A stretch of 37,388 nt of DNA, taken from the IMG/VR virus record IMGVR_UViG_2778261448_000003; one strand, given 5' to 3'. Positions 1 to 37,388 of the stretch are shown one piece after another. Within the stretch, counting starts at the first letter, position 1. The number at the start of each line of letters is the position of its first letter. The position numbers were made by a program, and so were the translations under genes. Below the pieces are notes generated by a model. It did no database searches. It had not been told where the DNA came from and saw only the letters and a program-made list of their open reading frames with translations. Source of the DNA: a virus. Lineage: Duplodnaviria; Heunggongvirae; Uroviricota; Caudoviricetes.

Positions 1-524
1 CAGGTGCAGGTGTTGGCCAGCATGATACGTCCCGGAAAAACAGCGCCGTCCGTTTCCGTCGGCGTGGACAGTACAAAGGAGGCACTCACCGCGCTCAGTT
101 CGCTGCACTGCTCGATGCGCCAGCGGCTGATCACCTCCTGCTCCGGATCGGCGTCACTGTTTCCGTTGACGAAGTTCACCGCATCCAGAAAACGGGCGTA
201 AACCTTACGCCGGACCACCGTTCCGCCGACCAGACTCTGCAGATCTTCCGCCATCCCGGTGACCATACCGTACAGGTTAGAAACCGTCAGCGTGGGGCGC
301 GTACTGGTGCCTTTGCCATTCAGTTCAAAACCACTCCCCTGAATGGGATACGGCTGATACTGTCGCCCCTGCCAGGTGACCGGCTCACCTTTTTCGTTCT
401 GCTCATTACAGAAAAAATAACGTTCTCCACCGACCTCTGTCAGATCGATTTCCCAGAGCTCGACCAGCGCGGATTGCTCCGATTTTGTACACTCATTCTG
501 TGTTTCCTGCTGTATATCCTGCAT
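1..524 (-). CDS. L: Minor tail protein L (N-terminal part; gene runs off the window start)
   Basis: Own reverse-complement translation from ATG at 522-524 reads MQDIQQETQNECTKSEQSALVELWEIDLTEV..., closely matching lambda gpL; position immediately downstream of M as in lambda. Confidence 0.85.
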   Translation of the reverse strand, partial: MQDIQQETQNECTKSEQSALVELWEIDLTEVGGERYFFCNEQNEKGEPVTWQGRQYQPYPIQGSGFELNGKGTSTRPTLTVSNLYGMVTGMAEDLQSLVGGTVVRRKVYARFLDAVNFVNGNSDADPEQEVISRWRIEQCSELSAVSASFVLSTPTETDGAVFPGRIMLANTCT

Positions 525-853
525 CAGTTTACCACCTGCTCAAAATCTGCCGTTACAGTTACCCATAACGCACCAACGCTTGCCGACCATTTACGACAAA
601 CCACCCTGACAGGTTTCCAGCCATAAGGTGGTGTCCACTGAAACGCTCTGACACCGCCATGTCGCACCAGAAAATCCTCCAGCGACTGATGTTCTCCTTT
701 ACGTATCCGGATAGTCACACTGTAAACGGGCAATACATTATTCAGCCCTGCCGGTCGCCGCTGCTCATAGCCATCCCCCAGCTTTACCGTCAACACCTTC
801 GGTTCCGATGCCACAGTCATATCAGGGCGAATTTTCCAGTGAAAAGTTTCCAT
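524..853 (-). CDS. M: Minor tail protein M
   Basis: 109 aa ORF METFHWKIRPDM...FEQVVN, same length and conserved C-terminus as lambda gpM; stop overlaps L start. Confidence 0.9.
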   Translation of the reverse strand: METFHWKIRPDMTVASEPKVLTVKLGDGYEQRRPAGLNNVLPVYSVTIRIRKGEHQSLEDFLVRHGGVRAFQWTPPYGWKPVRVVCRKWSASVGALWVTVTADFEQVVN

Positions 854-3800
854 TACCGATATGCTCCGCTTAACTGACCACCATCACGGGACTGCTGTTG
901 CATAAAGTCCGCTGCTGCTTTTTTTCCGAGGTCATAAACCACCTTCAGGGCAGCCGGACCTATCTGCCCGTTCGTACCATCGTTATTGATCTCGATGTTG
1001 TACTGCGGGGCAAACATCACCATACCTGAACCACCAATATCCGCCACAACACCCAGCTTGCCATCAGCACCACGACGCAATGGCAGAATGGCTTCAGGCC
1101 CCGCTTCTCCCATCACACCCGCGCCTTTTGCAAAAGCAAAAAACGTCGGACGGTTAACCACCGTGCCACTGTAGCGACTCAAATCAGCAGACTGATAAAC
1201 ACCACCATCAGCATTGGGCGTCACACTGGCAGTTGCTGCACTCCCCCAGCCAAACGCCGAACCAATCCCCTTAACTGCCTGCATCATGGCCATCTGCGAC
1301 ATGATTTTTGCCAGATCAGAAAGGAGCGAGGCGGTAAAAGATTTGAAGTTCAGTTTTCCGGTGGTACAGAACGTCGCCAGTGCATTACCTGCGCTGTTAA
1401 ATGCCGCTGTAAACATCTGCTCAGCGGTACCTGCCGCGTTATCCGCACTCTCTGTAAAATTCTGAAACGCCCGCATGGCACCGTTTTTCCAGTCTGCCTG
1501 CATCAGTTCCTGCTCCTGCCAGTAACGTCTGTTTTCGTTCAGTTGCCGGTTAAGACTGTCTGTCAGCATCTGCTCAGCATTCCGGTATTCATCTGTGCCA
1601 TATGTTCCTTTCTGCTTACTGTCACGCTCCAGCTGTTCCCGCTGCTGCTGATATTTTTGTTGCAGACTGAACTGTGCCTGGTATCGCTGACGCTGTTTAT
1701 CCCCCATCCCTGTCGTGGCGATATCCAGGTCATGTTGCTGACGCAGAGCCCGCTCCTCTTCCGCCAGCTGGCTGGAAAGCTGAATGGATTTTTTCTTCAA
1801 ATCATTCAGCGCCGTCTGCTTCTGCAGCTCCTGCTGTTTTGCATCCAGCAGCGTCAGTGCCTGAATCAGCTCATCCTTGTGAGCCAGCACACTCTTTTCA
1901 TCTGCCGTCAGTTTTTTCCCGTCCAGGTCGCTGATGCGCTGCTGCAGAGCCAGAAGCTGTTTATGCGCTTCTGTCATCCTTTCCGTGGCAATGCCTGCTG
2001 ACTGTCTGGCAGCAGCAATCTGTCCTTCCACCTGTGCCTGTAGCTGACTGTACTGCAGCAATAACCGGGTGGCCTCATCATTACGGGTGGCAGACGTTTT
2101 TTTCTTAATGGCTTTTTCGTAACGTTCATTTTCACGCTGTATCGCTGCGTCCCTGACCGCCTGATCGGCGTACTGCATGGCATTAATACGCGCAATTTCA
2201 CGCTGATGTCGTGCTGCTTCCGTTTCGTTCATCCGGTTCAGCGCGGCATTTTCAGCATTCCGGCGTTTCTGCTGCTCCTGATAATTTCGCTCAGCCTGCT
2301 CTTTTGCATCCTGCAAATCCTGCTGGCGTTTTCGCTCTTGCAGCGCATCCAGTTGTTGCTGATCGTATTCCCCCGTGGTGGACACCTTAGTCCACGGAAA
2401 TTTCTTCGCCCGCTGAATTTTTTCCTGCAGCGACGCAATCTGCGCATCAAGGGAATCTTCCCGACCAATGTTCATGGCCGCATCCCAGAACTGCTTCCAC
2501 CAGTCAGACAAGGTTTGCAGCGTACTGCCCAGCGCATTGAGGTTATTATCAATATCCGACGTACGTTTACCGGTTTCCTCTGCCAGTGCAGACATGGCTA
2601 TCCGGGCGGCGTCACTGGTGCGCCCCTGCTCTCCGAGCACACGGATCTGTTCAAGCTGGGTGGCTGTCAGAAAATGCAGTTCATCATCCAGCGCCTTCGC
2701 AGCACTGACCGGATCATCCTTCAGCCGTTTAAACTGACTGATGGTGTCACTGACAGACTGCCCTACCGAGCGTTCCATCTGTGCGGCAGCTTTCGCCACC
2801 ATACCAATATCGTTACCGTGAAATGCACCGCTCCCCACTACCTGCGCCAGTGACCCCGCCATGGCATGTTGCGTGATGCCATTACCGGAAAGATTTTTAC
2901 TGAGCGCCCACAACTGCCCGGCTGTCACACCGGCATAGTGTCCGGTGAGCTCAAGCTGCCGGTTAAAGGCTTCGCCTTCTTCCCGCCCCTCCATCCAGGC
3001 TTTACCCAGACCAATAACCGCAGCAGTGATCCCTCCGATAACTCCCCCCACCGCCAGGCCTTTCGGAGTCATTAATTTATCAATCCAGCCGGCACGGTTA
3101 GCCAGGGTGATCCCGGAGCCACGAAGCGCACCGAAATTACCACGCGCCAGTTCACCAATCATGACCCCCAGCTCCCGACGGGCTGCCGCACTTTTCAGTT
3201 CCAGCGAATGTGTGGTGTTTCCAGCTTTCTCCATTTTACGGATGTACACCTCCGCGGCACTGCTGCACCCAAGTTGTGCCGCCTTTGCCCGAAGCAGTTC
3301 CGTCGTGGTCATTTTCTGGCGACTTGTCTGTTCTTTCAGCTGACGAATAAATGCGGTTTTCTGGCGGGTGGCCGTTTCCTCTGCCTGTGTCAGAACGCGG
3401 GTTTTCGCTGTCACCTCAGAAATCAGGGCCAGATAATCCTGCTGAGCAATCCCGCCACTGTTTCTGGCCTGTCGGATCTGCTGCTGAATACGCTGTAACT
3501 CCTGCAGCCCCGCGCTGGCCTGTTTTACGCTGTCGATCTGACGATAAAATGCGGCTGCCATCTTATCCTGCGCCGCAGCCAGCGCAGCCGCCTGAACCTG
3601 CTCCTCCCGCATCTGACGACTCAGGGCCTCCATCCGCAGGCGCGCCCTTTCCACATCTTCCGCCAGCGAAACATGCCCCTGCGCATGCTTCACCACGGCC
3701 TGAGTCTGTATCACCGTCGCGCTGGCAGCCTGTTTCTGACTTTCCTCAAACCGTTTCATACGGGCTTCGGCCCGCTCCGCCTCCCTTGCTGTACCATTCA

Positions 3801-3885
3801 GCAGATTTTTTACACGCGGAAGCTGCTCTTTAAAATCGGCGGTATCAATGCTTAAATCAATGACAAGGTCAGCAATCTGGTCCAA
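853..3885 (-). CDS. H: Tail tape measure protein H
   Basis: 1010 aa ORF, Gln/Ala-rich coiled-coil middle region, Gly-rich membrane-like segment; synteny between G/T and M. Confidence 0.9.
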   Translation of the reverse strand: MDQIADLVIDLSIDTADFKEQLPRVKNLLNGTAREAERAEARMKRFEESQKQAASATVIQTQAVVKHAQGHVSLAEDVERARLRMEALSRQMREEQVQAAALAAAQDKMAAAFYRQIDSVKQASAGLQELQRIQQQIRQARNSGGIAQQDYLALISEVTAKTRVLTQAEETATRQKTAFIRQLKEQTSRQKMTTTELLRAKAAQLGCSSAAEVYIRKMEKAGNTTHSLELKSAAARRELGVMIGELARGNFGALRGSGITLANRAGWIDKLMTPKGLAVGGVIGGITAAVIGLGKAWMEGREEGEAFNRQLELTGHYAGVTAGQLWALSKNLSGNGITQHAMAGSLAQVVGSGAFHGNDIGMVAKAAAQMERSVGQSVSDTISQFKRLKDDPVSAAKALDDELHFLTATQLEQIRVLGEQGRTSDAARIAMSALAEETGKRTSDIDNNLNALGSTLQTLSDWWKQFWDAAMNIGREDSLDAQIASLQEKIQRAKKFPWTKVSTTGEYDQQQLDALQERKRQQDLQDAKEQAERNYQEQQKRRNAENAALNRMNETEAARHQREIARINAMQYADQAVRDAAIQRENERYEKAIKKKTSATRNDEATRLLLQYSQLQAQVEGQIAAARQSAGIATERMTEAHKQLLALQQRISDLDGKKLTADEKSVLAHKDELIQALTLLDAKQQELQKQTALNDLKKKSIQLSSQLAEEERALRQQHDLDIATTGMGDKQRQRYQAQFSLQQKYQQQREQLERDSKQKGTYGTDEYRNAEQMLTDSLNRQLNENRRYWQEQELMQADWKNGAMRAFQNFTESADNAAGTAEQMFTAAFNSAGNALATFCTTGKLNFKSFTASLLSDLAKIMSQMAMMQAVKGIGSAFGWGSAATASVTPNADGGVYQSADLSRYSGTVVNRPTFFAFAKGAGVMGEAGPEAILPLRRGADGKLGVVADIGGSGMVMFAPQYNIEINNDGTNGQIGPAALKVVYDLGKKAAADFMQQQSRDGGQLSGAYR

Positions 3886-4183
3886 ATCTCATTCCTCCCG
3901 ATATACCTTCCCCCAGATGCATCAGCTCTTCATCCGTGCGTTCAGGGATCACCCTGTCATCCGTAACCAGACTGAAATCATCCGCCGGAATACGTTCACC
4001 GGACACCATCTGAACCATCAGCGACTTCAGTGTGGAAATCTGTGCATCCAGCCAGATATCCCCGAAACTCTGCTTCCGGAAGAAATCCCCCCATTCGCCC
4101 AGTTCTGACGCTGACATTTCTGATAACATCCGCCGCCAGTCTGCCCGCCGGAACTCACGGGCAAGCTGCATCACAAACTGCAT
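3869..4183 (-). CDS. T: Tail assembly chaperone T segment (expected to be made as a G-T fusion by -1 frameshift)
   Basis: ORF in the -1 frame relative to G, overlapping the G 3' end; lambda G/T architecture. Confidence 0.7.
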   Translation of the reverse strand: MQFVMQLAREFRRADWRRMLSEMSASELGEWGDFFRKQSFGDIWLDAQISTLKSLMVQMVSGERIPADDFSLVTDDRVIPERTDEELMHLGEGISGGMRFGPDC

Positions 4184-4191
4184 CTCCCGCG

Positions 4192-4581
4192 TCAGGACTT
4201 TTCCGGTGTCAGGGGAACCTGTTCACCGTTCTGAACATCACCGGTGGAGACCGGCATACCACTCAGGGATAAAACCAGACTGCCCCCGTCGCCAAGCGCG
4301 TCATAAGACCAGGTGTTTTTTACATCCTCATTCAGCGCATCCACATCCTGTGACGGGTCCGTATTCCACATTGACCGGGAAACCAGCCAGGCATTGATAT
4401 CCATCCCCATACGCAGAAATTCAATCTGACGATCCGCCACTGGCATGGCATCATCCAGGGCGTCAAACTCAGCTGTCCGTTTCTGGACAAACGCCAGATA
4501 CTCCACCCGCTGAAGTCCGGATAATTCCGTCAGTACCACAGACTGATTACCGTAGTTAAATGTGTCCTGTTTCAGAAACAT
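4192..4581 (-). CDS. G: Tail assembly chaperone G
   Basis: ORF 4192..4611; start placed at internal MFLKQD (lambda G begins MFLK), preceded by GGAGGGG RBS. Confidence 0.75.
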   Translation of the reverse strand: MFLKQDTFNYGNQSVVLTELSGLQRVEYLAFVQKRTAEFDALDDAMPVADRQIEFLRMGMDINAWLVSRSMWNTDPSQDVDALNEDVKNTWSYDALGDGGSLVLSLSGMPVSTGDVQNGEQVPLTPEKS

Positions 4582-4637
4582 GTCCCCTCCGTAAACAAAA
4601 AACCCCGGCATACCGGGGTAAAAAACAAACTGCTAGG

Positions 4638-5378
4638 TTAATCACCATTAACGGTAATACCGGCCACAGCAACCTGCGCACCACCCGCAGTCATCCCCAC
4701 AATCGAGGTGCTGCCCGCTTTCACACCTTTCACCGTGGCCACCATGCCACTCAGCGTAACCGTAGCGATATCAGGAGATGATGACGCCACACTCACCGTT
4801 TTATCAGAAGCATCTTCCGGTACTGTGCTGAATGTCAGCGTCGTCGTTGCCCCCACTCTGACACTGGCGGAAACCGGCATTACTGTCAGCCCGGTCACCC
4901 CCACAATTTCAGTCCCCTCCTCAGCCAGATACGGACGCCCCACACCGCTGATTTTAACCGTACGGGTCATCACATCTTTTGACGTAATGGTTTTACCCAG
5001 CGAACTCAGCCAGCCGCGGAACACATCAACGGTACCGTTAGGGTATTTAATGCGGAATGCACGAACTTCACCGGAATCAAACAACTGAATCAGTTTTTTC
5101 TGTCCGCTGTCACCCGGACGCCAGGCCAGCGTCGCGGATGTATCACCAACAGATTTTTGCCCCTGAGTTGTCGTTTTCCAGTCAGCATTTTCATCATCGA
5201 GATAATCGTCATCTTCCGCATCTGCAGTCATTTCCCCCGGCTGCAGATCCTTCACCATCGCGAGGCGCAGCCAGTCCGTATCTGACAAAGGATTCGCAAA
5301 TGCGTCGCCCTTGCCGGTATACATCCAGAACGTCGTCCCCGCCCCTTTCATTTTTTCAAGTGGATTCGGTGTCGTCAT
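4638..5378 (-). CDS. V: Major tail tube protein V
   Basis: MTTPNPLEKMKGAGTTFWMYTGKGD...FRGWLSSLGK matches lambda gpV, including the C-terminal Ig-like region; start chosen at MTTPNP inside the longer ORF. Confidence 0.9.
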   Translation of the reverse strand: MTTPNPLEKMKGAGTTFWMYTGKGDAFANPLSDTDWLRLAMVKDLQPGEMTADAEDDDYLDDENADWKTTTQGQKSVGDTSATLAWRPGDSGQKKLIQLFDSGEVRAFRIKYPNGTVDVFRGWLSSLGKTITSKDVMTRTVKISGVGRPYLAEEGTEIVGVTGLTVMPVSASVRVGATTTLTFSTVPEDASDKTVSVASSSPDIATVTLSGMVATVKGVKAGSTSIVGMTAGGAQVAVAGITVNGD

Positions 5379-5388
5379 TTCCCACCCC

Positions 5389-5790
5389 TTAATTTGTATA
5401 TGTGATTTGATACGTGATTTCCGCCATCGCCCATGTTGCCATATCGTTATCACGCTGATAGTTAAATCCCCGTGGGATCATGGTATCGATAAGGCCGTAA
5501 AGCGCCGGAATATCCTCCAGTGCCGGGTAAATAATGTTGTCCATCCACGTATCCAGATCAGAATCCGGTGCCTGTGCACGGATAAAGACGGCGACATGCA
5601 GAACTGCCAGCCAGTCATCCTCATCCGTCATTTTTCCGGTGTACTGTGCATCACTCAGCCACACCGCCACGGCAGGCAGCTCCTGCGCATCAATAAAGGC
5701 AGGAAGGCCGTCAAACAGGACGGTCTTCTCCCCGCACGTCGTTTTCAGGCGCGAAAGTACGGCCTGACGAATTTGTGTGTGTCGGTTCAT
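5389..5790 (-). CDS. U: Tail terminator protein U
   Basis: 133 aa, PAVAVWLSDAQYTG and DIPAL motifs as in lambda gpU. Confidence 0.85.
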   Translation of the reverse strand: MNRHTQIRQAVLSRLKTTCGEKTVLFDGLPAFIDAQELPAVAVWLSDAQYTGKMTDEDDWLAVLHVAVFIRAQAPDSDLDTWMDNIIYPALEDIPALYGLIDTMIPRGFNYQRDNDMATWAMAEITYQITYTN

Positions 5791-6377
5791 CGGGTCAGAT
5801 ATAACCTCAGTTGGTGTTTCAGGGCATACCCCAGCTGTTTCGGCATCTCGTTATCAATGACGCTTTTACGGGCATCCTCAAATGCCTGTGTCAGCGCTCC
5901 GGCCAGCGGGATTTTCACAACCTCCACAGGTAGACGATTTTTTTTCGGTCTGCCCTGATGGTCGCGCCCTGTTGCGAAACGCGCTTCAGGAAGACGTCTC
6001 AGAACATGCCAGCGACCATTCGCCAGTTGCCGGATAAACGCGCCACGGAAAAAATATTTCCCCACCCTCAGCCCGTCACCGGCACGCCGTCGCGTTGTGT
6101 TCAGTTTGATGGCGGGAAGGTTGCCACGGTTAATGCGGATCCTGGCATACATTTTTCCGGAAGGGCTGGCACTCAGCATCCTGACGCGCCCCCTGACCAG
6201 TTTCAGGGGGATCCCCTTCACCTGGTTATCACCGGCTACGGTATCGCGGGCAACCTGTCGGGTAGCCTGAGAAATGGCTTTCTGTGCCACACGATTTATT
6301 GCCCAGGCGCTGGCCTGTGGCACCATACGGGTATCAAGGATGTCCAGATTACGGATGGCGTTTTCAAGACCTTTCAT
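5787..6377 (-). CDS. Z: Tail completion protein Z
   Basis: MKGLENAI...GAFIRQLANGRWHV...VVKIP...LGYALKHQLRL matches lambda gpZ; start at internal MKGLEN. Confidence 0.85.
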   Translation of the reverse strand: MKGLENAIRNLDILDTRMVPQASAWAINRVAQKAISQATRQVARDTVAGDNQVKGIPLKLVRGRVRMLSASPSGKMYARIRINRGNLPAIKLNTTRRRAGDGLRVGKYFFRGAFIRQLANGRWHVLRRLPEARFATGRDHQGRPKKNRLPVEVVKIPLAGALTQAFEDARKSVIDNEMPKQLGYALKHQLRLYLTR

Positions 6378-6738
6378 AATATCGCCCCGTACTGATATCA
6401 CCCCGGGAACTGTCACACCGTTGCAGGCGGATATAACAGCATCCCCCGTCGTCCGGAGTAATGCGATCCACCCGAAAAAGATCCCCACCAATCTCCAGCG
6501 TATCCAGACGGCGCAGTCCCGTAATATCTGCTGTTTTCACAAACAAAGACGGTGAAGAATCTTCAAACCGTACTCCTCCGGCAACGAACGAAATTTTTTC
6601 AGGATCATCAAAAACACCCCTGAGTGTTTTTCCTTCAAGCTGACCGGACGTAATTACCGCCGTAATCCCCATATGACAAAGAATGACCTCGTCAGCCATG
6701 GCGACGGCGGCATCAAACGGATTATCGAAATCTGCCAC
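6364..6738 (-). CDS. FII: Head-tail connector protein FII
   Basis: MADFDNPFDAAVAMADE...RGVFDDPE...SSPSLFV...PDDGG matches lambda gpFII. Confidence 0.85.
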   Translation of the reverse strand: MADFDNPFDAAVAMADEVILCHMGITAVITSGQLEGKTLRGVFDDPEKISFVAGGVRFEDSSPSLFVKTADITGLRRLDTLEIGGDLFRVDRITPDDGGCCYIRLQRCDSSRGDISTGRYYERS

Positions 6739-6751
6739 CTTTCCCCCACAT

Positions 6752-7132
6752 TCAACACATTTTCACGAGGCCACTTTCTGCCATGCTGGCTGCCACCACA
6801 GCAGATACACGAAACACTTCTCCCGGACGTACAAATGCCACGGGGTTATCCCGTGTGGCGTGGAGTGCATTGACATGTAACATCACCACAGCTTTGACCA
6901 TGACCATATCCACAGAATTTCGGTTCTCACTCTCCCCACGTTCGGATCGTGTTTCGTTTTTTTGTTGTGGTTCTTCATCATCCTTATACAGGCCGTCTGA
7001 ACCATCACTTAATTCTTCTTCCCACTCCGCCAGACGTTGTTCAAGATCAGCTTTAGAGCCTGAAATATCGGCATCGCGCCCGAGTACTGCCGCCAGCTCC
7101 TGAAGACGCGCTGTTATTTCTTCTTTTGTCAT
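6752..7132 (-). CDS. FI: DNA packaging/head assembly protein FI
   Basis: MTKEEITARLQEL...LHATRDNPVAFVRPGEVFRVSAVVAASMAESGLVKM matches lambda gpFI; start at internal MTKEE. Confidence 0.8.
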   Translation of the reverse strand: MTKEEITARLQELAAVLGRDADISGSKADLEQRLAEWEEELSDGSDGLYKDDEEPQQKNETRSERGESENRNSVDMVMVKAVVMLHVNALHATRDNPVAFVRPGEVFRVSAVVAASMAESGLVKMC

Positions 7133-7182
7133 CACATCTCTCCTGTGCGATAAAGAAAAAGGCGGGAATATCCCGCCTGACC

Positions 7183-8211
7183 TTATTTCACCTGAACTAC
7201 CACAAACGCGTCCGGATCCGGCAACACCATCAACGGCGCAGACTGCGTCATGGTATATTCGCACCCCGGGTCCCCCACCTCTAACCAGTGTTTCGGATAA
7301 CGAATTGCAGAGGTGATCCCTTCACTCAGCGCCTGGTTATCCTGGATTGCGCCATAACAACGGACACCCTCCACCTGAGTGTTTCCAAGAATCAGTGTGC
7401 CTTCCGGCAGATAACGCTGCTCATCCCCGTTTTCATCAACATACGTTGTTTTCGCCACCATGATGGCCAGATCACCGTAATAACCTTTAAAAGAAACCAC
7501 GGAACCCAGATCTTTCAGCGCGGTTTCCAGTTCAGATTTTGAGCCACGGCGGGTATCCAGTTTTTCACGAAACAGCTTAAAACCGTTCAGCATACGCCAG
7601 ACAGTACCGTCCATAATCGCAATATTGATGGTACCGGAAGCAAAATCGCAGTACGCATCCAGATCATGCGTCGGATCAAAGGTGTCAGCATTCTGTTTTG
7701 ACCATTCGCGTCCCCCTGCCTGCGTAATGTTATTGGCGGCAGAACGACCAAAATCCACTTCCACCGTCTCAAACTGTTCACCGCTCATGGTGTACTTACC
7801 CTGCAGAACAGCGCTGACCGCCTGCATTTCTTCCACCTGCACAATCGCCTGCTCTTCCTGTTTCAGGTTGTCCGTCAGAATACGCAGGCGACGGTAGGCC
7901 GGGTCATTAAGACGGGCCGGATCTTCCCCCGGAAGACGCTCCACCGCCTGCTGATAATCCAGCCGGTGTTTTGGTTTAACATAGCCGGGGCGTAACACGC
8001 GGGTTTCACCACCACGACTGCGCAGTACCTTACCTGACACAACCGGAGACACATATGCCGCAACCGGTGTTTTTCCGGTGATTTTATCCAGCATCACTTC
8101 CTGAGTATGGAAAGTGACCGTACGACGAAAAAACAGCTCCAGAAACAGCGCACGGAATTTCACTTTCTGCTCGGTGTAGCCGAGCAACTGACGCGTGGTA
8201 AATAACCCCAT
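7183..8211 (-). CDS. E: Major capsid protein E
   Basis: YVSPVVSGKVLRSRGG, PGYVKPKH, VEEMQAVSAVLQGKYTM, KLDTRRGSKSELETALKDLG, TMTQSAPLMVLPDPD match lambda gpE; start MGLFTTRQLL preceded by AAGGAAAG RBS. Confidence 0.9.
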   Translation of the reverse strand: MGLFTTRQLLGYTEQKVKFRALFLELFFRRTVTFHTQEVMLDKITGKTPVAAYVSPVVSGKVLRSRGGETRVLRPGYVKPKHRLDYQQAVERLPGEDPARLNDPAYRRLRILTDNLKQEEQAIVQVEEMQAVSAVLQGKYTMSGEQFETVEVDFGRSAANNITQAGGREWSKQNADTFDPTHDLDAYCDFASGTINIAIMDGTVWRMLNGFKLFREKLDTRRGSKSELETALKDLGSVVSFKGYYGDLAIMVAKTTYVDENGDEQRYLPEGTLILGNTQVEGVRCYGAIQDNQALSEGITSAIRYPKHWLEVGDPGCEYTMTQSAPLMVLPDPDAFVVVQVK

Positions 8212-8280
8212 AATTGACTTTCCTTTAAAAACACAAACGGGCCGCATCACGACCCGTTTTTTCAGTTAATCACTTCACCA

Positions 8281-8616
8281 TCAGGCGTGGCTGATGGCAC
8301 TTCCCACAAACGCGTTGGCTTTTTTCACTGCATCCACCGAATCCGGCCAGACCAGCGATTCGGTGGCAAACGTACCGCTTTTGTAGTACGTCAGTGTGGG
8401 CTCGGTCCCGGCCAGCGCCAGTACCAGCACCCCCACAGCCGTTCCGGCTTTCTGACCATCCCATGCCACCAGTTTTCCGCTGGCGTCATCCAGCATCAGT
8501 GGCGTCAGTGAAGGCGTGGCAACACTGATACCACTGGTACCTGTTGCGGTATACACCGGATCGCTTCCGGCAAAAATGCGCCTGTCCGCGCGCTTTTCTG
8601 TGGTGGTTTTAATCAT
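8281..8616 (-). CDS. D: Head decoration protein D
   Basis: 111 aa; TPLMLD, KLVAWDG and YYKSGTF motifs as in lambda gpD. Confidence 0.85.
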   Translation of the reverse strand: MIKTTTEKRADRRIFAGSDPVYTATGTSGISVATPSLTPLMLDDASGKLVAWDGQKAGTAVGVLVLALAGTEPTLTYYKSGTFATESLVWPDSVDAVKKANAFVGSAISHA

Positions 8617-8653
8617 TTTCAGTCTCCTGATTTATCTGAATCACGGATAACGC

Positions 8654-10270
8654 TTACGGCATACTCATCAGCAGATCTTCTTCTCCGTGTCCGGCAGTTC
8701 CGCCTCCGGAAACCGCACTGGCAGCATGCTGTGCCATAAAGCGATCAAAAAGTGTTTCCTGTGACGGTTGCGATGCCGCCGGTGCGGCTGCCAGCAACGT
8801 TTTCGCCTGCGCCACCGTCATTCCCGGTTGTTCTGCCAGTGCCTGTGCAAGTTGCTTGCGCCCTTTCGCCTCCGGCAGCGCCATAATCTGATCGCCGACA
8901 CTTGCAGAACCGGCAACCGGTGCCGCCGCCAGTAACGTTTTTGCCTGGTCAACGGTCATTCCCGGCTGTTCAGCCAGCGCCTGCGCGAGTTGTTCACGCC
9001 CTTTAGCTTCCGGCAACGCCATAATCTGATCGCCTGTGCCTGCAGCACTGGCAGCAGGGGCTGCCGCCAGAAACGCTTTCGCCTGCTCCACCGTCATCCC
9101 AGGTTGACCTGCCAGCATCTGTGCCAGTTGCTCACGCCCCTTTGCTTCCGGCAGCGCCATAATCTGATCACCCGTGCTGTCAGTACCGGCAACCGGCGCA
9201 GCTGCAAGCAACGTTTTCGCCTGCTCAACCGTCATTCCAGGCTGACCTGCCAGCATTTGCGCCAGTTGCTCGCGCCCTTTCGCCTCCTGACAATTCAGGA
9301 TCCCCATCACGCGCTGATTTTCCTGGGCCACCGCTTCAGCAACGGTGAGATTTTTAACAGTCATTGCATTCTCCTTCGTAACAGAGTCATTCAGTGCAGA
9401 AACCATCACTTCAACGGCATCTGCAGCATTAATCAGTTGATCAGCCAGACCTGCATCAATGCCTGCCTGACCGTCATAAACGGCAGCCTCGGTATTCATC
9501 ACCGCCTCTGAACTCAGCCCCGTATAAAGCGCCACCTTGTCGACAAACATCCGGCGGGCCTCATCAATACGGCGCTGAAAATCTGCACGCACACCTGCCG
9601 GCAATGCCTGAATACTGTTGCCGTCAACCTTGTGCCGCCCGGAGTAAATCAGCGTGATGTCCACCCCTTCCTGTGCCAGTTGTTTCTCGTAACTGGTGTG
9701 CGCCATCATCACACCAATCGAACCAATTTTTGCCGTCTGCGTGACCAGCCGACGCGTACAGGCTGCCGCCAGCAACATGGCGGCTGAACAGGCCATGTCA
9801 TTGCACAGCGCCCACACGGGCTTCTGTTCCCGCAGGCGGTAAATCATGTCAGCACAGTCAAACGCCCCGGCAGCCTGACCGCCCGGGCTGTCGATATCCA
9901 GCAAAATGCCGCGCACATCCGGATCATTCACCGCCATCTGAAGACGGGCTGTCAGGCCGTCATAACCTGTCATGCCGGAGTAAGGGCGCAGGGTACCCAG
10001 TTTATGCACCAGCGTGCCGCTCACCGGCAGAATGGCGATGCCATTCTTCACCTGGTAACTCTTTGCCGGACGCTGACCACCCGCCATATAGTCAGTCACA
10101 GCCAGTTGCATACCATCAGCATCAAGCTGAACAGCCTGCTGAGGAACAGCAAGGCTGCCGGCCCCTATCTCCTTACCCAGCGCGCAAAAGAAAACCCGCG
10201 CATAGGCGGGTTCCAGTAAAAGCGGCTCATTAAATGCCATGGCGGCAATATGCGATAAATTACGACGCAT
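8654..10270 (-). CDS. C: Head maturation protease C (S49/ClpP-like) with in-frame scaffold (Nu3-like) C-terminal region containing four tandem ~45-aa repeats
   Basis: N-terminus NLSHIAAMAFNEPLLLEPAYARVFFCAL and VWALCNDMACSAA, SIGVMMAH, ILNCQEA motifs as in lambda gpC; repeat unit LPEAKGREQLAQ(M/A)LA(G/E)QPGMTV(E/D/A)QAK...GDQIMA seen four times. Confidence 0.9.
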   Translation of the reverse strand: MRRNLSHIAAMAFNEPLLLEPAYARVFFCALGKEIGAGSLAVPQQAVQLDADGMQLAVTDYMAGGQRPAKSYQVKNGIAILPVSGTLVHKLGTLRPYSGMTGYDGLTARLQMAVNDPDVRGILLDIDSPGGQAAGAFDCADMIYRLREQKPVWALCNDMACSAAMLLAAACTRRLVTQTAKIGSIGVMMAHTSYEKQLAQEGVDITLIYSGRHKVDGNSIQALPAGVRADFQRRIDEARRMFVDKVALYTGLSSEAVMNTEAAVYDGQAGIDAGLADQLINAADAVEVMVSALNDSVTKENAMTVKNLTVAEAVAQENQRVMGILNCQEAKGREQLAQMLAGQPGMTVEQAKTLLAAAPVAGTDSTGDQIMALPEAKGREQLAQMLAGQPGMTVEQAKAFLAAAPAASAAGTGDQIMALPEAKGREQLAQALAEQPGMTVDQAKTLLAAAPVAGSASVGDQIMALPEAKGRKQLAQALAEQPGMTVAQAKTLLAAAPAASQPSQETLFDRFMAQHAASAVSGGGTAGHGEEDLLMSMP

Positions 10271-11831
10271 CGCCTTTTCCTCCCGTTGTCTGTCGGATCT
10301 GCTGCTGAAACGTATCCTTTATCCAGATGGGGCGGGGAAGACCGGCAGCCTGTCGCTCCTGGCTTTCACGCAGTTGCTGGCGGAAAATCTCCTGATAGTC
10401 ATCTCCCATCAGGGCCAGCTCCTTCTCGTATGTACTCAGGCCACCTTCAATACGCATCACCGCCTCCTGCACCTCCTTAAGGCCATCAATCGCCATGCGG
10501 CCGGCACCAATCCACTCGGCACGACACCACCCGGAACGGGCCTCCCAGAATGAGAAACGGGATTTCGGCGGGCGGATCACACCGCGAATAAGGGCTTCCT
10601 CCAGCCAGCAGGCAAACATCTGTGACGCCAGTCGGCTGGCCACAAATTTTCGTTTCCCCATAAAATACCGCCACGACTCATTGGCGGATGCCCTGGCACT
10701 GGAATAACTGACCTGTGAATAATCACGGGAAAGCTGCTCATAGGACATGCCCAGCCCGGCAGCAATGTAACGTAACAGCGCCTTTTCCAGTTCAGAGAAA
10801 CCATTATCCGCATTCTGTGCTGTCTGCAGATTCAGTGAATCCCCCGGATAAAGATGCGGAATACGAACCCCACCCATCTTTACCGTATTGGTGGCGTAAT
10901 AGCGCGCATAGCCTTTCATGATGGTGTTCAGGGGATTTTTACCGCCATTTCCCACCCCGGCGATATATTCAAATGCTTTTTCCGAATCCAGTGTGGATTC
11001 AATCGTCGCGGCATACATCGCCCGCACCACCGCCGACTGCAGTTGCGTGGCCTGCAGTGTGTCGAGCATCTTGAGGCGCTCCATCACGGAATAAAACTGG
11101 TTGGCCCCGCGCGTCTGTCCGTCCTCCTGTGGCTGAAACACATGGATCATTCCCGGCCGCCCGGAGGGCAGCGTCGCCGCAATCCGTGTCCAGTTACTGA
11201 CACCGTAGCCAGGCCAGTCATCGTTCTGAACATGATAAGCCATCGCCTTTCCGTAACGGTTGATTTCCACTCCGGCACGCATAAAACGATCGCCGATGCC
11301 ATAACCGGGCGTGCTGACGCGCTTCGGACTGATGGTCTTGAATTTTGTTCTGAATAATGACGTGGATTCCGTATCCCATACGGGCTGGACAAAAATTTCA
11401 CCGTTAAACGTATGAACGCCCACCCCTTCACGAATAAATTCGGTAAACGAACGACGTCCCTCCACATCCATCGAACCAAACACAGGATCGCAATATTCCA
11501 TCCACGCCGCCTCCACATCTTCAATAAAGGCATGCGAATCAGCTTCCGACATCCCCAGCCAGCGCCAGTTGGGTCGATAGCTCAGGCGAAACATGTGGCC
11601 AACGATATGGTCTTTATGAATTTCCACAGCATTTGCGGCAATACCGTTGTTACGGACCAGATCATCCGCGCGGGCGTTACCCAGATGAATGGAAGGTAAG
11701 AGCGCCACGTCGGCACTTTCCGGTGCAGGCAGCCATTCTGCCATTTGCCCACCGAACCCGGAACCACCACCAGAATATCCCATGCTTTGCCGTAAAGGCT
11801 GCCCATGAATATCCACCAGTTCCCCGTTCAC
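10260..11831 (-). CDS. B: Portal protein B
   Basis: GYSGGGSGFGG, GNARADDLVRNNG, HVFQPQEDGQTRGANQFYSVMERLKMLDTLQ, LLRYIAAGLGMSYEQLSR match lambda gpB. Confidence 0.9.
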   Translation of the reverse strand: MNGELVDIHGQPLRQSMGYSGGGSGFGGQMAEWLPAPESADVALLPSIHLGNARADDLVRNNGIAANAVEIHKDHIVGHMFRLSYRPNWRWLGMSEADSHAFIEDVEAAWMEYCDPVFGSMDVEGRRSFTEFIREGVGVHTFNGEIFVQPVWDTESTSLFRTKFKTISPKRVSTPGYGIGDRFMRAGVEINRYGKAMAYHVQNDDWPGYGVSNWTRIAATLPSGRPGMIHVFQPQEDGQTRGANQFYSVMERLKMLDTLQATQLQSAVVRAMYAATIESTLDSEKAFEYIAGVGNGGKNPLNTIMKGYARYYATNTVKMGGVRIPHLYPGDSLNLQTAQNADNGFSELEKALLRYIAAGLGMSYEQLSRDYSQVSYSSARASANESWRYFMGKRKFVASRLASQMFACWLEEALIRGVIRPPKSRFSFWEARSGWCRAEWIGAGRMAIDGLKEVQEAVMRIEGGLSTYEKELALMGDDYQEIFRQQLRESQERQAAGLPRPIWIKDTFQQQIRQTTGGKGDAS

Positions 11832-12040
11832 AGCCCCACTCCTGCCGGGCCACGACGCCGTCCGGATACACCCAGCGCACTTTCCAGCTCTTCAATATAC
11901 TGACGCAGTTCACCAATTGTCGCCCGCGAATACTGAACCTGACGCCCGTCCTTGCTGACGGAAACCACAGCACGTCCGATCATCAGTTCATGTAACGCCC
12001 GGCGGGCATCGCATAGCATTTCATGCGTATAAATCATCAC
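11828..12040 (-). CDS. W: Head-tail joining protein W
   Basis: 70 aa; ARRALHELM, SVSKDGRQVQYS, RRRGPAG as in lambda gpW; position between A and B. Confidence 0.8.
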   Translation of the reverse strand: MMIYTHEMLCDARRALHELMIGRAVVSVSKDGRQVQYSRATIGELRQYIEELESALGVSGRRRGPAGVGL

Positions 12041-13960
12041 TTATCCTCCACTCAGAGCAGCCGCGATTTCTTCAATAGTCATTTCATCGTCGTCCTGTTC
12101 ATCTCTTCTGGCGCGGGCCAGTGCATCCAGATCCAGTTGCCACCGCTGAACGGAAATGCGCAGCGCTGCATAGGCATACACCAGACAGTCCAGAGCTTCA
12201 TTACGCCGTTTTCTGGCATCCCACTGGAGTTTCACCCGCCCGTTCACAACTTTTTCAACCAACTCTTCTGCCACAAGTTGTTTAGCTTCAACATCAGAAA
12301 AAATGTCCAGGTTATCCGGAAAACGGAAGGTATACGGTGCGACTTCACTGGCAGATACCACCGGCAGGGCAAAACGCGCATACAGCATTTCCTTGACGGT
12401 ATCGGAACCCACCTCACACAAAAACACCCCACGCTGGTTTCGCTTTTTTGGCATGGTGATCACCGGCTTGCCGTACACCGACGCCCCTTTGATGGGGAGC
12501 ACAAAAAAAGTGCCGTGTTTTCTGGATCGCTGATACACAATGTCCTGGTCAATACCACCGGTATCCCAGCAGACGCGGGAAATGGAAATTTCAGTGCCAT
12601 CTGCATGACGGTATTTTTTCCGGATCACGGCATCAACGCGTTTAAGGGTGTCCTCATCTTCCGGTCTCCCCATGATGATCTGCTTGTCAATCAGAAAAGC
12701 TTCTTCGCCAGGAGCCCAGCCCCAGACATAAATCTCATAACGGTTTTTCTGAGAGTCGATCCCTGCGGTCAGGTAAACCACCCGCAGGGGAACCTGCGCA
12801 TCATAGTGGCAGACTTTTTCCAGCAACAACTCAAAGCTCAGTTTTTCTGCCACAGCCTCTTCATAAGGCTCCCCCAGCGTGGTGTTAATGAACGTCTTGA
12901 CGCCATTCGGATCCTTCAGTGCATCAAGCCAGTCATAAACAATCTGTACCCAAGTGGTGAACGGGCTGTATGCCGTCCAGATGTGGTACGAGATTGAGCG
13001 CGGTGGCGGGATTTCCTCATCACCGGCGCTGTAAAATGTCAGACCGTCACGCGTCCACATCCTGGTATTGTCACAAATCCACCGCCCGTCGGTCTGGTCA
13101 AGTTCCGACTGACGGATCACGCAGCCATTATGTTCACACAGGTAATACACCGTCTCCGGCTTGCCCTTCTCCCATTTCAGGCCAAAGGTTGTCGCATCAT
13201 CGCCAAACTTCAGAGACTGGGCTTCACCACAATGAGGGCATGGCACATAAAACCGCATAAAATGTGCAGATTCGTTCGCGGCTTTTTCAATCTGGCAAAA
13301 ACCTTTAATTTTGGGCGTTGAGCCGCGTATGGATTTAGGCCATACCGAACCTTCGATACGCTTATCGCCAAGCAGAGTTGGTGAACCTTCTTTTTCCACA
13401 TCCGGTTCAAACGAGGAGAGTTCGTCATAGCAGACCACATCCACAGATTTTTCACGGTAGTTTTTGGCAGCAGCTCCGCCCAGACACCAGAATCCCACAC
13501 CGGAGGAGAAACGTTTCAGGGTAAGCGTGTTGTCCCGATGTTTTCTGCCAAACCACGGAGCCAGCTCCAGTAATACAGGAACGTCTCTTATCGTTGGTTC
13601 GACATGGGATTTCATAAAATCTTCTGCCGCAGAATCTGTCGGCTGAAAAAGCAGGCTGTTACGGGATTTGTGTTCAATAAAATAAGCCTCCACCCCCAAC
13701 AGCATTTTGGTGTAACCAACACGCGCCGATTTAATCAGATTAACGGTGCGGATCCGGTCATTCCCCATGCTGTTCATGATGGCAACCTGAAACGGCAGTG
13801 TTTCCCATTGCCCGGGAGTATATGAAGACTCTTTTGGCAGATAATAATGCTGATCAGCCCACTGAACTGTCGTCAGTGGTACCGGAATATTGAGAGATAC
13901 AAGCCCTGTTGCTATCGCACCGGCTGCATTAGCTGCCTTCTGTGCGTCTGAAATCATCAA
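12041..13960 (-). CDS. A: Terminase large subunit A
   Basis: 639 aa; [55 protein letters not shown] match lambda gpA throughout. Confidence 0.95.
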
Positions 13961-14477
13961 TCCACCCGCCTACGTTCTCACCAGCTTTAGCTGCAACGTT
14001 GGAGGCTTTTGCGATTTCAGTTTTCACCACATCAAGGTGTGACGGTGAAATATCCGGATACTTACGCTGTAATGTCAGCGGCACACGTACAAGTATCCCC
14101 GAAATCTCCTGTGCCACACGTTGCAGAATGAAGGTAAACAATTCCGTTTCCAGTACCAGCCCTTCTTCGCGGGCATTTTTCAGTTCCTGTGCATCAGCCT
14201 GTGCTTTTGTGAGTCGGTAGCGCTCATAGTCAATGGTGCCGGGTTGTAAATCTGATTCCGCAGCCGCACGCAAATCCTCGGTCTCTTTGCGGAGTTTTTC
14301 GTTTTCAATATCGGCTTCGCGCTGCGCATACCACTGAATTGCCATGGAGGTATCAAATACAGATTCAACGCCCTTACCACCTCCGGAGACGCAAGGGAGT
14401 CCCTGAGACTGCCAGCGTTCAATCGTTCGCGGATCCACGTTGAAAATTTCGGCAAGTTTCTTTTTATTAACCTTCAT
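13929..14477 (-). CDS. Nu1: Terminase small subunit Nu1
   Basis: [12 protein letters not shown]...[13 protein letters not shown]...[28 protein letters not shown] matches lambda Nu1; overlaps A start as in lambda. Confidence 0.9.
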
Positions 14478-14700
14478 GAAACGGTCTCACAACAAACACA
14501 AGGTCCGACATGAAAGTGCCCGAAAATGACTTTTTTAGGCGTTTTCATGTCGGACCTTTTACGGATTCGATATTAGAAAAAACAAATAGTTATGTTCGAG
14601 AAGTACCGACACGCTTTTTCCCGAAAAATTTTCATAAATAGCGAAAATCCGCGCCGCTGCCGCCCCGTGGCAGGCCACCCCACCGGAAGGACCCGCACAA
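14478..14700 (-). promoter_or_regulatory. cos region: cosN-like sequence (~14650-14670) plus cosB-like region with a 14-bp inverted repeat (14502-14515 / 14544-14557)
   Basis: Minus-strand reading GGGCGGCAGCGG-CGCGGATTTTCGCTATTTATGAAAATTTTTCGG is near-identical to the lambda left end (GGGCGGCGACCT-CGCGGGTTTTCGCTATTTATGAAAATTTTCCGG); lies ~177 bp upstream of Nu1. Confidence 0.8.
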
Positions 14701-15061
14701 ATGAGAGCGTTTATCATTAACATTTACAGATAAGATGACGTACATCATTGAAACGCCATTCAGCCATATACCGGCAGCATTCGTAGTTGCACTCCGTAAC
14801 TCTGCGACTAAGGTTAAAAACATGGCCCTCTTTTGCCACCGGCAAATCTTCAATGGATTTCCCCTGCCGGTTTTTTATTTTCGTCGATGCATAACATTGC
14901 ATTTACATCAATAGCGGCTATTGTCATTAGTATGTTGCATCAATGCATGGGTGGTATTGGCGGTCTTCGCCGGCCGCTTCTGTGTAGCTGCTCCCTGTGA
15001 CCGGTTTTTTATTTCTCACATTACAGCAACCCCTTAGAGTGAAGGGCTGCTGTAATGCCTG

Positions 15062-15358
15062 TTACTCAGCAACAACTGCGCCTTCCGGTAATTTCATACC
15101 GGCAAATACCGGACAACCAGGATGACAATCATCTTCTGTTGCTTCCAGCATTGACTCACCAAACCGCTCCGTCGTGGCGCGACCATCAGCTGCTTTGTAG
15201 TGGATCAAGTACTGGTTTTCGCCATCCGCATACTGCGCGCGGGCTTTAACCTCACCCCATTCATCACTGATGCGCATCTCCACCAGTTGAGACAACTCAA
15301 ACTTAAACGGAGCAGCATCAGCACCAATTACAATCGGTTTGTTTTCTGTTTTTTCCAT
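15062..15358 (-). CDS. Hypothetical protein (98 aa from MEKTENK; unknown function)
   Basis: ORF 15062..15409; internal ATG-ATG start preceded by AGGAGA RBS; no family recognised. Confidence 0.5.
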   Translation of the reverse strand: MEKTENKPIVIGADAAPFKFELSQLVEMRISDEWGEVKARAQYADGENQYLIHYKAADGRATTERFGESMLEATEDDCHPGCPVFAGMKLPEGAVVAE

Positions 15359-15532
15359 CATCGTCTCCTGATATCGAAGCCCGTCGCCGCACCGGGCACT
15401 GATCAACATTTGAGTATTCGCAGCGTCAGAAAGAATTTATTTTATTGAGTAGCCACAAACACAGAATTTCATGCTTTCCGGACACGCACGCATCCTTCAT
15501 TTTTCAGCAAAATATTCTGCTCTTACAGGCGA

Positions 15533-15715
15533 TCAGTTCTGCAGGCATTGCCGAACACTGTCGACAATTTCACAGACCTGAGAAGCTGTATCGAAAAGCT
15601 GGCGCGCTTTATCCAGGCTAACACATCCCACCAGGAAAAAAGGCACCAGTATCGCTACCAGTGCCCATTTCGCCGTCGTTCTCGGCATTCTGTGTGTCCA
15701 GTGTTTTCGGTTCAT
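15533..15715 (-). CDS. Small putative lipoprotein (60 aa; signal peptide with LVGC lipobox)
   Basis: Basic N-terminus, hydrophobic stretch WALVAILVPFFLVGC followed by Cys; located between lysis cassette and cos where lambdoid phages carry bor/spanin-type genes. Confidence 0.45.
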   Translation of the reverse strand: MNRKHWTHRMPRTTAKWALVAILVPFFLVGCVSLDKARQLFDTASQVCEIVDSVRQCLQN

Positions 15716-15886
15716 GTCACCACCAACGCACAGCCAAAATCAGAACAGCAATCGCCACAAGGCGAATTGCAAAAGCCACCGAACGAGTAAAATCTATGCT
15801 TACTGGAGTTTCCACGTCTATACTTTTCTGCTTTTCCGTGATAACAAAAAAGGCCACTTCTGTGGCCTTCAATTTATAAATATTAT

Positions 15887-16102
15887 TTACGAAGTATGGC
15901 ATTCCTTTGCACACCAGTAACAACCATTTGCCCGGGTATATCCCTTGGACTTTGCCTGTGTTACTGCCGAGGAACAATTACTATAGTAACCAAGATAATC
16001 ACGATTAGATACCTCAGGGAGATATGAACACCCCTCAGCATGCACTTCATGATCTCCATTGCTCTGAGCATTTTTATTTACATAATAGTGCTTAAAACTC
16101 AT
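15887..16102 (-). CDS. Hypothetical Cys-rich small protein (71 aa)
   Basis: ORF with GGAG RBS; Cys pattern GC...CSS...GCYWCAKEC suggests metal binding; no family recognised. Confidence 0.45.
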   Translation of the reverse strand: MSFKHYYVNKNAQSNGDHEVHAEGCSYLPEVSNRDYLGYYSNCSSAVTQAKSKGYTRANGCYWCAKECHTS

Positions 16103-16311
16103 TCATATAACTCCATGTTTACGCTGATTTTTTCAGCACTAAAATGCTATTCTATATCTAATTCAGACAAAAGATTGTCATATCAAATGGTTGATTGTGA
16201 TCACTTTCTGAACCGGAATTCATTGCAAATTCTAGCAACTTTACGTTCGATACTTACGTTCGATACTTCTATTCCTGACTGGCAATAAAAATTCCTTTTT
16301 GACGTATAAAA

Positions 16312-16355
16312 CCCCAGGCGGCTTTACCTCTGCCGGGGTTTTGACTTTTTATTTA
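16312..16355. terminator. Intrinsic terminator-like hairpin with flanking T/A runs
   Basis: CCCCAGGCGG-CTTTACCT-CTGCCGGGG followed by TTTTGACTTTTTATTT on plus and preceded by an A-run. Confidence 0.5.
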
Positions 16356-16630
16356 TCAGTAATGTTGCGACATTTTGCTATTTCATCCCGGGCTTTACTG
16401 TCGCCACGACAGATACAACGAACTGTGTCACCCGCCAGCGTGGTGATGTAGGCTTCATCCGTTTTTTCCACCGAAATGCATGGTACATTTCCATCCCGGC
16501 AATACTCCACTTGGGCAGCAAGGTGAGTGTTGCGCGGGTAAAATTCCAGGCGATACATATTCCCCAGAACATGCACTTCTTCAACCTGACGCCCATCTTC
16601 CGTTACCGTGATTTTTTTCAGTGCGTACAT
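16349..16630 (-). CDS. Hypothetical protein (93 aa, Cys-containing)
   Basis: ORF with strong GGAGGT RBS upstream of ATG; no family recognised. Confidence 0.5.
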   Translation of the reverse strand: MYALKKITVTEDGRQVEEVHVLGNMYRLEFYPRNTHLAAQVEYCRDGNVPCISVEKTDEAYITTLAGDTVRCICRGDSKARDEIAKCRNITDK

Positions 16631-16700
16631 ACGTACCTCCGTTCTTTCGTTTTTTGAGCAATAAAAAAGCCGCTCATGGCGGCCCTGTATGTTTTGCGAG

Positions 16701-17084
16701 CTATCGCTTCAATTGAAAATGTGGGCCGTCTTTAAGCGTCCGCCAGTCCCCGCCCCATTCGATGGCAGTTCCCAGCTCTGCGGCAGCCTGCTTAAATGCC
16801 TGCGCGATTTTCTCGTACAGAGGCCTGTCCCATGACACCTGGCTGCCAACCCAGGCAACAACATCCACCGCATCACCGGTCAGGTGGCGGCTGTTCATGG
16901 TCTGGCTTTTCCCTTCCGCGACCAGCTGTTTCTGGCGTTCTTTCGTGCGCAGCCCTTCCGTAATACCGAAATCAACCTCCGTCAATTCCAGCGCACGGCG
17001 AACGACAGCAACCAGCTGTGGTTTAACGCCCTCCAGATTCTTTTCGCTGCGACGACTAAATCTGAATTTACCCGACATATTCAC
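16701..17084 (-). CDS. Endolysin, peptidase M15-like (D-Ala-D-Ala carboxypeptidase / L-Ala-D-Glu peptidase type)
   Basis: 127 aa; motif pattern SRHLTGDAVDV...GGDW...DGPHFQL is typical of M15 zinc peptidase endolysins; directly downstream of the holin-like genes. Confidence 0.8.
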   Translation of the reverse strand: MNMSGKFRFSRRSEKNLEGVKPQLVAVVRRALELTEVDFGITEGLRTKERQKQLVAEGKSQTMNSRHLTGDAVDVVAWVGSQVSWDRPLYEKIAQAFKQAAAELGTAIEWGGDWRTLKDGPHFQLKR

Positions 17085-17356
17085 CTCATCAATGGAAAGA
17101 TTCTTGCGACGTTCCCGCGTGCGCGTATTACCAGCACGCAGAACAACAGATTAAAAAACACTTCCAGCCAGCCCGTTGCTAACGGGCGACCACACAGATA
17201 GCTGAGGGGCGCAAAGGCATACAGCAGCATCAGCAGCCAGGCCAGCCATGACATCAGCGGTTTATGTCTGGAATCACGGCGACGATAAAAAAAGAGCGTC
17301 AGCACGATAACCGTGCATAACGCCACATTCAGTAATCCGGGAAGGTTACTTAACAT
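17081..17356 (-). CDS. Holin/antiholin-like small membrane protein
   Basis: Start at MLSNLPGLL preceded by GGAGGAGG RBS; two hydrophobic helices; stop overlaps endolysin start. Confidence 0.6.
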   Translation of the reverse strand: MLSNLPGLLNVALCTVIVLTLFFYRRRDSRHKPLMSWLAWLLMLLYAFAPLSYLCGRPLATGWLEVFFNLLFCVLVIRARGNVARIFPLMR

Positions 17357-17738
17357 TGCCGCCTCCTCCCCCCCGCAGGCGGGAGAACACACCGGACACC
17401 AGCGATGCAATATCCTGCTGGTGGATGAACGAGAGAATCTTCACCGACACCACTGACACCAGCACTGCACACAGTGCGTCGACGGGTGCACCGTCAAACC
17501 CTGTATGCTTTATCAGCCAGGATGCCAGAACCTCTGCGCCCAGCACGCCGATAATGAACGACACCAGAAAATGCGCCGCCACACGCCAGGCTGAAAGCGC
17601 CTGCGGCATCGTTGCCACAAATAACGCCCCGGCGAACGCACCAAACACAATCCCGAAATCCGTTCCGGTAAACAGCCCGAATACCGTCGCCCCACCGAGC
17701 GCCGCAGCCGTGCCGGAACCGGATAAGGGTTCAGACAT
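17346..17738 (-). CDS. Putative holin (multi-pass membrane protein, 130 aa)
   Basis: Start at MSEPLSG preceded by AGGAGA RBS; three or four predicted TM segments; first gene of the lysis cassette. Confidence 0.65.
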   Translation of the reverse strand: MSEPLSGSGTAAALGGATVFGLFTGTDFGIVFGAFAGALFVATMPQALSAWRVAAHFLVSFIIGVLGAEVLASWLIKHTGFDGAPVDALCAVLVSVVSVKILSFIHQQDIASLVSGVFSRLRGGGGGNVK

Positions 17739-18221
17739 ACTTTTTCTCCTGTAAATAAAAAAGGGCCACCAGCGACCCATAAAAAACACCCCGTCAAAGG
17801 CACCCGCAGATGCCTTTTGTGTGGTGTTATTCAGATTTACGCAGTAAAGGCCGGAGCACGACCAGCGCCATCGCCACCAGCACACCATCTGCCAGCACCG
17901 ACATCAGTGACGTTTCCTTTTGGTGGATGAGCCTCCGCCCGGGGGGGCCAGCCCAAAGAAAAAGTCACACTGACCATGCTGTAAGCTCACCCCTGAAAGG
18001 CTCTGTGGTTTTTGATGTGCGCCGGGCGTGGCGCAAAGAAATGAAATAAGACTTACCTGAAATTAAGGTTAATCTGAGGATTTAAACCATTTTTAATGCT
18101 TAGTAATATAAATACGTCTCTCTGGAGGAGAGAGATGCTTATTCTTCTTCATGGACTTTGTCCCGCGGCTTTAATCCGACAGCCGCGCCCTTTTTTCGCC
18201 AATATAAACCGGGTTGAACTC

Positions 18222-18244
18222 ATACAAAAAGCTCGCCGAAGCGA
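18222..18244 (-). terminator. Intrinsic terminator (minus strand)
   Basis: GCTCGC-CGAA-GCGAGC hairpin with an A-run on plus (T-run on the minus transcript). Confidence 0.5.
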
Positions 18245-18300
18245 GCCTGTTAAAAGTATATTTACCGTTACAAATGGACCGTCACCGGGGACTCGAACCC

Positions 18301-19637
18301 ATAAGCGCTGACTTAAGGGTTGTGGTATTACGCCTGATATGATTTAACGTGCCGATGAATTACTCTCACGATAACTGGTCAGCAATTCTGGCCCATATTG
18401 GTAAGCCCGAAGAACTGGATACTTCGGCACGTAATGCCGGGGCTCTAACCCGCCGCCGCGAAATTCGTGATGCTGCAACTCTGCTACGTCTGGGGCTGGC
18501 TTACGGCCCCGGGGGGATGTCATTACGTGAAGTCACTGCATGGGCTCAGATCCATGACGTTGCAACATTATCTGACGTGGCTCTCCTGAAGCGGCTGCGG
18601 AATGCCGCCGACTGGTTTGGCATACTTGCCGCACAAACACTTGCTGTACGCGCCGCAGTTACGGGTTGTACAAGCGGAAAGAGATTGCGTCTTGTCGATG
18701 GAACAGCAATCAGTGCGCCCGGGGGCGGCAGCGCTGAATGGCGACTACATATGGGATATGATCCTCATACCTGTCAGTTCACTGATTTTGAGCTAACCGA
18801 CAGCAGAGACGCTGAACGGCTGGACCGATTTGCGCAAACGGCAGACGAGATACGCATTGCTGACCGGGGATTCGGTTCGCGTCCCGAATGTATCCGCTCA
18901 CTTGCTTTTGGAGAAGCTGATTATATCGTCCGGGTTCACTGGCGAGGATTGCGCTGGTTAACTGCAGAAGGAATGCGCTTTGACATGATGGGTTTTCTGC
19001 GCGGGCTGGATTGCGGTAAGAACGGTGAAACCACTGTAATGATAGGCAATTCAGGTAATAAAAAAGCCGGAGCTCCCTTTCCGGCACGTCTCATTGCCGT
19101 ATCACTTCCTCCCGAAAAAGCATTAATCAGTAAAACCCGACTGCTCAGCGAGAATCGTCGAAAAGGACGAGTAGTTCAGGCGGAAACGCTGGAAGCAGCG
19201 GGCCATGTGCTATTGCTAACATCATTACCGGAAGATGAATATTCAGCAGAGCAAGTGGCTGATTGTTACCGTCTGCGATGGCAAATTGAACTGGCTTTTA
19301 AGCGGCTCAAAAGTTTGCTGCACCTGGATGCTTTGCGTGCAAAGGAACCTGAACTCGCGAAAGCGTGGATATTTGCTAATCTACTCGCCGCATTTTTAAT
19401 TGACGACATAATCCAGCCATCGCTGGATTTCCCCCCCAGAAGTGCCGGATCCGAAAAGAAGAACTAACTCGTTGTGGAGAATAACAAAAATGGTCATCTG
19501 GAGCTTACAGGTGGCCATTCGTGGGACAGTATCCCTGACAGCCTACAAAACGCAATTGAAGAACGCGAGGCATCGTCTTAACGAGGCACCGAGGCGTCGC
19601 ATTCTTCAGATGGTTCAACCCTTAAGTTAGCGCTTAT
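18301..19637 (+). mobile_element. IS186 (IS4 family) insertion sequence, complete, with ~23-bp terminal inverted repeats and a ~13-bp target-site duplication GGGACTCGAACCC
   Basis: Ends CATAAGCGCTGACTTAAGGGTTG ... CAACCCTTAAGTTAGCGCTTATG; identical flanking GGGACTCGAACCC at 18288-18300 and 19638-19650; internal transposase ORF. Confidence 0.9.
18349..19467 (+). CDS. insL: IS186 transposase (DDE, IS4 family)
   Basis: 372 aa ORF MPMNYSHDNWSAILAHIGKPEELDTSARNAGALTRRREIRD... recognised as the IS186 transposase. Confidence 0.9.
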   Translation: MPMNYSHDNWSAILAHIGKPEELDTSARNAGALTRRREIRDAATLLRLGLAYGPGGMSLREVTAWAQIHDVATLSDVALLKRLRNAADWFGILAAQTLAVRAAVTGCTSGKRLRLVDGTAISAPGGGSAEWRLHMGYDPHTCQFTDFELTDSRDAERLDRFAQTADEIRIADRGFGSRPECIRSLAFGEADYIVRVHWRGLRWLTAEGMRFDMMGFLRGLDCGKNGETTVMIGNSGNKKAGAPFPARLIAVSLPPEKALISKTRLLSENRRKGRVVQAETLEAAGHVLLLTSLPEDEYSAEQVADCYRLRWQIELAFKRLKSLLHLDALRAKEPELAKAWIFANLLAAFLIDDIIQPSLDFPPRSAGSEKKN

Positions 19638-19757
19638 GGGACTCGAACCCCGCACCACAAAACAACAATACGTGTTATGCACTCTTACCCGATGAGTTAG
19701 TGACGGTTTTTTGTTCTGTGGGAATCCAGCCTGACGACAGAATTACTGGAACACCTT

Positions 19758-19790
19758 GCAAAAAAAGCCAGCCACCAGAGACTGGCTGGC
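19758..19790 (-). terminator. Intrinsic terminator (minus strand)
   Basis: GCCAGCCA-CCAGAGAC-TGGCTGGC hairpin preceded on plus by AAAAAAA. Confidence 0.55.
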
Positions 19791-19961
19791 AAATGACAGA
19801 GTTTAAATAATTCATCATACAATCGTCGTTACAGGGGAATCCTGCGGTGCAGCAAGATACAGAAATGTAAGCAAACTAACAATAAGCAAGCACAGCATAT
19901 TCGGAATTAGTTATAATTTTAACGATGCAGTGCTTATTCAGCATGCAATTCTGCAAATTAC

Positions 19962-19989
19962 CAAAAAAAAAACCGCCTGCTAAGGCGGT
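19962..19989 (-). terminator. Intrinsic terminator (minus strand)
   Basis: ACCGCC-TGCTAA-GGCGGT hairpin preceded on plus by a 10-nt A-run. Confidence 0.6.
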
Positions 19990-20351
19990 GGTCAAATCAG
20001 TAAGTGCTGAAGAGTATTATTATAATACAAGTGAGGTGTCGGGTGCCTCCCGAAATACCTGACATTCCATCAGATACTGTAGTTTCCCGGCTAAACTACT
20101 TAAACCACCCCGCACATGGAGTTCACCTCATTTTGTGATGTTAACAACATCGGGATAGTGCATAATCAGCCCCTGCCAGGAAATATCAAAAATCCCACCA
20201 ATAATGCACTATTCCGATAGCGTCAAAAAACACAGCACCGAAATCATAACTGGTCTCCGTTATAATTCGGGAGAGCGATAAAGGATATACGAGACCTTTC
20301 CCCCGCGAAAAAAACGCCAGTGCTGAAAAACCTATACCTCATTTGTTTTTC

Positions 20352-20426
<75 letters not shown>

Positions 20427-20429
20427 ATA

Positions 20430-20505
<76 letters not shown>

Positions 20506-20507
20506 AC

Positions 20508-20584
20508 TGGACCGCCACCGAGGACTCGAACCTCGCACACTCAACTTAAAGGGTTAACACTCTTTCTTGGTGAACTGGTGGCGG
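20508..20584 (-). tRNA. Atypical tRNA-like gene X (isotype uncertain; possible UUU anticodon with C33)
   Basis: CCGCCAC...CGAGG-TTCGAGT-CCTCG-GTGGCGG-T-CCA: perfect acceptor and T-arm, but D-loop lacks GG and anticodon loop is CCTTTAA; paralogous to tRNA-like Y. Confidence 0.45.
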
Positions 20585-20585
20585 T

Positions 20586-20661
20586 TGGTGGCCCTTGCTG
20601 GATTCGAACCAGCGACCTGGCGATTATGAGTCGCTCGCTCTCACCACTGAGCTAAAGGGCC
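20586..20661 (-). tRNA. tRNA-Ile2-like (anticodon CAU, ileX/ileZ type)
   Basis: GGCCCTTTAGCTCAGTGGTGAGAGCGAGCGACTCATAATCGCCAGGTCGCTGGTTCGAATCCAGCAAGGGCCACCA; closer to E. coli ileX than to elongator Met. Confidence 0.75.
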
Positions 20662-20687
20662 GGGCCGAAAATAATAATCAGATTAAA

Positions 20688-21401
20688 TCAAAAATCAAGC
20701 CCTTGCATAGATACATATCTGTCTGGCGGGAAGCCATAATAGCGGTGAAATACAGAGATAAAGTAGGATCTACTTGAATAACCGCATTTTTCTGCTACAG
20801 CCTGTCCATATCCATGCCGGGAGCATAACATATTTACAGCAACCCGCATCCGTTCCTCAAGTAACAAATTACTGAACCTGAGACCTTCATCCTTGAGTTT
20901 TTTCTTTAACAAGCTCTCACTCATATGCAACTGTAGAGCAATCGCACCAAGCGTCCAGCTTGCTGATATATCTGTTTGAATTATCGCTCTGACTTTGGCA
21001 CTTATACTGGATAAACATCCACTTAAAAATAATAACATCCGTTCATCTGATTCAAACAACGACAGGCAGGCCATCATAAGAAACATGTCCGTGGTCTCTC
21101 CGGAAAGTCTCTGGCTGGTAATTAAAGCCACAGCCAACGCAGGATTGTTGGGTTCCTGCGACAAGTAAAGCGGAATGTCAGTCAGAGGAGTTCTTGTCAG
21201 CTTATGCTGACTTTCCAGATATTGACTTACTATAGAATGGTTTATATCGACAATTTTAACTTTGCCATAATGCATAAGGAAAAGCTCCCTGATGCATTTG
21301 GTGGCCAAAACAACTGAGCCGGGCTTAAGTGACAACGTATCCTTTTCAAGAAAAATATTAATTGGGGAGCAAACCATGATAACTGAACAGACAACAGCCA
21401 T
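20688..21401 (-). CDS. AraC/XylS-family transcriptional regulator (AppY/PatE-like prophage regulator)
   Basis: C-terminal dual-HTH AraC signature (LGAIALQLHMSESLLKKKLKDEGLRFSNLLLEERMRVAVNML...AEKCGYSSRSYFISVFHRYYGFPP); start ambiguous between 21401 and 21377. Confidence 0.75.
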   Translation of the reverse strand: MAVVCSVIMVCSPINIFLEKDTLSLKPGSVVLATKCIRELFLMHYGKVKIVDINHSIVSQYLESQHKLTRTPLTDIPLYLSQEPNNPALAVALITSQRLSGETTDMFLMMACLSLFESDERMLLFLSGCLSSISAKVRAIIQTDISASWTLGAIALQLHMSESLLKKKLKDEGLRFSNLLLEERMRVAVNMLCSRHGYGQAVAEKCGYSSRSYFISVFHRYYGFPPDRYVSMQGLDF

Positions 21402-21814
21402 TATAATTTTACTCTAATTAGCAAAAGGTTAGCTCAATTATATCCCAAAGAGGTAAATTCTCATCAACACATAAGCAAATGACTGGCTGGTGCCGCTAAC
21501 ACCCACAAGCCGCCCATTTACCACAAATAAAAAGGATAACCTGCCATACCCACCATCACAAGCCGGGTCCGTATTAACTGGCAGCGTTCGCGTGAAAGGT
21601 AAGTATTCTGCGCAATTCCCCGACTGTCGCCGGTTCGGTGATGCTTAATTCATTAAATACCACTCTGGCGGTTTCGGCCATGTCCTACTGTTTTAGCATG
21701 CCTTTTCCCTGTTCTGGTTAACGTGACATACCAATAACTCTTGTCGAAAAAGCCAGCAAGCTGAAAGACCAGTATTCGCAACCACCAGCGTGTTTAATGT
21801 ACCGCTTTTCGGGC

Positions 21815-21845
21815 ATAAAAAAACCCGCTCGGAGGCGGGTTTTAT
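21815..21845 (-). terminator. Strong intrinsic terminator immediately downstream of the Q-like gene (tR'-like)
   Basis: AAAAAAACCCGCTCGGAGGCGGGTTTTAT: perfect GC hairpin with a T-run on the minus transcript. Confidence 0.75.
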
Positions 21846-21926
21846 ATTCTTTGCCATCGCGTACAAAATCAGCAAAATATCAAATATGCACGAAATATAT
21901 GCCTTTTAATCTACTTTTGCAATACT

Positions 21927-22601
21927 TTACAGTGAAAATGCCGCCTTTTGTTTTGAACGTGTTCTCGTCACGAACAATAAAGCCTCACTATCCAGCCGAT
22001 GAAAAGTGTGTTTCATTGCAACCCAGTGACCAGTAAATGTTTTGGACCAGTTTTTAGTTGTCACTCCCGCCAGTAATGCCAGCTCCTGGTATTCATAACC
22101 TTCCCCACCAAAAAGTTCTGCTTTTACTGCCTGCGCCGCCAGCCAGATTAATTTTTTCAGGCGTTCCTGCGTTTTCCCTGCAATTTTTCTGGTACCGGAT
22201 TGAGTATTAAATTCATTCCACGCCCACTGTGTTATCGCGATCTGATATTCCCAACAAATACTCCCGCTGTAACACCACAACAACCAGGCTTTATGATGTT
22301 CTTCAAGAGACAGAACAGCCCGCCGCCACGATGATGTCGAAAACTCAACCGGACTGACCAGAGGAATTGACGTCCCCTTCGCCAGCGATTGCTTTCCCGG
22401 GATTGGTGGATTATCCCGCGTTATCATTTTTCCAGTCACTTCATCGCGGTACCGGATTTTTTTTCGCCTGTAACGCCCTGTATCGAACATGGCATTCTCT
22501 TGCCAGGCTTCAAGCTGACCTTTTGTTGCCCCACTCAAATCAGCGGTGGCGATAATGAGCTGCTCACGCACAAACTGTAAATACTGGTTATTCATGCGCA
22601 C
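21927..22601 (-). CDS. Putative late-gene antitermination protein Q
   Basis: 224 aa ORF at the Q position (after RusA, before a tR'-like terminator, tRNAs and lysis genes); N-terminus recalled as a prophage Q-family protein, not verified. Confidence 0.6.
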   Translation of the reverse strand: MRMNNQYLQFVREQLIIATADLSGATKGQLEAWQENAMFDTGRYRRKKIRYRDEVTGKMITRDNPPIPGKQSLAKGTSIPLVSPVEFSTSSWRRAVLSLEEHHKAWLLWCYSGSICWEYQIAITQWAWNEFNTQSGTRKIAGKTQERLKKLIWLAAQAVKAELFGGEGYEYQELALLAGVTTKNWSKTFTGHWVAMKHTFHRLDSEALLFVTRTRSKQKAAFSL

Positions 22602-22957
22602 TCCAGTTCTGTGATTTTTATCCCCAGCCGCCCACCAGGAACGAGCTGACCGCGCACAATATTGATTTCATCAAACTGCTCGTCGTCTATAAGTAGTCCG
22701 GCATGCGTCAGCGCATCCAGTGGTGCCTTCAGGATATTGTCCAGGTCGCGGCGGCGCTTATCCGGTGGCTCCGCAATAATCTTTATCGCCAGCCTTCCGG
22801 ACAGGTTTAATTTCAACCGCTGCTGGCGAACAATTAGCGCCACATCATGGCGATAACGCTTTCCGGCCTCCGAGATGAAATACGTATTGCCATGACGTCG
22901 CCAGTAGGTATTCACCGTCGGCGGGTAAGGCAAAACAAATTCTATGCGTTCAGTCAT
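22592..22957 (-). CDS. rusA: Holliday junction resolvase RusA
   Basis: 121 aa; LPYPPTVNTYW ... PDKRRRDLDNILKAPLDALTHAGLLIDDEQ matches the RusA catalytic region. Confidence 0.9.
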   Translation of the reverse strand: MTERIEFVLPYPPTVNTYWRRHGNTYFISEAGKRYRHDVALIVRQQRLKLNLSGRLAIKIIAEPPDKRRRDLDNILKAPLDALTHAGLLIDDEQFDEINIVRGQLVPGGRLGIKITELECA

Positions 22958-24013
22958 TCATGCTTTCCACTTCAGGACACCCGAATTTCTCGCGTGCATT
23001 AAAAAACGAATCAGCAACAACAGCTGGCTGCCGTGTTTTTCTTCAAAATCTTTTACCCCGGCGTGCAGTTCGTTATGACATTTACGGCACAGCGGAATAA
23101 CAAACAAATCATCAGCCTTTGTTCCCATCCCTCCCAGTCCATGACCAATGATGTGATGCGGATCATCTGCCTGATTACCGCACGTCATGCATTTCTGCGT
23201 TTTTACCCAGCGCGTGTATACAGGCATCTCTTCCCGTTGTGGTTTCTGGCGCTGGAGATACTGAGCCGGTGACTCCGAATCAACGGCAATGCTTACCACC
23301 GTCTTTTCCTGTGGCGGGTTTTGCTGGTGGGCGTGAGGCAGCGGCGCAAGATTTTTTGTGCGCTGCTTCAGTATGCTGGTGGCGGTCTGCTCTCCCGGCA
23401 CGATGTCGCTTTCACGGTACATTGGGCGGATTTTTTCCGCACGCAACCCCAGCGAACGACGTAATACCGCTTCCGGTAGCGCGTCCGCCACCTGATTGCG
23501 GACCGCCCACCAGGATAATTCAGCCAGCGATAATTCCCGCTCCTGTGTGCCATTCATTGCGTGACGGATGACGTCAATCATCCATGCTGACAGGTTTTGT
23601 TGAGCAAGTTGCCCGAGTGACTCTGATGTCTGGTCGCGCAGCTGGTTGTCACAGTGCCAGCACAATACCATCGCGCCAGTACCGTAACGATGTATGACGG
23701 TTTCACTGTGATGGTAGTCACCATGAGGCCACTGGCAGGATTTAATATGACGCAGGAGCCAGTCAGACAATGCGCCTGCGCCGCCAGCAGCACGAATCAC
23801 CCGTTCGTCGCTGAAAAATGGCAGTAATGATTTATCTTCCATCAGTGGCTGGCGAACGGCAGGAACAATCCCGGATGGCAGACCGCGCATGCTTTTCGGT
23901 TCCGGCTCCACCAGCACTCGAGGGTTATGAAATACCTGCATGGATTCACGGCCCGGCTTTAGCACCACCAGCCCAAGTTCCGGTACCGGAACAGGTCGAA
24001 GTAATACCCGCAC
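22958..24013 (-). CDS. DUF968-type prophage protein with C-terminal HNH/zinc-finger-like motif
   Basis: 351 aa; C-terminal CMTCGN...DPHHIIGHG...CRKCHNELH; occupies the nin-region slot next to rusA as YdfU-type proteins do. Confidence 0.6.
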   Translation of the reverse strand: MRVLLRPVPVPELGLVVLKPGRESMQVFHNPRVLVEPEPKSMRGLPSGIVPAVRQPLMEDKSLLPFFSDERVIRAAGGAGALSDWLLRHIKSCQWPHGDYHHSETVIHRYGTGAMVLCWHCDNQLRDQTSESLGQLAQQNLSAWMIDVIRHAMNGTQERELSLAELSWWAVRNQVADALPEAVLRRSLGLRAEKIRPMYRESDIVPGEQTATSILKQRTKNLAPLPHAHQQNPPQEKTVVSIAVDSESPAQYLQRQKPQREEMPVYTRWVKTQKCMTCGNQADDPHHIIGHGLGGMGTKADDLFVIPLCRKCHNELHAGVKDFEEKHGSQLLLLIRFLMHARNSGVLKWKA

Positions 24014-24014
24014 G

Positions 24015-24293
24015 TTACCTCCAGATCCGTTGCTGGAATGTGCGGGACGGACGCGGTGGGCGTTCGGAGTAAGGAAGCCTGACGGAGATTATCCAGTGAC
24101 GATAATCGAGGCTGAGGGCTTTCTTAATCTCGTATCCGTGTCTGCGGTAGCACTGAATTAGCCATTCAGCTTGTTCTTCAGTACATGGGGGATGCTGGTA
24201 CCAATCAGATTTAAATGCGTGAGAGCGCCGCCCGTGCCTGCTGGCAAAGACGGCTGAATTATCAGAATTGTGTAATTTGGTATTGTGCGCCAT
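24015..24293 (-). CDS. Hypothetical nin-region protein (92 aa from MAHNTK)
   Basis: ORF 24015..24422 with a probable internal start; no family recognised. Confidence 0.4.
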   Translation of the reverse strand: MAHNTKLHNSDNSAVFASRHGRRSHAFKSDWYQHPPCTEEQAEWLIQCYRRHGYEIKKALSLDYRHWIISVRLPYSERPPRPSRTFQQRIWR

Positions 24294-24363
24294 CGGTTGT
24301 CTCTGCTGGCGCAGCAGGTGCCAGTTGTTCAGGCTGGCGTGCGAATTGTAAACCAGAATGCCA

Positions 24364-24392
24364 GGAAAAAACAAAACCCGCCGAAGCGGGTT
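24364..24392 (-). terminator. Intrinsic terminator downstream of hok (minus strand)
   Basis: CCCGC-CGAA-GCGGG hairpin followed on the minus strand by TTTTGTTTTTT. Confidence 0.7.
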
Positions 24393-24460
24393 AAGTGCGG
24401 GTGCGTTGAGGATGCCTGACACATCAGAGGTGGCGAGGGATTTCTCCCCCGCCTGGTCTC

Positions 24461-24616
24461 TTACTCCTCAGGTTCGTAAGCTGTGAAGACAGCGACCTCC
24501 GTCTGGCCGGTTCGGATTCGCACCTCGCAGAGGTCTTTCCTCGTTACCAGTGCCGTCACTATGACGGTTAAACAGATGACGATCAGGGCGATTAGCATCG
24601 CCTTTTGCTGCTTCAT
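24461..24616 (-). CDS. hok: Hok/Gef-family type I toxin (51 aa membrane peptide)
   Basis: Own translation: MKQQKAMLIALIVICLTVIVTALVTRKDLCEVRIRTGQTEVAVFTAYEPEE, matching HokD/RelF as recalled; absent from the ORF track because it is under 60 aa. Confidence 0.9.
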   Translation of the reverse strand: MKQQKAMLIALIVICLTVIVTALVTRKDLCEVRIRTGQTEVAVFTAYEPEE

Positions 24617-25249
24617 AGCCTGCTTCTCCTTGACCTTTCGGTCCGTAAGAGGCTAATCTCTATGTGTCGCATAGATATGGCCTCAGATTAATGTTAAGCG
24701 TCTTGCAGGACGCGTAATGTTAACTGGGGCTTTTCTCTATCTGCCGTTGGTGTTCATGCCCGAGGCAGATAGCCTCAAGCACCCACAGCCATTCTACTTA
24801 ACTACCGTTACCTCGCCAACATGAAATCAATCAGAAAGGCGAACCATAAGAACAATAACAACAATTAAATTCATTTTCTCAAATCCTGTTAACGACGCCC
24901 ATCCGACACTAACAACTTTCATTTATTATACTATTTCCCCATCGACGCTCTGCGTTGGCATAACACAAATCTGTCTGTCCGTTTGAGTAAAGAGCGGATA
25001 TCTGCAGTTTCAAAGAAACTGCGCATGCACACGAACTATCAAAGATAGTGATAACTGAGATAAAAACATATGGAAGCCTTCGGCATTTAAAAATAACAGC
25101 AAATCATATAAAAGGAAAGAGATAAGCAACATTTACATAACATGTATCACGATACGCCCCAGTGTTAATAAAAAGACTATCACTTTATTCTTTTATAATG
25201 TTAGTTTGCACTAGCAAGTGCCACTCCGAACAGAAAAAGGATACATGTA

Positions 25250-27061
25250 ATGAAGCTACAGCAATTTAATATTAAAAATTACAAGTCGATAAAAGATGAA
25301 ATAGAAGTATATATCGATGATATAGTTGTGCTAATTGGTCCAAATAACTCTGGAAAGTCAACAATATTAGATGCGTATGAAAAGTTTGCATCTTTAGGAT
25401 CAGCAAAAGGCCTGACTGCTCATGATTTTTATAACTCAGATATATCTATACCAATTGAAATGTGCGGAATTTTCACTGATATCACTGATGATGATATTCG
25501 TACATTAGGGGGAGAGAAATGGTTTTATAAAGATGATGCTCTTGACAGAAGAAATATGGCAAGAAAGTATGGGGGAGATTGGGAGAAAAATAATACACCA
25601 TTGGAAAGCAAACTCTATTATTGTGTTAAATGGGTTTGGTCACATCCAGAAAAAGCAGCCCAAAAACAATCCTATGGCCTTGATGATGCCTCTGGCAAAC
25701 GCATATTTATTGATGGGGGCTCTGGGGGACTTGACACACTACTACAAAGCCGAGTTCCTCAACCAATAAGAATAAGCCCAGATAAATCCATGGATGAAAC
25801 TAAAAAAATTATCATAAGTTTCTTAAAGGAAGATGCAAAAGATGAGTTACTGAAAACAGGGGAAAGTAAAGCTGATATAATACAGAAAATACAAGAGTTG
25901 ACAGACACTCTTATGAAAGATTCCAAATCAAAAATCGATGATCTTCTACAGCAGGTCTCCAAATCATCATCATCTGTTTTTCCTGGGCTAGAACTGGAAT
26001 TAAACATACTTTCCAAGGATCCCGTAGATGCGGATGTTATGGTTTCAGAATCTAACCTTACAGTGAAAATGGATGGGATAAATAGCTCTCTTCTCGAGAA
26101 CCAAGGTCACGGTGTTCGCCGCTCCGTTTTATGGTCTGCTTTGCAAATTTTGACTCACGAATCTCATGCACGAGATAAAATAAAAAAAGCGAAAGGTAAG
26201 CCTATCTCTGTTGAGAAAAAACAATATATTTTATTGATTGATGAGCCTGAATCATTTCTTCACCCTCCTATAATTAGAAGTGCGAGGGACTCGCTTTATG
26301 ATTTTGCAGCAAACAATGATAACTGGCAGGTGATGGCTACAACACACTCCCCTGTATTCATAGACTTATCCAAGAAGCACACGACTATAATTAGGATAGA
26401 AAAAGACAAATCTCTAAATAAAACAATATCTACAGATGAACTATCTTTTTCTGAAGAGGAAAAAGATAATATGAAAATGATAAGATTATGTAACCCAATG
26501 GTTAATGAGTTTTTCTTTTACGACAATATAATATTAGTTGAAGGACCAACTGAAAAAATCGTCATTAACAAAATATGTGATATTGTCGGAGTTGATTATC
26601 ATATCATTGACTGTTTAGGAAAAGGGAATATAAAAACATTTGCTAAAATATTAAATCAATTTAACGTTGAGTATATAGCAGTACATGACTCCGACATTCC
26701 AAAATGCTTAAAGCAAGGAAGCGTTTCAGGTAATGGAGCATGGGGTTCAAATGTATCCATAATGAACGAATGCTCTAAAAGTAAAAAACCAATGGTATTT
26801 ATTCAAATACCTCATTTCGAAGGACTGTTTTTTAAAAATTTCAATCCATCAAACAAAGTTGAAACAGTAACATCAGTTCTATCTAATAATTTAACACCAG
26901 AATACAAAGCAATATTTGATACATATAGCAGAATTTTAAACAAAGATCCTTCTGTTTTTATCAGCTCCAACGAAAAAATGATAGACATGTATCATGCATT
27001 TTATGCCAGTAATAAAAACCAAATTGAGACGCTAAAGAATCCTGAAATCTGGATCCTTTAA
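25250..27061 (+). CDS. OLD-family nuclease: N-terminal ABC-type ATPase fused to C-terminal Toprim domain (class-1, stand-alone)
   Basis: 603 aa; Walker A GPNNSGKST, Walker B/D-loop LLIDEPESFLHP, Toprim motifs LVEGPTE and HDSD; very AT-rich gene unlike the flanking prophage DNA. Confidence 0.8.
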   Translation: MKLQQFNIKNYKSIKDEIEVYIDDIVVLIGPNNSGKSTILDAYEKFASLGSAKGLTAHDFYNSDISIPIEMCGIFTDITDDDIRTLGGEKWFYKDDALDRRNMARKYGGDWEKNNTPLESKLYYCVKWVWSHPEKAAQKQSYGLDDASGKRIFIDGGSGGLDTLLQSRVPQPIRISPDKSMDETKKIIISFLKEDAKDELLKTGESKADIIQKIQELTDTLMKDSKSKIDDLLQQVSKSSSSVFPGLELELNILSKDPVDADVMVSESNLTVKMDGINSSLLENQGHGVRRSVLWSALQILTHESHARDKIKKAKGKPISVEKKQYILLIDEPESFLHPPIIRSARDSLYDFAANNDNWQVMATTHSPVFIDLSKKHTTIIRIEKDKSLNKTISTDELSFSEEEKDNMKMIRLCNPMVNEFFFYDNIILVEGPTEKIVINKICDIVGVDYHIIDCLGKGNIKTFAKILNQFNVEYIAVHDSDIPKCLKQGSVSGNGAWGSNVSIMNECSKSKKPMVFIQIPHFEGLFFKNFNPSNKVETVTSVLSNNLTPEYKAIFDTYSRILNKDPSVFISSNEKMIDMYHAFYASNKNQIETLKNPEIWIL

Positions 27062-27092
27062 TTTTTAATGTTGTAATAAATATTATTTAGTA

Positions 27093-27120
27093 ACAACCCT
27101 CTATTGAGGGTTGTTTTTAA
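27093..27120 (+). terminator. Intrinsic terminator after the OLD-family gene
   Basis: ACAACCCTC-TATTG-AGGGTTGT followed by TTTTT. Confidence 0.65.
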
Positions 27121-27233
27121 TCATAAGAAATCTGACACACTCTATCATACTAAAAATAACACAACATGCATACAAAGTGTTTATATGCATAGACATATTA
27201 CCTCACATCTGAGTCAATACACTTTAATTTCAT

Positions 27234-27656
27234 TTACCGAACCAATTTCTTATTACTGGTATGATAAAAGTTCAACACACGCCGCATAACATCGCTCTTC
27301 CGGCACTCGCGACAGATTATGTTTAGACGCCTGTCATAGCGACGTATTTCTCCGTCTGGTAATGACCAGATAAGGTCCGGATCAACCACAGATGGTTTCT
27401 TCAGCTTTGCCCTCGAGAGTTTTTTGCGGGCGTTTTGCCAGTCTTTACGTGCCTGCTCCGACGGGAATAACCCGTAGCCAGAGTTGTATACATAACCGCT
27501 CGCAACCAGCTCTCTGGCAAGAACGCTCATCAGATATCTTGTCGCACCTGTCTTGGCTTCCAGTTGACGTAACGTCTCGCGCCCACTCTGGCGTACAAGT
27601 TCAACAACCTGCCCTTTAATTTTTTCACGCTCTTCTTGTGTAAAAACTTTTGCCAC
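27234..27656 (-). CDS. Hypothetical HTH-containing protein downstream of the replication gene (140 aa, GTG start)
   Basis: ORF in the early-right operon after the O-like gene; probable HTH around TLRQLEAKTGATRYLMSVLAREL. Confidence 0.5.
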   Translation of the reverse strand: MAKVFTQEEREKIKGQVVELVRQSGRETLRQLEAKTGATRYLMSVLARELVASGYVYNSGYGLFPSEQARKDWQNARKKLSRAKLKKPSVVDPDLIWSLPDGEIRRYDRRLNIICRECRKSDVMRRVLNFYHTSNKKLVR

Positions 27657-27696
27657 AACTCCTCCTGATAATTACCTCATGAGCTGAAATAAACAC

Positions 27697-28773
27697 TTAC
27701 CCCCTGAAGCCCGGTGGAATTTCGGTATCCGGTTCAGAAATATGATTCACACAACGCTGGTTGTTCGTGCCGCTTACCTGGAGCAACCAGGGGTTTTCAA
27801 AATTCCGGTCCGGTCCAAAAAACGTCGTCGCCCGCTGAACAAATTCCGTTCCCGTTTTCCCGGTAACCGCTAGGTATCTTGCGTAACGCCTCACGCCATC
27901 CAGCATTGCCTCTGGTGGCACCCCCTCGCGTAATCTGGCCTTCCAGGCACTGAAAGCGGATTTCTTCGGGTTTGCCCCGGCACGCAACGGGTACTCCCGC
28001 CAGACCTGTTCGAACACATCCGGATAATCCACTCGTCCCACAGACTGCCCGGTGTTTTCCGGGACTACCCGATCGGCTTCCCGCTGAATGGCGGAATCGG
28101 CTTCAGGCTGCTGCAGTTGGTGTGATTGCTCCGGCCTTGCGGTCATCACCTGCTGCACAGCGCCCGAATCGGCTTTCAGCGCATACGCTGAATCGGCTTC
28201 CGGTGTCGTGCCTGCTGGCTGACCAAGATTGACGGTCTGAACATCCCCTGCCTGGTTCGTGGCGTTTTTTACGCCATGGACCATAGTGTTTTGATCTTCT
28301 TGATCTGTATCTTTATCTGTATCTTTATCTGTCGTGACTCGTCGTGACATGTGCGTGACATTTCGTGACGCGCCGTGACAATCGCCATTTTGTTCCCGCT
28401 TTCTTTCCCTCTCTCGCTGCGCCCTCTTGCGCTCTGCAGGAGATTTTGCGGTTTGCGAAATATTGCCGTTGTCCTCTTTAAGCACCTGGCGTTTTTCCCA
28501 TCCAGTGATTAAATCACCATCAAGTACCCGCCCCTGCATCGTCTGCAAAATTGAATCAATTACCTCTTCTGTCACGTCGAGCGCACTTGCCAAATCTTCT
28601 GTCGTGACATCAATGTGACCTCGCGTGACATTTCGTGACGCGCTCACCAGGAGGTGGATATACACTGCCATCACTGTTGCAATTGGCTGCCCTGACACCC
28701 TGGCAATTGTTCGCCACTTAGGGTCATTTGGCATGTCATGCCATAATCTGAGCCAGGCGTTAGCCATACTCAC
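27697..28773 (-). CDS. Replication initiation/replisome organiser protein (lambda O-like role), with internal iterons
   Basis: 358 aa; conserved phage replication-protein C-terminal region (VWREYPLRAG...FSAWKARLREGVPPEAMLDGVRRYARYLAVTGKTGTEFVQRATTFFGP); two iteron clusters inside the ORF. Confidence 0.7.
   Translation of the reverse strand: MSMANAWLRLWHDMPNDPKWRTIARVSGQPIATVMAVYIHLLVSASRNVTRGHIDVTTEDLASALDVTEEVIDSILQTMQGRVLDGDLITGWEKRQVLKEDNGNISQTAKSPAERKRAQRERERKREQNGDCHGASRNVTHMSRRVTTDKDTDKDTDQEDQNTMVHGVKNATNQAGDVQTVNLGQPAGTTPEADSAYALKADSGAVQQVMTARPEQSHQLQQPEADSAIQREADRVVPENTGQSVGRVDYPDVFEQVWREYPLRAGANPKKSAFSAWKARLREGVPPEAMLDGVRRYARYLAVTGKTGTEFVQRATTFFGPDRNFENPWLLQVSGTNNQRCVNHISEPDTEIPPGFRG
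28300..28640. repeat. Putative origin of replication: two clusters of CGTGAC iterons (28331-28380, five copies at ~10-bp spacing; 28600-28640, four copies) plus a tandem TGTATCTTTATC repeat
   Basis: Direct repeats visible in sequence, inside the O-like gene as lambda ori lies inside O. Confidence 0.65.
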
Positions 28774-28838
28774 CTCTTCTGATACCGAATCTTTTTACTC
28801 ACGAGTTGCCGGAAGCGATTCGATATGGCTATTGTCAT

Positions 28839-29264
28839 TCAATGTACTGCCACAGCATTTCCTGCCGGGCCACCACGGTTCATCTGATTGAAACCGGCGA
28901 TTGCCACTGCGACAAAATCATCAGCGTCTCTCACCAATCGCTCCCGCGTCTCCACCAGCTCCCGAAAATAAGCTGAACTGTGGCTGCGCATTCTGGCCAC
29001 CAGCAAAGGCGGCATTGCCTTTTCGATCGCTGGTAACAACGCCTGAATTTTTTCAACTGCATCAGGGGTGTCTTTCTCTACCCAGCGGAAAATTTTCTGG
29101 GTATTGCGAGCCAGGGCTTCCGGATGGCTGTCGTCATACAGTTCAGGAAACGTCATACCCAACTCAAAATAAGCCTGGGTTATTCCAGCTGCCGGAACTT
29201 TTTCACCATCCGGATGCGCCCAGGCATTCATCGCCATGCGGATGTGCTCATGTTTGATTTTCAT
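28839..29264 (-). CDS. YdaT-like protein (Rac-type; cII-position gene)
   Basis: 141 aa starting MKIKHEHI, recalled as the Rac YdaT N-terminus; immediately downstream of the Cro-like gene. Confidence 0.55.
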   Translation of the reverse strand: MKIKHEHIRMAMNAWAHPDGEKVPAAGITQAYFELGMTFPELYDDSHPEALARNTQKIFRWVEKDTPDAVEKIQALLPAIEKAMPPLLVARMRSHSSAYFRELVETRERLVRDADDFVAVAIAGFNQMNRGGPAGNAVAVH

Positions 29265-29563
29265 GAATCAACTCCATCAGATAAGCATGCACTACAATCA
29301 CCTTCAGCATGAACTACATGTGTTTGCCCCAAACGAATGCCGCTCGCATACTCAGGCCAAATAAGCTCCCAATCATGGGGTCGTAGCTCCGCCCTACTTA
29401 CTTGGCCTTCCGTCGCAGATTCGATCATAAGGGCACGGGTTGGAGATATAGCTGCTCGTCCAGACGCCATTTGCGATAAGTAAGATGGCGATACACCAAG
29501 TCTGGCCGCGAATTTCTTAGCATCACCAACCCTCAATGATTTAATAAACTCTTTTAATGTCAT
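29261..29563 (-). CDS. Cro/YdaS-like HTH transcriptional regulator
   Basis: 100 aa; HTH segment FAARLGVSPSYLSQMASGR; first gene of the rightward early operon, divergent from the repressor gene. Confidence 0.7.
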   Translation of the reverse strand: MTLKEFIKSLRVGDAKKFAARLGVSPSYLSQMASGRAAISPTRALMIESATEGQVSRAELRPHDWELIWPEYASGIRLGQTHVVHAEGDCSACLSDGVDS

Positions 29564-29660
29564 ACCTTCCTCGGTTTAGTGTTTTTTTGCGAGTTTAGTG
29601 TTTAATAAACCATTAAGTCAAGTATTTGCTTGTTTAGTGATTACTAAAGATAATTACCAC
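29564..29660. promoter_or_regulatory. OR-like operator/promoter region: three copies of GTTTAGTG(T/A)TT between the divergent cro-like and repressor genes; candidate pRM-like promoter (-35 TTGCTT, -10 GATAAT) that would give a leaderless repressor mRNA
   Basis: Repeats at ~29574, 29593 and 29632; promoter hexamers spaced 17 bp apart ending just before the ATG at 29661. Confidence 0.55.
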
Positions 29661-30032
29661 ATGCAAAAAAAAGAAATTCGCCGTTTACGTCTCAAGGAGT
29701 GGTTTAAAGATAAAACTCTGCCACCCAAAGAGAAGAGCTACCTATCTCAACTAATGAGTGGGAGAGCATCGTTTGGAGAAAAGGCTGCCAGAAGAATAGA
29801 GCAAACATACGGGATGCCGGAAGGGTATCTGGATGCGGAATACGCAGAACAACCGGAGGTTTCTCCACCACATGCAGGGTTAACGCCTAATCAACTGGAA
29901 TTATTGCAGATTTTTTCAGCCTTCCCTGAGGATGAGCAACGCCAGATAATCAGCGAGTTAAAGCAGAAAAAAGAATCAATGGAAGATCTCATAGCGAGAT
30001 GGATTGCGGCGCAAAAATGCCGCCGCGCCTGA
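29661..30032 (+). CDS. CI/RacR-like prophage repressor (HTH, no peptidase domain)
   Basis: ORF 29598..30032; start placed at MQKKEIRR; HTH around KSYLSQLMSGRASFGEKAARRIE; sits in the cI position. Confidence 0.6.
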   Translation: MQKKEIRRLRLKEWFKDKTLPPKEKSYLSQLMSGRASFGEKAARRIEQTYGMPEGYLDAEYAEQPEVSPPHAGLTPNQLELLQIFSAFPEDEQRQIISELKQKKESMEDLIARWIAAQKCRRA

Positions 30033-30052
30033 GTTATAAAACCGGAGGAAAC

Positions 30053-30244
30053 ATGAATAGAGCCCTTTCACCAATGGTTTCTGAATTTGAAACCATTGAA
30101 CAAGAAAACAGTTACAACGAATGGCTGCGTGCGAAAGTAGCAACGAGCCTTGCAGATCCGCGCCCAGCAATTCCCCATGACGAAGTTGAGCGCAGAATGG
30201 CAGAACGCTTTGCTAAAATGCGCAAGGAACGGAGCAAGCAGTAA
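30053..30244 (+). CDS. ParD/RHH-like antitoxin (63 aa)
   Basis: Start MNRALSP preceded by GGAGGA RBS; stop is 1 nt before the toxin ATG; sequence character of ParD-type antitoxins. Confidence 0.6.
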   Translation: MNRALSPMVSEFETIEQENSYNEWLRAKVATSLADPRPAIPHDEVERRMAERFAKMRKERSKQ

Positions 30245-30245
30245 A

Positions 30246-30524
30246 ATGTTACCCGTGTTATGGCTTGAAAGCGCAGATACCGACCTAGATGATATAACTA
30301 GTTATATTGCTCGTTTCGACATAGATGCGGCTGAACGCTTATGGCAGCGATTAAGGGGTTGTGTGCTGCCGTTATCCGAACATCCGTATTTATACCCACC
30401 AAGCGACAGAGTACCCGGCTTGCGTGAGATTGTAGCCCACCCTAACTATATAATTCTATACCGCGTAACAACATCAAGCGTTGAAGTAGTAAACGTGATC
30501 CACGCAAGACGCCAGTTTCCCTAA
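30246..30524 (+). CDS. ParE/RelE-family toxin (92 aa)
   Basis: Start MLPVLWLESADTDLDDITSYIARF...; C-terminal YIILYRVTTSSVEVVNVIHARR typical of ParE/RelE plasmid-stabilisation toxins. Confidence 0.65.
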   Translation: MLPVLWLESADTDLDDITSYIARFDIDAAERLWQRLRGCVLPLSEHPYLYPPSDRVPGLREIVAHPNYIILYRVTTSSVEVVNVIHARRQFP

Positions 30525-30589
30525 CTTTCACTACCAATAGAAACATAGCAACCGCAACGACTTTATCAAAAGCGTTGTGTTTGTTACGC

Positions 30590-30640
30590 TCCGTGGTTTA
30601 GTTTTTACTTGACTTAAGTTTAATGTTTATTAAACTAAAA
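30590..30640 (+). promoter_or_regulatory. OL/pL-like region: GTTTAGT operator-like repeats overlapping a sigma70-like promoter (-35 TTGACT, -10 TAAACT)
   Basis: TGGTTTAGTTTTTACTTGACTTAAGTTTAATGTTTATTAAACT; shares the repeat core with the OR region; precedes the plus-strand early-left genes. Confidence 0.5.
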
Positions 30641-30815
30641 ATACCAACCCACCCCGAGCCACAGAACGCCAGGCAATACTTCGAGTTATCCGGCAGTGGT
30701 CAGGGGATAAGTAGCCAGCCCGAGGCGTAAGAACATGACGGCAGGGTTCAACTTTAATAACTATGCAGCAGGTTTTTGTTCCGCTACCCCAGCGTTAAGG
30801 GGAAATGAGGTCAAC

Positions 30816-30971
30816 ATGGATACTATCGATCTTGGCAACAACGAATCTCTGGTGTGCGGCGTGTTTCCCAACCAGGACGGCACATTCACCGCGATGACGT
30901 ATACCAAAAGCAAAACGTTTAAAACCGAAAATGGTGCCCGTCGCTGGCTGGAAAGAAACTCAGGTGAGTGA
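30816..30971 (+). CDS. Small early-left protein (51 aa, YdaF-like)
   Basis: Start MDTIDLG with AAGGGGA RBS; first gene after the pL-like promoter. Confidence 0.5.
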   Translation: MDTIDLGNNESLVCGVFPNQDGTFTAMTYTKSKTFKTENGARRWLERNSGE

Positions 30972-30972
30972 T

Positions 30973-31101
30973 ATGGATTTCGACACAATCATGAAAAAGG
31001 CTTACGAAGAATACTTCGAAGGCCTTGCCGAAGGCGAAGAAGCTCTCAGCTTCAGTGAGTTTAAACAGGCGCTTTCCAGTTCGGCAAAATCTAACGGCTG
31101 A
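30973..31101 (+). CDS. Small early-left protein (42 aa, YdaG-like; not in ORF track)
   Basis: Own translation MDFDTIMKKAYEEYFEGLAEGEEALSFSEFKQALSSSAKSNG; start 2 nt after the upstream stop. Confidence 0.4.
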   Translation: MDFDTIMKKAYEEYFEGLAEGEEALSFSEFKQALSSSAKSNG

Positions 31102-31130
31102 TAAGCGAAACAGCACCGCGAGGAATCAGT

Positions 31131-31349
31131 ATGCAGAAACGAGAACCCGTCATCATCGCGCCAGACTATACCGATGATGAACTTTATGAGTGGATGCGCC
31201 AGAAAATTAAGGCAGCGCAGGATCTGAAATGGGCCAATGAAGCCAGGGCTAAGCAAGCTGAAAATCTGTCCGCTCTGGAGCAGGATATCACCAATCTGGA
31301 AAAAGCAGCGGCATTGAGCATTGCCAGAATGATTACATACCCGCGTTAA
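31131..31349 (+). CDS. Hypothetical early-left protein (72 aa)
   Basis: ORF in the pL operon; no family recognised. Confidence 0.45.
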   Translation: MQKREPVIIAPDYTDDELYEWMRQKIKAAQDLKWANEARAKQAENLSALEQDITNLEKAAALSIARMITYPR

Positions 31350-31371
31350 TAGCTAACCAACGAGGCTAATA

Positions 31372-31692
31372 ATGGAATTTAAAGATTTACCAATGCAATT
31401 CCAGGAAATGGCAGCGAATATAGTTCGTTCCCAACTGGCGACTCTTGACCTGAGTACCGTAGAAAAAGAAACCATCGATACTATATCCGGTAACGTGCGT
31501 CGTGCCTTTATCGGTCTGTACGAAGAGAAGCAGCTCTCTGATAACCAGGATTTACATGAAAAATACTTCCTGGATCTAATGGACATCATTGATAAGGGGT
31601 TTGGCTTGTTAATGAAAAAGAAAGGGATTCGAATAGACCCCCTTGAAAATTACTTTGCAACAAAAAGCATTAATTCTTTTGATTCAAAATAA
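31372..31692 (+). CDS. Hypothetical early-left protein (106 aa)
   Basis: ORF with AGGCTAATAATG context; no family recognised. Confidence 0.45.
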   Translation: MEFKDLPMQFQEMAANIVRSQLATLDLSTVEKETIDTISGNVRRAFIGLYEEKQLSDNQDLHEKYFLDLMDIIDKGFGLLMKKKGIRIDPLENYFATKSINSFDSK

Positions 31693-31945
31693 GAGAATTA
31701 ATTACAGACTTAACATGCTCTTTCTCATGATTGAAGCTCTCATGATTGAAAGTGCCGGGTTGAAGCGAGTCGATATAATCAACAAGACTCTGTCGTACGA
31801 CTTCATTTTTATCCATAACAGATGCAAGAAATGAAATTGCTAAAAGAGTTATATCACTACGCGCCGCAGCATGCTGCAATGCTTTATCAAAATTATTAAT
31901 CTGGCGTATCAGGGAGTTAATGATTTCATCATTTTCAGTCGACAT
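31670..31945 (-). CDS. Hypothetical AT-rich antisense-oriented small protein (91 aa from MSTENDEII)
   Basis: Start preceded by GGAGGG RBS; AT-rich composition contrasts with neighbours; convergent with the pL operon. Confidence 0.5.
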   Translation of the reverse strand: MSTENDEIINSLIRQINNFDKALQHAAARSDITLLAISFLASVMDKNEVVRQSLVDYIDSLQPGTFNHESFNHEKEHVKSVINSLILNQKN

Positions 31946-32506
31946 TTCACCCTCCTGAGGGTTGGTGATTAAGGAGTTCTCCACGGGTGAGGTGGAGTGC
32001 GTGCGCCGGACACGGGTGAGCATACGGCACTGACAGTTTACTGAAAGGATATTTCCCTGAAAAGTCAGACCATAACGCGAAAGCGCACGGCGAGGTAGCT
32101 GGTTCATAGATAGCCTGTCGTTAAATTTTCGTCGACCGTGCGCTTCCGGTTGTGGCACTCCGCGAAATGGCGCGACGGTAAGTATGGCGGGGTTATTCCT
32201 TCCCCGTTGAGGACACCGGGTTGTCAGGTTGACCATACGCTTAAGTGACAACCCCGCTACAACGCCCTCTGTTATCAATTTTCTGGTGACGTTTGGCGGT
32301 ATCAGTTTTACTCCGTGGCTGCTCTGCCGCCCTTTTTAAAGTGAATTTTGTGATGCGGTGAATGCGGCTAAGCGCACGCGGAACAGTTAAAACCAAAAAC
32401 AGTGTTATGGGTGGATTCTCTGTATCCGACGTTAATTGTTAACTGGTTAACGTCACCTGGAGGCACCAGGCACCGCATCACAAAATTCATTGTTGAGGAC
32501 GCGATA

Positions 32507-32695
32507 ATGGAAACGTTATTACCAAACGTTAATACGTCTGAAGGTTGTTTTGAAATTGGTGTCACTATCAGTAACCCTGTATTTACTGAAGATGCCATTA
32601 ACAAGAGAAAACACGAACGGGAGTTATTAAATAAAATATGCATTCTTTCAATGCTGGCCCGTTTACGTCCGATACAAAAAGGATGCTGGCAATGA
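32507..32695 (+). CDS. Hypothetical small protein (62 aa)
   Basis: Start METLLPNV; stop overlaps the start region of the next small gene. Confidence 0.4.
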   Translation: METLLPNVNTSEGCFEIGVTISNPVFTEDAINKRKHERELLNKICILSMLARLRPIQKGCWQ

Positions 32696-32883
32696 ATACA
32701 GCATTTGCACTTGTTCTGACAGTTTTTCTTGTTTCCGGAGAGCCAGTTGATATTGCAGTCAGTGTTCACAGAACAATGCAGGAATGTATGGCAGCAGCAA
32801 CCGAACAGAAAATTCCCGGTAACTGTTACCCGGTCGATAAAGTTATTCACCAGGATAGTAACGAAATCCCGGCAGGTCTTTAA
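32683..32883 (+). CDS. Small secreted or membrane-anchored protein (66 aa; N-terminal signal peptide, two Cys)
   Basis: MLAMNTAFALVLTVFLVSGEP hydrophobic leader then a hydrophilic domain. Confidence 0.45.
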   Translation: MLAMNTAFALVLTVFLVSGEPVDIAVSVHRTMQECMAAATEQKIPGNCYPVDKVIHQDSNEIPAGL

Positions 32884-32975
32884 AACAGTTCCGTAATAAA
32901 CATCCGATTTCATTCTTATATGCCAGCAATGGCAGGGATTTGTTCACCATTAAATCTGTAATGAGGTAAAACAAA

Positions 32976-35447
32976 ATGAGTAAAGTCTTTATTTGCGCCG
33001 CCATTCCGGACGAACAGGCAATAAAGGAAGAAGGTGCAGTCGCTGTAGCTACTGCCATTGAAGCCGGTGATGAACGTCGCGCCCGCGCAAAATTTCACTG
33101 GCAATTCCTGGAACATTATCCGGCTGCTCAGGACTGCGCTTATAAATTTCTTGTCTGCGAGGATAAACCCGGTATACCCCGCCCTGCCCTCGATTCCTGG
33201 GATGCTGAATATATGCAGGAAAACCGCTGGGATGAGGAGTCTGCTTCCTTTGTCCCGGTTGAGACTGAATCAGATCCGATGAACGTCACTTTTGACAAGC
33301 TGGCCCCTGAAGTACAGAACGCTGTCATGGTTAAGTTCGACACATGTGAAAACATCACTGTTGATATGGTGATTAGCGCACAGGAATTGTTGCAGGAAGA
33401 CATGGCAACATTCGACGGCCATATCGTTGAAGCGTTGATGAAAATGCCAGAAGTAAACGCCATGTATCCGGAGCTTAAGCTGCATGCCATCGGGTGGGTT
33501 AAGCATAAATGTAAGCCTGGTGCCAAATGGCCCGAAATTCAGGCAGAGATGTGCATCTGGAAAAAACGTCGCGAAGGTGAACGCAAGGAAACCGGAAAAT
33601 ACACGTCTGTTGTTGATCTCGCCCGCGCCAGACCCAATCAACAGAACACTGAAAATTCAACAGGAAAAATCAACCCGGTCATTGCTGCCACTCATCGCGA
33701 ATACAAGCAGACATGGAAAACACTGGATGACGAACTGGCCTACGCTCTCTGGCCTGGTGATGTGGATGCCGGAAACATTGACGGCAGCATCCATCGCTGG
33801 GCAAAAAATGAAGTTATCGACAACGACCGCGAAGACTGGAAGCGTATCTCGGCATCAATGCGCAAACAGCCTGATGCCCTTCGCTACGACCGCCAGACTA
33901 TTTTTGGCCTTGTCCGTGAACGTCCGATCGACATTCACAAAGACCCTGTGGCACTGAACAAATACATTACTGAATACCTGACTACAAAGGGCGTGTTTGA
34001 AGATGAAGGAAGAAATCAGAGCGCAACTGATACTCTCTCGTCGCCAGTACCAGAAACTGATGCAGTGGAAACGGCAATTCCGGACAACGAAAAAACCGAA
34101 TGCAAAGTGGAAGTCGAACCATCTGTAGAGCGTGAGGGGCCGTTCTACTTCCTCTTCACCGACAAGAATGGCGAAAAATACGGTCGCGCAAACAAACTTT
34201 CTGGTCTGGATAAGGCGCTGGCTGCCGGGGCTACTGAAATCACGAAAGAAGAATATTTCGCCCGCAAAAACGGTACATACTCAGGTTCACAACAAAATAC
34301 TGGTGCATCTGACACGACCGCACAACCAGAGCCGGTAAAAGTTACCGCTGACGAAGTAAACAAAATTATGCAGGCAGCCAATATCAGCCGGCCTGACGCC
34401 GATGAACTGCTTGCAGTATCACGTGGTGAATTTGTTGCAGGGATTAGCGATCCGAATGATCCGAAATGGGTGAAGGGGATTGAAACCCGCGATTCTGTGA
34501 ACCAGAACCAGCAAGAAACGGAACAGAACGACCAGAAAGCGGAACAAAACAGCCCAAATGCGTTACAAAATGAGCCAGAAACGAAACAATCCGAACCAGT
34601 AGCGCAACAGGAACCGGAAAAAGTCTGCACCGCCTGCGGTCAGAGCGGTGGCGGCAACTGCCCTGATTGTGGCGCGGTGATGGGCGACGCAACATACCAG
34701 GAAACATTCGATGAAGAGAATCAGGTTGAAGTTCAGGAAAATGATCCGGAGGAAATGGAAGGCGCTGAACATCCACACAAGGAGAACCCTGGCGGCAATC
34801 AGCATCACGCCAGCGATAATAAAACTGGCGAGGCGACAGATCCCTTAATTAAGGTGAATGGTCATTATAAGCTCACATCCACCAGCAGAGCGGGGATTCA
34901 TCTGATGATCGACCTTGAAACAATGGGAAAAAATCCCGATGCCCCGATTATCTCAATAGGCGCAATATTTTTCGATCCACAAACCGGAGAGATGGGGCCG
35001 GAATTTAGCAAGACCATCGATCTGGATACGGCTGGCGGAGTCATTGATCGTGACGTCATTAAATGGTGGCTGAAGCAATCACGTGAAGCGCAGTCTGCCA
35101 TTATGACCGATGAAATCCCGTTAGATGATGCACTACTGCAATTGCGGGAATTTATCGACGAAAACTCCGGTGAATTTTTTGTTCAGGTCTGGGGTAATGG
35201 GGCCAACTTCGACAACGTGATTTTACGCCGTTCATACGAACGACAGGGTATCCCCTGCCCGTGGCGCTACTGCAACGATCGCGATGTACGCACAATCGTT
35301 GAGCTGGGGAAAGCCATAGACTTCGATGCCAGAACTGCTATCCCATTCGAAGGTGAGCGCCATAATGCACTTGATGACGCTCGTTACCAGGCAAAATACG
35401 TTTCAGCTATCTGGCAAAAACTGATCCCGAGTCAGGCTGATTTTTAA
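32976..35447 (+). CDS. RecE (exodeoxyribonuclease VIII)-like early protein with C-terminal DEDD-type 3'-5' exonuclease domain
   Basis: 823 aa; central LLAVSRGEFVAGISDPNDPKWVKGIETRD segment recalled from Rac RecE; C-terminal DLETMG...NGANFD...HNALDDARY is a DnaQ-like DEDDh signature; Cys4 motif CTACG...CPDCG. Confidence 0.6.
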   Translation: MSKVFICAAIPDEQAIKEEGAVAVATAIEAGDERRARAKFHWQFLEHYPAAQDCAYKFLVCEDKPGIPRPALDSWDAEYMQENRWDEESASFVPVETESDPMNVTFDKLAPEVQNAVMVKFDTCENITVDMVISAQELLQEDMATFDGHIVEALMKMPEVNAMYPELKLHAIGWVKHKCKPGAKWPEIQAEMCIWKKRREGERKETGKYTSVVDLARARPNQQNTENSTGKINPVIAATHREYKQTWKTLDDELAYALWPGDVDAGNIDGSIHRWAKNEVIDNDREDWKRISASMRKQPDALRYDRQTIFGLVRERPIDIHKDPVALNKYITEYLTTKGVFEDEGRNQSATDTLSSPVPETDAVETAIPDNEKTECKVEVEPSVEREGPFYFLFTDKNGEKYGRANKLSGLDKALAAGATEITKEEYFARKNGTYSGSQQNTGASDTTAQPEPVKVTADEVNKIMQAANISRPDADELLAVSRGEFVAGISDPNDPKWVKGIETRDSVNQNQQETEQNDQKAEQNSPNALQNEPETKQSEPVAQQEPEKVCTACGQSGGGNCPDCGAVMGDATYQETFDEENQVEVQENDPEEMEGAEHPHKENPGGNQHHASDNKTGEATDPLIKVNGHYKLTSTSRAGIHLMIDLETMGKNPDAPIISIGAIFFDPQTGEMGPEFSKTIDLDTAGGVIDRDVIKWWLKQSREAQSAIMTDEIPLDDALLQLREFIDENSGEFFVQVWGNGANFDNVILRRSYERQGIPCPWRYCNDRDVRTIVELGKAIDFDARTAIPFEGERHNALDDARYQAKYVSAIWQKLIPSQADF

Positions 35448-35508
35448 TGTTCAACTGTCGCCAGTTGTCGTTGGTATTCTGCAACTGGCGCGTTCCGGAG
35501 TGATAGCC

Positions 35509-35778
35509 ATGAGCGAACAGTACCTGATAACGCTCGATGAGTGGAAGCCAAAACGGTTCAGTCTCCCAATAACAAACACTACCCTGGTGAAATACGGAAA
35601 ACTAGGATACATCGTTCCAAGACCACAAAAAATTCGTGGGCGTTGGCTGATAGATCGCCGGGCAGTATTTGTTGGACCTGGTGAAACGGGAATTGCGCCG
35701 GAAATTCATACTGGCGATGATGATGCACTGAAGGAGATTTTAACTCATGTCACCGAGGCCACGAAAAAACAGCACTGA
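35509..35778 (+). CDS. xis: Excisionase-like DNA-binding protein (Xis)
   Basis: Small basic protein immediately upstream of and overlapping int, in the lambda xis position. Confidence 0.6.
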   Translation: MSEQYLITLDEWKPKRFSLPITNTTLVKYGKLGYIVPRPQKIRGRWLIDRRAVFVGPGETGIAPEIHTGDDDALKEILTHVTEATKKQH

Positions 35779-36865
35779 CGTAACCGGTCTTTACGAAAAG
35801 TTTGATCGCAGAACTGGCAGGGTTTACTACCAGTATAAAAACCCTGTGACTGGAAAATTTCACGGTCTCGGAACAGACAAAGGCAAAGCAGAAAAAATCG
35901 CTTCCACAGCCAATCAGCGAATAGCTGCAGCAGAAGCTGAATATTTCATGCGCAAAATTGATGAAAGTCCGTCAGCAACAAAACGTCGGGGTATCAGATT
36001 AAAGGCATGGGTTGATCGATATCTGAAAATACAGGACGCGCGACTGAAAAATGGAGATATTGCAGCAACAACTCACAAAGAAAAAGCCCGAATGGCTGCA
36101 TACCTGGTTTCCCGTCTGGGAAACCACCCATTGAAAGAACTGGAAGTAAGAGACTTTGCATTAATACTGGATGAGTGGCTGGATAAAGACATGGTCAGCA
36201 CAGCGAGAGTAAATCGTGGATTATGGGTTGATATTTATAAAGAAGCACAGCATGCAGGGGAAGTTCCTCCTGGATGGAATCCTCCGGAGGCTACCCGTAA
36301 ACCGATCCCTAAAGTAACCAGAGCCAGACTCACCCTGGAGGACTGGCAAAAAATTTACAATTCAACACCAGAAAAACACTTTATCCGTAACGCAATGCTT
36401 CTTGCGATTGTTACTGGTCAGCGCCGTGATGACATTTGCCACATGCGTTTTTCAGATGTGTGGAACGAACACTTGCATATCACCCAGGGAAAAACCGGAA
36501 TGCGTCTGGCGTTACCGCTTACGCTACGCTGTGATGCCATTGGAATATCGCTAAAAGAAGTGATTGATGGATGCAAGGACAGAATATTGAGTCCATACCT
36601 GATTCATAGTCGGCACCAGAAACAACCAAAACCAATGAGTAAAGATAACCTGAGCGACTACTTTGCTAAAGCGCGGGATCTGGCAGGAATAACTCCACCA
36701 GCAGGAAAAACACCACCAACATTTCATGAACAACGCTCCCTGTCAGAACGACTGTACCGCGCACAGGGTATCGATACAAAAACATTACTGGGACATAAAG
36801 TCCAAGCAACCACCGATCGTTATAACGATACTCGTGGTCAGGAATGGGTTAAATTGGTTGTTTGA
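35747..36865 (+). CDS. int: Tyrosine integrase (lambda Int family)
   Basis: 372 aa; C-terminal catalytic region LAIVTGQRRDD...HEQRSLSERLY...LLGHK...TTDRYNDTRGQEW aligns with lambda Int R-H-R-Y active-site segments. Confidence 0.9.
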   Translation: MSPRPRKNSTDVTGLYEKFDRRTGRVYYQYKNPVTGKFHGLGTDKGKAEKIASTANQRIAAAEAEYFMRKIDESPSATKRRGIRLKAWVDRYLKIQDARLKNGDIAATTHKEKARMAAYLVSRLGNHPLKELEVRDFALILDEWLDKDMVSTARVNRGLWVDIYKEAQHAGEVPPGWNPPEATRKPIPKVTRARLTLEDWQKIYNSTPEKHFIRNAMLLAIVTGQRRDDICHMRFSDVWNEHLHITQGKTGMRLALPLTLRCDAIGISLKEVIDGCKDRILSPYLIHSRHQKQPKPMSKDNLSDYFAKARDLAGITPPAGKTPPTFHEQRSLSERLYRAQGIDTKTLLGHKVQATTDRYNDTRGQEWVKLVV

Positions 36866-36938
36866 CGAAATAAATACAGCTGTAACGTTGCCAGTAATTA
36901 ACAACCGATAAAAATGTTGATATTGCTTTACTGATGTA

Positions 36939-37388
36939 GGTAATGACTCTAACTTATTGATAGTGTTTTATGTTCAGATAATGCCCGATGACTTTGTCAT
37001 GCAGCTCCACCGATTTTGAAAACGACAGCGACTTCCGTCCCAGCCGTGCCAGGTGCTGCCTCAGATTCAGGTTATGCCGCTCAATTCGCTGCGTATATCG
37101 CTTGCTGATTACGTGCAGCTTTCCCTTCAGGCGGGATTCATACAGCGGCCAGCCATCCGTCATCCATATCACCACGTCAAAGGGTGACAGCAGGCTCATA
37201 AGACGCCCCAGCGTCGCCATCGTGCGTTCACCGAATACGTGCGCAACAACCGTCTTCCGGAGACTGTCATACGCGTAAAACAGCCAGCGCTGGCGCGATT
37301 TAGCCCCGACATAGCCCCACTGTTCGTCCATTTCCGCGCAGACGATGACGTCACTGCCCGGCTGTATGCGCGAGGTTACCGACTGCGG
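36939..37388 (-). mobile_element. IS1 (partial; right end at ~36939, continues beyond the window)
   Basis: Terminal sequence GGTAATGACTC(T)AACTTATTGATAGTGTTTTATGTTCAGATAATGCCCG matches the IS1 end as recalled; contains an insB-type ORF. Confidence 0.85.
36954..37331 (-). CDS. insB: IS1 transposase InsB segment
   Basis: 125 aa [48 protein letters not shown]... recognised as IS1 InsB. Confidence 0.85.

Follow-up and report, generated by a model that had tools for sequence, protein, structure and literature searches.

A four-unit tandem array in the scaffold part of a lambda gpC-like protease gene of an E. coli prophage, with unit copy number varying among sister prophages

The stretch of viral DNA analyzed here (IMG/VR record IMGVR_UViG_2778261448_000003, 37,388 nucleotides, hereafter the window) is an E. 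coli lambda-like prophage in which a portal gene, a protease/scaffold gene, a gpD-like decoration gene and a gpE-like major capsid gene follow one another on one strand, so that the protease/scaffold gene occupies the position of the lambda C/Nu3-type pair (Table 1). The 538-aa product of this gene matched Pfam PF01343 Peptidase_S49 over residues 146-290 (E=3e-33, with 115 bits where the cutoff is 24.9) as well as phrog_53, annotated as head maturation protease (E=7e-219). Its N-D-M-x-C-S-A motif aligns with N161-S166 of lambda C, and the serine aligned with lambda C S166, which is reportedly the nucleophile of that enzyme, is present. Overall identity was 68% to gp5 of phage 21 and about 54% to lambda C, the latter match spanning the first ~370 residues. 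Judged by these matches the gene encodes a lambda gpC-like S49 protease, as an earlier note made from the letters of the window had proposed. A plus-strand ORF that stays open across part of the same region (8990-9511) was considered and rejected, having neither a family match nor other support; codon-position conservation there fits the minus-strand frame instead.

Table 1. Coordinates of the genes and sequence features at the protease/scaffold locus of the window.
Feature	Position	Strand	Details
Lambda-family portal gene, directly upstream	10260..11831	minus	PF05136 E=3e-95; TIGR01539 portal_lambda
gpC-like head maturation protease / scaffold fusion gene	8654..10270	minus	ORF, 538 aa
S49 (SppA-like) protease domain	9401..10039	minus	aa 78-290; TIGR00706 SppA_dom
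Shine-Dalgarno AAGGAG	9371..9376	minus	6 nt 5' of internal ATG at 9364
Predicted nested in-frame scaffold protein (Nu3 / gp6 homologue)	8654..9364	minus	236 aa from M303
Leading helix ENQRVMGILN	9293..9322	minus	extended form of the helix, (G)DQIMA(L), at the start of every later unit
Repeat unit 1, CQEAKGREQLAQMLAGQPGMTVEQAKTLLAAAPVAGTDSTGDQIMA	9155..9292	minus	aa 327-372; unit HMM 68.9 bits
Repeat unit 2	9017..9154	minus	aa 373-418; unit HMM 67.8 bits
Repeat unit 3	8879..9016	minus	aa 419-464; unit HMM 67.5 bits
Repeat unit 4, ends …AASQPSQETLFDR	8741..8878	minus	aa 465-510; unit HMM 62.1 bits
Non-repeated C-terminal tail FMAQHAASAVSGGGTAGHGEEDLLMSMP	8657..8740	minus	common to lambda, phage 21, Gifsy-1
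gpD-like head decoration gene, directly downstream	8281..8616	minus	PF02924 E=3e-21
gpE-like major capsid protein gene	7183..8211	minus	342 aa; PF03864 E=7e-65

Tandem Repeats Finder reported a single array at 8779-9287 (period 138, 3.7 copies, 80% matches, no indels, score 591), a separate repeat search returned the same 138-nt spacing within the array, and translation resolved four head-to-tail, in-frame units of exactly 138 bp or 46 aa each at 9292-8741 on the minus strand. Self-identity at a lag of 138 reached 73.7% over the array, compared with 28% in the protease part of the gene and with a best-lag mean of 37.3% (sd 1.2, maximum 45.6) in 1000 codon shuffles. The four tandem repeats described in the earlier note, the consensus quoted for them and their location in the Nu3-like scaffold part of the protease gene were thus borne out, and the units are true tandem duplicates. 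Its period of ~135 bp and ~45 aa needs correcting to 138 bp and 46 aa, and its description of the repeats as near-identical holds for the protein cores only: between units, the 32-aa cores share 81-94% protein identity and 77-82% DNA identity, and whole units share 63-83% protein identity and 63-80% DNA identity. Unit 4 retains an intact core with a diverged linker and last helix, and at its end the first helix recurs in degenerate form (ETLFDRFM in place of GDQIMA).

Conservation of the units acts on the protein and not on the nucleotides. Within the cores, codon positions 1, 2 and 3 are identical at 95%, 93% and 53%, respectively, and dN/dS between units ranged from 0.03 to 0.17 with dS of 0.6-1.45. 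Among orthologous arrays dN/dS was 0.14-0.18, compared with 0.10-0.13 for the protease domain. Conservation is poor in the linkers inside the units, with about 54% identity at codon positions 1 and 2. Because the units are near synonymous saturation, the array in the window is not a fresh expansion, and a recent duplication was excluded. Matches to the individual cores at the nucleotide level occur elsewhere, namely unit 1 of STEC313 for unit 1 (99%), unit 2 of OkiPb01676 for unit 2 (99%) and unit 4 of STEC313 for unit 3 (98%).

The array lies within a predicted nested reading frame. A Shine-Dalgarno sequence precedes an in-frame internal ATG, and in eight of eight relatives a GGAG-type motif precedes the equivalent ATG by 5-8 nt, even though the residues encoded there vary. 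Nested genes are annotated at this place in known relatives (nu3 in lambda and 6 in phage 21), and the phage 21 record carries an annotated RBS for gene 6 at the equivalent position, with the gene 6 start itself annotated as putative. From the conserved Shine-Dalgarno sequence and ATG and from these annotated nested genes we infer translation from M303, which would yield a 236-aa scaffold protein carrying the whole four-unit array; phrog_8399, a head scaffolding protein family, matched this predicted protein in four stretches. The predicted nested scaffold gene is omitted by annotation pipelines, and RefSeq labels a 99.7%-identical gene as 'S49 family peptidase' only.

Comparison with lambda upheld the statement that lambda C holds a single related segment: both a unit HMM built from the repeat units and alignment found one homologous unit, ENSRIMGILNCEEAHGREEQARVLAETPGMTVKTARRILAAAP. 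Lambda C/Nu3 otherwise resembles the window in its S49 peptidase, its nested scaffold gene (predicted in the window) and its neighbors B, D and E, and the window tail (...DRFMAQ...LLMSMP) aligns with the lambda tail (...DRLMQG...LLNTPV). Before the lambda unit, however, comes a long acidic stretch rich in Ser, Thr and Ala that has no counterpart in the window gene, and the annotated nu3 start, giving a 201-aa product, lies further upstream than the predicted internal start in the window.

A comparison with lambda only overstates the novelty of the array, since three copies are already annotated in phage 21 (GenBank M81255, Smith and Feiss). The order portal, 5/6, shp, 7 in phage 21 is the same as in the window, as are the S49 protease and, by prediction in the window, the nested in-frame scaffold gene and the position of its RBS, and gene 6 contains three repeats annotated as 'Tri1 box / Tri box / Tri3 box, function unknown'. 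These boxes, at L001 2471-2574, 2611-2721 and 2752-2865 (aa 324-358, 371-407 and 418-455), coincide with the unit HMM matches in phage 21 at aa 325-356, 375-406 and 422-453 (53-59 bits). By sequence and by their equivalent place in the gene 6 part, the repeats of the window are homologous to the Tri boxes, although the name implies three copies and does not fit the four of the window or the 2-5 of its sister prophages. The phage 21 units are spaced by 50 and 47 aa with core identity of 56-59%, in contrast to the exact 46-aa spacing and 81-94% core identity of the window; each has its positional orthologue among the three units of Gifsy-1, and all four window units are most similar to phage 21 unit 1. 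Gifsy-1 STM2605, a lambda gpC homologue with about 66% identity to the window protein, and similar Salmonella prophage genes share the architecture, the 46-aa spacing and the conserved Shine-Dalgarno sequence and ATG; the three units of STM2605 are diverged. The repeat itself is therefore already known, having been annotated in phage 21 since 1993. A search of the papers available to us turned up no description of Tri boxes, Nu3 repeats or tandem repeats in lambdoid scaffolds, and for phage 21 our only source is the GenBank annotation.

What is new here is a copy-number polymorphism of 2-5 units among prophages with near-identical flanks. Counts obtained with the unit HMM were one for lambda C, three each for phage 21, PhiR12_1 and Gifsy-1, four for the window and five for STEC313, and three units were also present in a great many prophages of E. 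coli and Salmonella; copy number among relatives thus differs, from 1 to 5 overall. Among sister prophage loci, L061/L062 have two units, L057 three, L039-L042 four and L048 five, with gene products of 446, 492, 538 and 584 aa, respectively. In these loci the internal units are 100% identical at the nucleotide level and the 2.5-kb flanks are 99.0-99.7% identical. The four units of A34 are 95-98% nucleotide-identical to each other. The gpE-like capsid gene measures 1029 nt in relatives with three, four or five units. The suggestion that the repeats mark recombination holds only in this sense, that is, as unequal recombination or slippage changing copy number in sister prophages.

The four-unit allele is widespread. 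Of 60 rows sampled from 107 matching complete-genome records, 49 held the same colinear 767-nt region, which also occurred in 41 IMG/VR contigs, and about 90 complete E. coli genomes have the same colinear array. Among the isolates of the phage collection there was no close relative of this allele, the best being 68% identical and carrying three units. Purifying selection together with this prevalence suggests that phage with four and five units are viable. Across 1.84 billion proteins searched, 217 representative proteins matched the unit, comprising protease-scaffold fusions and stand-alone scaffold-sized proteins, most of them with a single conserved copy; a scan of genome contigs recovered 5 loci only. 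Many database homologues are 'partial' and cut inside the array, and the repeats break many short-read assemblies; such partial proteins were useful for the HMM and unsuitable for a copy-number census. No Pfam or NCBIfam family spans the unit, for which sub-threshold, spurious matches to Bac_DNA_binding, DUF732, T2SSK and Casein were seen. A PDB sequence search with the scaffold segment gave nothing significant; its best match, ribosomal protein bL12 (E=0.07), shares a G-x-x-x-x-E-A-K-x-L-x-x-A-P-like motif with the unit and was treated as chance.

An AlphaFold model of the nested protein, resting on a 31-sequence alignment, was of moderate confidence overall (pLDDT 71.6, pTM 0.28). It places a helix at residues 8-23, corresponding to the leading helix, and three helices in each unit (pLDDT about 77-85) with weaker linkers, and tail residues 216-235 have pLDDT below 50. 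Because pTM is 0.28, the model supports no fixed arrangement between units. Each unit is most likely an interaction module of the scaffold that is small, built of three helices and independent of its neighbors. Tandem three-helix-bundle modules such as the domains of staphylococcal protein A, and UBA/CUE domains, are an analogy only, and we found no sequence or fold similarity to the solved coat-binding domain (C-terminal helix-turn-helix) of P22-type scaffolds. In lambda, Nu3 is the scaffold, and Nu3-E, Nu3-Nu3, Nu3-C and Nu3-B interactions have been reported (PMC3224144).

We lean, though not strongly, towards the reading that the array is an expanded scaffold module of a lambda C/Nu3-type pair, in which the units serve as interaction modules and copy number shifts by recombination or slippage. 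Under this reading, one reading frame would give rise both to the 538-aa S49 protease with its scaffold tail and, through the internal ribosome-binding site, to the 236-aa scaffold, each carrying the four 46-aa units. Each unit would fold alone into the helices DQIMA, REQLAQxLA and TVEQAKxLLA, and flexible Ala/Gly/Pro-rich linkers would string the units like beads. The partners of a unit may be the gpE-like capsid protein, further scaffold chains or the two together, and with extra units both the scaffold and the protease co-assembled with it in the procapsid would gain in valency and bulk. Copy number changes in frame by 138 bp at a time, most likely when units undergo unequal homologous recombination or when replication slips from one to the next, and this gives natural alleles with 2 to 5 units. 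Arrays with synonymously drifted units, as in the window, should be more stable. Against this reading, near-identical prophages carry 2-5 units, so copy number may matter little, which weakens the idea of a tuned valency, and the non-repeated C-terminal tail could be the capsid-binding determinant instead.

The sister prophages can also be read as showing a tolerated, neutrally expandable linker that joins the C-terminal tail to the core of the protease or scaffold, in which case the tail is what matters and frequent harmless recombination makes copy number drift. Two, three, four or five units sit between almost identical flanks, the capsid gene shows no compensating change, lambda works with one unit, and the low pTM implies no fixed packing between units. 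Even so, we regard a neutral spacer as unlikely, because every unit is under strong purifying selection, the dN/dS of orthologous arrays is as low as that of the protease domain, and the true linkers, unlike the units, are poorly conserved; moreover, most of the 217 representative proteins retain the unit, in one copy, which is not how a neutral spacer would behave.

It is rather more doubtful that the array is a cleavage cassette, whose linkers would offer sites to the gpC-like protease such that scaffold and protease are cut to roughly 5-kDa, exit-sized pieces before packaging. Degradation of Nu3 by lambda C has been reported to precede packaging (PMC3224144), and the lambda portal has an annotated site (...REYA/GYHGGG, the slash marking the site) with a counterpart at the same place in the window portal (...QSM/GYSGGG); the unit linkers contain similar sites of a small residue followed by Gly (PVA-GTD, SAA-GTG and PVA-GSA). 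This motif, however, is very low in information and based on one known site, and it is the helical core, not the linker, that is the most conserved part of the unit. Cleavage at the linkers could in any case coexist with the interaction-module reading rather than replace it.

A role of the repeat as DNA or RNA, whether as protein-binding sites, as a selected recombination hot spot or as mRNA structure tuning the protease:scaffold ratio, appears very improbable. The array does follow the predicted internal start closely enough for mRNA structure, in principle, to influence translation, and recombination between units does occur, but conservation is at the amino-acid level only, with third positions far below the first two and synonymous sites near saturation. 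That the four copies are an artefact of a mis-assembled shorter array is scarcely credible, since, although repeats often break short-read assemblies and truncate database homologues, the units differ at 18-23% of nucleotides and so can be placed unambiguously, and the colinear region recurs in the complete-genome rows and IMG/VR contigs counted above.

A stronger form of the interaction-module reading, in which the array is a selected 'tuning knob' whose frequent in-frame gain and loss of 46-aa modules alters scaffold valency, is also doubtful, to the same degree as the cleavage cassette. If the tuning-knob reading were true, copy number would affect how procapsids nucleate, how faithfully capsid size is kept or how protease is loaded, and it could also alter the interplay of the phage with satellites, or with host defences, that make use of head assembly or sense it; the array would then constitute a contingency-type locus within a virion assembly gene. 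To our knowledge, the contacts of lambda-type scaffolds (Nu3 and the gpC scaffold tail) with the capsid shell are still poorly defined. The natural allelic series of one to five copies of a single module, carried by head gene sets that are otherwise near-identical, would offer a ready-made test of the binding partner of the module and of the role of valency in T=7 assembly.

The scaffold part of the gpC-like head protease gene carries a tandem array of a conserved module that is constrained at the protein level and whose copy number shifts in unit steps. Tandem Repeats Finder returned a single strong array within this ORF (period 138, 3.7 copies, 80% matches, no indels, score 591), and a second repeat search of the window again gave a 138-nt spacing. 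Self-identity of the array at lag 138 was 73.7%, compared with a best-lag mean of 37.3% (sd 1.2) in 1000 codon shuffles and, for the gene's protease part, 28% at lag 138, showing that the repeat observation is real. The four head-to-tail units of the earlier note are thus borne out, and its repeat consensus agrees with the translated units (LPEAKGREQLAQMLAGQPGMTVEQAKTLLAAAPVAGxASTGDQIMA); its period of ~135 bp (~45 aa) is corrected to 138 bp (46 aa), and its description of the repeats as near-identical holds for the 32-aa protein core (81-94% identical between units) but not for whole units as DNA (63-80%).

The N-terminal two thirds of the 538-aa protein is an S49 (SppA-like) peptidase (Pfam PF01343, E=3e-33; TIGR00706 over aa 78-290), and the protein matches phrog_53 'head maturation protease' with E=7e-219. 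A lambda-family portal gene lies upstream and gpD-like decoration and gpE-like major capsid genes lie downstream. The window in its entirety is a lambdoid E. coli prophage, and the gene is 99.7% identical to its counterpart in E. coli strain 503025, whose surroundings form a complete lambda-like module for head and tail. The nearest sequenced phages by protein identity were phage 21 and its relatives (68%), Gifsy-1 (66%) and lambda (~54%).

Coordinates of the repeat array and of other features in the window
Feature	Position (nt)	Strand	Remarks
Array-bearing ORF	8654-10270	-	538 aa
Array as called by Tandem Repeats Finder	8779-9287		
Repeat unit 1	9292-9155	-	aa 327-372; 46 aa
Repeat unit 2	9154-9017	-	aa 373-418; 46 aa
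Repeat unit 3	9016-8879	-	aa 419-464; 46 aa
Repeat unit 4	8878-8741	-	aa 465-510; 46 aa
Predicted nested scaffold gene	8654-9364		236 aa; ATG at 9364 (M303)
Transposase ORF	18349-19467	+	372 aa
tRNA cluster	20352-20661	-	three genes
AraC-family regulator ORF	20688-21401	-	237 aa
Q antiterminator gene	21927-22601		
ORF with ATPase and TOPRIM domains	25250-27061	+	603 aa
ORF enclosing short repeats	27697-28773	-	358 aa
Short tandem repeats	28298-28380		
ORF with exoribonuclease domain	32976-35447	+	823 aa
Second coding tandem repeat	34503-34589		within 823-aa ORF
Integrase gene	35747-36865		

Elsewhere in the prophage, the DDE_Tnp_1 transposase ORF represents an insertion sequence with the lysis/late region on one side and the tRNA cluster on the other; no IS occupies the equivalent site in the closely related prophage of strain 503025, which has IS1203 elsewhere. 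The tRNA cluster comprises Gly(tcc), Thr(tgt) and a CAT-anticodon tRNA called Met by ARAGORN. In strain 503025 the equivalent cluster, also of three tRNAs, has at its first position a gene that RefSeq labels tRNA-Ile. As is common in Stx-type lambdoid prophages, the window's cluster sits downstream of the gene for the Q antiterminator. Between Q and the tRNAs is an AraC-family regulator (HTH_AraC, HTH_18), in a variable cargo slot where the 503025 prophage has a Ser/Thr kinase, a PP2C phosphatase and a DNA methyltransferase instead. In the early/immunity region, the 603-aa ORF, which has AAA_15/AAA_21 ATPase and OLD-like TOPRIM domains and is transcribed opposite to its neighbours, encodes a putative OLD-family nuclease of a type known from anti-phage defence systems. 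The 823-aa ORF, which adjoins the integrase gene, has a C-terminal Rv2179c-like 3'-5' exoribonuclease domain and a second coding tandem repeat (period 21 nt, ~2-4 copies, AGAAA/GGAA-rich). Additionally, short tandem repeats with periods of 6, 12, 10 and 11 (TCTTTATCTGTA x2.9; GTCGTGACAC x4.9) are clustered within the 358-aa ORF, which gave no match in a Pfam search; their position and form suggest replication-origin iterons inside a replication initiator gene, like lambda O.

This kind of feature is already known from the lambda C/Nu3 architecture and from phage 21, whose head operon (GenBank M81255) was annotated in 1993 with three repeat regions in gene 6, the 'Tri1 box', 'Tri box' and 'Tri3 box', each labelled 'function unknown; putative'. 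A unit HMM, built from repeat units, matched phage 21 gp5 at aa 325-356, 375-406 and 422-453, exactly the annotated Tri boxes. With this HMM we counted one unit in lambda C, three each in phage 21, PhiR12_1, Gifsy-1 and a Trabulsiella prophage, four in the window and five in E. coli STEC313. The contrast with a single lambda copy drawn in the earlier note is therefore accurate but incomplete, since the proper comparator is phage 21, which the window exceeds by one unit. The three units of phage 21 and Gifsy-1 are positional orthologues (72%, 84% and 59% identity), and units within either array differ strongly (50-62%). All four window units are most like phage 21 unit 1, suggesting either that a unit-1-like copy was expanded independently or that the units were homogenised in the past.

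A profile of the four window units, searched against 1.84 billion representative proteins (E<=1e-3), matched 217 proteins, most with one matched stretch and a few with two or three, and no credible match among them had four or more. The matches form two length classes: proteins of 400-550 aa carry the unit ~80 residues before the C-terminus and fit protease-scaffold fusions, and those of 75-230 aa fit stand-alone scaffold-sized proteins or fragments. A single copy is therefore both the common and the ancestral condition, and multi-copy arrays are particular to the enterobacterial phage 21/Gifsy group. Some Bradyrhizobium proteins carry two units. Most of the database homologues of the scaffold part (P0001-P0088) are entries named 'S49 family peptidase, partial', cut inside or beside the array; the repeat thus evidently breaks many short-read assemblies, which would make draft-genome copy-number counts unreliable.

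Copy number, which the earlier note had suggested comparing among related prophages, does vary from two to five: the best 79 IMG/VR loci had four units in 41, three in 37 and five in one, with two units in two full-length genes. Gene lengths in the window's own lineage (446, 492, 538 and 584 aa) differ in steps of exactly 46 aa. One sublineage provides an allelic series of loci with two (L061/L062), three (L057), four (L039-L042) and five (L048) units, in which the first and last units are the same and the internal unit is present in 0, 1, 2 or 3 copies. Internal copies in this series are 100% nt-identical, and identity is 99.0-99.7% across the 2.5 kb to either side, which hold the portal, protease, decoration and capsid genes. 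These alleles are recent gains or losses, arising by slippage or unequal recombination, and the capsid gene did not change alongside them. Sampling 60 rows from 107 matching records of complete E. coli genomes, we found 49 colinear along the full 767 nt of the scaffold region, suggesting ~90 four-unit genomes; an identical five-unit allele occurred in nine complete genomes, all STEC isolates from China. STEC genomes have up to 8 matching places each, and STEC316 (NZ_CP041431.1) holds four-unit and five-unit alleles in different prophages (2069698-2070464 and 4821372-4822226), making co-resident prophages a plausible source of mosaic arrays. In strain A34 the four units are 95-98% nt-identical to one another, which we read as a sign of recent homogenisation or re-expansion. 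The window contributes a four-unit member and the survey a 2-to-5-copy polymorphism among nearly identical prophages, of which we found no description in the literature searched, a scope that leaves out most older subscription papers.

The window array itself is old and constrained. Between its units, dN was 0.04-0.12, dS 0.6-1.45 and dN/dS 0.03-0.17 (Nei-Gojobori, 32-codon core); core identity was 95%, 93% and 53% at codon positions 1, 2 and 3, and the 13-codon linker was weakly conserved at every position (54%, 54% and 44%). Single units have near-identical orthologues at matching positions in other prophages (unit 1 with STEC313 unit 1, 99%; unit 2 with OkiPb01676 unit 2, 99%; unit 3 with STEC313 unit 4, 98%). 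When the window array was compared with its orthologues in N61 and A34, dN/dS was 0.14-0.18, comparable to 0.10-0.13 in the protease domain. The combination of high protein identity between units with near-saturated synonymous sites may reflect very strong constraint, preferential survival of recombination-resistant arrays, or unequal crossing-over between co-resident prophages that joined diverged alleles into one array. The low dN/dS and the codon-position pattern indicate that each unit is kept through selection on its amino-acid sequence, which argues against a neutral spacer and a DNA or RNA role. Low dN/dS thus makes it unlikely that the array is a tolerated spacer, and we doubt still more that it is a cassette of protease cleavage sites, an idea whose only basis is a weak resemblance of the linker motif PVA-G/SAA-G to the portal cleavage site ...YA↓GY. 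A nucleic-acid element is very improbable, being contradicted by the codon-position pattern, and there is next to no chance of an assembly artefact, given the diverged units and the many independent assemblies.

In lambda, nu3 is nested in frame inside C, and in phage 21 gene 6 is nested inside gene 5. In the window, AAGGAG lies 6 nt before the ATG of M303. The same type of Shine-Dalgarno-plus-ATG arrangement is kept in 8/8 relatives examined, and the residues encoded there vary (KENA, GGT, QENT, QEET, REVN, EDKN), suggesting that it is the signal, not the protein, that is conserved. This conserved start, together with the nested genes of lambda and phage 21, predicts a scaffold protein that would contain the entire array; the array is present in the protease fusion and probably also in the nested scaffold. 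RefSeq annotates the gene as 'S49 family peptidase' only. An AlphaFold2 model of the 236-aa protein (alignment of 31 sequences; mean pLDDT 71.6, pTM 0.28) predicts in each unit a 6-8-residue helix (DQIMA), a one-turn EAK, an 8-residue helix (EQLAQMLA) and a 10-residue helix (VEQAKTLLAA), with lower confidence in the linkers and a disordered stretch in the last 20 residues, and fits units arranged as beads on a string.

Lambda Nu3 is a scaffold with reported interactions with E, itself, C and B (PMC3224144). We lean mildly towards reading each unit as a self-contained interaction module within the scaffold, so that more units would confer higher valency and greater internal mass per chain. No close relative of the four-unit allele occurred in any phage isolate of the collection searched, and that it functions in a viable phage is therefore something we only infer. 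Although modest and unsurprising to a specialist, the natural allelic series is useful for dissecting a poorly understood scaffold.

Follow-up and report, generated by a model that had tools for sequence, protein, structure and literature searches.

The locus analysed here raises the question why an insertion sequence has come to lie inside a tRNA-like gene of a lambdoid prophage, whether this insertion is genuine, and what it means for the phage genes on either side of it. The window, meaning the whole stretch of DNA analysed (37,388 nt), is the entire draft contig NOCY01000038.1 (37 kb) of assembly GCA_002518045.1 and ends inside the tail region of the prophage. The features of the inserted element and its borders are as follows (the duplication copies are given without strand).

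18298-19640, plus strand: IS186/IS421 insertion sequence, 1343 bp including the ambiguous terminal CCC/GGG, 1337 bp (18301-19637) without them
18298-18322, plus strand: left terminal inverted repeat, with a G for A at 18310 that is private among the copies examined
19616-19640, plus strand: right terminal inverted repeat, identical to the K-12 IS186B end
18355-19467, plus strand: transposase gene insL, intact, 370 aa, with one substitution (L66I) compared to K-12 InsL2
18288-18300: left copy of the target-site duplication GGGACTCGAACCC, core ACTCGAA at 18291-18297
19638-19650: right copy of the target-site duplication GGGACTCGAACCC, core ACTCGAA at 19641-19647; C19651 completes CCCC

The inserted element and its boundaries

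The initial annotation had described a complete IS186, and this was confirmed by the comparison with the K-12 copy IS186B (NC_000913.3, 608008-609351), since the open reading frame is intact and the gapless alignment over 1344 nt comprises only two substitutions. One of them, A>G at 18310, falls within the left inverted repeat, and the other, C>A at 18550, causes the L66I exchange in the transposase. Both are absent from six other full-length IS186 copies in other genomes, and the one at 18310 is also absent from three further copies that were compared at this position alone. The alignment with the IS186 reference ends, which had been proposed as a check, showed agreement with the known terminal repeats of ~23 bp (CATAAGCGCTAACTTAAGGGTTG), the right end being identical and the left end deviating by one substitution. 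In this copy the inverted ends comprise 25 nt and are 96% complementary. The length of ~1.34 kb, the near-identity to the reference over the entire element, the single 370-aa DDE transposase (InsL) and a target motif with a duplicated core are likewise those of IS186. The transposase open reading frame matches PF01609 (DDE_Tnp_1) with an E-value of 1.3e-26 and 94 bits, and insL is transcribed in the direction opposite to the phage late operon. For matching copies, PGAP gives the name 'IS4-like element IS421 family transposase'.

The identical 13-bp flanking duplication of the initial annotation was found as described, the two copies of GGGACTCGAACCC showing 100% identity over 13 nt. However, 13 nt is the maximum length of the repeat. 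Since the ends of the IS (CCC...GGG) have bases in common with the target (GGGG...CCCC), the boundary of the element is ambiguous, and two readings of the duplication are equally valid, either 13 nt with an IS of 1337 bp or the 7-nt core ACTCGAA with an IS of 1343 bp. The visible repeat reaches 13 nt because the IS terminates in CCC/GGG. In the core form, in which IS186 duplications are described by Lee et al. 2016 (PMC5009759), G18287 and the left duplication copy make up the left half of the target GGGG-ACTCGAA-CCCC. The same boundary ambiguity is present at the K-12 hokE site, GGGG-AGTAAT-CCCC.

For the reconstruction of the empty site, the IS and one repeat copy were subtracted from the window, which results in a pre-insertion contig of 36,038 bp. 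The reconstructed site is present without interruption (508/508 nt) in 16 complete E. coli genomes, including RM10740 (L001) and HCP5S3_I2 (L010), and in seven of the 16 at 99.8%. The comparison with related prophages lacking the IS, which had also been proposed, thereby recovered the intact tRNA-like gene. Among the 5426 complete E. coli genomes, no insertion at this exact site was found. In deposited phage genomes, neither the empty site nor the 82-nt gene had a near match, the distant matches reaching at most ~74% over the full length, and these genomes yielded no intact phage as a reference.

The junctions could in principle be an artefact of an assembly that joined the contig through a repeated IS rather than through a true insertion. 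The window is a draft contig, matching IS copies occur in 2225 of the 5426 complete E. coli genomes at a median of 3 places per IS-bearing genome, and a metagenome contig with this transposase variant (L140) looks chimeric. Nonetheless, the flanks join into a sequence that is uninterrupted in 16 genomes, the target duplication is perfect and of the type generated by IS186, and an independent Logan assembly of SRR3993852 comprises identical junctions at both sides. Furthermore, the two substitutions that are private to this copy among those examined lie together on one contig. An artefact is hardly credible in view of these data, and the observation that IS186 splits a tRNA-like gene is confirmed.

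The split tRNA-like gene

The gene interrupted by the element lies on the minus strand, and its two parts are:

19706-19638, minus strand: 5' part, 69 nt, with the 5' acceptor strand, the D-arm, an aberrant anticodon arm, a 9-nt variable region, the 5' strand of the T-stem and the T-loop
18300-18275, minus strand: 3' part, 26 nt, with the T-loop, the 3' strand of the T-stem, the 3' acceptor strand, a discriminator U and an encoded CCA

The minus-strand division into 69 and 26 nt given in the initial annotation is exact, and its assignment of the duplication to the T-loop and T-stem also holds true, the repeat comprising the T-loop and three stem pairs per side. Joined with a single repeat copy, the gene has a length of 82 nt and reads CCGTCAC-TA-ACTC-ATCGGGTAA-GAGT-GC-ATAAC-ACGTATT-GTTGT-TTTGTGGTG-CGGGG-TTCGAGT-CCCCG-GTGACGG-T-CCA. 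At an identity of at least 95%, copies of it are present in 34 genomes.

The closest relatives of the 82-nt gene are prophage tRNA-Lys(UUU) genes with 81.7% identity (strain 95-3322), followed by prophage tRNA-Arg genes and a 'tRNA-OTHER' (L012) with the same length of 82 nt. With the prophage tRNA-Lys(UUU) it has the acceptor stem (CCGTCAC/GTGACGG), the T-arm, the discriminator U and the encoded CCA in common, while it differs in a 2-nt connector, the anticodon loop ACGUAUU and a variable region of 9 nt. In the register homologous to tRNA-Lys, the acceptor stem is paired at 7/7, the D stem at 4/4, the anticodon stem at 5/5 (one G-U) and the T stem at 5/5 positions, the T-arm consisting of the stem CGGGG/CCCCG and a 7-nt loop. 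Compared to tRNA-Lys, the D stem is changed on both sides of the pairs from GCTC/GAGC to ACTC/GAGT, and the same holds true for the anticodon stem, where a U-A pair is replaced by A-U. The anticodon loop, in contrast to a canonical one, shows C33 and U37 instead of the expected U33 and a purine at position 37, and neither the 2-nt connector nor the 9-nt variable region is that of a normal tRNA.

The joined sequence was called a tRNA by ARAGORN, namely as 'Val(AAC)', in a register differing from the tRNA-Lys-homologous one. This register regains U33 and A37, but its D stem contains a mismatch and its variable loop of 14 nt is unpaired. The best score of the intact copy (L001) within the Rfam tRNA clan was 19.4 bits, obtained with the tmRNA model, compared to a gathering score of 29 bits for tRNA. 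PGAP placed no tRNA annotation over the gene in nine listed copies of at least 95% identity, in the full-length empty-site matches or at three loci. The stems thus pair, yet the loop is non-canonical, and the gene is recognised neither by the tRNA covariance models nor by PGAP. Judged from its sequence, the gene is a structurally preserved, non-canonical and diverged paralogue of the prophage tRNA-Lys(UUU), for which 'tRNA-like' is the fitting term.

Two other assignments were considered and rejected. An isotype of tRNA-Val(AAC), as in the ARAGORN register, or of tRNA-Tyr(GUA), as in the homologous register, was dismissed since neither shows canonical features. Permissive Rfam matches of the intact locus to VqmR, Qrr and isrB were below threshold, are caused by the terminator hairpins and were rejected as chance.

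Target motif and recurrence at other T-arms

The consensus target of IS186 was reportedly first described by SaiSree et al. in 2001. On the basis of 59 new insertions, Lee et al. 2016 (PMC5009759) determined the target as 5'-GGGG(N6/N7)CCCC-3', with a duplication of the 6-7-nt core and the use of both orientations, and counted only 19 N6 and 35 N7 sites in K-12. The T-arm of the tRNA-like gene, read on the plus strand, is GGGG-ACTCGAA-CCCC at 18287 and therefore a perfect N7 site. It is the one perfect match to GGGG(N6/N7)CCCC in the reconstructed 36,038-bp contig, and the present window contains none, while ~0.4-0.5 per motif length would be expected by chance. The T-stems of the other tRNAs in the window are without four consecutive G:C pairs, and these tRNAs carry no insertion. 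That the T-arm is a perfect copy of the IS186 target motif had not been noticed in the earlier reading of this DNA.

Altogether, it is highly probable that IS186 transposed into the single motif-matching sequence of the lambdoid prophage, the T-arm of the 82-nt tRNA-like gene. An active-type copy would pick 5'-GGGG(N7)CCCC-3', which here corresponds to the 7-nt T-loop and four of the five G:C pairs of the T-stem. The core would be cut in a staggered manner on both sides, and subsequent repair would duplicate ACTCGAA. The diverged tRNA-Lys(UUU) paralogue is destroyed by the insertion. The position of the insertion was probably set by the target preference alone, and it seems that T-arms with a G4/C4 stem generally provide natural targets for IS186.

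The insertion of IS186 into T-arms is not restricted to the window. It also interrupts the T-arms of a prophage tRNA-Arg(UCU) (strain TUM9803, L003), a prophage tRNA-Arg(UCG) (Z1323PEC0012, L008) and the chromosomal tRNA-Leu(CAG) (strain 300444, L004). In addition, a prophage pseudo-tRNA between tRNA(CAT) and tRNA-Arg carries IS186 in one orientation in eight genomes (H117-H124; L007 and L009 were inspected) and in the opposite orientation in L135, with eight more rows (H179-H186) showing an equal match profile. The maximal repeats at these other T-arm insertions comprise 12-13 nt. With the window included, the independent T-arm events amount to at least six. An orientation bias that was apparent among the first-found T-arm insertions was rejected, since a query in reverse orientation retrieved the L135 insertion and the eight similar rows; the bias had appeared because the matches were ranked by flank similarity.

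The share of T-arms among all insertions is small, with ~20 recognised among ~8450 IS186 places, a count that is biased and incomplete since the matches were ranked by flank similarity to this site. T-arms are accordingly permitted rather than main targets of IS186. In K-12, the T-arms of gltU and leuV/P/Q, all four of which were checked directly, are perfect N7 motifs. As K-12 has four gene copies each for tRNA-Glu and tRNA-Leu(CAG), T-arms should account for 8 or more of its 35 N7 sites.

Two scans of a collection with one genome per species were of little use as surveys. The exact-junction scan of this collection gave no match, which is of low weight with a single genome for each species. 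The loose scan with GGGGN{6,7}CCCATAAGCGCT over the 596 Gb of the one-per-species collection specifies 16 bases, for which ~500 chance matches were estimated, and is without survey value. From the matches listed, those with paired inverted ends alone were used, as side observations.

The recurrence at tRNA-type sites could also mean that IS186 recognises a DNA hairpin or cruciform, or a transcribed tRNA gene, instead of the G4/C4 sequence, and that tRNA-like genes are targeted as such. The canonical targets (G4, 6-7 nt, C4) are all able to fold into a 4-bp stem that closes a loop of 6-7 nt, as in a T-arm. Several tRNA and tRNA-like genes carry insertions, and a distant IS186 relative in an Acidobacteriaceae MAG is located in the T-arm of a tRNA 3' fragment. 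However, most hot spots known for IS186 lie outside tRNA genes (fimA, menC, the lon promoter, the hokE site), the tRNAs of the window with T-stems lacking G4/C4 are untouched, and the sequence motif alone explains all cases seen. Recognition of the structure or of the gene is therefore very unlikely, and the choice of the G4/C4 sequence is preferred.

The insertion has much in common with the E. coli IS186 hot spots at the lon promoter, fimA, menC and the hokE-adjacent K-12 copy, i.e. the same element, target rule, core duplication and CCC/GGG end ambiguity, and differs from them in that a T-arm of tRNA type within a prophage provides the motif. Compared to the IS186 insertions in other lambdoid prophage tRNA clusters (tRNA(CAT)-Arg-Arg type, downstream of Q; L003, L007, L008, L009, L135), the T-arm position, the repeats of 12-13 nt and the location between Q and the lysis genes are the same. 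While the targets of those other insertions, including the chromosomal leuQPV, are tRNA-Arg(UCU), tRNA-Arg(UCG), the cluster pseudo-tRNA or tRNA-Leu(CAG), the target in the window is a separate 82-nt gene ~650 nt downstream of the tRNA cluster.

tRNA genes are known landing sites for the integrases of phages and islands, which use their 3' ends, and Ty3 and the Dictyostelium TRE elements land near Pol III genes. These elements likewise have a tRNA-type site and a stem-loop symmetry within the recognised sequence. In contrast to the insertion described here, which involves a DDE transposase, a G4-N7-C4 motif and the destruction of the gene, they depend on tyrosine integrases that restore the tRNA or on guidance by Pol III factors.

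The element, the target rule and the duplication are textbook IS186, and the insertion is an ordinary and well-explained one that involves no new mechanism. tRNA genes are absent as IS186 targets from the paper on the motif (PMC5009759), whose one mention of 'tRNA' concerns unrelated deletions, and full-text literature searches on IS186/IS421 with tRNA or prophage gave no earlier report of T-arm targeting. The exact correspondence between the N7 motif and a G4/C4 T-arm, and the repeated insertion into dispensable prophage tRNAs, may not have been remarked on before. The finding joins two facts that were known separately, the G4-N7-C4 rule of IS186 and the geometry of the tRNA T-arm, and allows a prediction of the tRNA genes exposed to IS186, for example Glu and Leu(CAG) in K-12 and the Arg/Lys family of lambdoid prophages.

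Insertions in prophage tRNAs persist because such tRNAs are dispensable for the cell, and the insertion in the window is probably close to neutral for the host. A further-reaching idea would be that the IS186 family generally finds safe landing sites in G4/C4 T-arms, a class not remarked on so far, and that prophage tRNAs and tRNA-like genes, being dispensable, serve as harbours in which the IS rides viable temperate phages between hosts. The link between target and T-arm might then also be old, given the distant relative in the tRNA-derived T-arm of the Acidobacteriaceae MAG. This idea is speculative and at present rather doubtful. For annotation, an IS186 beside a truncated prophage tRNA points to a tRNA or tRNA-like gene that has been split and that pipelines have missed or shortened, as for the 63-nt 'tRNA-Arg' in L003 and the 73-nt 'tRNA-Leu' in L004.

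Position in the late region and effect on transcription

The initial annotation had placed the insertion between the late-operon tRNAs and the lysis genes, which agrees with the features of the region in the order of late transcription:

22601-21927, minus strand: antiterminator Q (PF06323), upstream of the late region
21401-20688, minus strand: AraC-type gene, between Q and the tRNA cluster
20661-20352, minus strand: late-region tRNA cluster with four members
20661-20586, minus strand: tRNA(CAT), cluster member
20585-20506, minus strand: degenerate Lys(UUU)-like sequence, cluster member
20505-20430, minus strand: tRNA-Thr(UGU), cluster member
20426-20352, minus strand: tRNA-Gly(UCC), cluster member
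19972-19989, minus strand: intrinsic-terminator-like hairpin, ACCGCCTTAGCAGGCGGT followed by T9
19767-19790, minus strand: intrinsic-terminator-like hairpin, GCCAGCC...GGCTGGC followed by T7, upstream of the tRNA-like gene
18229-18248, minus strand: intrinsic-terminator-like hairpin, AGGCTCGCTTCGGCGAGCTT followed by a T run, directly downstream of the tRNA-like gene
17888-16704, minus strand: lysis cassette downstream of the insertion, with two holins (Phage_holin_8 and Phage_holin_3_7) and an M15 peptidase endolysin

After the lysis genes, Nu1, the large terminase, the portal and the tape measure follow in this order on the minus strand. In the part of the prophage that the contig covers, the genes for Q, RusA, the two holins, the M15 endolysin, Nu1, the large terminase, the portal, the tape measure, the exonuclease and the integrase are full-length with complete Pfam domains.

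The initial annotation had also suggested that the insertion could be polar on late transcription and a reason for the prophage being cryptic. Accordingly, the element would block or strongly lower transcription into the lysis and morphogenesis genes and disable the prophage, and it could even have been selected as a step of domestication. The IS does lie between the Q/tRNA region and the holins, and it adds 1.34 kb together with one terminator-like hairpin on the late strand (19085-19066). Moreover, IS186 was found in only 1 of 50,697 deposited phage records, a partial one, as if IS-bearing phages were seldom recovered, and the prophages of L003, L008 and L011, which carry or neighbour such insertions, have frameshifted or truncated genes.

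Nevertheless, this suggestion is not supported by the data. The three terminator hairpins on the same path, all of consensus type, are present in the empty-site relative L001 as well. Since these three intrinsic terminators precede the lysis and head genes, the expression of these genes must already depend on Q antitermination, and a Q-modified polymerase is needed with or without the element. The phage genes checked in the window are intact, and the visible part of the prophage gives no sign of being cryptic. The occurrence of both orientations at the pseudo-tRNA is more readily explained by a choice of target than by selection for a regulatory effect. That IS186 is scarce in phage records would equally be expected if IS copies simply accumulate in resident prophages. 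A polar and disabling insertion is therefore improbable.

As known from lambda, antiterminated RNA polymerase also passes terminators within inserted DNA. Based on the terminator content and this textbook biology of Q, the effect of the insertion on Q-antiterminated late transcription would be small at most, and the loss of the tRNA-like gene is its sole certain consequence.

tRNA-like sequence and terminators of the late region

Besides the gene split by IS186, the window comprises a second tRNA-like sequence, which is located in the late-region cluster between tRNA(CAT) and tRNA-Thr:

20506-20585, minus strand, degenerate tRNA-Lys(UUU)

The D-stem of this sequence is reduced to weak G-U pairs, the D-loop lacks the GG, and neither ARAGORN nor Rfam gave a tRNA call for it. 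The counterpart in L001 (RM10740), a related E. coli prophage locus with the empty site, is located at L001 5352-5428 and was called as tRNA-Lys.

In the interval from the tRNA cluster to the holin, three consensus intrinsic terminators were observed in series, all of which are also present in L001:

19972-19989, minus strand, intrinsic terminator
19767-19790, minus strand, intrinsic terminator
18229-18248, minus strand, intrinsic terminator

The stretch of about 200 nt between the first two of them could represent a small RNA. A comparison of this stretch with Rfam yielded VqmR and Qrr as sole matches, both far under threshold.

Accessory gene and RNA genes

Three further features were determined elsewhere in the window:

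25250-27061, plus strand, OLD-family nuclease gene (AAA_15 ATPase and TOPRIM)
24614-24784, minus strand, sok antitoxin RNA (Rfam, 101 bits, over threshold)
32281-32332, plus strand, DicF RNA (Rfam, 75 bits, over threshold)

At the position equivalent to the OLD-family nuclease gene, the closest relative, the prophage locus L010 (HCP5S3_I2), encodes a Ser/Thr kinase together with a PP2C phosphatase, and the nuclease gene looks like a swapped-in accessory gene of the defence type. The matches to sok and DicF are typical for Qin/Rac-like lambdoid prophages.

IS186 copies and related elements

The IS186 copy of the window showed two substitutions which are absent from every other examined copy:

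18310, A>G in the left inverted repeat
18550, L66I in the transposase

The L66I variant recurs in a different context on the metagenome contig L140, which looks chimeric. For the prophage locus L003 (TUM9803) and the chromosomal locus L004 (300444), PGAP records the IS-truncated genes as short tRNAs and sets no disruption flag:

L003 2857-2919, IS-truncated tRNA-Arg, 63 nt
L004 2845-2917, IS-truncated tRNA-Leu, 73 nt

A distant relative of IS186 was found in an Acidobacteriaceae MAG:

L069 4790-6111, 1.32-kb element

It comprises the termini CCCATAAGCGCT, an ORF of 376 aa and a maximal repeat of 13 nt. Its insertion site, GGGGGTTCGACCCCCC and then ...CCCGGCACCA, corresponds to the T-arm within a 3' fragment of a tRNA; ARAGORN detected no complete tRNA at this insertion.

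Short elements of about 220-245 bp, with IS186-like termini (CCCATAAGCGCTCAAATAAG...) at both ends and GGGG...CCCC flanks, were observed in two MAGs:

L040 128-371, Syntrophobacteraceae MAG
L051 297-517, same Syntrophobacteraceae MAG
L089 4799-5042, same Syntrophobacteraceae MAG
L079 6220-6437, uncultured deltaproteobacterium MAG

These elements resemble MITEs that derive from an IS186-family parent and are themselves non-autonomous.

Follow-up and report, generated by a model that had tools for sequence, protein, structure and literature searches.

A complete hok/sok toxin-antisense RNA locus of the hokD type, with a 19-codon mok leader frame, in a lambda-like prophage

We confirmed that a 51-codon frame on the minus strand of a 37,388-nucleotide stretch of viral DNA (IMG/VR record IMGVR_UViG_2778261448_000003; here, the window) is a real gene and that it belongs to a complete hok/sok toxin-antisense RNA module. 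The full module extends from about 24819 to 24366, wider than the interval 24461 to 24800 assigned to it in a preliminary description made from the sequence letters, and its conserved, covarying anatomy makes it very probable that the locus is regulated in the manner of plasmid R1. The window element is a lambda-like prophage, and the locus is already known and ordinary, because most Escherichia coli strains carry such a module in lambda-like prophages: 4740 of 5426 complete E. coli genomes contain similar DNA, in which PGAP names the gene hokD, and 102 phage records have it under the names MokW, hok, gef, or host killer. As a discovery it carries little weight, since the peptide is identical to HokD and annotated in RefSeq, the hokW-sokW relative has been studied experimentally, and the hok/sok family is among the longest-studied antisense-RNA systems. 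Its value lies in useful corrections (a complete hokD-type locus where K-12 retains a stump, a short mok leader, and an Rfam "sok" model that describes the hok-strand leader) and in one mildly new angle, namely that the mok frame varies freely and that one of its alleles, the one in the window, has the mok stop and hok start overlapping as AUGA.

Direct translation of positions 24461 to 24616 (minus strand) gives an ATG-to-TAA frame of 51 codons, the hok toxin gene, whose product is MKQQKAMLIALIVICLTVIVTALVTRKDLCEVRIRTGQTEVAVFTAYEPEE. The Pfam family HOK_GEF (PF01848) aligns with this peptide from profile position 1 to 42 of 42, with 82.9 bits (cutoff, 22) and an E value of 1.2e-23, in agreement with the full-length family match proposed earlier for a 51-amino-acid (aa) peptide; the N-terminal membrane helix, the conserved C-terminal Hok/Gef core, and the length of about 50 aa that define the family are all present. 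Alignment to hok family members, a check that the preliminary description had suggested, gives 100% identity to HokD/RelF of E. coli K-12 and 47 of 51 identical residues with HokW. The same description had called the gene unannotated, which is true of the list of open reading frames it worked from (cutoff, 60 aa) but not of RefSeq, where the identical protein WP_000813254.1 is named hokD in genomes with the gene order of the window. NCBIfam Hok models score the peptide under their curated cutoffs (PRK09738, 48.5 versus 73; HokA, 40.2 versus 89), and these subthreshold matches were left out of its naming; PADLOC has no Hok model, so the missing Hok match there is uninformative. RelF/HokD was reportedly found to be toxic by Gerdes et al. 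in 1986, and by homology the window Hok is expected to be toxic as well.

The hok mRNA promoter was placed by a consensus scan at 24791 to 24819 (minus strand), with a −35 hexamer TTGGCG (24819 to 24814), a 17-nt spacer, and a −10 hexamer TAGAAT (24796 to 24791) that lies 7 nt upstream of the conserved 5′ GGGUGCUUGAGG; related loci carry −10-like hexamers (TATAAT, TAGAAT, TATATT) in the same alignment columns. By homology to R1-type and hokW leaders, the mRNA probably begins at about 24784, where position 1 of the Rfam model RF01794 aligns; the R1-type locus (L005) and the hokW locus (L004) show the same model start, which in the R1-type leader coincides with the first base. The full-length hok mRNA would thus span 24369 to 24784 (minus strand, about 416 nt). 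It ends at an intrinsic terminator (24366 to 24392, minus strand) made of a hairpin from 24392 to 24375 followed by UUGUUUUUU, so that a terminator does follow hok as previously noted, with its hairpin and T-run outside the interval then assigned to the module. Between these ends lie, all on the minus strand, the translational activator element tac (GGGUGCUUGAGG, 24773 to 24784) and the fold-back inhibitory element fbi (CCUCAACGCACCC, 24399 to 24411), both recognized by their mutual pairing in the minimum free energy (MFE) fold; the mok anti-Shine-Dalgarno box ucb (AGCCCC region, 24726 to 24732), whose partner in the fold is the mok Shine-Dalgarno region; a dcb-like box GCCUC (24649 to 24653) that sits within the invariant AGCCUCUUAC and is conserved between the window and the R1-type locus; and the hok Shine-Dalgarno sequence AAGGAG (24626 to 24631), found by sequence inspection and motif search inside the mok frame.

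Rfam, to which the preliminary description had also pointed, matches the whole of RF01794 (model positions 1 to 157) to 24614 to 24784 (minus strand) with 101.3 bits against a gathering score of 59. The strand matched by this "sok antitoxin" model is the hok-coding one, over the stretch between the mRNA 5′ end and the hok AUG, both in the window and in the R1-type locus (L005, 332 to 503) and the hokW locus (L004, 2520 to 2694). The match therefore marks the hok leader or locus, not the antisense transcript or its strand.

The 416-nt transcript has a predicted MFE of −175.5 kcal/mol, with its 5′ and 3′ ends paired. In this fold tac and fbi form 12 bp with one bulged C (duplex, −21.5 kcal/mol), the segment containing fbi begins 52 nt into the tail counted from the stop codon, as it does in relatives, and ucb (24732 to 24726) pairs with the region of the mok ribosome site. 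When the RNA was ended at 24412 or at 24420, the MFE structure was the 5′ metastable hairpin, a known feature of hok mRNAs, and the stem between tac and ucb was absent. When it was ended at 24430, a tac/ucb stem was predicted together with a stem between GAGGC (24684 to 24680) and GCCUC (24653 to 24649). The open form of R1 hok mRNA has tac/ucb and mok-Shine-Dalgarno/dcb stems (PMC9841398). Since the R1-like open form appeared only with the 24430 end, the refolding step is only partly reproduced.

We fetched 53 related loci from species-representative genomes and aligned 41 distinct hok mRNAs from Escherichia, Kluyvera, Photorhabdus, Pantoea, phages, and an R1-type plasmid. A per-sequence duplex search found the tac/fbi duplex in all but two of the 41 loci, both of them damaged copies, and at the same position throughout except in the R1-type plasmid copy, where the duplex spans a long internal loop. 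The pairing is GGGUGC/GCACCC in Escherichia and Kluyvera, GGGCGC/GCGCCC in Photorhabdus and Pantoea, and GGCGC/GCGCC in R1. Compensatory changes are found within it: alignment columns 58 and 476 hold U-A in 26 sequences versus C-G in 12, a second pair is G-C in 23 sequences versus A-U in 5, and GAGGC/CCUC is exchanged in matched fashion for GAGAC/UCUC. The fbi and tac elements that had been proposed as a check on the locus are thus present as a 12-bp pairing with compensatory changes across the 41 loci. The column-based count of this duplex is too low for Photorhabdus and Pantoea (scored as "other" cells in helix 1), whereas the per-sequence search shows perfect pairing in them; MAFFT shifted their register because their fbi is without the bulged C. 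Mapped on the alignment, the window fold has 85.9% of cells paired versus 39 to 44% with slid partners, a percentage somewhat inflated by the derivation of the fold from one of the aligned sequences, and 50 pairs changed on both sides versus 25 to 34, counts that are less affected by it. The observed covariation score was reached by 0 of 500 shuffles. Pairing in helix 4, where ucb meets the mok Shine-Dalgarno region, is 88%, and both sides have changed in 6 of its pairs. Three of the related loci look decayed: one in E. coli ECMA0423 (L009) has a diverged 5′ end and has lost the fbi pairing, one in Photorhabdus khanii (L049) is missing its leader, and one in Shigella flexneri (L051) has a scrambled Hok membrane segment.

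The mok leader frame is short in the window. Its Shine-Dalgarno sequence GAGG (24681 to 24684, minus strand), read from the sequence, lies 8 nt upstream of the mok AUG and is also GAGG in R1 (PMC9841398). From the AUG at 24672 the frame runs for 19 codons (MRHIEISLLRTERSRRSRL) plus a UGA (24613 to 24672, minus strand), and this stop overlaps the hok start (cuAUGAag). Alignment to phage Rac (MN652886), E. coli VG48B2, and phage Evi shows a gap of 2 nt in the window directly behind its mok ATG, and this gap accounts for the 19-codon length. The preliminary description had expected a mok frame and a Sok promoter upstream of hok; a mok-type start and a predicted Sok promoter are there, but mok is a 19-codon leader and not a long overlap. 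The same short frame is shared by two hokC-type loci (L018 and L020), its −56 register being that of the hokC-type loci of E. ruysiae and E. whittamii. The 81-nt leader is identical in L006, and strain SK1144 carries this leader; 712 E. coli records contain the 81-nt piece at 99% identity or more, which argues that the short mok is a widespread allele and not the product of damage.

Among relatives the upstream ATG occurs in any of three registers, −56, −57, or −58 relative to the hok AUG. The −57 register, in frame with hok, is found in most loci, among them the R1-type plasmid copy and those of the hokC type, and gives extended products of 68 to 71 aa; the −58 register, of the phage Rac type, gives a 68-aa overlapping frame that is annotated as mok. 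The textbook account of mok as an out-of-frame overlap of hok was considered for this group and rejected, because the upstream ATG of most relatives is in frame with hok. A saturation mutagenesis study of R1 hok/sok concluded that translation of mok has to reach the hok ribosome site but need not go past the hok start (PMC9841398); the 19-codon frame of the window extends as far as the hok start. The three registers among close relatives suggest that what is conserved is only that mok is translated, and not the peptide it encodes. That the short mok is a distinct regulatory variant, in which Hok would be made by termination and reinitiation at AUGA instead of by ribosomes unfolding its site, seems improbable to us. 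Taken with the three registers, such a variant would mean that the leader frame evolves freely and may tune Hok output, and the in-frame versions of mok might also yield N-terminally extended Hok.

The putative Sok promoter lies opposite the end of the leader, at 24630 to 24659 (plus strand), with a −35 hexamer TTGACC (24630 to 24635), an 18-nt spacer, and a −10 hexamer TAATCT (24654 to 24659). At the same position the R1-type locus has TTGCGC, 17 nt, and TATCCT, and the hokW locus has TTGCCT, 17 nt, and TAACCT; the −10 positions of sokW and of the window coincide, whereas the −35 hexamers and spacers differ. Takada et al. abolished antitoxin activity by mutating the sokW −10 TAACCT, using primers YO-421/422 that change TAGGTTAG to CCGGCTCG on the hok strand (PMC8621323). 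The consensus promoter scan that called the hok promoter did not call the Sok promoter, because its −10 matches the consensus at only 3 of 6 positions, and we used homology with R1 and with the mutated −10 of sokW to place it. The predicted Sok RNA (24665 to 24738, plus strand; about 70 to 75 nt, with its start set by the −10 position) begins with a short unpaired 5′ tail that is complementary to the mok AUG, continues in a long hairpin (24679 to 24731) over the mok Shine-Dalgarno sequence, and has a U-rich 3′ end. Its predicted fold of −31.7 kcal/mol has a z score of −5.2, and 0 of 200 shuffles fold as well. Prediction and homology together point to a cis-antisense Sok with its own promoter and terminator hairpin.

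The regulatory steps are established for plasmid R1 and in part for hokW, and for the window we extend them from its anatomy. A constitutive promoter would give a stable hok mRNA of about 416 nt in which tac pairs with fbi and ucb covers the mok ribosome site, so that the full-length message would be neither translated nor bound by Sok. Slow trimming from the 3′ end would remove fbi, after which tac would pair with ucb and expose the mok ribosome site. Ribosomes on the 19-codon mok would pass over the hok ribosome site and terminate at the hok AUG, which would allow hok to be translated. The unstable Sok RNA of about 70 nt would cover the mok ribosome site and AUG, blocking mok and marking the duplex for degradation, such that Hok would be made only once Sok transcription stops. 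Hok itself would act as a 51-aa inner-membrane peptide that depolarizes and kills the cell.

The closest experimentally studied relative of the window locus is hokW-sokW, which is the locus of Sakai prophage 5 (an Stx2 phage) in E. coli O157:H7 (Takada et al. 2021, PMC8621323). Both are lambda-like prophage elements with the same architecture from leader to terminator; their DNA is about 93% identical over the hok mRNA, their peptides are identical at 47 of 51 positions, with all four differing residues within the last seven, and the hokW primer YO-349 matches the tac region of the window exactly. We equate the Hok of Stx2 phage I (L004) with HokW because it ends in VDYESEK, as primer YO-369 dictates. 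The two loci differ in the leader, where hokW has an upstream ATG at −57, in frame and giving a 70-aa extended product, and the window has an ATG at −56 and a 19-codon frame. They differ at many positions in the single-stranded 5′ tail of Sok and its target, which makes cross-neutralization between the window locus and sokW uncertain. HokW is toxic and is neutralized by Sok, its production depends on RecA, and phage release is twofold that of a deletion mutant (PMC8621323). Stx2 converting phage I also carries, about 2.4 kb upstream of hokW (L004, 80 to 168, plus strand), an Rfam match to sRNA-Xcc1 (RF02221, 69 bits) that is absent from the window.

The K-12 gene hokD (relF), in the Qin cryptic prophage, stands in a different relation to the window. 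Its DNA is 98% identical from 24630, which is 14 nt upstream of the hok AUG, through fbi to the terminator, and Qin and the window belong to the same prophage family, with DicF and ydfA-type genes in both. K-12 hokD, however, has no tac, ucb, mok, or sok, and relE/relB abut the gene, whereas the leader of the window is complete; an RF01794 search of the K-12 hokD locus found no match. As homology ends at 24630, K-12 hokD has lost its leader and kept the reading frame, fbi, and terminator (L060, 2025 to 2289).

More distant relatives share the same plan. Plasmid R1 hok/sok (parB) has tac, fbi, ucb, dcb, the GAGG mok Shine-Dalgarno sequence, and the terminal hairpin in common with the window, and both have a mok start 56 to 57 nt upstream of hok, a Sok promoter over the mok-hok junction, and a match to RF01794. 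The mRNAs are only about 49% identical, and one locus is on a plasmid while the other is in a prophage; the R1-type copy has an upstream ATG in frame with hok and a 71-aa product in place of the 19-codon leader, and the window leader has an extra 18-nt extension of the Sok hairpin. HokW is 44% identical to R1 Hok (PMC8621323). The hokC (gef)/mokC/sokC loci are of the same family and have the same leader architecture, and two of them (L018 and L020) have the 19-codon short-mok arrangement; their peptide is about 80% identical to that of the window, their Sok hairpin is shorter, and they lie in the chromosome backbone and not in a prophage.

Two readings would deny the locus a working role. That the frame is a chance short open reading frame without function could appeal to nothing other than its length, and we reject it, given a Pfam match across the whole domain (E = 1.2e-23), an identical annotated protein, and a conserved, covarying RNA structure around it. 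Decay deserves more attention, as several chromosomal hok copies in K-12 are inert remnants and the circuit in the window could likewise have been disabled by its short mok or a weak Sok promoter. The wholly lost leader of K-12 hokD (homology ending at 24630) and the visible damage in the ECMA0423, S. flexneri, and P. khanii copies illustrate how such loci come apart, and the 19 codons of the window mok contrast with about 70 elsewhere. Yet every regulatory element is present in the window with its expected pairing, the hok frame is intact and identical to HokD, and the short-mok allele, shared by 712 records at 99% identity or more, turns up again in E. ruysiae and E. whittamii, so that we regard an inert remnant as very unlikely and a complete, R1-type hok/sok locus as much the better account.

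A different question is whether hok/sok forms a unit with the gene beside it, an OLD-family nuclease of 603 aa encoded as a single gene at 25250 to 27061 (plus strand), outside the hok/sok locus. The preliminary description had called this neighbor OLD-like, and its domains (AAA_15 at residues 1 to 371, E = 8.5e-30; OLD-like_TOPRIM at 422 to 482, E = 2.3e-14) and the PADLOC Old model (245 bits, E = 3.4e-73) uphold that identity. It went on to describe a compact addiction/defense cluster, which would make hok/sok and OLD one coselected unit, for instance one in which Hok kills and OLD provides the sensing or the nuclease function. The two genes are indeed adjacent and divergent, about 465 bp apart, the neighbor is a genuine OLD-family protein by both Pfam and PADLOC, and R1 hok/sok is reported to lower T4 plating, according to work cited in PMC8621323. 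The distribution of the two genes is hard to reconcile with coselection: of 5426 complete E. coli genomes, 4 have the OLD gene, each at 99% identity or more, against 4740 with the hok module, which makes the OLD gene rare prophage cargo. In SK1144 the same hok allele occupies the same slot between DUF977 and DUF968 beside unrelated small genes, and in phage Evi an acetyltransferase has the position of the OLD gene beside hok. The genes lie on opposite strands, each with its own promoter, and the OLD gene runs against early phage transcription. Among 44248 Hok homologues, location in prophages is enriched (23% versus 5% expected) but proximity to defense systems is not (12% versus 9.4% expected; bioRxiv 10.1101/2025.08.07.668861). 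The proposed cluster therefore does not hold as a conserved unit, and we give coselection hardly any credence; hok/sok and the OLD nuclease are separate cargo in a variable slot, adjacent by chance, and the pair should not be counted as a defense island or as a new composite system.

What the locus does for its prophage can be approached through hokW-sokW. Induction of the prophage may remove Sok, with Hok then aiding lysis and phage release as in hokW-sokW, a reading that we take as the likeliest of three but hold tentatively, and that extrapolates from a single hokW study. Because hok lies on the early rightward strand with sok opposed to it, read-through upon induction could silence sok by transcriptional interference. 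Two further roles do not exclude this one or each other: retention of the prophage, which we consider possible but rather doubtful, and abortive infection against other phages, which appears unlikely.

The gene order around the locus is that of E. coli VG48B2, which runs Cro-like, YdaT, hypothetical protein, DUF977, an opposite-strand ATP-dependent nuclease, and hokD, followed by a hypothetical protein, DUF968, RusA, and Q, and Pfam assignments of the window open reading frames agree with it. With the replication genes on one side and the nin/Q region on the other, hok has the place that the preliminary description had given it, and it is encoded on the strand that early rightward transcription reads. 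The early-right operon is headed by a pair of YdaS-like (helix-turn-helix, Cro/CI-type) and YdaT-like genes (28839 to 29563, minus strand), followed in the position of a replication gene by a 358-aa open reading frame (27697 to 28773) for which a Pfam search gave no match. Just downstream of Q, ARAGORN identified three tRNA genes (20352 to 20661, minus strand), Gly-tcc, Thr-tgt, and Met-cat; at the equivalent place SK1144 has tRNAs annotated as Ile, Arg, and Arg. The window also encodes the DicF small RNA at 32281 to 32332 (plus strand; Rfam RF00039, 75 bits, full length), within a block (30778 to 33742) that is 95 to 98% identical to the dicF/dicB region of K-12 Qin.

Follow-up and report, generated by a model that had tools for sequence, protein, structure and literature searches.

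A solitary OLD-family ATPase-Toprim nuclease gene carried as exchangeable cargo by an E. coli lambdoid prophage: a Class 1 cassette with a likely anti-phage role

Introduction

Class 1 OLD nucleases are defined by their genomic context, as single genes without an adjacent partner (PMC10568477), and are rare, occurring in 0.45% of genomes (PMC12392090). Single-gene OLD defence has precedents in P2 Old (PMC12445682), Vibrio cholerae Vc OLD (PMC12392090) and E. coli YbjD/OldB (PMC13261556). [quoted passage not shown] Vc OLD, a RecBCD-independent DNA nickase, confers an abortive-infection-type defence that needs both its ATPase and its nuclease residues and is weak at native expression (PMC12392090). 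Induction of YbjD gives weak anti-phage phenotypes, and deletion of ybjD gives none (PMC13261556). The Thermus scotoductus enzyme TsOLD is a non-specific DNA exo/endonuclease without a known phage target (PMC10568477, PMC7049728). Because the three tested Class 1 OLDs differ in trigger or substrate, each new member that is well delimited and natively packaged offers a useful test of how a lone ATPase-Toprim protein detects infection and which target it cuts.

Here we describe a 603-aa OLD-family protein encoded in the window, the whole 37,388-nucleotide stretch of DNA that was analysed. The locus is likely a Class 1 OLD nuclease carried as an autonomous "moron" cassette in a cargo-exchange slot, its most likely role being to exclude other phages from the lysogen by abortive infection. 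These findings do not overturn current understanding.

Results

An intact OLD-family nuclease gene

The gene starts with ATG and encodes 603 aa followed by a stop codon. Its parts are:

25250..27061, plus strand: OLD-family ATPase-Toprim nuclease gene (evidence from the ORF, HMMs, fold and dN/dS)
25250..26362, plus strand: ABC-type ATPase domain, aa 1-371 (Pfam AAA_15 spans aa 1-371)
26513..26821, plus strand: Toprim nuclease domain, aa 422-524 (Pfam OLD-like_TOPRIM at aa 422-482)
26822..27058, plus strand: C-terminal helical region, aa 525-603 (invariant K536, Y559 and W601)

The initial annotation had read this ORF as an ATPase-Toprim protein with the motifs GPNNSGKST, LLIDEPESFLHP, LVEGPTE and HDSD, and the sequence bears this out, all four being present. 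HMM searches likewise detected both proposed domains (AAA_15, 8.5e-30; OLD-like_TOPRIM, PF20469, 2.3e-14), and among PADLOC models Old scored best (3.4e-73). The proposed fold also held on structure comparison, which gave full-length matches to the solved OLD proteins 6p74, 8u7i/8sm3 and 9lp9.

The ATPase carries a Walker A motif at G30-T38 (K36), a signature-like Q285-G-H-G-x-x-R291, a Walker B at D331-E332, the D-loop H338 and the H-loop H366, and these residues are invariant among 42 homologues. Alignment assigned E431, D480 and D482 as Toprim ligands of metal A and E435, H522 and E524 as those of metal B; all are invariant in the 42 homologues, H522 excepted. The model places a long helical insertion within the ATPase at aa about 181-312, with helices at 181-202, 210-241 and 287-312 of low pLDDT; it is probably the dimerization domain. 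In the C-terminal region, helices are predicted at 536-544, 550-563 and 574-587, with pLDDT 81-95 over aa 541-600. The ABC-type ATPase motif set, the OLD-type Toprim ligands and the helical insertion within a full-length OLD fold together place the protein in the OLD family. In OLD nucleases a basic catalytic residue lies close to the scissile phosphate (R487 in TsOLD, K550 in P2, K562 in BpOLD). TsOLD R487 aligns with the non-conserved F531 and TsOLD K492 with the invariant K536, and K536 is no more than a candidate equivalent of TsOLD R487 or P2 K550.

The exact protein is recorded on just one 2.7-kb contig. Against the copies in Yersinia and Serratia dN/dS was 0.07, demonstrating strong purifying selection on the ORF, which therefore did not arise by chance. 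Judged from its sequence, the protein appears to belong to an established type of single-gene anti-phage proteins, in an experimentally uncharacterised branch.

Relationship to P2 Old and other Class 1 proteins

The nearest solved structure is that of TsOLD (PDB 6P74, Class 1; profile E 7.3e-27, Foldseek 5.7e-21), whose metal-B pair S478/E480 matches H522/E524 here, although identity is about 15-18%. Vc OLD (Class 1), compared by description, is likewise encoded alone on a mobile element, in its case a phage defence element. YbjD (Class 1), the product of a chromosomal core gene of E. coli, is a further OLD-family protein encoded without a partner, but identity to it is 26% and limited to 178 aa, and YbjD lacks the H-loop histidine (N323).

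P2 Old (NP_046798, Class 1, phage P2) is likewise a single-gene, prophage-borne lysogenic-conversion gene that combines an ABC ATPase with Toprim. K36, D331, H338 and H366 align with P2 Old K37, D299, H306 and H332, and E431, E435, D480 and D482 with P2 Old E398, E402, D453 and D455; these eight P2 Old residues are essential in vivo, and their mutation abolishes killing (PMC7049728). Every essential P2 Old residue N-terminal of aa 483 is thereby conserved, and hhalign gave 99.5% probability across aa 1-483. These matches, with the best-scoring PADLOC Old model, would fit a strict functional orthologue of P2 Old, in which RecBCD inhibition (by lambda Gam) is the trigger and the anticodon arm of tRNA-Thr(UGU) is cut off. 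We consider this unlikely. Identity to P2 Old is 24%, and both the hhalign and BLASTP alignments stop at aa 483 of 603, so that the C-terminal 120 aa, the region in which P2 Old has D541, E543 and K550, are unaligned; transfer of mechanism from P2 Old is therefore weak. MAFFT placed the equivalents of these three residues ambiguously, whereas the TsOLD profile alignment gave H522/E524. With tblastn against 50,697 phage records the P2 match was only 30% over aa 286-482, and a close full-length relationship was not found. Among the three characterised Class 1 OLDs, too, trigger or substrate varies, and the host element is itself lambdoid, so a Gam-type trigger would endanger it. The carrier differs too, being a lambdoid rather than a P2-like prophage, with no tin partner downstream. 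On these alignments the protein is best described as a distant, paralogue-level relative of P2 Old; of the "P2 Old and GajA-type" architecture first proposed, the ATPase-Toprim make-up stands, while P2 Old proves only distant and the protein is not a Gabija component.

P2 Old is countered by phage tRNA-Thr, which prompted a check of the tRNA-Thr(UGU) gene of this prophage. No support emerged for a link to the OLD gene: the tRNA is identical to host thrU at 75 of 76 positions with the anticodon stem CUG/CAG unchanged, and UMNK88, where the prophage does not carry the OLD gene, has this tRNA cluster annotated as well.

An AT-rich cassette with sharp borders in a common prophage slot

The host element is a Qin/DicB-type lambdoid prophage of E. 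coli. The cassette and its surroundings are:

24461..24616, minus strand: left flank, hokD toxin ORF (hokD annotation in homologous records), outside the cassette
24614-24784, minus strand: left flank, sok/hok regulatory RNA (Rfam sok, 101 bits), outside the cassette
24872..27261, no strand assigned: cargo cassette, 2390 bp, 33.9% GC, in the slot between hok/sok and the DUF977 gene
27234..27656, minus strand: right flank, DUF977 gene (Pfam DUF977, 3.8e-24)
27697..28773, minus strand: replisome-organizer-like gene
28839..29264, minus strand: ydaT-like gene
29261..29563, minus strand: cro-like gene

Borders were set by comparison with prophages carrying other cargo, those of REL606 and UMNK88; homology to both ends at 24871 and restarts at 27262. 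The final 8-9 codons of DUF977 (27237-27261) fall inside the cassette, and the C-terminal tails of this protein vary with cargo type. GC content is 34.1% in the OLD gene and 33.9% in the cassette against 50.4% in the rest of the window; windowed values are 0.30-0.38 over 25001-27500 and about 0.52 on either side. The AT-rich island of the initial annotation is thus real in its low GC, although its upstream segment measures about 380 bp and not 450 bp, since the exact borders lie at 24872 and 27261. The flanking genes are all on the minus strand, so the plus-strand OLD gene does oppose the early-right operon, as had been noted, and because it is convergent with that operon PR cannot transcribe it.

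Both flanks of the slot were found in 4,836 of 5,426 complete E. coli genomes (about 89%), the cassette in four. Cassette DNA upstream (360 bp) and downstream (200 bp) of the gene is confined, among these E. coli genomes, to the four that carry it. A PADLOC scan of ten neighbouring proteins, short of the late genes, gave no defence match, consistent with the earlier view that this gene is the likeliest defence system of the window.

Expression signals

The OLD gene has the following candidate control elements:

24872..25249, plus strand: non-coding AT-rich leader, 36.8% GC, without a credible ORF
25194..25199, plus strand: candidate -10 element, a perfect TATAAT 50 nt 5' of the ATG, without a good -35
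25237..25241, plus strand: Shine-Dalgarno AAGGA, 8 nt before the ATG, within the segment 25232-27060 conserved with the Yersinia and Serratia copies
27087..27120, plus strand: intrinsic-terminator-like hairpin, an inverted repeat of AACAACCCTC-TATT-GAGGGTTGTT then TTTTTAA

The leader presumably holds the gene's own promoter. It contains an 8-bp perfect inverted repeat at 25004-25022 and is not common to the Yersinia or Serratia copies, DNA homology to which begins at 25232. A promoter scan missed the TATAAT at 25194-25199; its total of 12 sites, with 10.3 expected, was not above chance or shuffled sequence. The hairpin has a 10-bp G+C-rich stem followed by UUUUU, 30 nt past the stop codon, and a stability of -20.4 kcal/mol (z = -4.75) that none of 200 shuffles equalled. 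It serves the plus strand only, the reverse strand having no T-run after the stem, and it bears out the claim that the gene ends in its own terminator.

AT-rich cassette DNA may be silenced (H-NS), and the cassette could be silent or decaying cargo without a present function: it occurs in four of 5,426 genomes, is AT-rich, has at most a candidate promoter, and lies in a degraded host prophage in strain VG48B2. This reading is improbable given an intact 603-codon ORF in 34% GC DNA with a dN/dS of 0.07 across genera, retention of all catalytic residues, and a good ribosome-binding site and terminator.

The ORF travels alone

With the Yersinia and Serratia copies the locus shares only 25232-27060, that is, the ribosome-binding site and the ORF. 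An 88% identical copy adjoins the integrase of a P2/186-like prophage, an 87% identical copy occupies the psu-int slot of a P4-like satellite in Serratia, and the same ORF is also found at plain chromosomal sites. The psu-int slot is a published defence hotspot (PMC9122126). WP_016248732 was sought in the supplementary tables of Rousset et al. and was absent from them. The presence of near-identical copies at defence hotspots already published for other mobile elements provides good circumstantial evidence that the protein is active.

This distribution bears on a possible function in the life cycle of the prophage itself, for example in replication, recombination or DNA processing, in place of defence. 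Toprim domains are also found in primases and topoisomerases, the gene lies directly downstream of replication genes, and the archaeal OLD Cran1 has a non-defence role, reportedly in the cell cycle. We nonetheless judge such a role very improbable. The same flanks exist without the OLD gene in about 4,800 genomes, and the slot carries unrelated cargo; the gene is transcribed against the early operon, its Toprim domain is OLD-type and not primase-type by Pfam, and the same ORF resides in satellites, a P2/186-like prophage and plain chromosomal sites.

No recurrent neighbour or partner gene was found in 11 contexts, the window locus and ten others. The claim that the gene stands alone therefore extends beyond this locus: neither a helicase nor a reverse transcriptase, an ncRNA or a separate Toprim partner is adjacent to it here or in the ten other family contexts. 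One 48%-identical E. coli homologue has a NERD-UvrD gene two genes upstream, with T6SS genes between, an arrangement that does not recur. The cassette holds one credible ORF and its flanks exist without the nuclease; with no recurring partner in any context, the gene is Class 1 by definition. Other ORFs in 24872-27261 were rejected as partners, being 40-85 aa long, overlapping the OLD frame or the terminator, and not conserved elsewhere; hok/sok and DUF977 were rejected as functional partners because thousands of genomes have them and lack the nuclease.

[quoted passage not shown] The PADLOC GajA, AriA, AriAB and retron ATPase-Toprim models did give secondary matches (1e-17 to 1e-31; AriAB 6e-20), the NCBIfam Eco8 effector model reached a sub-threshold 37.8 bits against a cutoff of 250, and hok/sok is adjacent. 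However, the Old model is far ahead of the others, the GajA models being at least 47 orders of magnitude worse, and only the ORF travels between contexts. Unlike GajA, the gene has no adjacent GajB/UvrD helicase here or in the family contexts examined, and within the cassette there is neither a UvrD-like helicase nor a reverse transcriptase, and neither msr/msd RNA nor a DUF4435 protein. Pfam gave no DUF4435 match, as PARIS would require; no RT ORF or retron RNA family, as in the Eco8-like retron type I-B (Class 3), was found in the window at the gathering threshold, and Rfam detected no RNA family, retron or other, within the cassette.

Discussion

The locus behaves as a cassette: it has sharp borders, is rare, sits where other genomes carry alternative cargos, and its ORF recurs on other mobile elements at sites known as defence hotspots. 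We infer a defence role from family membership together with this hotspot context. By analogy with characterised relatives, the protein would dimerise via the helical insertion in its ATPase, ATP binding and hydrolysis would license the two-metal Toprim site, and a phage-derived cue would cause that site to cut double-stranded nucleic acid. The target could be tRNA anticodon stems, as for P2 Old, or phage or host DNA, nicked as by Vc OLD; we give the two substrates about equal weight. Translation or replication would then stop and no progeny would be made. At native levels the defence may be small, because Vc OLD is weak natively and ybjD deletion has no phenotype. Speculatively, antisense read-through from PR at induction may lower OLD expression and so spare the resident phage. 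At 2.4 kb, with defined borders and native control regions, the compact cassette can be cloned as a unit.

A broader reading combines two proposals and is possible, though we hold it tentatively. In it, the 603-aa enterobacterial clade would add a fourth functional type to the Class 1 OLDs, with a trigger and a nucleic-acid target unlike those of P2 Old, Vc OLD and YbjD, specified by a clade-specific ATPase insertion (aa about 96-121) and the distinct C-terminal helices. The clade appears to move as a bare ORF among the lambdoid-prophage slot, P2/186-like prophages, P4-like satellites and chromosomal sites. The hok/sok-DUF977 slot would, in the same combined reading, be a lambdoid-prophage hotspot for defence cargo that most E. 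coli possess and that has so far gone undescribed; a literature search found no description of a lambdoid hok/DUF977 hotspot. The slot resembles the psu-int (P4-like) and cos-proximal (P2-like) hotspots described by Rousset et al. 2022 (PMC9122126), each a fixed slot with interchangeable, often counter-oriented cargo that includes defence genes, but differs from them in its setting: a lambdoid prophage, downstream of the replication genes, with hok/sok on one side and DUF977 on the other. It holds numerous alternative cargos and, as the P2 and P4 hotspots were, could be mined for further accessory and defence genes. Much of the cargo that fills it in other genomes carries no defence annotation; the unrelated cargos found there include the PADLOC candidate PDC-S33 RelA/SpoT protein.

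A solitary gene in an AT-rich cassette

The OLD gene is an open reading frame of 603 codons (25250..27061, + strand) that starts with ATG and has a ribosome-binding site, AAGGA, readable in the sequence 8 nt 5' of it. The gene is 34.1% GC compared with 50.4% in the remainder of the window, and windowed GC was 0.30-0.38 over 25001-27500 with values of about 0.52 to the left and right. A hairpin at 27087-27120, 30 nt 3' of the stop codon, combines a 10-bp stem with a following UUUUU, and the T-run is present in the + direction only; folding gave an energy of -20.4 kcal/mol (z = -4.75), and 0 of 200 shuffles were equally stable. Every neighbouring gene lies on the - strand. The initial annotation had described a stand-alone ORF in an AT-rich island, oriented against the flanking operon and ending in its own terminator, and each of these points held up.

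Features of the window around the OLD gene
18349-19467, + strand: insertion-sequence transposase gene, DDE_Tnp_1 family (1.3e-26)
20352-20661, - strand: three tRNA genes, Gly(UCC), Thr(UGU) and a CAU-anticodon tRNA
24461..24616, - strand: hokD
24614-24784, - strand: sok RNA (Rfam, 101 bits)
27234..27656, - strand: DUF977 gene
27697..28773, - strand: replisome-organizer-like gene
beyond the replisome-organizer-like gene, - strand: ydaT-like gene and cro-like gene
32281-32332, + strand: DicF antisense sRNA (Rfam, 75 bits)
36954-37331, - strand: IS1 transposase gene near the window end (3.9e-73)

The prophage is recognisable as Qin/DicB-type from the DicF sRNA in the window and from the dicB-ydfD module, with dicB/ydfD homologues in locus L001; its equivalent in strain VG48B2 is degraded and integrated between potB and potC. 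The orientation of the OLD gene opposite to the prophage early operon excludes expression from the early promoter, and its 3' end carries autonomous transcription signals. A perfect candidate -10 hexamer, TATAAT, lies at 25194-25199 (+) without a good -35 hexamer, and a promoter consensus scan found no excess of sites (12 compared with 10.3 in shuffled sequence). The leader also contains, at 25004-25022 (+), about 230 nt 5' of the start codon, a perfect inverted repeat, 8 bp per arm with 3 nt between the arms, GCAGTTTC AAA GAAACTGC, which lacks a T-run and may act as an operator or fold into an RNA hairpin.

Domains and catalytic residues

Pfam matched AAA_15 to aa 1-371 of the 603-aa protein (8.5e-30), along with AAA_21, and OLD-like_TOPRIM to aa 422-482 (2.3e-14). 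The top PADLOC model was Old (3.4e-73, aa 1-507), with AriA (2.4e-31) and many GajA models (1e-17 to 6e-26) far below it. PHROGs gave a full-length match to phrog_4747, of unknown function (1.8e-145), and 0 NCBIfam models scored above their own cutoff. By sequence the closest solved structure is 6P74, the Thermus scotoductus Class 1 OLD (TsOLD), at 3e-16 with the single sequence and 7.3e-27 with the family profile. For an AlphaFold2 model built from 42 homologues (mean pLDDT 78.5, pTM 0.74), Foldseek also ranked 6P74 first (5.7e-21), with GajA and the retron-Eco8 OLD next. The predicted ATPase-Toprim architecture was recovered by Pfam, PADLOC and Foldseek alike. Membership in Gabija, PARIS or a retron, systems whose OLD-type components appear among these matches, fails because the defining partner is absent.

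In the alignment, ATPase residues K36, D331, H338 and H366 correspond to P2 Old K37, D299, H306 and H332, and Toprim residues E431, E435, D480 and D482 to P2 Old E398, E402, D453 and D455; each of these P2 Old residues is needed for in vivo host killing (PMC7049728). H522/E524 match the TsOLD metal-B pair S478/E480, and all of the residues listed for the 603-aa protein except H522 are invariant among the 42 homologues. In TsOLD the catalytic basic residue is R487; the position aligned with it is not conserved, and invariant K536 is a candidate equivalent. As far as the alignment can tell, the catalytic inventory is complete, the basic residue apart.

A 23-residue insertion in the ATPase domain (aa 96-121, nt about 25535-25612; DALDRRNMARKYGGDWEKNNTPLESKLYY region) is modelled confidently, partly as helix. 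The enterobacterial 603-aa clade has it, along with smaller insertions elsewhere, and the broader 562-aa clade lacks it; the 23 residues may serve in specificity or sensing.

Kinship and family spread

P2 Old shares 24% identity with the 603-aa protein over 527 aligned positions (BLASTP), and profile comparison (99.5% probability) covered aa 1-483 only; the last 120 residues, helical and well predicted, have no counterpart in P2 Old. Judged on these comparisons, the 603-aa protein is not close kin of P2 Old. YbjD/OldB is farther off (26% identity over 178 aa), and its H-loop histidine is missing. The comparisons with P2 Old and YbjD/OldB place the clade far from both, and it is probably remote from the third characterised Class 1 protein, Vc OLD, as well.

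Two groups make up the family: a tight 603-aa clade (80-100% identity) found in E. coli, Yersinia and Serratia, and a broad one of about 562 aa, at 41-49% identity, that spans Proteobacteria, Bacteroidota and Leptospira. When 1.84 billion representative proteins were searched exhaustively, 154 clusters passed E <= 1e-30 and 1,285 passed E <= 1e-10; relatives of any kind were found in just 8 of 50,697 phage records. In Rhizobium phage RHph_Y3_56_1 (record L009, 4001-5699), and likewise in RHph_Y3_1, the annotation divides a homologue of 41.6% identity into two neighbouring ORFs, a 409-aa ATPase and a 155-aa Toprim protein, 1 nt apart and just upstream of the integrase. The pair reflects either a frameshift or a Class 1-type OLD that is truly split in the manner of PARIS.

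The cassette occupies a cargo hotspot

When 24400-27700 was compared by megablast with 5,426 complete E. coli genomes, the flanks of the slot (24461-24871, 27262-27656) turned up in 4,836 of them and the full segment in only 4, at 98.2-98.5% identity and annotated 'ATP-dependent nuclease'. Alignment to the REL606 and UMNK88 prophages, which hold other cargo, placed the borders identically at 24871/24872 and 27261/27262, the right one within the 3'-terminal 8-9 codons of DUF977 (27237-27261, - strand), which belong to the variable segment and give the protein a C-terminal tail that varies with cargo type (…FYHTSNKKLVR, …FYQGNYREVML, …FYQGDVRYLLK, …FYQG). In E. coli the 360 bp 5' and 200 bp 3' of the ORF never occur without it. 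Given these exact borders and the linkage of the 5' and 3' stretches to the ORF, the 2,390-bp segment (24872..27261) acts as a single unit.

Cargos of the slot between hok/sok and DUF977 (at least nine; loci include L002, REL606; L003, UMNK88; and L030-L033)
OLD (window)
QueH, with or without a methyltransferase fragment
RelA/SpoT-domain protein: PADLOC defence candidate PDC-S33, 7e-119
NUDIX and HAD hydrolase pair: weak PDC-S07 match of the NUDIX protein
alpha/beta hydrolase
KilA-N protein
SAM methyltransferases
run of small ORFs including DUF7167
269-aa hypothetical protein

In Qin/DicB-type lambdoid prophages the hok/sok-DUF977 interval is a hotspot of cargo diversity. Since the RelA/SpoT and NUDIX proteins match defence candidates and the remaining four cargo proteins tested with PADLOC have no defence annotation, the slot is a mixed accessory and defence hotspot. 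Our literature search found no paper on it.

The ORF moves alone and is under purifying selection

A Yersinia ruckeri copy (88% identical) directly follows the integrase of a P2/186-like prophage. A Serratia marcescens copy (87%) lies in a P4-like satellite adjoining smpB, with the Ogr/Delta-psu region on one side and the integrase on the other; this site is the psu-int hotspot, which Rousset et al. showed to carry anti-phage systems (PMC9122126). Further copies (86-87%) are solitary chromosomal insertions beside pepT or near Rhs toxin genes. Genes of the 562-aa clade likewise stand alone, and lie on or next to integrative elements in Pseudomonas, Flavobacteriales, Salmonella and E. coli. The DNA similarity that links the window to the Yersinia and Serratia copies is restricted to 25232-27060, the ribosome-binding site and ORF, and no promoter, RNA or second gene co-moves. 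The gene keeps 34-37% GC even in a 56% GC Serratia background.

OLD Class 1 is assigned by genomic context (PMC10568477), and by that definition the gene is a Class 1 OLD, solitary in the window and elsewhere, as initially proposed; we hold the family and class assignment with high confidence. The cargo behaviour of the gene makes a function in replication of the prophage itself unlikely, and the purifying selection measured against the Yersinia and Serratia copies (dN/dS = 0.07 at dS ~1) contradicts the idea of silent decay.

Proposed function

The gene is intact and selected, its product is a solitary ATPase-Toprim protein with a full metal-ligand set, and the cassette is mobile through defence hotspots; an anti-phage role is likely. 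The gene would be expressed in the lysogen and the protein would dimerise via a helical insertion; a phage cue would elicit ATP-controlled two-metal cleavage of double-stranded nucleic acid, with an abortive outcome. Characterised proteins act in different ways: on RecBCD inhibition P2 Old cuts both anticodon-stem strands of tRNA-Thr(UGU) (PMC12445682), Vc OLD nicks DNA and blocks ICP1 replication independently of RecBCD (PMC12392090), and the Toprim domain is dispensable for YbjD action (PMC13261556). Any particular substrate for the 603-aa protein is a tentative choice at best, and a strict P2-Old-like function is possible but unsupported.

RefSeq names the product ATP-dependent nuclease, and PADLOC-type annotation would probably label the gene Old already. 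Added here are the exact cassette borders and hotspot context in a lambdoid prophage, the movement of the ORF alone among P2-like, P4-like and lambdoid elements, and the clade's apparent distance from the three characterised Class 1 proteins; the cassette is a convenient experimental object, not a surprise.

Other features of the prophage

The prophage Thr(UGU) tRNA was considered as a cleavage-resistant decoy and ruled out, because it matches host thrU at 75 of 76 positions and keeps the CUG/CAG anticodon stem at which P2 Old cuts. The UMNK88 prophage lacks the OLD gene and also carries an annotated Gly/Thr/Ile tRNA cluster at the corresponding position. ARAGORN calls the CAU-anticodon tRNA of the window Met, while the UMNK88 cluster is annotated with a tRNA-Ile. 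In the early-left operon, the 823-aa 'exonuclease' (32976-35447, + strand), whose N-terminal 640 aa gave no Pfam match, carries a C-terminal Rv2179c-like 3'-5' exoribonuclease (DEDDh) domain (2.6e-66) in place of the classical RecE annotation.

Follow-up and report, generated by a model that had tools for sequence, protein, structure and literature searches.

The initiator gene and its neighbors

The window, i.e., the whole stretch of DNA analysed here, comprises 37,388 nucleotides of a virus of the class Caudoviricetes (IMG/VR record IMGVR_UViG_2778261448_000003). The genes at and around the locus are:

29598-30032, plus strand: cI-like repressor
29261-29563, minus strand: Cro/YdaS-like gene
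28839-29264, minus strand: CII/YdaT-like gene, followed by the initiator gene
27697-28773, minus strand: replication initiator gene, 358 aa when read from a GTG as in the list of open reading frames
27234-27656, minus strand: DUF977/Ren-like gene, the next gene after the initiator, with a weak MarR-like match

The true start of the initiator is likely the ATG at 28767, which yields 356 aa as in cluster P0001. Residues 3-358 match positions 1-356 of the 356 positions of phrog_3729, annotated as 'replication initiation protein', with E = 5.3e-256. Cluster P0001 (98% identical, 5786 members) carries the NCBI name 'phage replisome organizer'. A Pfam search with the initiator returned no family at E <= 0.01, Phage_rep_O and PF09681 included. 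The isolated phages Tritos and Evi possess initiators which are 98-99% identical. At least part of the gene is present in 2535 of 5426 complete E. coli genomes, i.e., in about half of them; the relatives in Stx-converting phages and O157:H7 genomes share only its C-terminal half.

In the window's gene set no P-like, DnaC-like or DnaB-like gene follows the initiator. The element is closed by a RecE-like exonuclease and an integrase, which is the layout of phage Tritos. A search of a plasmid collection gave prophage-like matches only. Literature searches for iterons with replisome organizers, for DnaT with iterons and for a GTCACG iteron produced nothing on this initiator family, neither a described origin nor a replication, binding or unwinding experiment, and the paper on the Stx 'Eru' replication types does not cover it.

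Two hexamer arrays within the coding sequence

Five DNA features, listed in the order in which they are met in gene orientation, lie inside the initiator gene:

28603-28639, minus strand: iteron array 1, four hexamers at steps of 10, 10 and 11 bp
28571-28576, plus strand: lone inverted hexamer, GTCACG on the plus strand, 27 bp downstream of array 1 in gene orientation
28333-28379, minus strand: iteron array 2, five copies of GTCACG in gene orientation
28284-28332, no strand assigned: AT-rich tract, purine-rich on the coding strand; GC drop after the last iteron and module junction
28253-28283, no strand assigned: imperfect palindrome with 13-nt arms and a 5-nt A/T loop, starting 50 bp past the last iteron

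The five copies of array 2 start at 28379, 28369, 28359, 28348 and 28338, at steps of 10, 10, 11 and 10 bp. On the plus strand these are CGTGAC at 28333, 28343, 28354, 28364 and 28374 with steps of 10, 11, 10 and 10 bp, i.e., the helical-turn spacing which had been claimed from the sequence at the outset. Array 2 occupies gene nt 395-441 of 1077 and codes for aa 132-147, a part of a disordered linker. A tandem repeat had been said to precede it, and this is borne out: the 12-bp unit TGTATCTTTATC occupies 28306-28317 and again 28318-28329, and a third, degenerate copy covers 28298-28308; the repeat adjoins array 2 on its left on the plus strand.

Array 1 lies 135 nt into the coding sequence and encodes a loop of the N-terminal domain, aa 45-57. 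Its members in gene orientation are GTCACG (28639-28634), GTCACG (28629-28624), GTCACA (28619-28614) and GTCACG (28608-28603). The original prediction spoke of a second cluster with four copies. The cluster exists, but the count has to be amended to three exact direct copies (CGTGAC on the plus strand at 28603, 28624 and 28634), one variant (TGTGAC, 28614-28619) and one exact inverted copy. In gene orientation array 1 and the inverted copy are located upstream of array 2, within the part which codes for the DNA-binding domain. The predicted distance of about 270 bp is exact when counted from first copy to first copy; in register, both arrays form a direct repeat of 39 nt at a distance of 260 bp (28341-28379 versus 28601-28639, 72% identical). 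All copies are indeed contained in one open reading frame, that of 358 aa at 27697-28773 on the minus strand.

The total number of CGTGAC in the window, 17, is as expected (15.3 +/- 3.5 in shuffles). Nine of the 17 are crowded within 307 bp, however, with a binomial P = 3.9e-15 (about 5e-13 when corrected for the number of windows). Thus, the clustering of the hexamer is not due to chance. A scan of the entire window for GTCACG with one mismatch gave 326 matches, which is chance level and uninformative.

Conservation of the hexamers as DNA

In the window GTCACG is read as C-H-G, A-S-R, V-T, M-S-R and V-T, i.e., in all three frames. Across 41 related genes the hexamers fall into frames 0, 1 and 2 in 144, 90 and 91 cases, respectively, and 204 of 238 spacings between neighbors are 10, 11 or 21 bp. 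Codon usage was examined in 20 diverged homologues with a gene GC between 41 and 69%. Six iteron codons are fixed in 20 of 20: V41 GTC, T42 ACG, G44 GGT, H45 CAC, V48 GTC and T49 ACG; S38 is TCA in 19 of 20 and A37 is GCG in 18 of 20. The spacer codon R43 uses four different codons in the same set. At the inverted copy the overlapping V59 codon is GTG in 17 of 17 homologues. Invariant residues outside of the iterons use two to six codons each, e.g., R1 six (top 35%) and T14 four (top 30%).

One may object that the disordered linker is repetitive in its peptide sequence (SRNVT..., TDKDTDKD) and that we are dealing with repeats of amino acids, or with coding sequence of low complexity, devoid of any function as DNA. 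This we regard as practically negligible. A period of 10 or 11 bp places the hexamer in all three frames, and the synonymous sites are fixed; the frame usage and the fixed synonymous sites already contradict a purely peptide-based explanation. Genuine in-frame repeats also occur nearby, and these EADSA repeats show another pattern, being 24, 72 and 24 bp apart. Further, the relatives read the AT-rich run next to array 2 in other frames (DKDK..., LDKIREE..., DRLDKRR...). The original prediction had noted that the repeats encode a low-complexity linker, TDKDTDKDTD. The tandem repeat does code for it; since the frame of the AT-rich run differs among relatives, however, the peptide arises as a by-product, and what is conserved is the DNA element.

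By the pattern of codon use, then, the hexamers are kept as DNA and not as peptide. The use of three frames, the fixed codons, the agreement of the hexamers between both arrays and the change of iterons along with an unrelated N-terminal domain (both described below) argue jointly that they act at the level of DNA. DNA which codes twice is seen here in a clean natural form: the putative sites of the binding domain are written into the domain's own gene, in three frames and with synonymous sites frozen over large evolutionary distances.

Related loci and natural domain swaps

A scan with one genome per species yielded 50 loci, of which 49 were usable. They originate from Enterobacteriaceae, Pseudomonas, Bordetella, Chromobacterium, Stenotrophomonas, Acidovorax and others (Gamma-, Betaproteobacteria and others). 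The most frequent periodic 5-mer is arranged in two arrays in 41 of the 49, at about nt 120-190 and at about nt 350-480 of the gene. The repeats thus are not absent from homologous initiator genes, as might have been feared for the original prediction. Array 2 is at the equivalent place in 43 of 49 loci. A clear array 1 is absent in eight; two loci (L037, L049) possess array 2 only, three low-GC loci have the AT-rich run only, and three (L043, L048, L050) carry other repeats.

When both regions of the 41 two-array loci were classified independently for hexamer type, 25 were GTCACG, six GTAACG and ten CGAACG, with no discordant locus; this co-variation rests on few independent switches. The copies per array vary from two to seven, most often four in both. 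The distance between the arrays, first copy to first copy, is 157-376 bp, mostly 220-282 bp, and no strict helical phasing between them is evident. Among close relatives, array 1 may be extended by 7 aa which equals 21 bp or two iterons, in frame. Stx phages have been reported to gain two iterons together with 13 aa, likewise in frame (PMC7466680).

Two loci represent natural exchanges of modules. In the E. coli prophage L055 the C-terminal half of the initiator is as in the window, whereas the N-terminal domain is unrelated. The GTCACG hexamers are missing. Instead the gene carries AAGGGGCTTYRAAG at a spacing of 11 bp, two copies in the part coding for the N-domain and three in the linker, the arrays being 256 bp apart; the linker array is followed by a purine-rich tract and then by the same palindrome as in the window. 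Conversely, L056 retains an N-domain of the window type together with GTCACG arrays, has a DnaT-like C-domain, and carries a lambda-P-like gene downstream which replaces DUF977. Taken together, the two patterns indicate that the iterons travel with the N-domain and with nothing else. In the loci compared here the hexamers change when, and only when, the N-terminal domain of the initiator changes.

These exchanges bear directly on the question of whether a factor other than the initiator, e.g., a host protein, a YdaT/CII-like protein or the DUF977/Ren-like protein with its weak MarR-like match, binds the hexamers. YdaT and DUF977 of L055 are 96 and 89% identical to those of the window, i.e., essentially the same, yet the iterons differ, and only the initiator N-domain differs along with them. 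L056 keeps GTCACG even though its DUF977 gene is replaced. Another binding factor, accordingly, has very little probability in our judgment.

AT-rich tract and palindrome

Past the last iteron the base composition changes abruptly. In the window the GC content over 40 bp is 0.30 compared to 0.54 for the gene. In 42 genes (the 41 loci plus the window) the mean over the same 40 bp is 0.33 compared to 0.556, and purines make up 0.74 of the coding strand. The AT-rich tract is present after array 2 even where the gene GC is 60-69%, and the run directly behind array 2 is always of the AGATAAAGATAAAGA or AGATACAGATACAGA type. In the window the tract contains the 12-bp tandem repeat and two GATC sites (28293-28296 and 28302-28305). 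The segment 28284-28332 is a probable DNA unwinding element.

The palindrome which follows folds as single strand with -8.7 kcal/mol in the sense (z = -4.0) and -10.9 kcal/mol in the antisense orientation (z = -5.7). Its sequence, GGTTCATGGCG-A5NN-CGCCA(G)TGAACC, hardly varies in L055 and L057-L059, the proteins of which are only 52-65% identical to that of the window. The identity profile peaks here at 0.78-0.86 compared to 0.50 overall, and the protein encoded at this position is predicted to be disordered. DnaT-type C-modules have a palindrome of their own, ACGCGCAYGTGCGCG, at equal offset. A general test for a stable hairpin past the AT-rich tract in the 42 genes gave a median quantile of 0.078, which is not clearly above chance; the best of about 17 overlapping windows could yield this value by chance, and for this reason we do not claim a universal hairpin. 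Only the palindromes which are specific for a type of C-domain appear convincing.

A promoter scan near the putative origin found nothing above shuffles, and a lone 'terminator' call on the plus strand is the palindrome 28253-28283 itself. A scan of the same region for DnaA boxes returned matches with one mismatch only, at chance level.

The AT-rich tract is also a junction. The E. coli matches to the gene break at 28292-28310, within the tract, and alignment A1 shows that N- and C-modules are exchanged exactly there. Further, a tract of the GATAAAGAT type is common to unrelated initiators including Rac YdaU. Tract and palindrome might therefore have been kept solely as a recombination junction for lambdoid modules and not as replication elements. 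This would leave the phased hexamers, the frozen synonymous sites and the co-switching with the N-domain unexplained, and we rate it as very unlikely. As a matter of fact, a junction and an origin are compatible since in the lambda O types, too, the one coincides with the other.

The initiator protein

The AlphaFold2 model comprises a folded N-domain (aa 1-99), a basic helix (112-128), disorder (130-245), a folded C-domain (246-333) and a tail. The corresponding coding segments are:

28477-28773, minus strand: winged-helix N-domain, aa 1-99, predicted fold
28390-28440, minus strand: basic helix, aa 112-128, AERKRAQRERERKREQ, predicted helix
27775-28038, minus strand: folded C-domain, aa 246-333, pLDDT 81-94, exchangeable
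27700-27771, minus strand: C-terminal tail, aa 335-358, ending ISEPDTEIPPGFRG, matching the extreme C-terminus of host DnaT

The N-domain, presumed to be the iteron-binding domain, shows similarity at the level of the fold to RepA_N-type plasmid initiators (PDB 4pta) and to the N-terminal domain of DnaD, with 9-14% identity. In the model, array 1 corresponds to the loop which connects helices 31-47 and 58-65, and array 2 and the AT-rich tract code for parts of the disordered linker (pLDDT of about 30 at array 2). The DNA elements thus occupy those parts of the protein which are tolerant of change.

In the basic helix, residues 116 and 119 correlate with the iteron type: K/Q goes with GTCACG, V/Y(F) with GTAACG and A/W with CGAACG. 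No other column in the 41 genes discriminates as well, not even in the iteron-encoded loop, with shared ancestry as a confounder. For that reason the link is suggestive only, and 116 and 119 are possible specificity residues.

The position of the C-domain is occupied by a DnaT-like domain (PF17948) in relatives of the P0071 type, a modularity visible in alignment A1. The tail matches positions 156-179 of the 179 positions of NCBIfam NF002770 with E = 1.4e-3 and also the DnaT chains of PDB 6aep, 2ru8 and 9zbt. It is shared with Rac YdaU (13 of 19 residues identical, E = 6e-6). Membership of the initiator in the DnaT family proper was considered and dismissed: the score is 18.3 bits compared to a cut-off of 201 for NF002770, and only positions 156-179 match. 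Relatives with the same C-domain have a gene for a DnaC/IstB-like ATPase downstream, whereas the window's initiator has none.

A probable replication origin embedded in the initiator gene

We consider it likely, with good confidence, that the locus is the replication origin of a Rac/Qin-like lambdoid E. coli prophage, embedded in its initiator gene. With the same confidence we would divide this putative origin, in gene orientation, into four parts: array 1, array 2, AT-rich tract and palindrome. This interpretation is supported by the clustering and phasing of the hexamers, the frozen codons, the co-variation of both arrays, the swap in L055, the AT-rich tract, the palindrome and the lambda layout. 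It draws further support from the in-frame steps in iteron number, from active phages with a 98-99% identical gene, from the winged-helix fold and from the DnaT-like tail. The original prediction, iterons in an initiator gene marking a probable prophage origin, is thus strongly supported by the comparative tests, all of which point the same way, i.e., frozen codons, co-switching, the swap, and a lambda-like tract with palindrome.

How might such an origin operate? Early transcription from the cro side would produce the initiator and at the same time run through the origin. The winged-helix N-domain, perhaps together with the basic helix aa 112-128, would bind GTCACG hexamers one helical turn apart, and we propose that this spacing would place the bound molecules on the same side of the double helix. 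Array 2 with its five sites, directly beside the AT-rich tract, would distort the DNA and melt the tract; the four-site array 260 bp upstream may assist by looping or wrapping. C-domain and DnaT-like tail would then recruit host DnaB-DnaC or the restart-primosome machinery to the opened DNA. If host proteins are recruited in this way, the lack of a P-like or DnaC-like gene behind the initiator would be accounted for. Probably, the element depends on helicase loading by the host, via the DnaT-like tail.

A more far-reaching reading is that the two-array layout is a required, convergent design in which the arrays are looped to open the origin and a tail mimicking DnaT hands the DNA to the host DnaC-DnaB or restart machinery. 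We entertain this as a tentative idea, more doubtful than not. The same reservation applies to its structural part, namely one array at the unwinding element and a second one about 220-280 bp upstream in the sequence coding for the iteron-binding domain. The layout is found in at least three unrelated classes of N-domains (the window's family, the P0033 type and Rac YdaU). Counting against a role of array 1, lambda works with a single array and eight of 49 relatives lack a clear array 1. If the far-reaching reading is true, the locus would be a sequence-specific phage origin which needs no phage-encoded loader.

Plasmid iteron systems use second arrays for control. By analogy, the arrays may bind the initiator for autoregulation or copy control, by roadblock, titration or handcuffing as incA/incC of P1 and F, with the origin elsewhere. 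Array 1 is indeed only 135 nt into the coding sequence with an inverted copy nearby, and lambda needs no second array. On the other hand, array 2 directly borders a conserved AT-rich tract followed by a palindrome, in lambda order and with lambda-like offsets, no above-chance promoter is nearby, and a control function of array 1 is compatible with array 2 as origin. Altogether we deem an exclusively regulatory role improbable and retain the embedded origin.

The initiator family is widespread, with at least part of the gene in about half of the complete E. coli genomes and with relatives across Proteobacteria. A defined origin would help to explain how such prophages replicate after induction, including the Stx-phage and O157:H7 relatives, and would aid in building compatible vectors. 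The DnaT-like tail, which Rac YdaU has in common with the window's protein, suggests that initiation at a specific origin may be connected to loading of the DnaB helicase by the host.

Comparison with known systems

A close resemblance exists to phage lambda. Its origin is contained in gene O and falls on the linker which joins an N-terminal DNA-binding domain to an exchangeable C-terminal one, as does the putative origin of the window; likewise, the initiator gene is situated behind cro and a cII-like gene, and a module junction coincides with the origin. The lambda iterons cover nt 349-433 of O (900 nt), array 2 of the window nt 395-441 of 1077. In both cases the order is iterons, A-rich tract of about 45 bp, palindrome, the latter with 12-nt arms 44 bp past iteron 4 in lambda and with 13-nt arms 50 bp past the last iteron in the window. 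The proposal that the origin lies within the initiator gene as lambda ori lies in O agrees with this layout. In the lambdoid O/P module, too, the number of iterons varies in in-frame steps (PMC7466680).

The differences are equally clear. Lambda has four dyad-symmetric sites of 17-18 bp, about 20-24 bp apart, whereas the window has 6-bp cores as direct repeats with a 10-11 bp period. Lambda possesses, and works with, one array only, the window has a second one 260 bp upstream in the part coding for the DNA-binding domain. Lambda has a P gene; the window's initiator has none and ends in a DnaT-like tail, whereas P0071-type relatives do have a Phage_lambda_P gene. Homology to lambda O was discarded: Pfam gave no match and BLASTP reached E = 0.083 in the low-complexity linker only. 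The earlier designation as an O-like open reading frame is therefore correct for position and design, but not for descent. We infer a lambda-style origin in a non-homologous initiator, with short phased iterons and a second array in the coding sequence of the DNA-binding domain.

In the Bacillus phage SPP1, oriL is located inside gene 38 and the N-terminal part of G38P binds DNA. An origin within the initiator gene, putative in the window, is the common trait, and databases transfer the name 'replisome organizer' from G38P to the window's family. A relationship between the proteins was ruled out: hhalign of alignment A2 gave a probability of 0.2%, and PF09681 is not matched. Gene 38 is followed by loader and helicase (genes 39 and 40), whereas neither follows the window's initiator. 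The likeness to the winged-helix initiators of iteron plasmids and to DnaD is confined to the fold; in contrast, the window represents a phage setting with the putative origin inside the coding sequence.

DnaT shares with the window's protein the C-terminus, matched by the last 22-24 residues. The DnaT N-terminal domain and three-helix bundle are lacking, whereas sister initiators have a true DnaT-like domain (PF17948) at the equivalent position.

Rac has been reported to have an active origin, oriJ (PMC3945230), the exact position of which was not found in the literature. Rac YdaU differs from the window's initiator in its N-domain (DUF1376), an unrelated C-domain, a different iteron and a DnaC-like YdaV downstream. 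It shares the gene order YdaS, YdaT, initiator, and it shares the IPPGFRG tail. In its design the ydaU gene of E. coli K-12 is like the window's initiator gene: it carries TGTTCAA-type repeats in the linker, with two more copies upstream in the part coding for the N-domain, a GATACAGATAAAGAT tract and a GC-rich palindrome.

Linker, basic helix and start of the initiator

Outside the iterons, three regions of the initiator gene merit description:

28071-28199 (-): four in-frame copies of the (P)EADSA-encoding repeat GAAGCCGAT(T)C, in the disordered linker
28390-28440 (-): basic helix, in which residues 116 and 119 vary with iteron type
28765-28773: start region, with GTG 28773 as the ORF-finder start and ATG 28767 as the start of the homologues

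At positions 116/119 the basic helix carries K/Q with GTCACG iterons, V/Y with GTAACG and A/W with CGAACG. The linker copies of GAAGCCGAT(T)C are spaced by 24, 72 and 24 bp. The homologues P0006 and P0002 display inter-copy deletions in this region, and in distant relatives the (P)EADSA motif is retained at the peptide level. This peptide could be an acidic protein-binding motif. Read from ATG 28767, the initiator begins with MANAWLRLW..., and an AAGAGG is located close by.

AT-rich tract and palindrome

28293-28305: two GATC (Dam) sites, 9 bp apart, within the AT-rich tract

GATC is also present at the AT-rich tract of enterobacterial relatives (AAAGATCTAAAAGAT). Directly 3' of this tract a C-rich motif, CCCCC-N-CCCCCC...GGGGG, recurs in the loci L007, L008, L012, L014, L025, L042 and L060, where it forms the start of another type of C-domain. 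Since this motif codes for PPLxPxxG, it may function in the protein, as a hairpin in the DNA, or in both ways. On the + strand, i.e., antisense to the initiator, a T-rich run follows the palindrome, and an intrinsic-terminator score was obtained for this stretch (28253-28292); together, palindrome and T-rich run could halt antisense transcripts.

Neighbouring genes

25250-27061 (+): OLD-like protein, 603 aa, with an AAA_15 ATPase and an OLD-like TOPRIM domain
29999-30524 (+): PaaA2-type antitoxin and ParE toxin, adjoining the cI-like repressor

Just outside the replication module, the OLD-like gene occupies the other strand; its 3' end and the adjoining flank are AT-rich (GC 0.18-0.40 at 27000-27299). 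It probably represents anti-phage defence cargo.

DnaT-like tail and initiators of E. coli prophages

The initiator ends in 24 residues (...ISEPDTEIPPGFRG; 27700-27771, -) that match the very C-terminal end of the host protein DnaT, and YdaU of the Rac prophage possesses the same tail. This tail may be a short docking motif for a partner in host helicase loading. Two E. coli prophage genes invite comparison:

L055 2501-3610: second initiator class, with an unrelated N-domain and a C-domain as in the window
L060 2620-3477: Rac ydaU (E. coli K-12), with an origin-like layout as in the initiator gene of the window

The L055 initiator gene contains AAGGGGCTTYRAAG iterons at 11-bp spacing, arranged in two arrays. 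In ydaU the origin-like layout consists of repeats of TGTTCAA, a run of GATACAGATAAAGAT and the sequence CCCCCCCTAAATCCCCCCCGGGGG, which resembles a palindrome; this layout may be oriJ.

Follow-up and report, generated by a model that had tools for sequence, protein, structure and literature searches.

Assignment of a prophage control region to CP-933P/Sp12-type immunity

Genes and control sites of the immunity region

The window, by which we mean the whole 37,388-base stretch of phage DNA that was analyzed, contains two divergent groups of genes on either side of a short intergenic spacer, together with a second group of control sites beyond the rightward genes. The features are listed below, where the IR numbers are those of the published CP-933P map (PMC8630535), placed on window coordinates by us.

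28839..29264, minus strand: ydaT, functional analogue of lambda cII (Pfam YdaT_toxin, E=7e-10)
29254..29271, no strand assigned: YdaT box TTGATTTTCATGAATCAA, OM in the PRE region, where ydaS stops and ydaT starts
29261..29563, minus strand: ydaS, Cro analogue (Pfam YdaS_toxin, E=4e-12, and HTH_3)
29574..29591, plus strand: repeat copy 1, GTTTAGTGTTTTTTTGCG, probably IR4, a half-palindrome within the 5' leader of ydaS
29592..29621, minus strand: PR for ydaS-ydaT, with TTGACT at 29621-29616, an 18-nt spacer and TAAACT at 29597-29592 (promoter scan)
29593..29610, plus strand: repeat copy 2, GTTTAGTGTTTAATAAAC, probably IR3, a perfect GTTTA-N8-TAAAC that covers the -10 and spacer of PR
29626..29654, plus strand: PRM for paaR2-paaA2-parE2, with TTGCTT at 29626-29631, a 17-nt spacer and GATAAT at 29649-29654
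29632..29649, plus strand: repeat copy 3, GTTTAGTGATTACTAAAG, probably IR1, a palindrome that occupies the spacer of PRM
29661..30032, plus strand: paaR2, CI-like repressor, 123 aa
30053..30244, plus strand: paaA2, antitoxin, 63 aa (Pfam PaaA2, E=1e-19; PDB 3zbe/5cw7, E=6e-37)
30246..30524, plus strand: parE2, toxin, 92 aa (Pfam ParE_toxin, E=2e-16; PDB 5cw7 chain B, residues 1-92, E=7e-60)
30596-30613 and 30618-30635, plus strand: OL operators GTTTAGTTTTTACTTGAC and GTTTAATGTTTATTAAAC, the second a perfect palindrome
30609..30636, plus strand: PL for the early-left operon, with TTGACT at 30609-30614, a 16-nt spacer and TAAACT at 30631-30636 (promoter scan)

We assign this locus, with a probability of about 0.95, to CP-933P/Sp12-type immunity, the lysis/lysogeny switch of a lambdoid prophage, here in an E. 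coli prophage; we found no evidence that contradicts this. Alignment to the O157:H7 strain PV15-279 established that the spacer (29564-29660, 97 bp) has 100% identity to the paaR2/ydaS intergenic region of CP-933P/Sp12, and that the PL core is identical from 30597 onward. PV15-279, which bears the EDL933-specific primer variant, served as the O157:H7 reference, and published coordinates were carried over to the window through the primer list of Jurenas et al. 2021 (mBio, PMC8630535) and the PV15-279 genome alignment. Every EDL933 primer used for EMSA or for the reporters of PRM, PR and PL maps to the window with 0 mismatches (those of the PL reporter to 30525-30545 and 30621-30642), and two EDL933 footprint primers map with 0 and 1 mismatches. 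The spacer identity and the 0-mismatch primers together identify the OR operator and promoter DNA as that of CP-933P-type immunity. The switch was already mapped in 2021 by 5' RACE, EMSA and DNase I footprinting, as the initial annotation had proposed, and by reporters, and these experiments demonstrated transcription starts, binding, repression, activation and bistability on DNA identical to ours (PMC8630535). The initial annotation, which described an immunity region of repressor, Cro-like gene and operators, was thus correct but not new. The spacer is indeed flanked by divergent genes; we correct the limits of the intergenic DNA to 29564-29660, with the repressor ATG at 29661.

Genes and gene order are shared with CP-933P/Sp12 (PMC8630535, PMC9986795), and the YdaT box is identical. 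PaaR2 is identical at 120 of 123 residues, and the paaA2 and parE2 coding sequences differ by one base each. Six base differences from O157:H7 lie upstream of the PL -35 (30548-30596), including a G at 30596 where O157:H7 has an A. The ydaT gene has diverged from O157:H7 more than the rest of the module, with 2 and 6 mismatches in the two EDL933 primers for ydaT. The window prophage is, however, not CP-933P itself. It has a different backbone, with differing replication, lysis and structural modules, including a 358-aa replisome-organizer gene where CP-933P/Sp12 has an HTH and ATPase pair. The early-left genes immediately after PL also differ, and the window carries an IS element and a nuclease of the OLD family, along with integrase and exonuclease genes that look intact.

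Residues 1-65 of PaaR2 are identical to PDB 7nkv/8c3k, and the three amino-acid differences from O157:H7 PaaR2 (positions 66, 67 and 76) fall between the N- and C-terminal parts. The protein matches PHROG 5736 'transcriptional regulator' (E=1e-39). Its C-terminal part, of roughly 50 residues, is without a family match, and Pfam gave no match to Peptidase_S24 in the 123 residues even at E<=1. This agrees with the initial annotation and with PMC8630535, both of which describe a repressor that lacks a peptidase domain, and sets PaaR2 apart from self-cleaving repressors of the LexA/lambda-CI type, in which a C-terminal S24 domain carries a Ser/Lys dyad. YdaS matches PDB 8c7k 'Phage antirepressor protein Cro' (residues 1-100, E=7e-63). 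YdaT matches PDB 3c4r (E=6e-90) and the CP-933P YdaT structure 8bt1 (E=3e-80). The divergent ydaS-ydaT pair lies 97 bp from paaR2, a spacer length equal to that in PMC8630535. TTGATT-N6-AATCAA occurs once in the window, as the YdaT box; in CP-933P, footprinting identified this inverted repeat as the site that YdaT binds with high affinity (PMC9986795), and the EDL933 PRE primers map around the box in the window, to 29236-29355. Our literature search found no later paper that defines the PaaR2 operator or accounts for PDB entries 8c3k, 8c3l, 8c7k and 8co2.

The paaA2 and parE2 genes are co-oriented with paaR2 and immediately downstream of it, and a GGAGG ribosome-binding site precedes paaA2. 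Since paaR2 opens the three-gene operon paaR2-paaA2-parE2, the immunity region includes a toxin-antitoxin module. This pair, co-transcribed with the repressor, was overlooked in the initial annotation.

Promoters and operators

The -10 hexamer of PRM is separated from the paaR2 ATG by 6 nt, TACCAC, and the sequence before the ATG contains no Shine-Dalgarno sequence. The promoter scan of the window did not call this pair because TTGCTT matches TTGACA at only three of six positions. The initial annotation had picked out TTGCTT-17-GATAAT just before the repressor ATG and had proposed from it that the repressor is read from a leaderless message, like that of lambda PRM. Experiments on the identical CP-933P DNA bear this out: 5' RACE placed the PRM933P start on the A of the paaR2 ATG, which makes the message leaderless, and N-terminal sequencing of PaaR2 read MQKKE, with the intact mass also measured (PMC8630535). 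The start in the window would accordingly be expected at the A at 29661.

PR and PL share the hexamers TTGACT and TAAACT in the window, as judged by promoter scan, and the -35 and -10 elements are likewise the same in PR933P and PL933P, where the ydaS start was mapped by 5' RACE (PMC8630535). At PL, GTTTAGTTTT (30596-30605) adjoins the -35 TTGACT. A related repeat overlapping a good -35/-10 pair at about 30596-30636, ahead of the early-left genes, had been noticed from the bare sequence; the scan recovered the same pair, and published reporters demonstrate that PL933P is repressed about 100-fold by PaaR2 or YdaS; the operators there are named OL1-3 (PMC8630535). The operon behind PL comprises DUF1391, ydfB, ydfC, DicF, dicB, exonuclease, xis and int, and thus includes the division inhibitors DicF and dicB.

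The window contains exactly three copies of GTTTAGTG, at 29574, 29593 and 29632, all within the 97-bp spacer, as had been reported for the DNA between the Cro-like and repressor genes. They read GTTTAGTGTTT, GTTTAGTGTTT and GTTTAGTGATT, all on one strand and at spacings of 19 and 39 bp. Three copies arose somewhere in 5 of 100 whole-window shuffles, and GTTTAGT by itself is not enriched (4 copies against 3.2 expected). By contrast, any complex 8-mer reached three copies in only 14 of 20,000 dinucleotide-preserving shuffles of the spacer, and no second 97-bp stretch with a three-copy complex 8-mer was found in the whole window. The clustering of the repeats is therefore a stronger signal than their copy number in the window.

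Binding of the repressor to this region, which the initial annotation had put forward, was demonstrated by EMSA and DNase I footprints on identical DNA: the footprint of PaaR2 covers about 78 bp, and that of YdaS two stretches, of 27 and 32 bp (PMC8630535). The same work describes four 18-bp repeats in OR, which are inverted and have the half-site consensus GTTTAGTAA. Copy 2 has zero mismatches to GTTTA-N8-TAAAC and lies at -68 from the ATG, and copy 3, at -29, has one mismatch. Copy 1 (29574-29591) has no recognizable second arm, and lies within the EMSA and footprint fragment made with primers FL1/FL2.

The comparative set consisted of 28 loci, the window and 27 related loci. A divergent ydaS-like gene is present in 26 of the 28. 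In 19 loci, which we refer to as the leaderless class, 6 nt (7 nt in one) lie between the end of the -10 hexamer and the ATG; these nucleotides vary in sequence but not in number. Within this class, a perfect GTTTA-N8-TAAAC lies at -66 to -69 in 17 of 19 loci (16 of 18 besides the window), and a second palindrome lies at about -29, where relatives carry GTTTAGnnnTTACTAATC at the position of copy 3. Across the 27 related loci, both arms of GTTTA-N8-TAAAC are conserved. Four of the loci (L005, L019, L020 and L030) have the same promoter template by alignment, where automated scoring favored hexamer pairs elsewhere. In Xenorhabdus and Photorhabdus the promoter is displaced by roughly 48 nt, which may give a leadered message there. 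Most loci have the OL/PL two-site pair after the repressor gene, and the first OL 18-mer (30596-30613) is identical in Burkholderia phage vB_E177. The operator and promoter template and the 6-nt gap between -10 and ATG are thus conserved across genera in these alignments. The copy at 29574 has no conserved counterpart among 18 aligned relatives, and neither has the published 'IR2' in the aligned relatives, so both may be lineage-specific; 'IR2' may alternatively consist of the two back-to-back -35 hexamers.

The initial annotation had called the three copies direct repeats. They do lie on the same strand, but each is the better-conserved arm of an 18-bp inverted repeat, so that direct repeats is not a full description. 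That they work as direct repeats, either iteron-like or as sites bound head to tail, is in our view improbable, even though the three copies are exact, the one at 29574 lacks a second arm, and PMC8630535 leaves open the use of direct as well as inverted repeats. When the 19 loci are aligned, the two arms of the upstream site, GTTTA and TAAAC, are invariant, and the center between them varies. The better-conserved arm in most relatives is ACTAA(A/T)C, on the opposite strand, and the 29574 copy is not kept. PaaR2 and YdaS, moreover, have helix-turn-helix domains, and such proteins usually bind symmetric sites as dimers.

In another reading, the repeats would serve the autoregulation of a classical type II toxin-antitoxin module, with the PaaA2-ParE2 complex as the binding protein in place of the phage repressor; we reject this as highly improbable. 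Type II operons normally autoregulate at their own promoter, and paaA2-parE2 is immediately downstream in the same operon. However, the 63-aa PaaA2 matches the PaaA2 family only, with no DNA-binding domain in Pfam. PMC8630535 also reports that PaaA2 is without a DNA-binding motif and that it is PaaR2 and YdaS that bind the spacer DNA. The same operator template is kept in the 27 relatives, none of which has a paaA2 or parE2 homologue; of the loci compared, the E. coli one alone carries the pair.

A chance product of AT-rich intergenic DNA (the spacer is 31% G+C) is refuted by the local shuffles, by the conserved positions in relatives whose repressors are 43-69% identical, and by the published protein binding to the spacer (PMC8630535).

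The proposed switch and its likeness to lambda and Rac

In the CP-933P-type switch that we propose, PaaR2 would act as a CI-like maintenance repressor, YdaS as the Cro analogue and YdaT as the CII analogue. PaaR2 and YdaS would compete for overlapping 18-bp inverted-repeat operators with the arms GTTTAG(T) and ACTAAAC. These would cover back-to-back promoters in the 97-bp spacer, PR leftwards into ydaS-ydaT and a weak PRM rightwards, and a second operator set would cover PL, the driver of the early-left operon. The PRM message would begin on the A of the paaR2 ATG and run on through paaA2-parE2. At low levels PaaR2 would activate PRM and repress PR and PL, YdaS would repress PRM first, and the mutual repression of the two proteins would give rise to two heritable states. 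Through the TTGATT-N6-AATCAA box at 29254-29271, YdaT would activate a promoter of the PRE type. We infer the bases contacted by each protein, as well as a looping of OR to OL by PaaR2 octamers. In GFP reporters, PaaR2 and YdaS each repress PRM, PR and PL, low PaaR2 activates PRM, and the locus is bistable (PMC8630535).

The arrangement resembles that of lambda in its repressor and cro genes, which diverge from a short spacer with several operators, in a weak, repressor-activated and leaderless PRM with a second operator set at PL, and in a cII-type activator at a PRE-type promoter (PMC9986795). Accessory genes are co-transcribed with the repressor in both, rexAB in lambda and paaA2-parE2 in the window. 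The components are nonetheless distinct. PaaR2 has no detectable sequence relationship to lambda CI beyond the helix-turn-helix motif and is without its S24 peptidase, and YdaT is a POU-domain tetramer structurally unrelated to CII (PMC9986795). Four 18-bp repeats (PMC8630535) stand against the three lambda operators, and OR and OL are about 1 kb apart in the window. The Rac prophage of E. coli K-12 (RacR/YdaS/YdaT) is similar in its three-regulator layout with YdaS- and YdaT-family proteins, although CP-933P YdaS shares only 26% identity with its Rac counterpart, and YdaT only 31% (PMC8630535). The YdaT boxes are nearly identical and are cross-recognized; Rac YdaT, unlike CP-933P YdaT, also binds within the racR-ydaS spacer (PMC11879457). 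The Rac repressor, RacR, is also a different protein from PaaR2.

A repressor without a peptidase and the release from repression

A C-terminal Peptidase_S24 (E=2e-15 to 3e-29), which PaaR2 lacks, is present in seven relatives that share its DNA-binding domain and operators. These include Burkholderia phage vB_E177 and Yersinia, Acerihabitans and Formosimonas prophages. Their N-terminal DNA-binding domain is 60-69% identical over the best-aligned segment, and most share with the window the operator palindromes, the back-to-back promoters and the 6-nt gap between -10 and ATG; none has the toxin-antitoxin pair. By virtue of the S24 domain, they are probably cleavable in the LexA/CI manner. The PaaR2-type DNA-binding domain thus occurs in two combinations, one with a LexA-type S24 peptidase and one with the short tail of PaaR2, and the short form, having no S24 domain, lacks the usual RecA-dependent route.

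For the route of induction we likewise rely on inference. The repressors of Gifsy-1 and Gifsy-3, P22 and 186 also lack a cleavage domain and are inactivated by antirepressors (Ant in P22, Tum in 186). A requirement of the same kind, for a dedicated antirepressor that binds PaaR2, was suggested at the close of the initial annotation. It adds to the CP-933P-type switch and does not replace it; we regard it as possible but rather unlikely. The contrast with the seven S24-bearing relatives argues in its favor. The same immunity type is also found in phage Evi, which was isolated from feces and has a 98% identical repressor, and the window prophage has apparently intact int, xis and exonuclease genes, so that some exit from repression probably exists. 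On the other hand, the early, nin-region, lysis-proximal and int-proximal ORFs of the window gave no match to antirepressor families in Pfam and PHROGs. This is weak evidence, because small antirepressors are hard to recognize and may be encoded elsewhere, in trans.

The window also has no convincing LexA box, and we set LexA control aside for it. It contains no perfect CTGT-N8-ACAG; sites with one mismatch are in excess (24 observed against 11.7 expected), which we tentatively attribute to CTG/CAG codon usage. No CTG-N10-CAG site exceeds 13 of 20 when scored against the LexA consensus, and both top-scoring sites fall within coding sequence. On the same 20-point scale, six E. coli LexA boxes score 13-18. 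The window prophage thus shares with Gifsy-1/3, P22 and 186 the short repressor without a self-cleavage domain, but neither an antirepressor gene nor a LexA-controlled promoter was found in the window. The published system, moreover, changes state by PaaR2/YdaS competition with no added factor, in a manner linked to stationary phase (PMC8630535), and the literature that we found on the CP-933P switch reports no PaaR2-binding partner.

A broader reading, to which we give somewhat less than even odds when taken as a whole, is that PaaR2-type switches may form a widespread family, so far seen in Enterobacterales and several Betaproteobacteria. The family would have a fixed scaffold (the DNA-binding domain, the GTTTA-N8-TAAAC operators, the back-to-back promoters and the leaderless PRM) joined to either an S24 peptidase or a non-cleavable tail. 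Intact tail-only phages, such as the window prophage and phage Evi, would escape by some other route, which might be a trans-acting antirepressor, a host protease, or stochastic or growth-phase switching through YdaS. The paaA2-parE2 pair, seen only in E. coli, would be a later insertion that locks the module in place.

Among 5,426 complete E. coli genomes, 593 carry the PaaR2/YdaS immunity module, O157:H7 and further lineages with Shiga toxin among them. The recovery of the module here means that a tool-free reading of raw sequence found a real phage switch, down to the unusual leaderless message, which confirms the method and is not a discovery. For the family, the S24-bearing and tail-only relatives provide a natural comparison for how a non-cleavable repressor is switched off in intact phages.

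Identity of the immunity region

The region is the immunity region paaR2-paaA2-parE2/ydaS-ydaT of CP-933P, an O157:H7 prophage known in strain Sakai as Sp12. Over residues 1-65 its CI-like repressor, PaaR2, does not differ from PDB 7nkv/8c3k, whose deposited title is 'Phage repressor protein CI', and a Pfam search with the repressor matched no family. The gene beyond the Cro-like gene matches Pfam YdaT_toxin and the YdaT structures 8bt1 and 3c4r (YdaT being the CII analogue). The toxin-antitoxin gene paaA2 has its own GGAGG ribosome-binding site.

Genes and control sites of the immunity region
29254-29271: YdaT box TTGATT-N6-AATCAA, at the ydaS stop/ydaT start; sole occurrence in the window
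29261-29563, minus strand: Cro-like gene (ydaS); Pfam YdaS_toxin and HTH_3; structure 8c7k
29564-29660: AT-rich spacer of 97 bp, 31% G+C
29621-29592, minus strand: PR, TTGACT, 18-nt spacer, TAAACT; from the promoter scan, directed into the Cro-like gene
29626-29654: PRM, TTGCTT, 17-nt spacer, GATAAT; its end is 6 nt from the ATG
29661 (ATG) to 30032 (stop), plus strand: repressor gene (paaR2), 123 aa
30053-30244, plus strand: paaA2, 63 aa; Pfam PaaA2; structures 3zbe and 5cw7
30246-30524, plus strand: parE2, 92 aa; Pfam ParE_toxin; structure 5cw7
about 30590-30640: second AT-rich stretch, after the 92-aa gene
30596: GTTTAGTTTT, a related fourth repeat
30609-30636: PL, TTGACT, 16-nt spacer, TAAACT

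The initial annotation had placed three repeats between the divergent cro-like and repressor genes, and a related repeat with a -35/-10 pair ahead of the early-left genes; all are present as described. The window, 37 kb in all, has three copies of GTTTAGTG (29574, 29593 and 29632), every one of them within the spacer. Three copies were reached in 5 of 100 whole-window shuffles, which is of moderate significance only. The clustering is more telling: when the spacer was shuffled 20,000 times with dinucleotides preserved, any complex 8-mer reached three copies in only 14 cases, and the window has no other 97-bp stretch with such an 8-mer. PR and the promoter at 30609 are joined by a 12-nt perfect inverted match (TTAAGTCAAGTA/TACTTGACTTAA). 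PRM was not called by the promoter scan because TTGCTT matches the -35 consensus at 3 of 6 positions.

A detailed study of the CP-933P immunity region, which also has a 97-bp spacer, has been published (Jurenas et al. 2021, PMC8630535). There, 5' RACE mapped transcription from PRM933P as beginning at the start codon of paaR2, and the leaderless message was translated (N-terminal sequence MQKKE), as the initial annotation had proposed from the TTGCTT-17-GATAAT promoter. The same work bears out the repressor-bound operators: in the spacer, PaaR2 gave a protected stretch of about 78 bp and YdaS gave two, of 27 and 32 bp. Four 18-bp inverted repeats, equally spaced, were described, with GTTTAGTAA as the consensus of their half-sites. 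PL933P, situated beyond parE2, shares its -35/-10 hexamers with PR, has three OL sites, and was repressed about 100-fold by PaaR2 or by YdaS. PR was stronger than PRM, which low PaaR2 activated; a PRE-type promoter was activated by YdaT, and the locus was bistable (PMC8630535). YdaT gave a footprint on TTGATT-N6-AATCAA (Prolic-Kalinsek et al. 2023, PMC9986795).

Judged by sequence, the control regions of the window are the very DNA tested in these publications. No mismatch to the window was found in the EDL933 primers of the EMSA fragment and of the PRM, PR and PL reporters; of the two footprint primers, one matches fully and the other has 1 mismatch. The remaining primer mismatches are confined to ydaT and DNA outside the module. 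In alignment, the spacer is 100% identical to that of O157:H7 strain PV15-279. From 30597 onward the PL core shows no difference; six substitutions fall at 30548-30596, and through one of them the first base of the fourth repeat is G in the window and A in O157:H7. PaaR2 differs from the O157:H7 protein at positions 66, 67 and 76, between its N- and C-terminal parts. Of 5,426 complete E. coli genomes, 593 carry the operator spacer, 581 of them with 99% identity or more.

Conservation of the operators and repressor

Relatives were taken from phage genomes by tblastn, and a further 25 loci came from a pattern scan with one genome per species. The phage genomes gave Escherichia phage Evi, a coliphage from infant faeces (PMC10910852), with a repressor 98% identical; Klebsiella phage 5 LV-2017, with a homologue 45% identical; and Burkholderia phages that share the N-terminal domain only. 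The 25 loci come from a range of genera (Xenorhabdus, Photorhabdus, Arsenophonus, Morganella, Klebsiella, Raoultella, Erwinia, Pantoea, Yersinia, Enterobacter, Citrobacter, Acerihabitans) and also from betaproteobacteria (Glomeribacter, Formosimonas, a Neisseriaceae isolate). Of the 28 loci, the window included, 26 have a ydaS-like gene in divergent orientation. Just after the paaR2 ATG-C lies a run of eight A (29665-29672); Evi carries a synonymous A-to-G change within it, and the Morganella homologue (L014, about 2491-2510) seems frameshifted in the equivalent run, through either pseudogene formation or sequencing error.

The initial annotation had proposed looking for the operator core in other prophages; 19 of the 28 loci share one template. 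It consists of an upstream element GTTTA-N8-TAAAC at about -67, GTCAAG (the opposite-strand form of the PR -35), TTGCTT, the palindrome GTTTAGnnnTTACTAATC filling the 17-nt PRM spacer, and a -10 hexamer that is mostly CAAAAT, in some loci CACAAT or GATAAT. The gap from the -10 to the ATG is 6 nt (7 nt in one locus); its sequence varies and its length does not, as would be predicted for a transcript obliged to begin at the ATG. In the upstream palindrome the centre is variable and both arms are invariant, which favours recognition of an inverted repeat. The three same-sequence direct copies of the initial annotation exist, but the conserved arms point to inverted-repeat recognition, and neither the 29574 copy nor 'IR2', one of the published inverted repeats, has a conserved counterpart in the relatives compared.

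Eight Xenorhabdus/Photorhabdus loci (L006-L011, L016, L017) keep both palindromes, but their distance from the ATG is greater by about 48 nt or more (-114/-77 or beyond), compared to -68/-29 in the leaderless class; their repressor message is probably leadered. After the repressor gene, most loci have an OL/PL pair, GTTTAnTTTTTACTTGAC followed by GTTTA-N8-TAAAC overlapping a TAAACT -10. Its main palindrome lies at +957 in the window and at +445 to +508 in the short-repressor, leaderless-class loci where one was found, a difference that matches the length of paaA2-parE2. The toxin-antitoxin pair was not found in the other 27 loci. Together these observations support the suggestion that paaA2-parE2 entered an immunity region that already existed (PMC8630535).

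Repressor form and route of induction

In seven loci (L005, L022, L024, L026, L027, L029, L030), the same DNA-binding domain is fused to Peptidase_S24 (E=2e-15 to 3e-29) in proteins of 209-222 aa; no such domain was detected in the 118-131-aa forms, PaaR2 included. The operator template is present in most S24 forms too, L029 being one that does not fit. This looks like a natural domain swap between cleavable and non-cleavable repressors.

The missing LexA-like peptidase domain, correctly noted in the initial annotation, had led to the proposal that induction may need an antirepressor. We consider this possible but less likely than not: the repressor form speaks for it, but none of the tested window ORFs matched an antirepressor family, in a search that small or trans-encoded ones would escape. 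No perfect LexA box was found in the window. Among its CTG-N10-CAG sites the highest score was 13 of 20 consensus positions, reached by sites within coding sequence; six E. coli LexA boxes score 13-18. CTGT-N8-ACAG with one mismatch occurs 24 times in the window against 11.7 expected (0 of 100 shuffles reach 24); none of these sites looks like a functional LexA box, and CTG/CAG codon usage probably accounts for the excess. In a 2009 study the repressor of Sp12 was counted as disrupted, the term 'antirepressor' stood for Cro, and no excision was seen of Sp12, whose integrase is disrupted; these findings are therefore uninformative on induction of an intact phage of this immunity type.

The switch in its prophage

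The prophage is a known immunity cassette in a different lambdoid mosaic. It differs from CP-933P in its replication module (a 358-aa replisome organiser, 27697-28773, minus strand, in place of an HTH gene and an ATPase gene), in exonuclease and integrase genes (32976-35447 and 35747-36865, both plus strand) that look intact and are disrupted in Sp12, and in additional cargo. Its YdaT is nearer PDB 3c4r than the CP-933P YdaT (8bt1).

The cargo includes an OLD-family nuclease (603 aa, 25250-27061, plus strand; PADLOC Old E=3e-73; Pfam AAA_15 and OLD-like TOPRIM), likely an anti-phage defence gene; it is flanked by the hok/sok region and the replication genes, where the window has no match in the rl0044 or O157:H7 loci. 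A sok antisense RNA (24614-24784, minus strand; Rfam, 101 bits) marks a hok/sok type I toxin-antitoxin locus, the second addiction module besides paaA2-parE2. An IS4-family DDE transposase gene (18349-19467, plus strand; Pfam DDE_Tnp_1 E=1e-26) between the lysis genes and the tRNA/Q region is a possible insertion that might disturb expression of the late genes. Three tRNA genes (Gly-TCC, Thr-TGT, Met-CAT; 20352-20661, minus strand) adjoin an AraC-family regulator (237 aa, 20688-21401, minus strand) upstream of the Q antiterminator gene, in what looks like a cargo ('moron') region.

Binding, repression and bistability have been shown in the literature on identical DNA. In the most likely working of the switch, PaaR2 and YdaS are rivals for sites that overlap, both at PR/PRM and at PL. 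When repression holds, PaaR2 shuts PR and PL and sustains its own weak PRM, whose leaderless transcript continues through paaA2-parE2. PaaR2 octamers may loop OR to OL. In the other state, YdaS represses PRM, with PR feeding ydaS-ydaT and PL the early-left operon, and YdaT at 29254-29271 could redirect transcription towards paaR2. The PL-driven operon encodes the DicF sRNA (32281-32332, plus strand; Rfam, 75 bits) and dicB (32507-32695, plus strand); therefore PaaR2 and YdaS at OL/PL should control two cell-division inhibitors. DicA exerts similar control in the Qin prophage.

Taken together, the observation is confirmed and its interpretation supported, and the system is already known; 5' RACE, EMSA and footprinting on the same sequence were published in 2021. 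The comparison makes modest additions: a template and leaderless spacing conserved family-wide, a toxin-antitoxin insertion confined to E. coli, and alternative S24 and short C-terminal halves of the repressor.

Follow-up and report, generated by a model that had tools for sequence, protein, structure and literature searches.

The DNA analysed here (the window) is a stretch of 37,388 nucleotides, IMG/VR record IMGVR_UViG_2778261448_000003, and is a lambdoid prophage lying in reversed orientation. The locus of interest is a pair of short ORFs on its plus strand. The first, paaA2 (30053-30244), opens with an ATG at 30053 and runs for 63 codons to a TAA stop at 30242-30244; the second, parE2 (30246-30524), opens with an ATG at 30246 and runs for 92 codons to a stop at 30522-30524. 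A single spacer base (30245) separates the two genes, and the parE2 start is placed for translational coupling with paaA2, whose own ATG has a GGAGG motif 7 nt upstream when the sequence is read directly. The pair shares its strand with the repressor gene paaR2 (29661-30032) and follows it immediately: just 20 nt separate the paaR2 stop from the paaA2 start, and a promoter scan called no promoter-like site between them. The earlier note on this DNA had described ORFs of 63 and 92 aa that lie 1 nt apart and follow a repressor gene in the same orientation, and its coordinates proved exact. We set aside a longer, GTG-initiated reading of the toxin gene (30150-30524, 124 aa), as the crystallised ParE2 begins MLPVLW. 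We also attribute the antisense minus-strand ORFs at 29976-30170, 30068-30178, 30112-30237 and 30298-30402 to chance, the plus-strand frames being fully explained.

Both proteins correspond to proteins of known structure. In a PDB sequence search the 63-aa protein was 100% identical to PaaA2 (3ZBE, 5CW7 and 5CZE; E=5.5e-37) over query residues 2-63, and the 92-aa protein matched ParE2 (5CW7 chain B and 5CZE; E=7e-60), an entry titled 'plasmid stabilization protein ParE', at every one of its 92 residues. Pfam gave the same answer, with PF21217 (PaaA2) found in the 63-aa protein at 70.7 bits against a cut-off of 27 (E=1e-19) and PF05016 (ParE_toxin) found in the 92-aa protein at 60.9 bits against a cut-off of 23 (E=1.9e-16). 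Because the Pfam and PDB matches are so strong, both ORFs are real, far beyond what chance would produce. Three features of a PaaR-PaaA-ParE module are present: a ParE-family toxin, a PaaA-type antitoxin just 5' of the toxin, and a separate helix-turn-helix (HTH) regulator directly upstream on the same strand. Judged by sequence, the pair is almost certainly paaA2-parE2 of the three-component paaR2-paaA2-parE2 module that lies in the immunity region of a CP-933P/Sp12-type lambdoid prophage of E. coli.

These searches bear on whether the pair could instead be a canonical two-component ParD/ParE system, in which a ribbon-helix-helix (RHH) antitoxin, together with the toxin, autoregulates the pair and neutralises a gyrase-poisoning ParE. 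The earlier note had called the larger ORF ParE-like and the smaller one RHH/ParD-like, and had proposed searches with ParD, ParE and RelE models. The Pfam search bore out the first of these assignments and not the second: the 92-aa protein scored above the ParE_toxin cut-off and is identical to a solved ParE2 with the ParE fold, whereas PaaA2 was the only family matched by the 63-aa protein, with no RHH, ParD or RelB family found at E<=0.1. The toxin does have its family, PF05016, in common with canonical modules such as RK2 ParDE, Caulobacter ParDE1 (PDB 3KXE) and Vibrio cholerae ParDE2; ParE2 weakly matches solved canonical toxins, for example Caulobacter ParE1 (3KXE, E=3.6e-5); and its overexpression likewise gives an SOS phenotype of the DNA-damage type. 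RefSeq, moreover, labels the antitoxin 'RelB family antitoxin'. However, PaaA2 differs from the canonical antitoxins in having neither an RHH domain nor a part in autoregulation, a separate repressor being present instead; in the literature, PaaA2 has no DNA-binding motif and regulation is left to PaaR2, YdaS and YdaT (PMC8630535); ParE2 reportedly does not bind GyrA59; and the 20-nt gap ahead of paaA2, in which no promoter-like site was called, also argues against a self-regulating pair. We therefore regard the canonical reading as extremely unlikely, and its DNA-binding part is ruled out by the solved PaaA2 structures and by published assays. Because PaaA2 lacks a DNA-binding domain, the system is one of three components, in which the repressor PaaR2 is the transcriptional regulator of the toxin-antitoxin genes.

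The third component, paaR2, encodes a 123-aa CI-analogue repressor, identified from PDB matches, from its identity to the E. coli O157:H7 strain SS17 protein and from published work (PMC8630535). Over residues 1-65 the protein has the same sequence as PDB entries 7NKV and 8C3K, titled 'Phage repressor protein CI', and 120 of its 123 residues are identical to the SS17 protein, the three changes (E66G, V67G and P76S) falling just beyond residue 65, where identity to the solved N-terminal fragment ends. N-terminal sequencing has confirmed the start MQKKE, and transcription begins at the A of the ATG, making the mRNA leaderless (PMC8630535); we accordingly dropped a GTG-initiated repressor ORF of 144 aa (29598-30032). 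PaaR2, unlike lambda CI, has no peptidase domain for RecA-mediated autocleavage (PMC8630535). Divergent from paaR2, on the minus strand, lie ydaS and ydaT. The first (29261-29563) encodes a Cro analogue of 100 aa that matches Pfam PF15943 YdaS at 46.2 bits as well as HTH_3, and is identical at 99 of 100 residues to the SS17 protein and at all 100 to that of Escherichia phage Evi. The second (28839-29264) encodes a CII analogue of 141 aa that matches PF06254 YdaT_toxin at 39.6 bits and the CII-like activator family phrog_163 (E=3e-45); it is identical at 120 of 141 residues (85%) to the SS17 protein and at 137 of 141 to the phage Evi protein. Both the YdaS and the YdaT scores lie above the curated Pfam cut-offs.

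Between ydaS and paaR2 is a 97-bp divergent control region (29564-29660), the analogue of OR, containing operators and the promoters PR933P and PRM933P. PR933P is a promoter-like site on the minus strand (TTGACT-18-TAAACT, 29621-29592) that reads into ydaS-ydaT; PRM933P, which serves the leaderless paaR2, was read from the sequence as GATAAT at 29649-29654. In CP-933P the half-site consensus of the operator palindrome has been reported as GTTTAGTAA. We searched the entire 37-kb window for the pattern GTTTAGTN4ACTAAAC, allowing at most three mismatches, and obtained four matches where chance would give 1.06. Every one of them lies in one of two clusters, 29593-29649 (palindromes at 29593-29610 and 29632-29649) in the OR analogue and 30596-30635 (palindromes at 30596-30613 and 30618-30635, plus strand) in an OL analogue beyond parE2. 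Each cluster overlaps a promoter-like site, that in the OL analogue being PL933P (TTGACT-16-TAAACT, 30609-30636, plus strand), which reads away from the operon; the PR and PL hexamers are identical, as has been reported for PL933P. The claim that the pair is flanked by OR-like and OL-like operators is thus borne out by every palindrome match in the window. At the junction of ydaS and ydaT, where footprinting has defined the YdaT site (PMC9986795), lies the primary YdaT operator OM (29254-29271), TTGATTTTCATGAATCAA; it is the sole match in the window to TTGATTN6AATCAA and has no mismatches. The region thus has the features of a lambdoid immunity switch, namely divergent repressor and Cro-like genes, repeated operators that recur at PL, and a CII-like activator whose own operator is present. 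Between parE2 and PL, at about 30546-30586 on the plus strand, RNA folding predicts a stem-loop; the segment 30522-30600 folds at -18.9 kcal/mol (z=-2.88 relative to shuffled sequence). A scan of the plus strand for consensus terminators called none after parE2, and the stem-loop is without a clean U-tract, yet it may act as a t_imm-like terminator of the operon.

The remainder of the prophage surrounds this switch with genes of several kinds. Long minus-strand ORFs occupy positions 1-14500 and, from their position, are presumed to be tail and head genes. The late-gene region also contains an IS transposase of 372 aa (DDE_Tnp_1, 18349-19467, plus strand), near which lie a cluster of tRNA-Gly, tRNA-Thr and tRNA-Met genes (20352-20661, minus strand) and a gene for an AraC-family regulator (20688-21401, minus strand). 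A DUF968 gene (22958-24013) is followed by an Rfam match to the sok antisense RNA (24614-24784, minus strand; 101 bits against a gathering score of 59), which by its sequence indicates a putative hok/sok-type type I toxin-antitoxin locus and hence a probable second addiction module of the prophage; hokD lies at the equivalent place in O157:H7. Farther on is a gene for an OLD-family nuclease of 603 aa (25250-27061, plus strand; PADLOC Old, E=3.4e-73; Pfam AAA_15 and an OLD-like TOPRIM domain), which looks like a defence moron because its strand is opposite to that of the flanking replication and nin-region genes. A 140-aa protein (27234-27656, minus strand) matches phrog_142, 'Ren-like exclusion protein' (E=6.9e-44), and its gene adjoins that of a 358-aa replication initiator (27697-28773). 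DicF and a putative dicB follow the immunity region. The DicF sRNA match lies at 32281-32332 (plus strand; 75 bits against a gathering score of 48), and after it, within 32402-32883 on the plus strand, come an ORF that we take to be DicB-like ('METLLPNVNTSEGCFEIG...') and a second ORF at a position annotated as DUF1482/ydfD-family in related loci. This DicF/DicB-like region is probably a Qin-type cell-division-inhibition cassette 3' of PL. An exonuclease gene (32976-35447) and an integrase gene (35747-36865) complete the features that we placed.

The module itself is already known: earlier papers cover its structures and regulation and also draw the parallel with rexAB. It has been described by Hallez 2010, Sterckx 2012-2016, Jurenas 2021 (PMC8630535) and Prolic-Kalinsek 2023 (PMC9986795), and the copy in CP-933P of E. 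coli O157:H7 EDL933 is identical to that in Sp12 of strain Sakai. For CP-933P we used the SS17 copy, from O157:H7, as the reference. The two prophages match in gene order and spacing, throughout the 97-bp control region and at the OL/PL site; PaaA2 (63 of 63 residues) and ParE2 (92 of 92) are identical; and the paaA2-parE2 DNA differs at two bases (30217 and 30416), both changes being synonymous. Positions 29535-29767, which cover the whole control region, show zero base differences. Published 5'RACE, EMSA and footprint data therefore hold for the exact sequence found here, and, the proteins being identical or nearly so, the other published measurements apply almost directly. The prophages differ in the surrounding mosaic, in YdaT, in the genes 3' of PL and in the replication gene, for which the window has the 358-aa initiator-like protein and O157:H7 has HTH and ATP-binding proteins.

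In published work on this module the three genes form an operon, and PaaR2 and YdaS both footprint across the paaR2-ydaS intergenic region and repress PRM and PR, although at low level PaaR2 stimulates PRM and represses PR (PMC8630535). PaaR2 and YdaS each repress PL933P about 100-fold, and a PRE-like promoter between ydaS and ydaT is activated by YdaT (PMC8630535). The locus is bistable and the state of the switch is inherited; the toxin-antitoxin genes are transcribed in both states, and single-cell work found no ParE2 activity in either, judged by the lack of excess SOS induction (PMC8630535). PaaA2, which lacks a DNA-binding domain, is broken down by ClpAP and ClpXP, and ParE2 colocalises with the nucleoid and on overexpression induces SOS (Hallez et al. 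2010, summarised in PMC8630535). The locus equalled ccdAB in stabilising an unstable mini-F plasmid (PMC8630535), and post-segregational killing via ClpAP and ClpXP has been published for proteins identical to those of the window. With identical proteins and the same control region, the literature thus shows that the genes form an operon and are repressed, that ParE2 is toxic and PaaA2 neutralises it, and that post-segregational killing occurs. For the window, co-transcription with and repression by PaaR, toxicity of ParE, neutralisation by PaaA and lability of the antitoxin would carry over from the CP-933P work on those proteins and that control region.

By the mechanism that the literature has established with these proteins and this control region, PaaR2 made from its leaderless mRNA would bind the repeated operators of the 97-bp region and the second site 3' of parE2, where it would repress PR (and with it ydaS-ydaT) and PL; at low concentration it would boost PRM, from which paaR2, paaA2 and parE2 would be co-transcribed. 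The Cro-like YdaS would compete for the same operators, giving a bistable switch, and the CII-like YdaT would turn on a second promoter, PRE, likewise reading into the operon. PaaA2 would bind and neutralise ParE2 while being degraded by ClpAP and ClpXP. Were the locus lost, PaaA2 would decay and free ParE2 would act at the nucleoid, with SOS induction and a killed or arrested cell as the outcome, that is, addiction through post-segregational killing. We infer, as the authors of these studies propose, that in nature the module protects the prophage, and in particular its immunity region, from being lost or replaced through recombination. The published evidence for stabilisation comes from plasmids rather than from the prophage itself.

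The arrangement resembles cI-rexA-rexB of phage lambda, in which cargo genes between OR and OL/PL share a PRM-type promoter and transcript with the repressor gene; the cI and paaR2 mRNAs are, in addition, both leaderless. The earlier note had placed a toxin-antitoxin pair in the rexAB slot, had expected it to be expressed in the lysogen and had suggested that it might stabilise the prophage. The position from repressor to OL/PL is confirmed, and the same idea is explicit in PMC9986795; published work on identical proteins finds transcription in both switch states, the lysogenic one included; and the suggested stabilisation agrees with the addiction published for identical proteins, as shown on plasmids. 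Moreover, ParE2 has a solved ParE fold, is toxic in published work and is transcribed in both states of the switch, so that none of the observations by which the earlier note would have been overturned was made. Its central interpretation is therefore supported as essentially right, with the class of the antitoxin and the number of components in need of correction.

[quoted passage not shown] Neither protein of the pair showed homology to RexA or RexB: Pfam gave PaaA2 and ParE_toxin only, and PADLOC gave nothing. We nevertheless considered whether the main natural role might be Rex-like, such that infection would shut off synthesis of PaaA2 or degrade it, ParE2 would be freed, and a superinfecting phage would be excluded or its infection aborted. 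Its rexAB position and its expression with the repressor are what such a role would call for, and the protease-lability of PaaA2 follows the common trigger logic of toxin-antitoxin-based defence. In addition, the OLD-family nuclease and the Ren-like protein are other defence or exclusion genes, and since both are present the prophage does collect defence cargo. However, PADLOC models matched none of PaaR2, PaaA2, ParE2 and YdaT (YdaS gave a weak HTH_VI match, E=0.0074); no anti-phage activity of PaaA2-ParE2, and no abortive-infection or phage-exclusion test of the pair, was found in the literature searched; activation of ParE2 was not seen under the conditions tested; and the authors who have studied the module favour addiction and genome stabilisation. 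Taken together, a Rex-like main role seems to us improbable, and stabilisation remains the preferred role. Killing of recombinants after a swap of the immunity region has been proposed (PMC8630535). More tentatively, and as a rather unlikely possibility, paaA2-parE2 in less decayed prophages, such as this one, and in the isolated phage Evi might serve either as a Rex-like device by which the lysogen aborts other phages or as a means of killing immunity-swapped recombinants ('immunity-region addiction').

To assess how widespread the module is, we examined its distribution. Of 5426 complete E. coli genomes, 595 have the 1097-bp segment from OR through paaR2-paaA2-parE2 to OL at >=80% coverage; the copies are mostly 98-99% identical, and their carriers include O157:H7, O111 and O121 strains. 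A few genomes match the paaA-parE part alone. Among phages in the collection searched, the module was found only in Escherichia phage Evi, a coliphage isolated from infant faecal samples, other ParE matches being distant Vibrio elements of about 33% identity. The Evi segment is 97.9% identical and its ParE2 100% identical; the parE2 ORF there is intact but unannotated (LR597642.1, 24917-25192 of the record; L002, 21047-21325). Outside the immunity region the mosaic of the window is unlike both CP-933P and Evi, and no complete E. coli genome covers >=80% of the 25-kb stretch at 12400-37388.

These data speak directly to the possibility that the locus is a decaying relic without current function, its ORFs hitch-hiking in a defective prophage. 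CP-933P, where the module has been studied, is indeed cryptic (PMC8630535, PMC9986795), and steady-state growth showed no phenotype. Yet neither frame is broken, distinct strains encode identical proteins, the DNA differences from O157:H7 within the pair are all synonymous, the module recurs at high identity in hundreds of complete genomes and in an isolated coliphage, and the identical locus works in plasmid-stabilisation assays. We give this explanation next to no credence, and it is effectively ruled out by the post-segregational killing published with identical proteins.

A PaaR1-PaaA1-ParE1-type version of the cassette occupies the same slot, from repressor to PL and opposite ydaS-ydaT, in two further loci from heteroimmune prophages, L003 from E. 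coli RM9245 (paaA/parE-containing locus, 2181-3481) and L004 from STEC2017-197 (2574-3481), for which the names PaaR1, PaaA1 and ParE1 are presumed. The PaaA proteins of these loci are 92-95% and the ParE proteins 91-93% identical to those of the window, the toxins having three extra C-terminal residues. Their repressors have a PaaR2-like C-terminal region in common with that of the window, whereas the N-terminal HTH region of the L004 repressor and the L004 Cro-like protein are unrelated to those of the window, and the L003 counterparts have diverged. As the N-terminal HTH regions differ, immunity specificity presumably differs as well. L003 has two tandem regulator genes upstream of the pair, one PaaR2-like, though diverged, and one with an L004-like HTH. 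These loci suggest that the cassette travels between immunity types, consistent with CP-933M, in which the second, homologous system of O157:H7 sits (PMC8630535). The recurrence of the cassette behind different repressors is also compatible with selection for the slot.

Annotation of the module trails the literature. In PHROGs the PaaA2 and ParE2 families (phrog_3936 and phrog_2455) carry the label 'unknown function'; in RefSeq, PaaR2 is a 'hypothetical protein' and the antitoxin has the RelB label; and the phage Evi record leaves out parE2. To what has been published the window adds a differently mosaic prophage with identical toxin and antitoxin proteins, and little else that is new. About 11% of complete E. 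coli genomes hold this immunity type, and other immunity types bear the cassette too, which supports paaA-parE as a common and conserved occupant of the slot from repressor to PL in the lambdoid prophages of E. coli.
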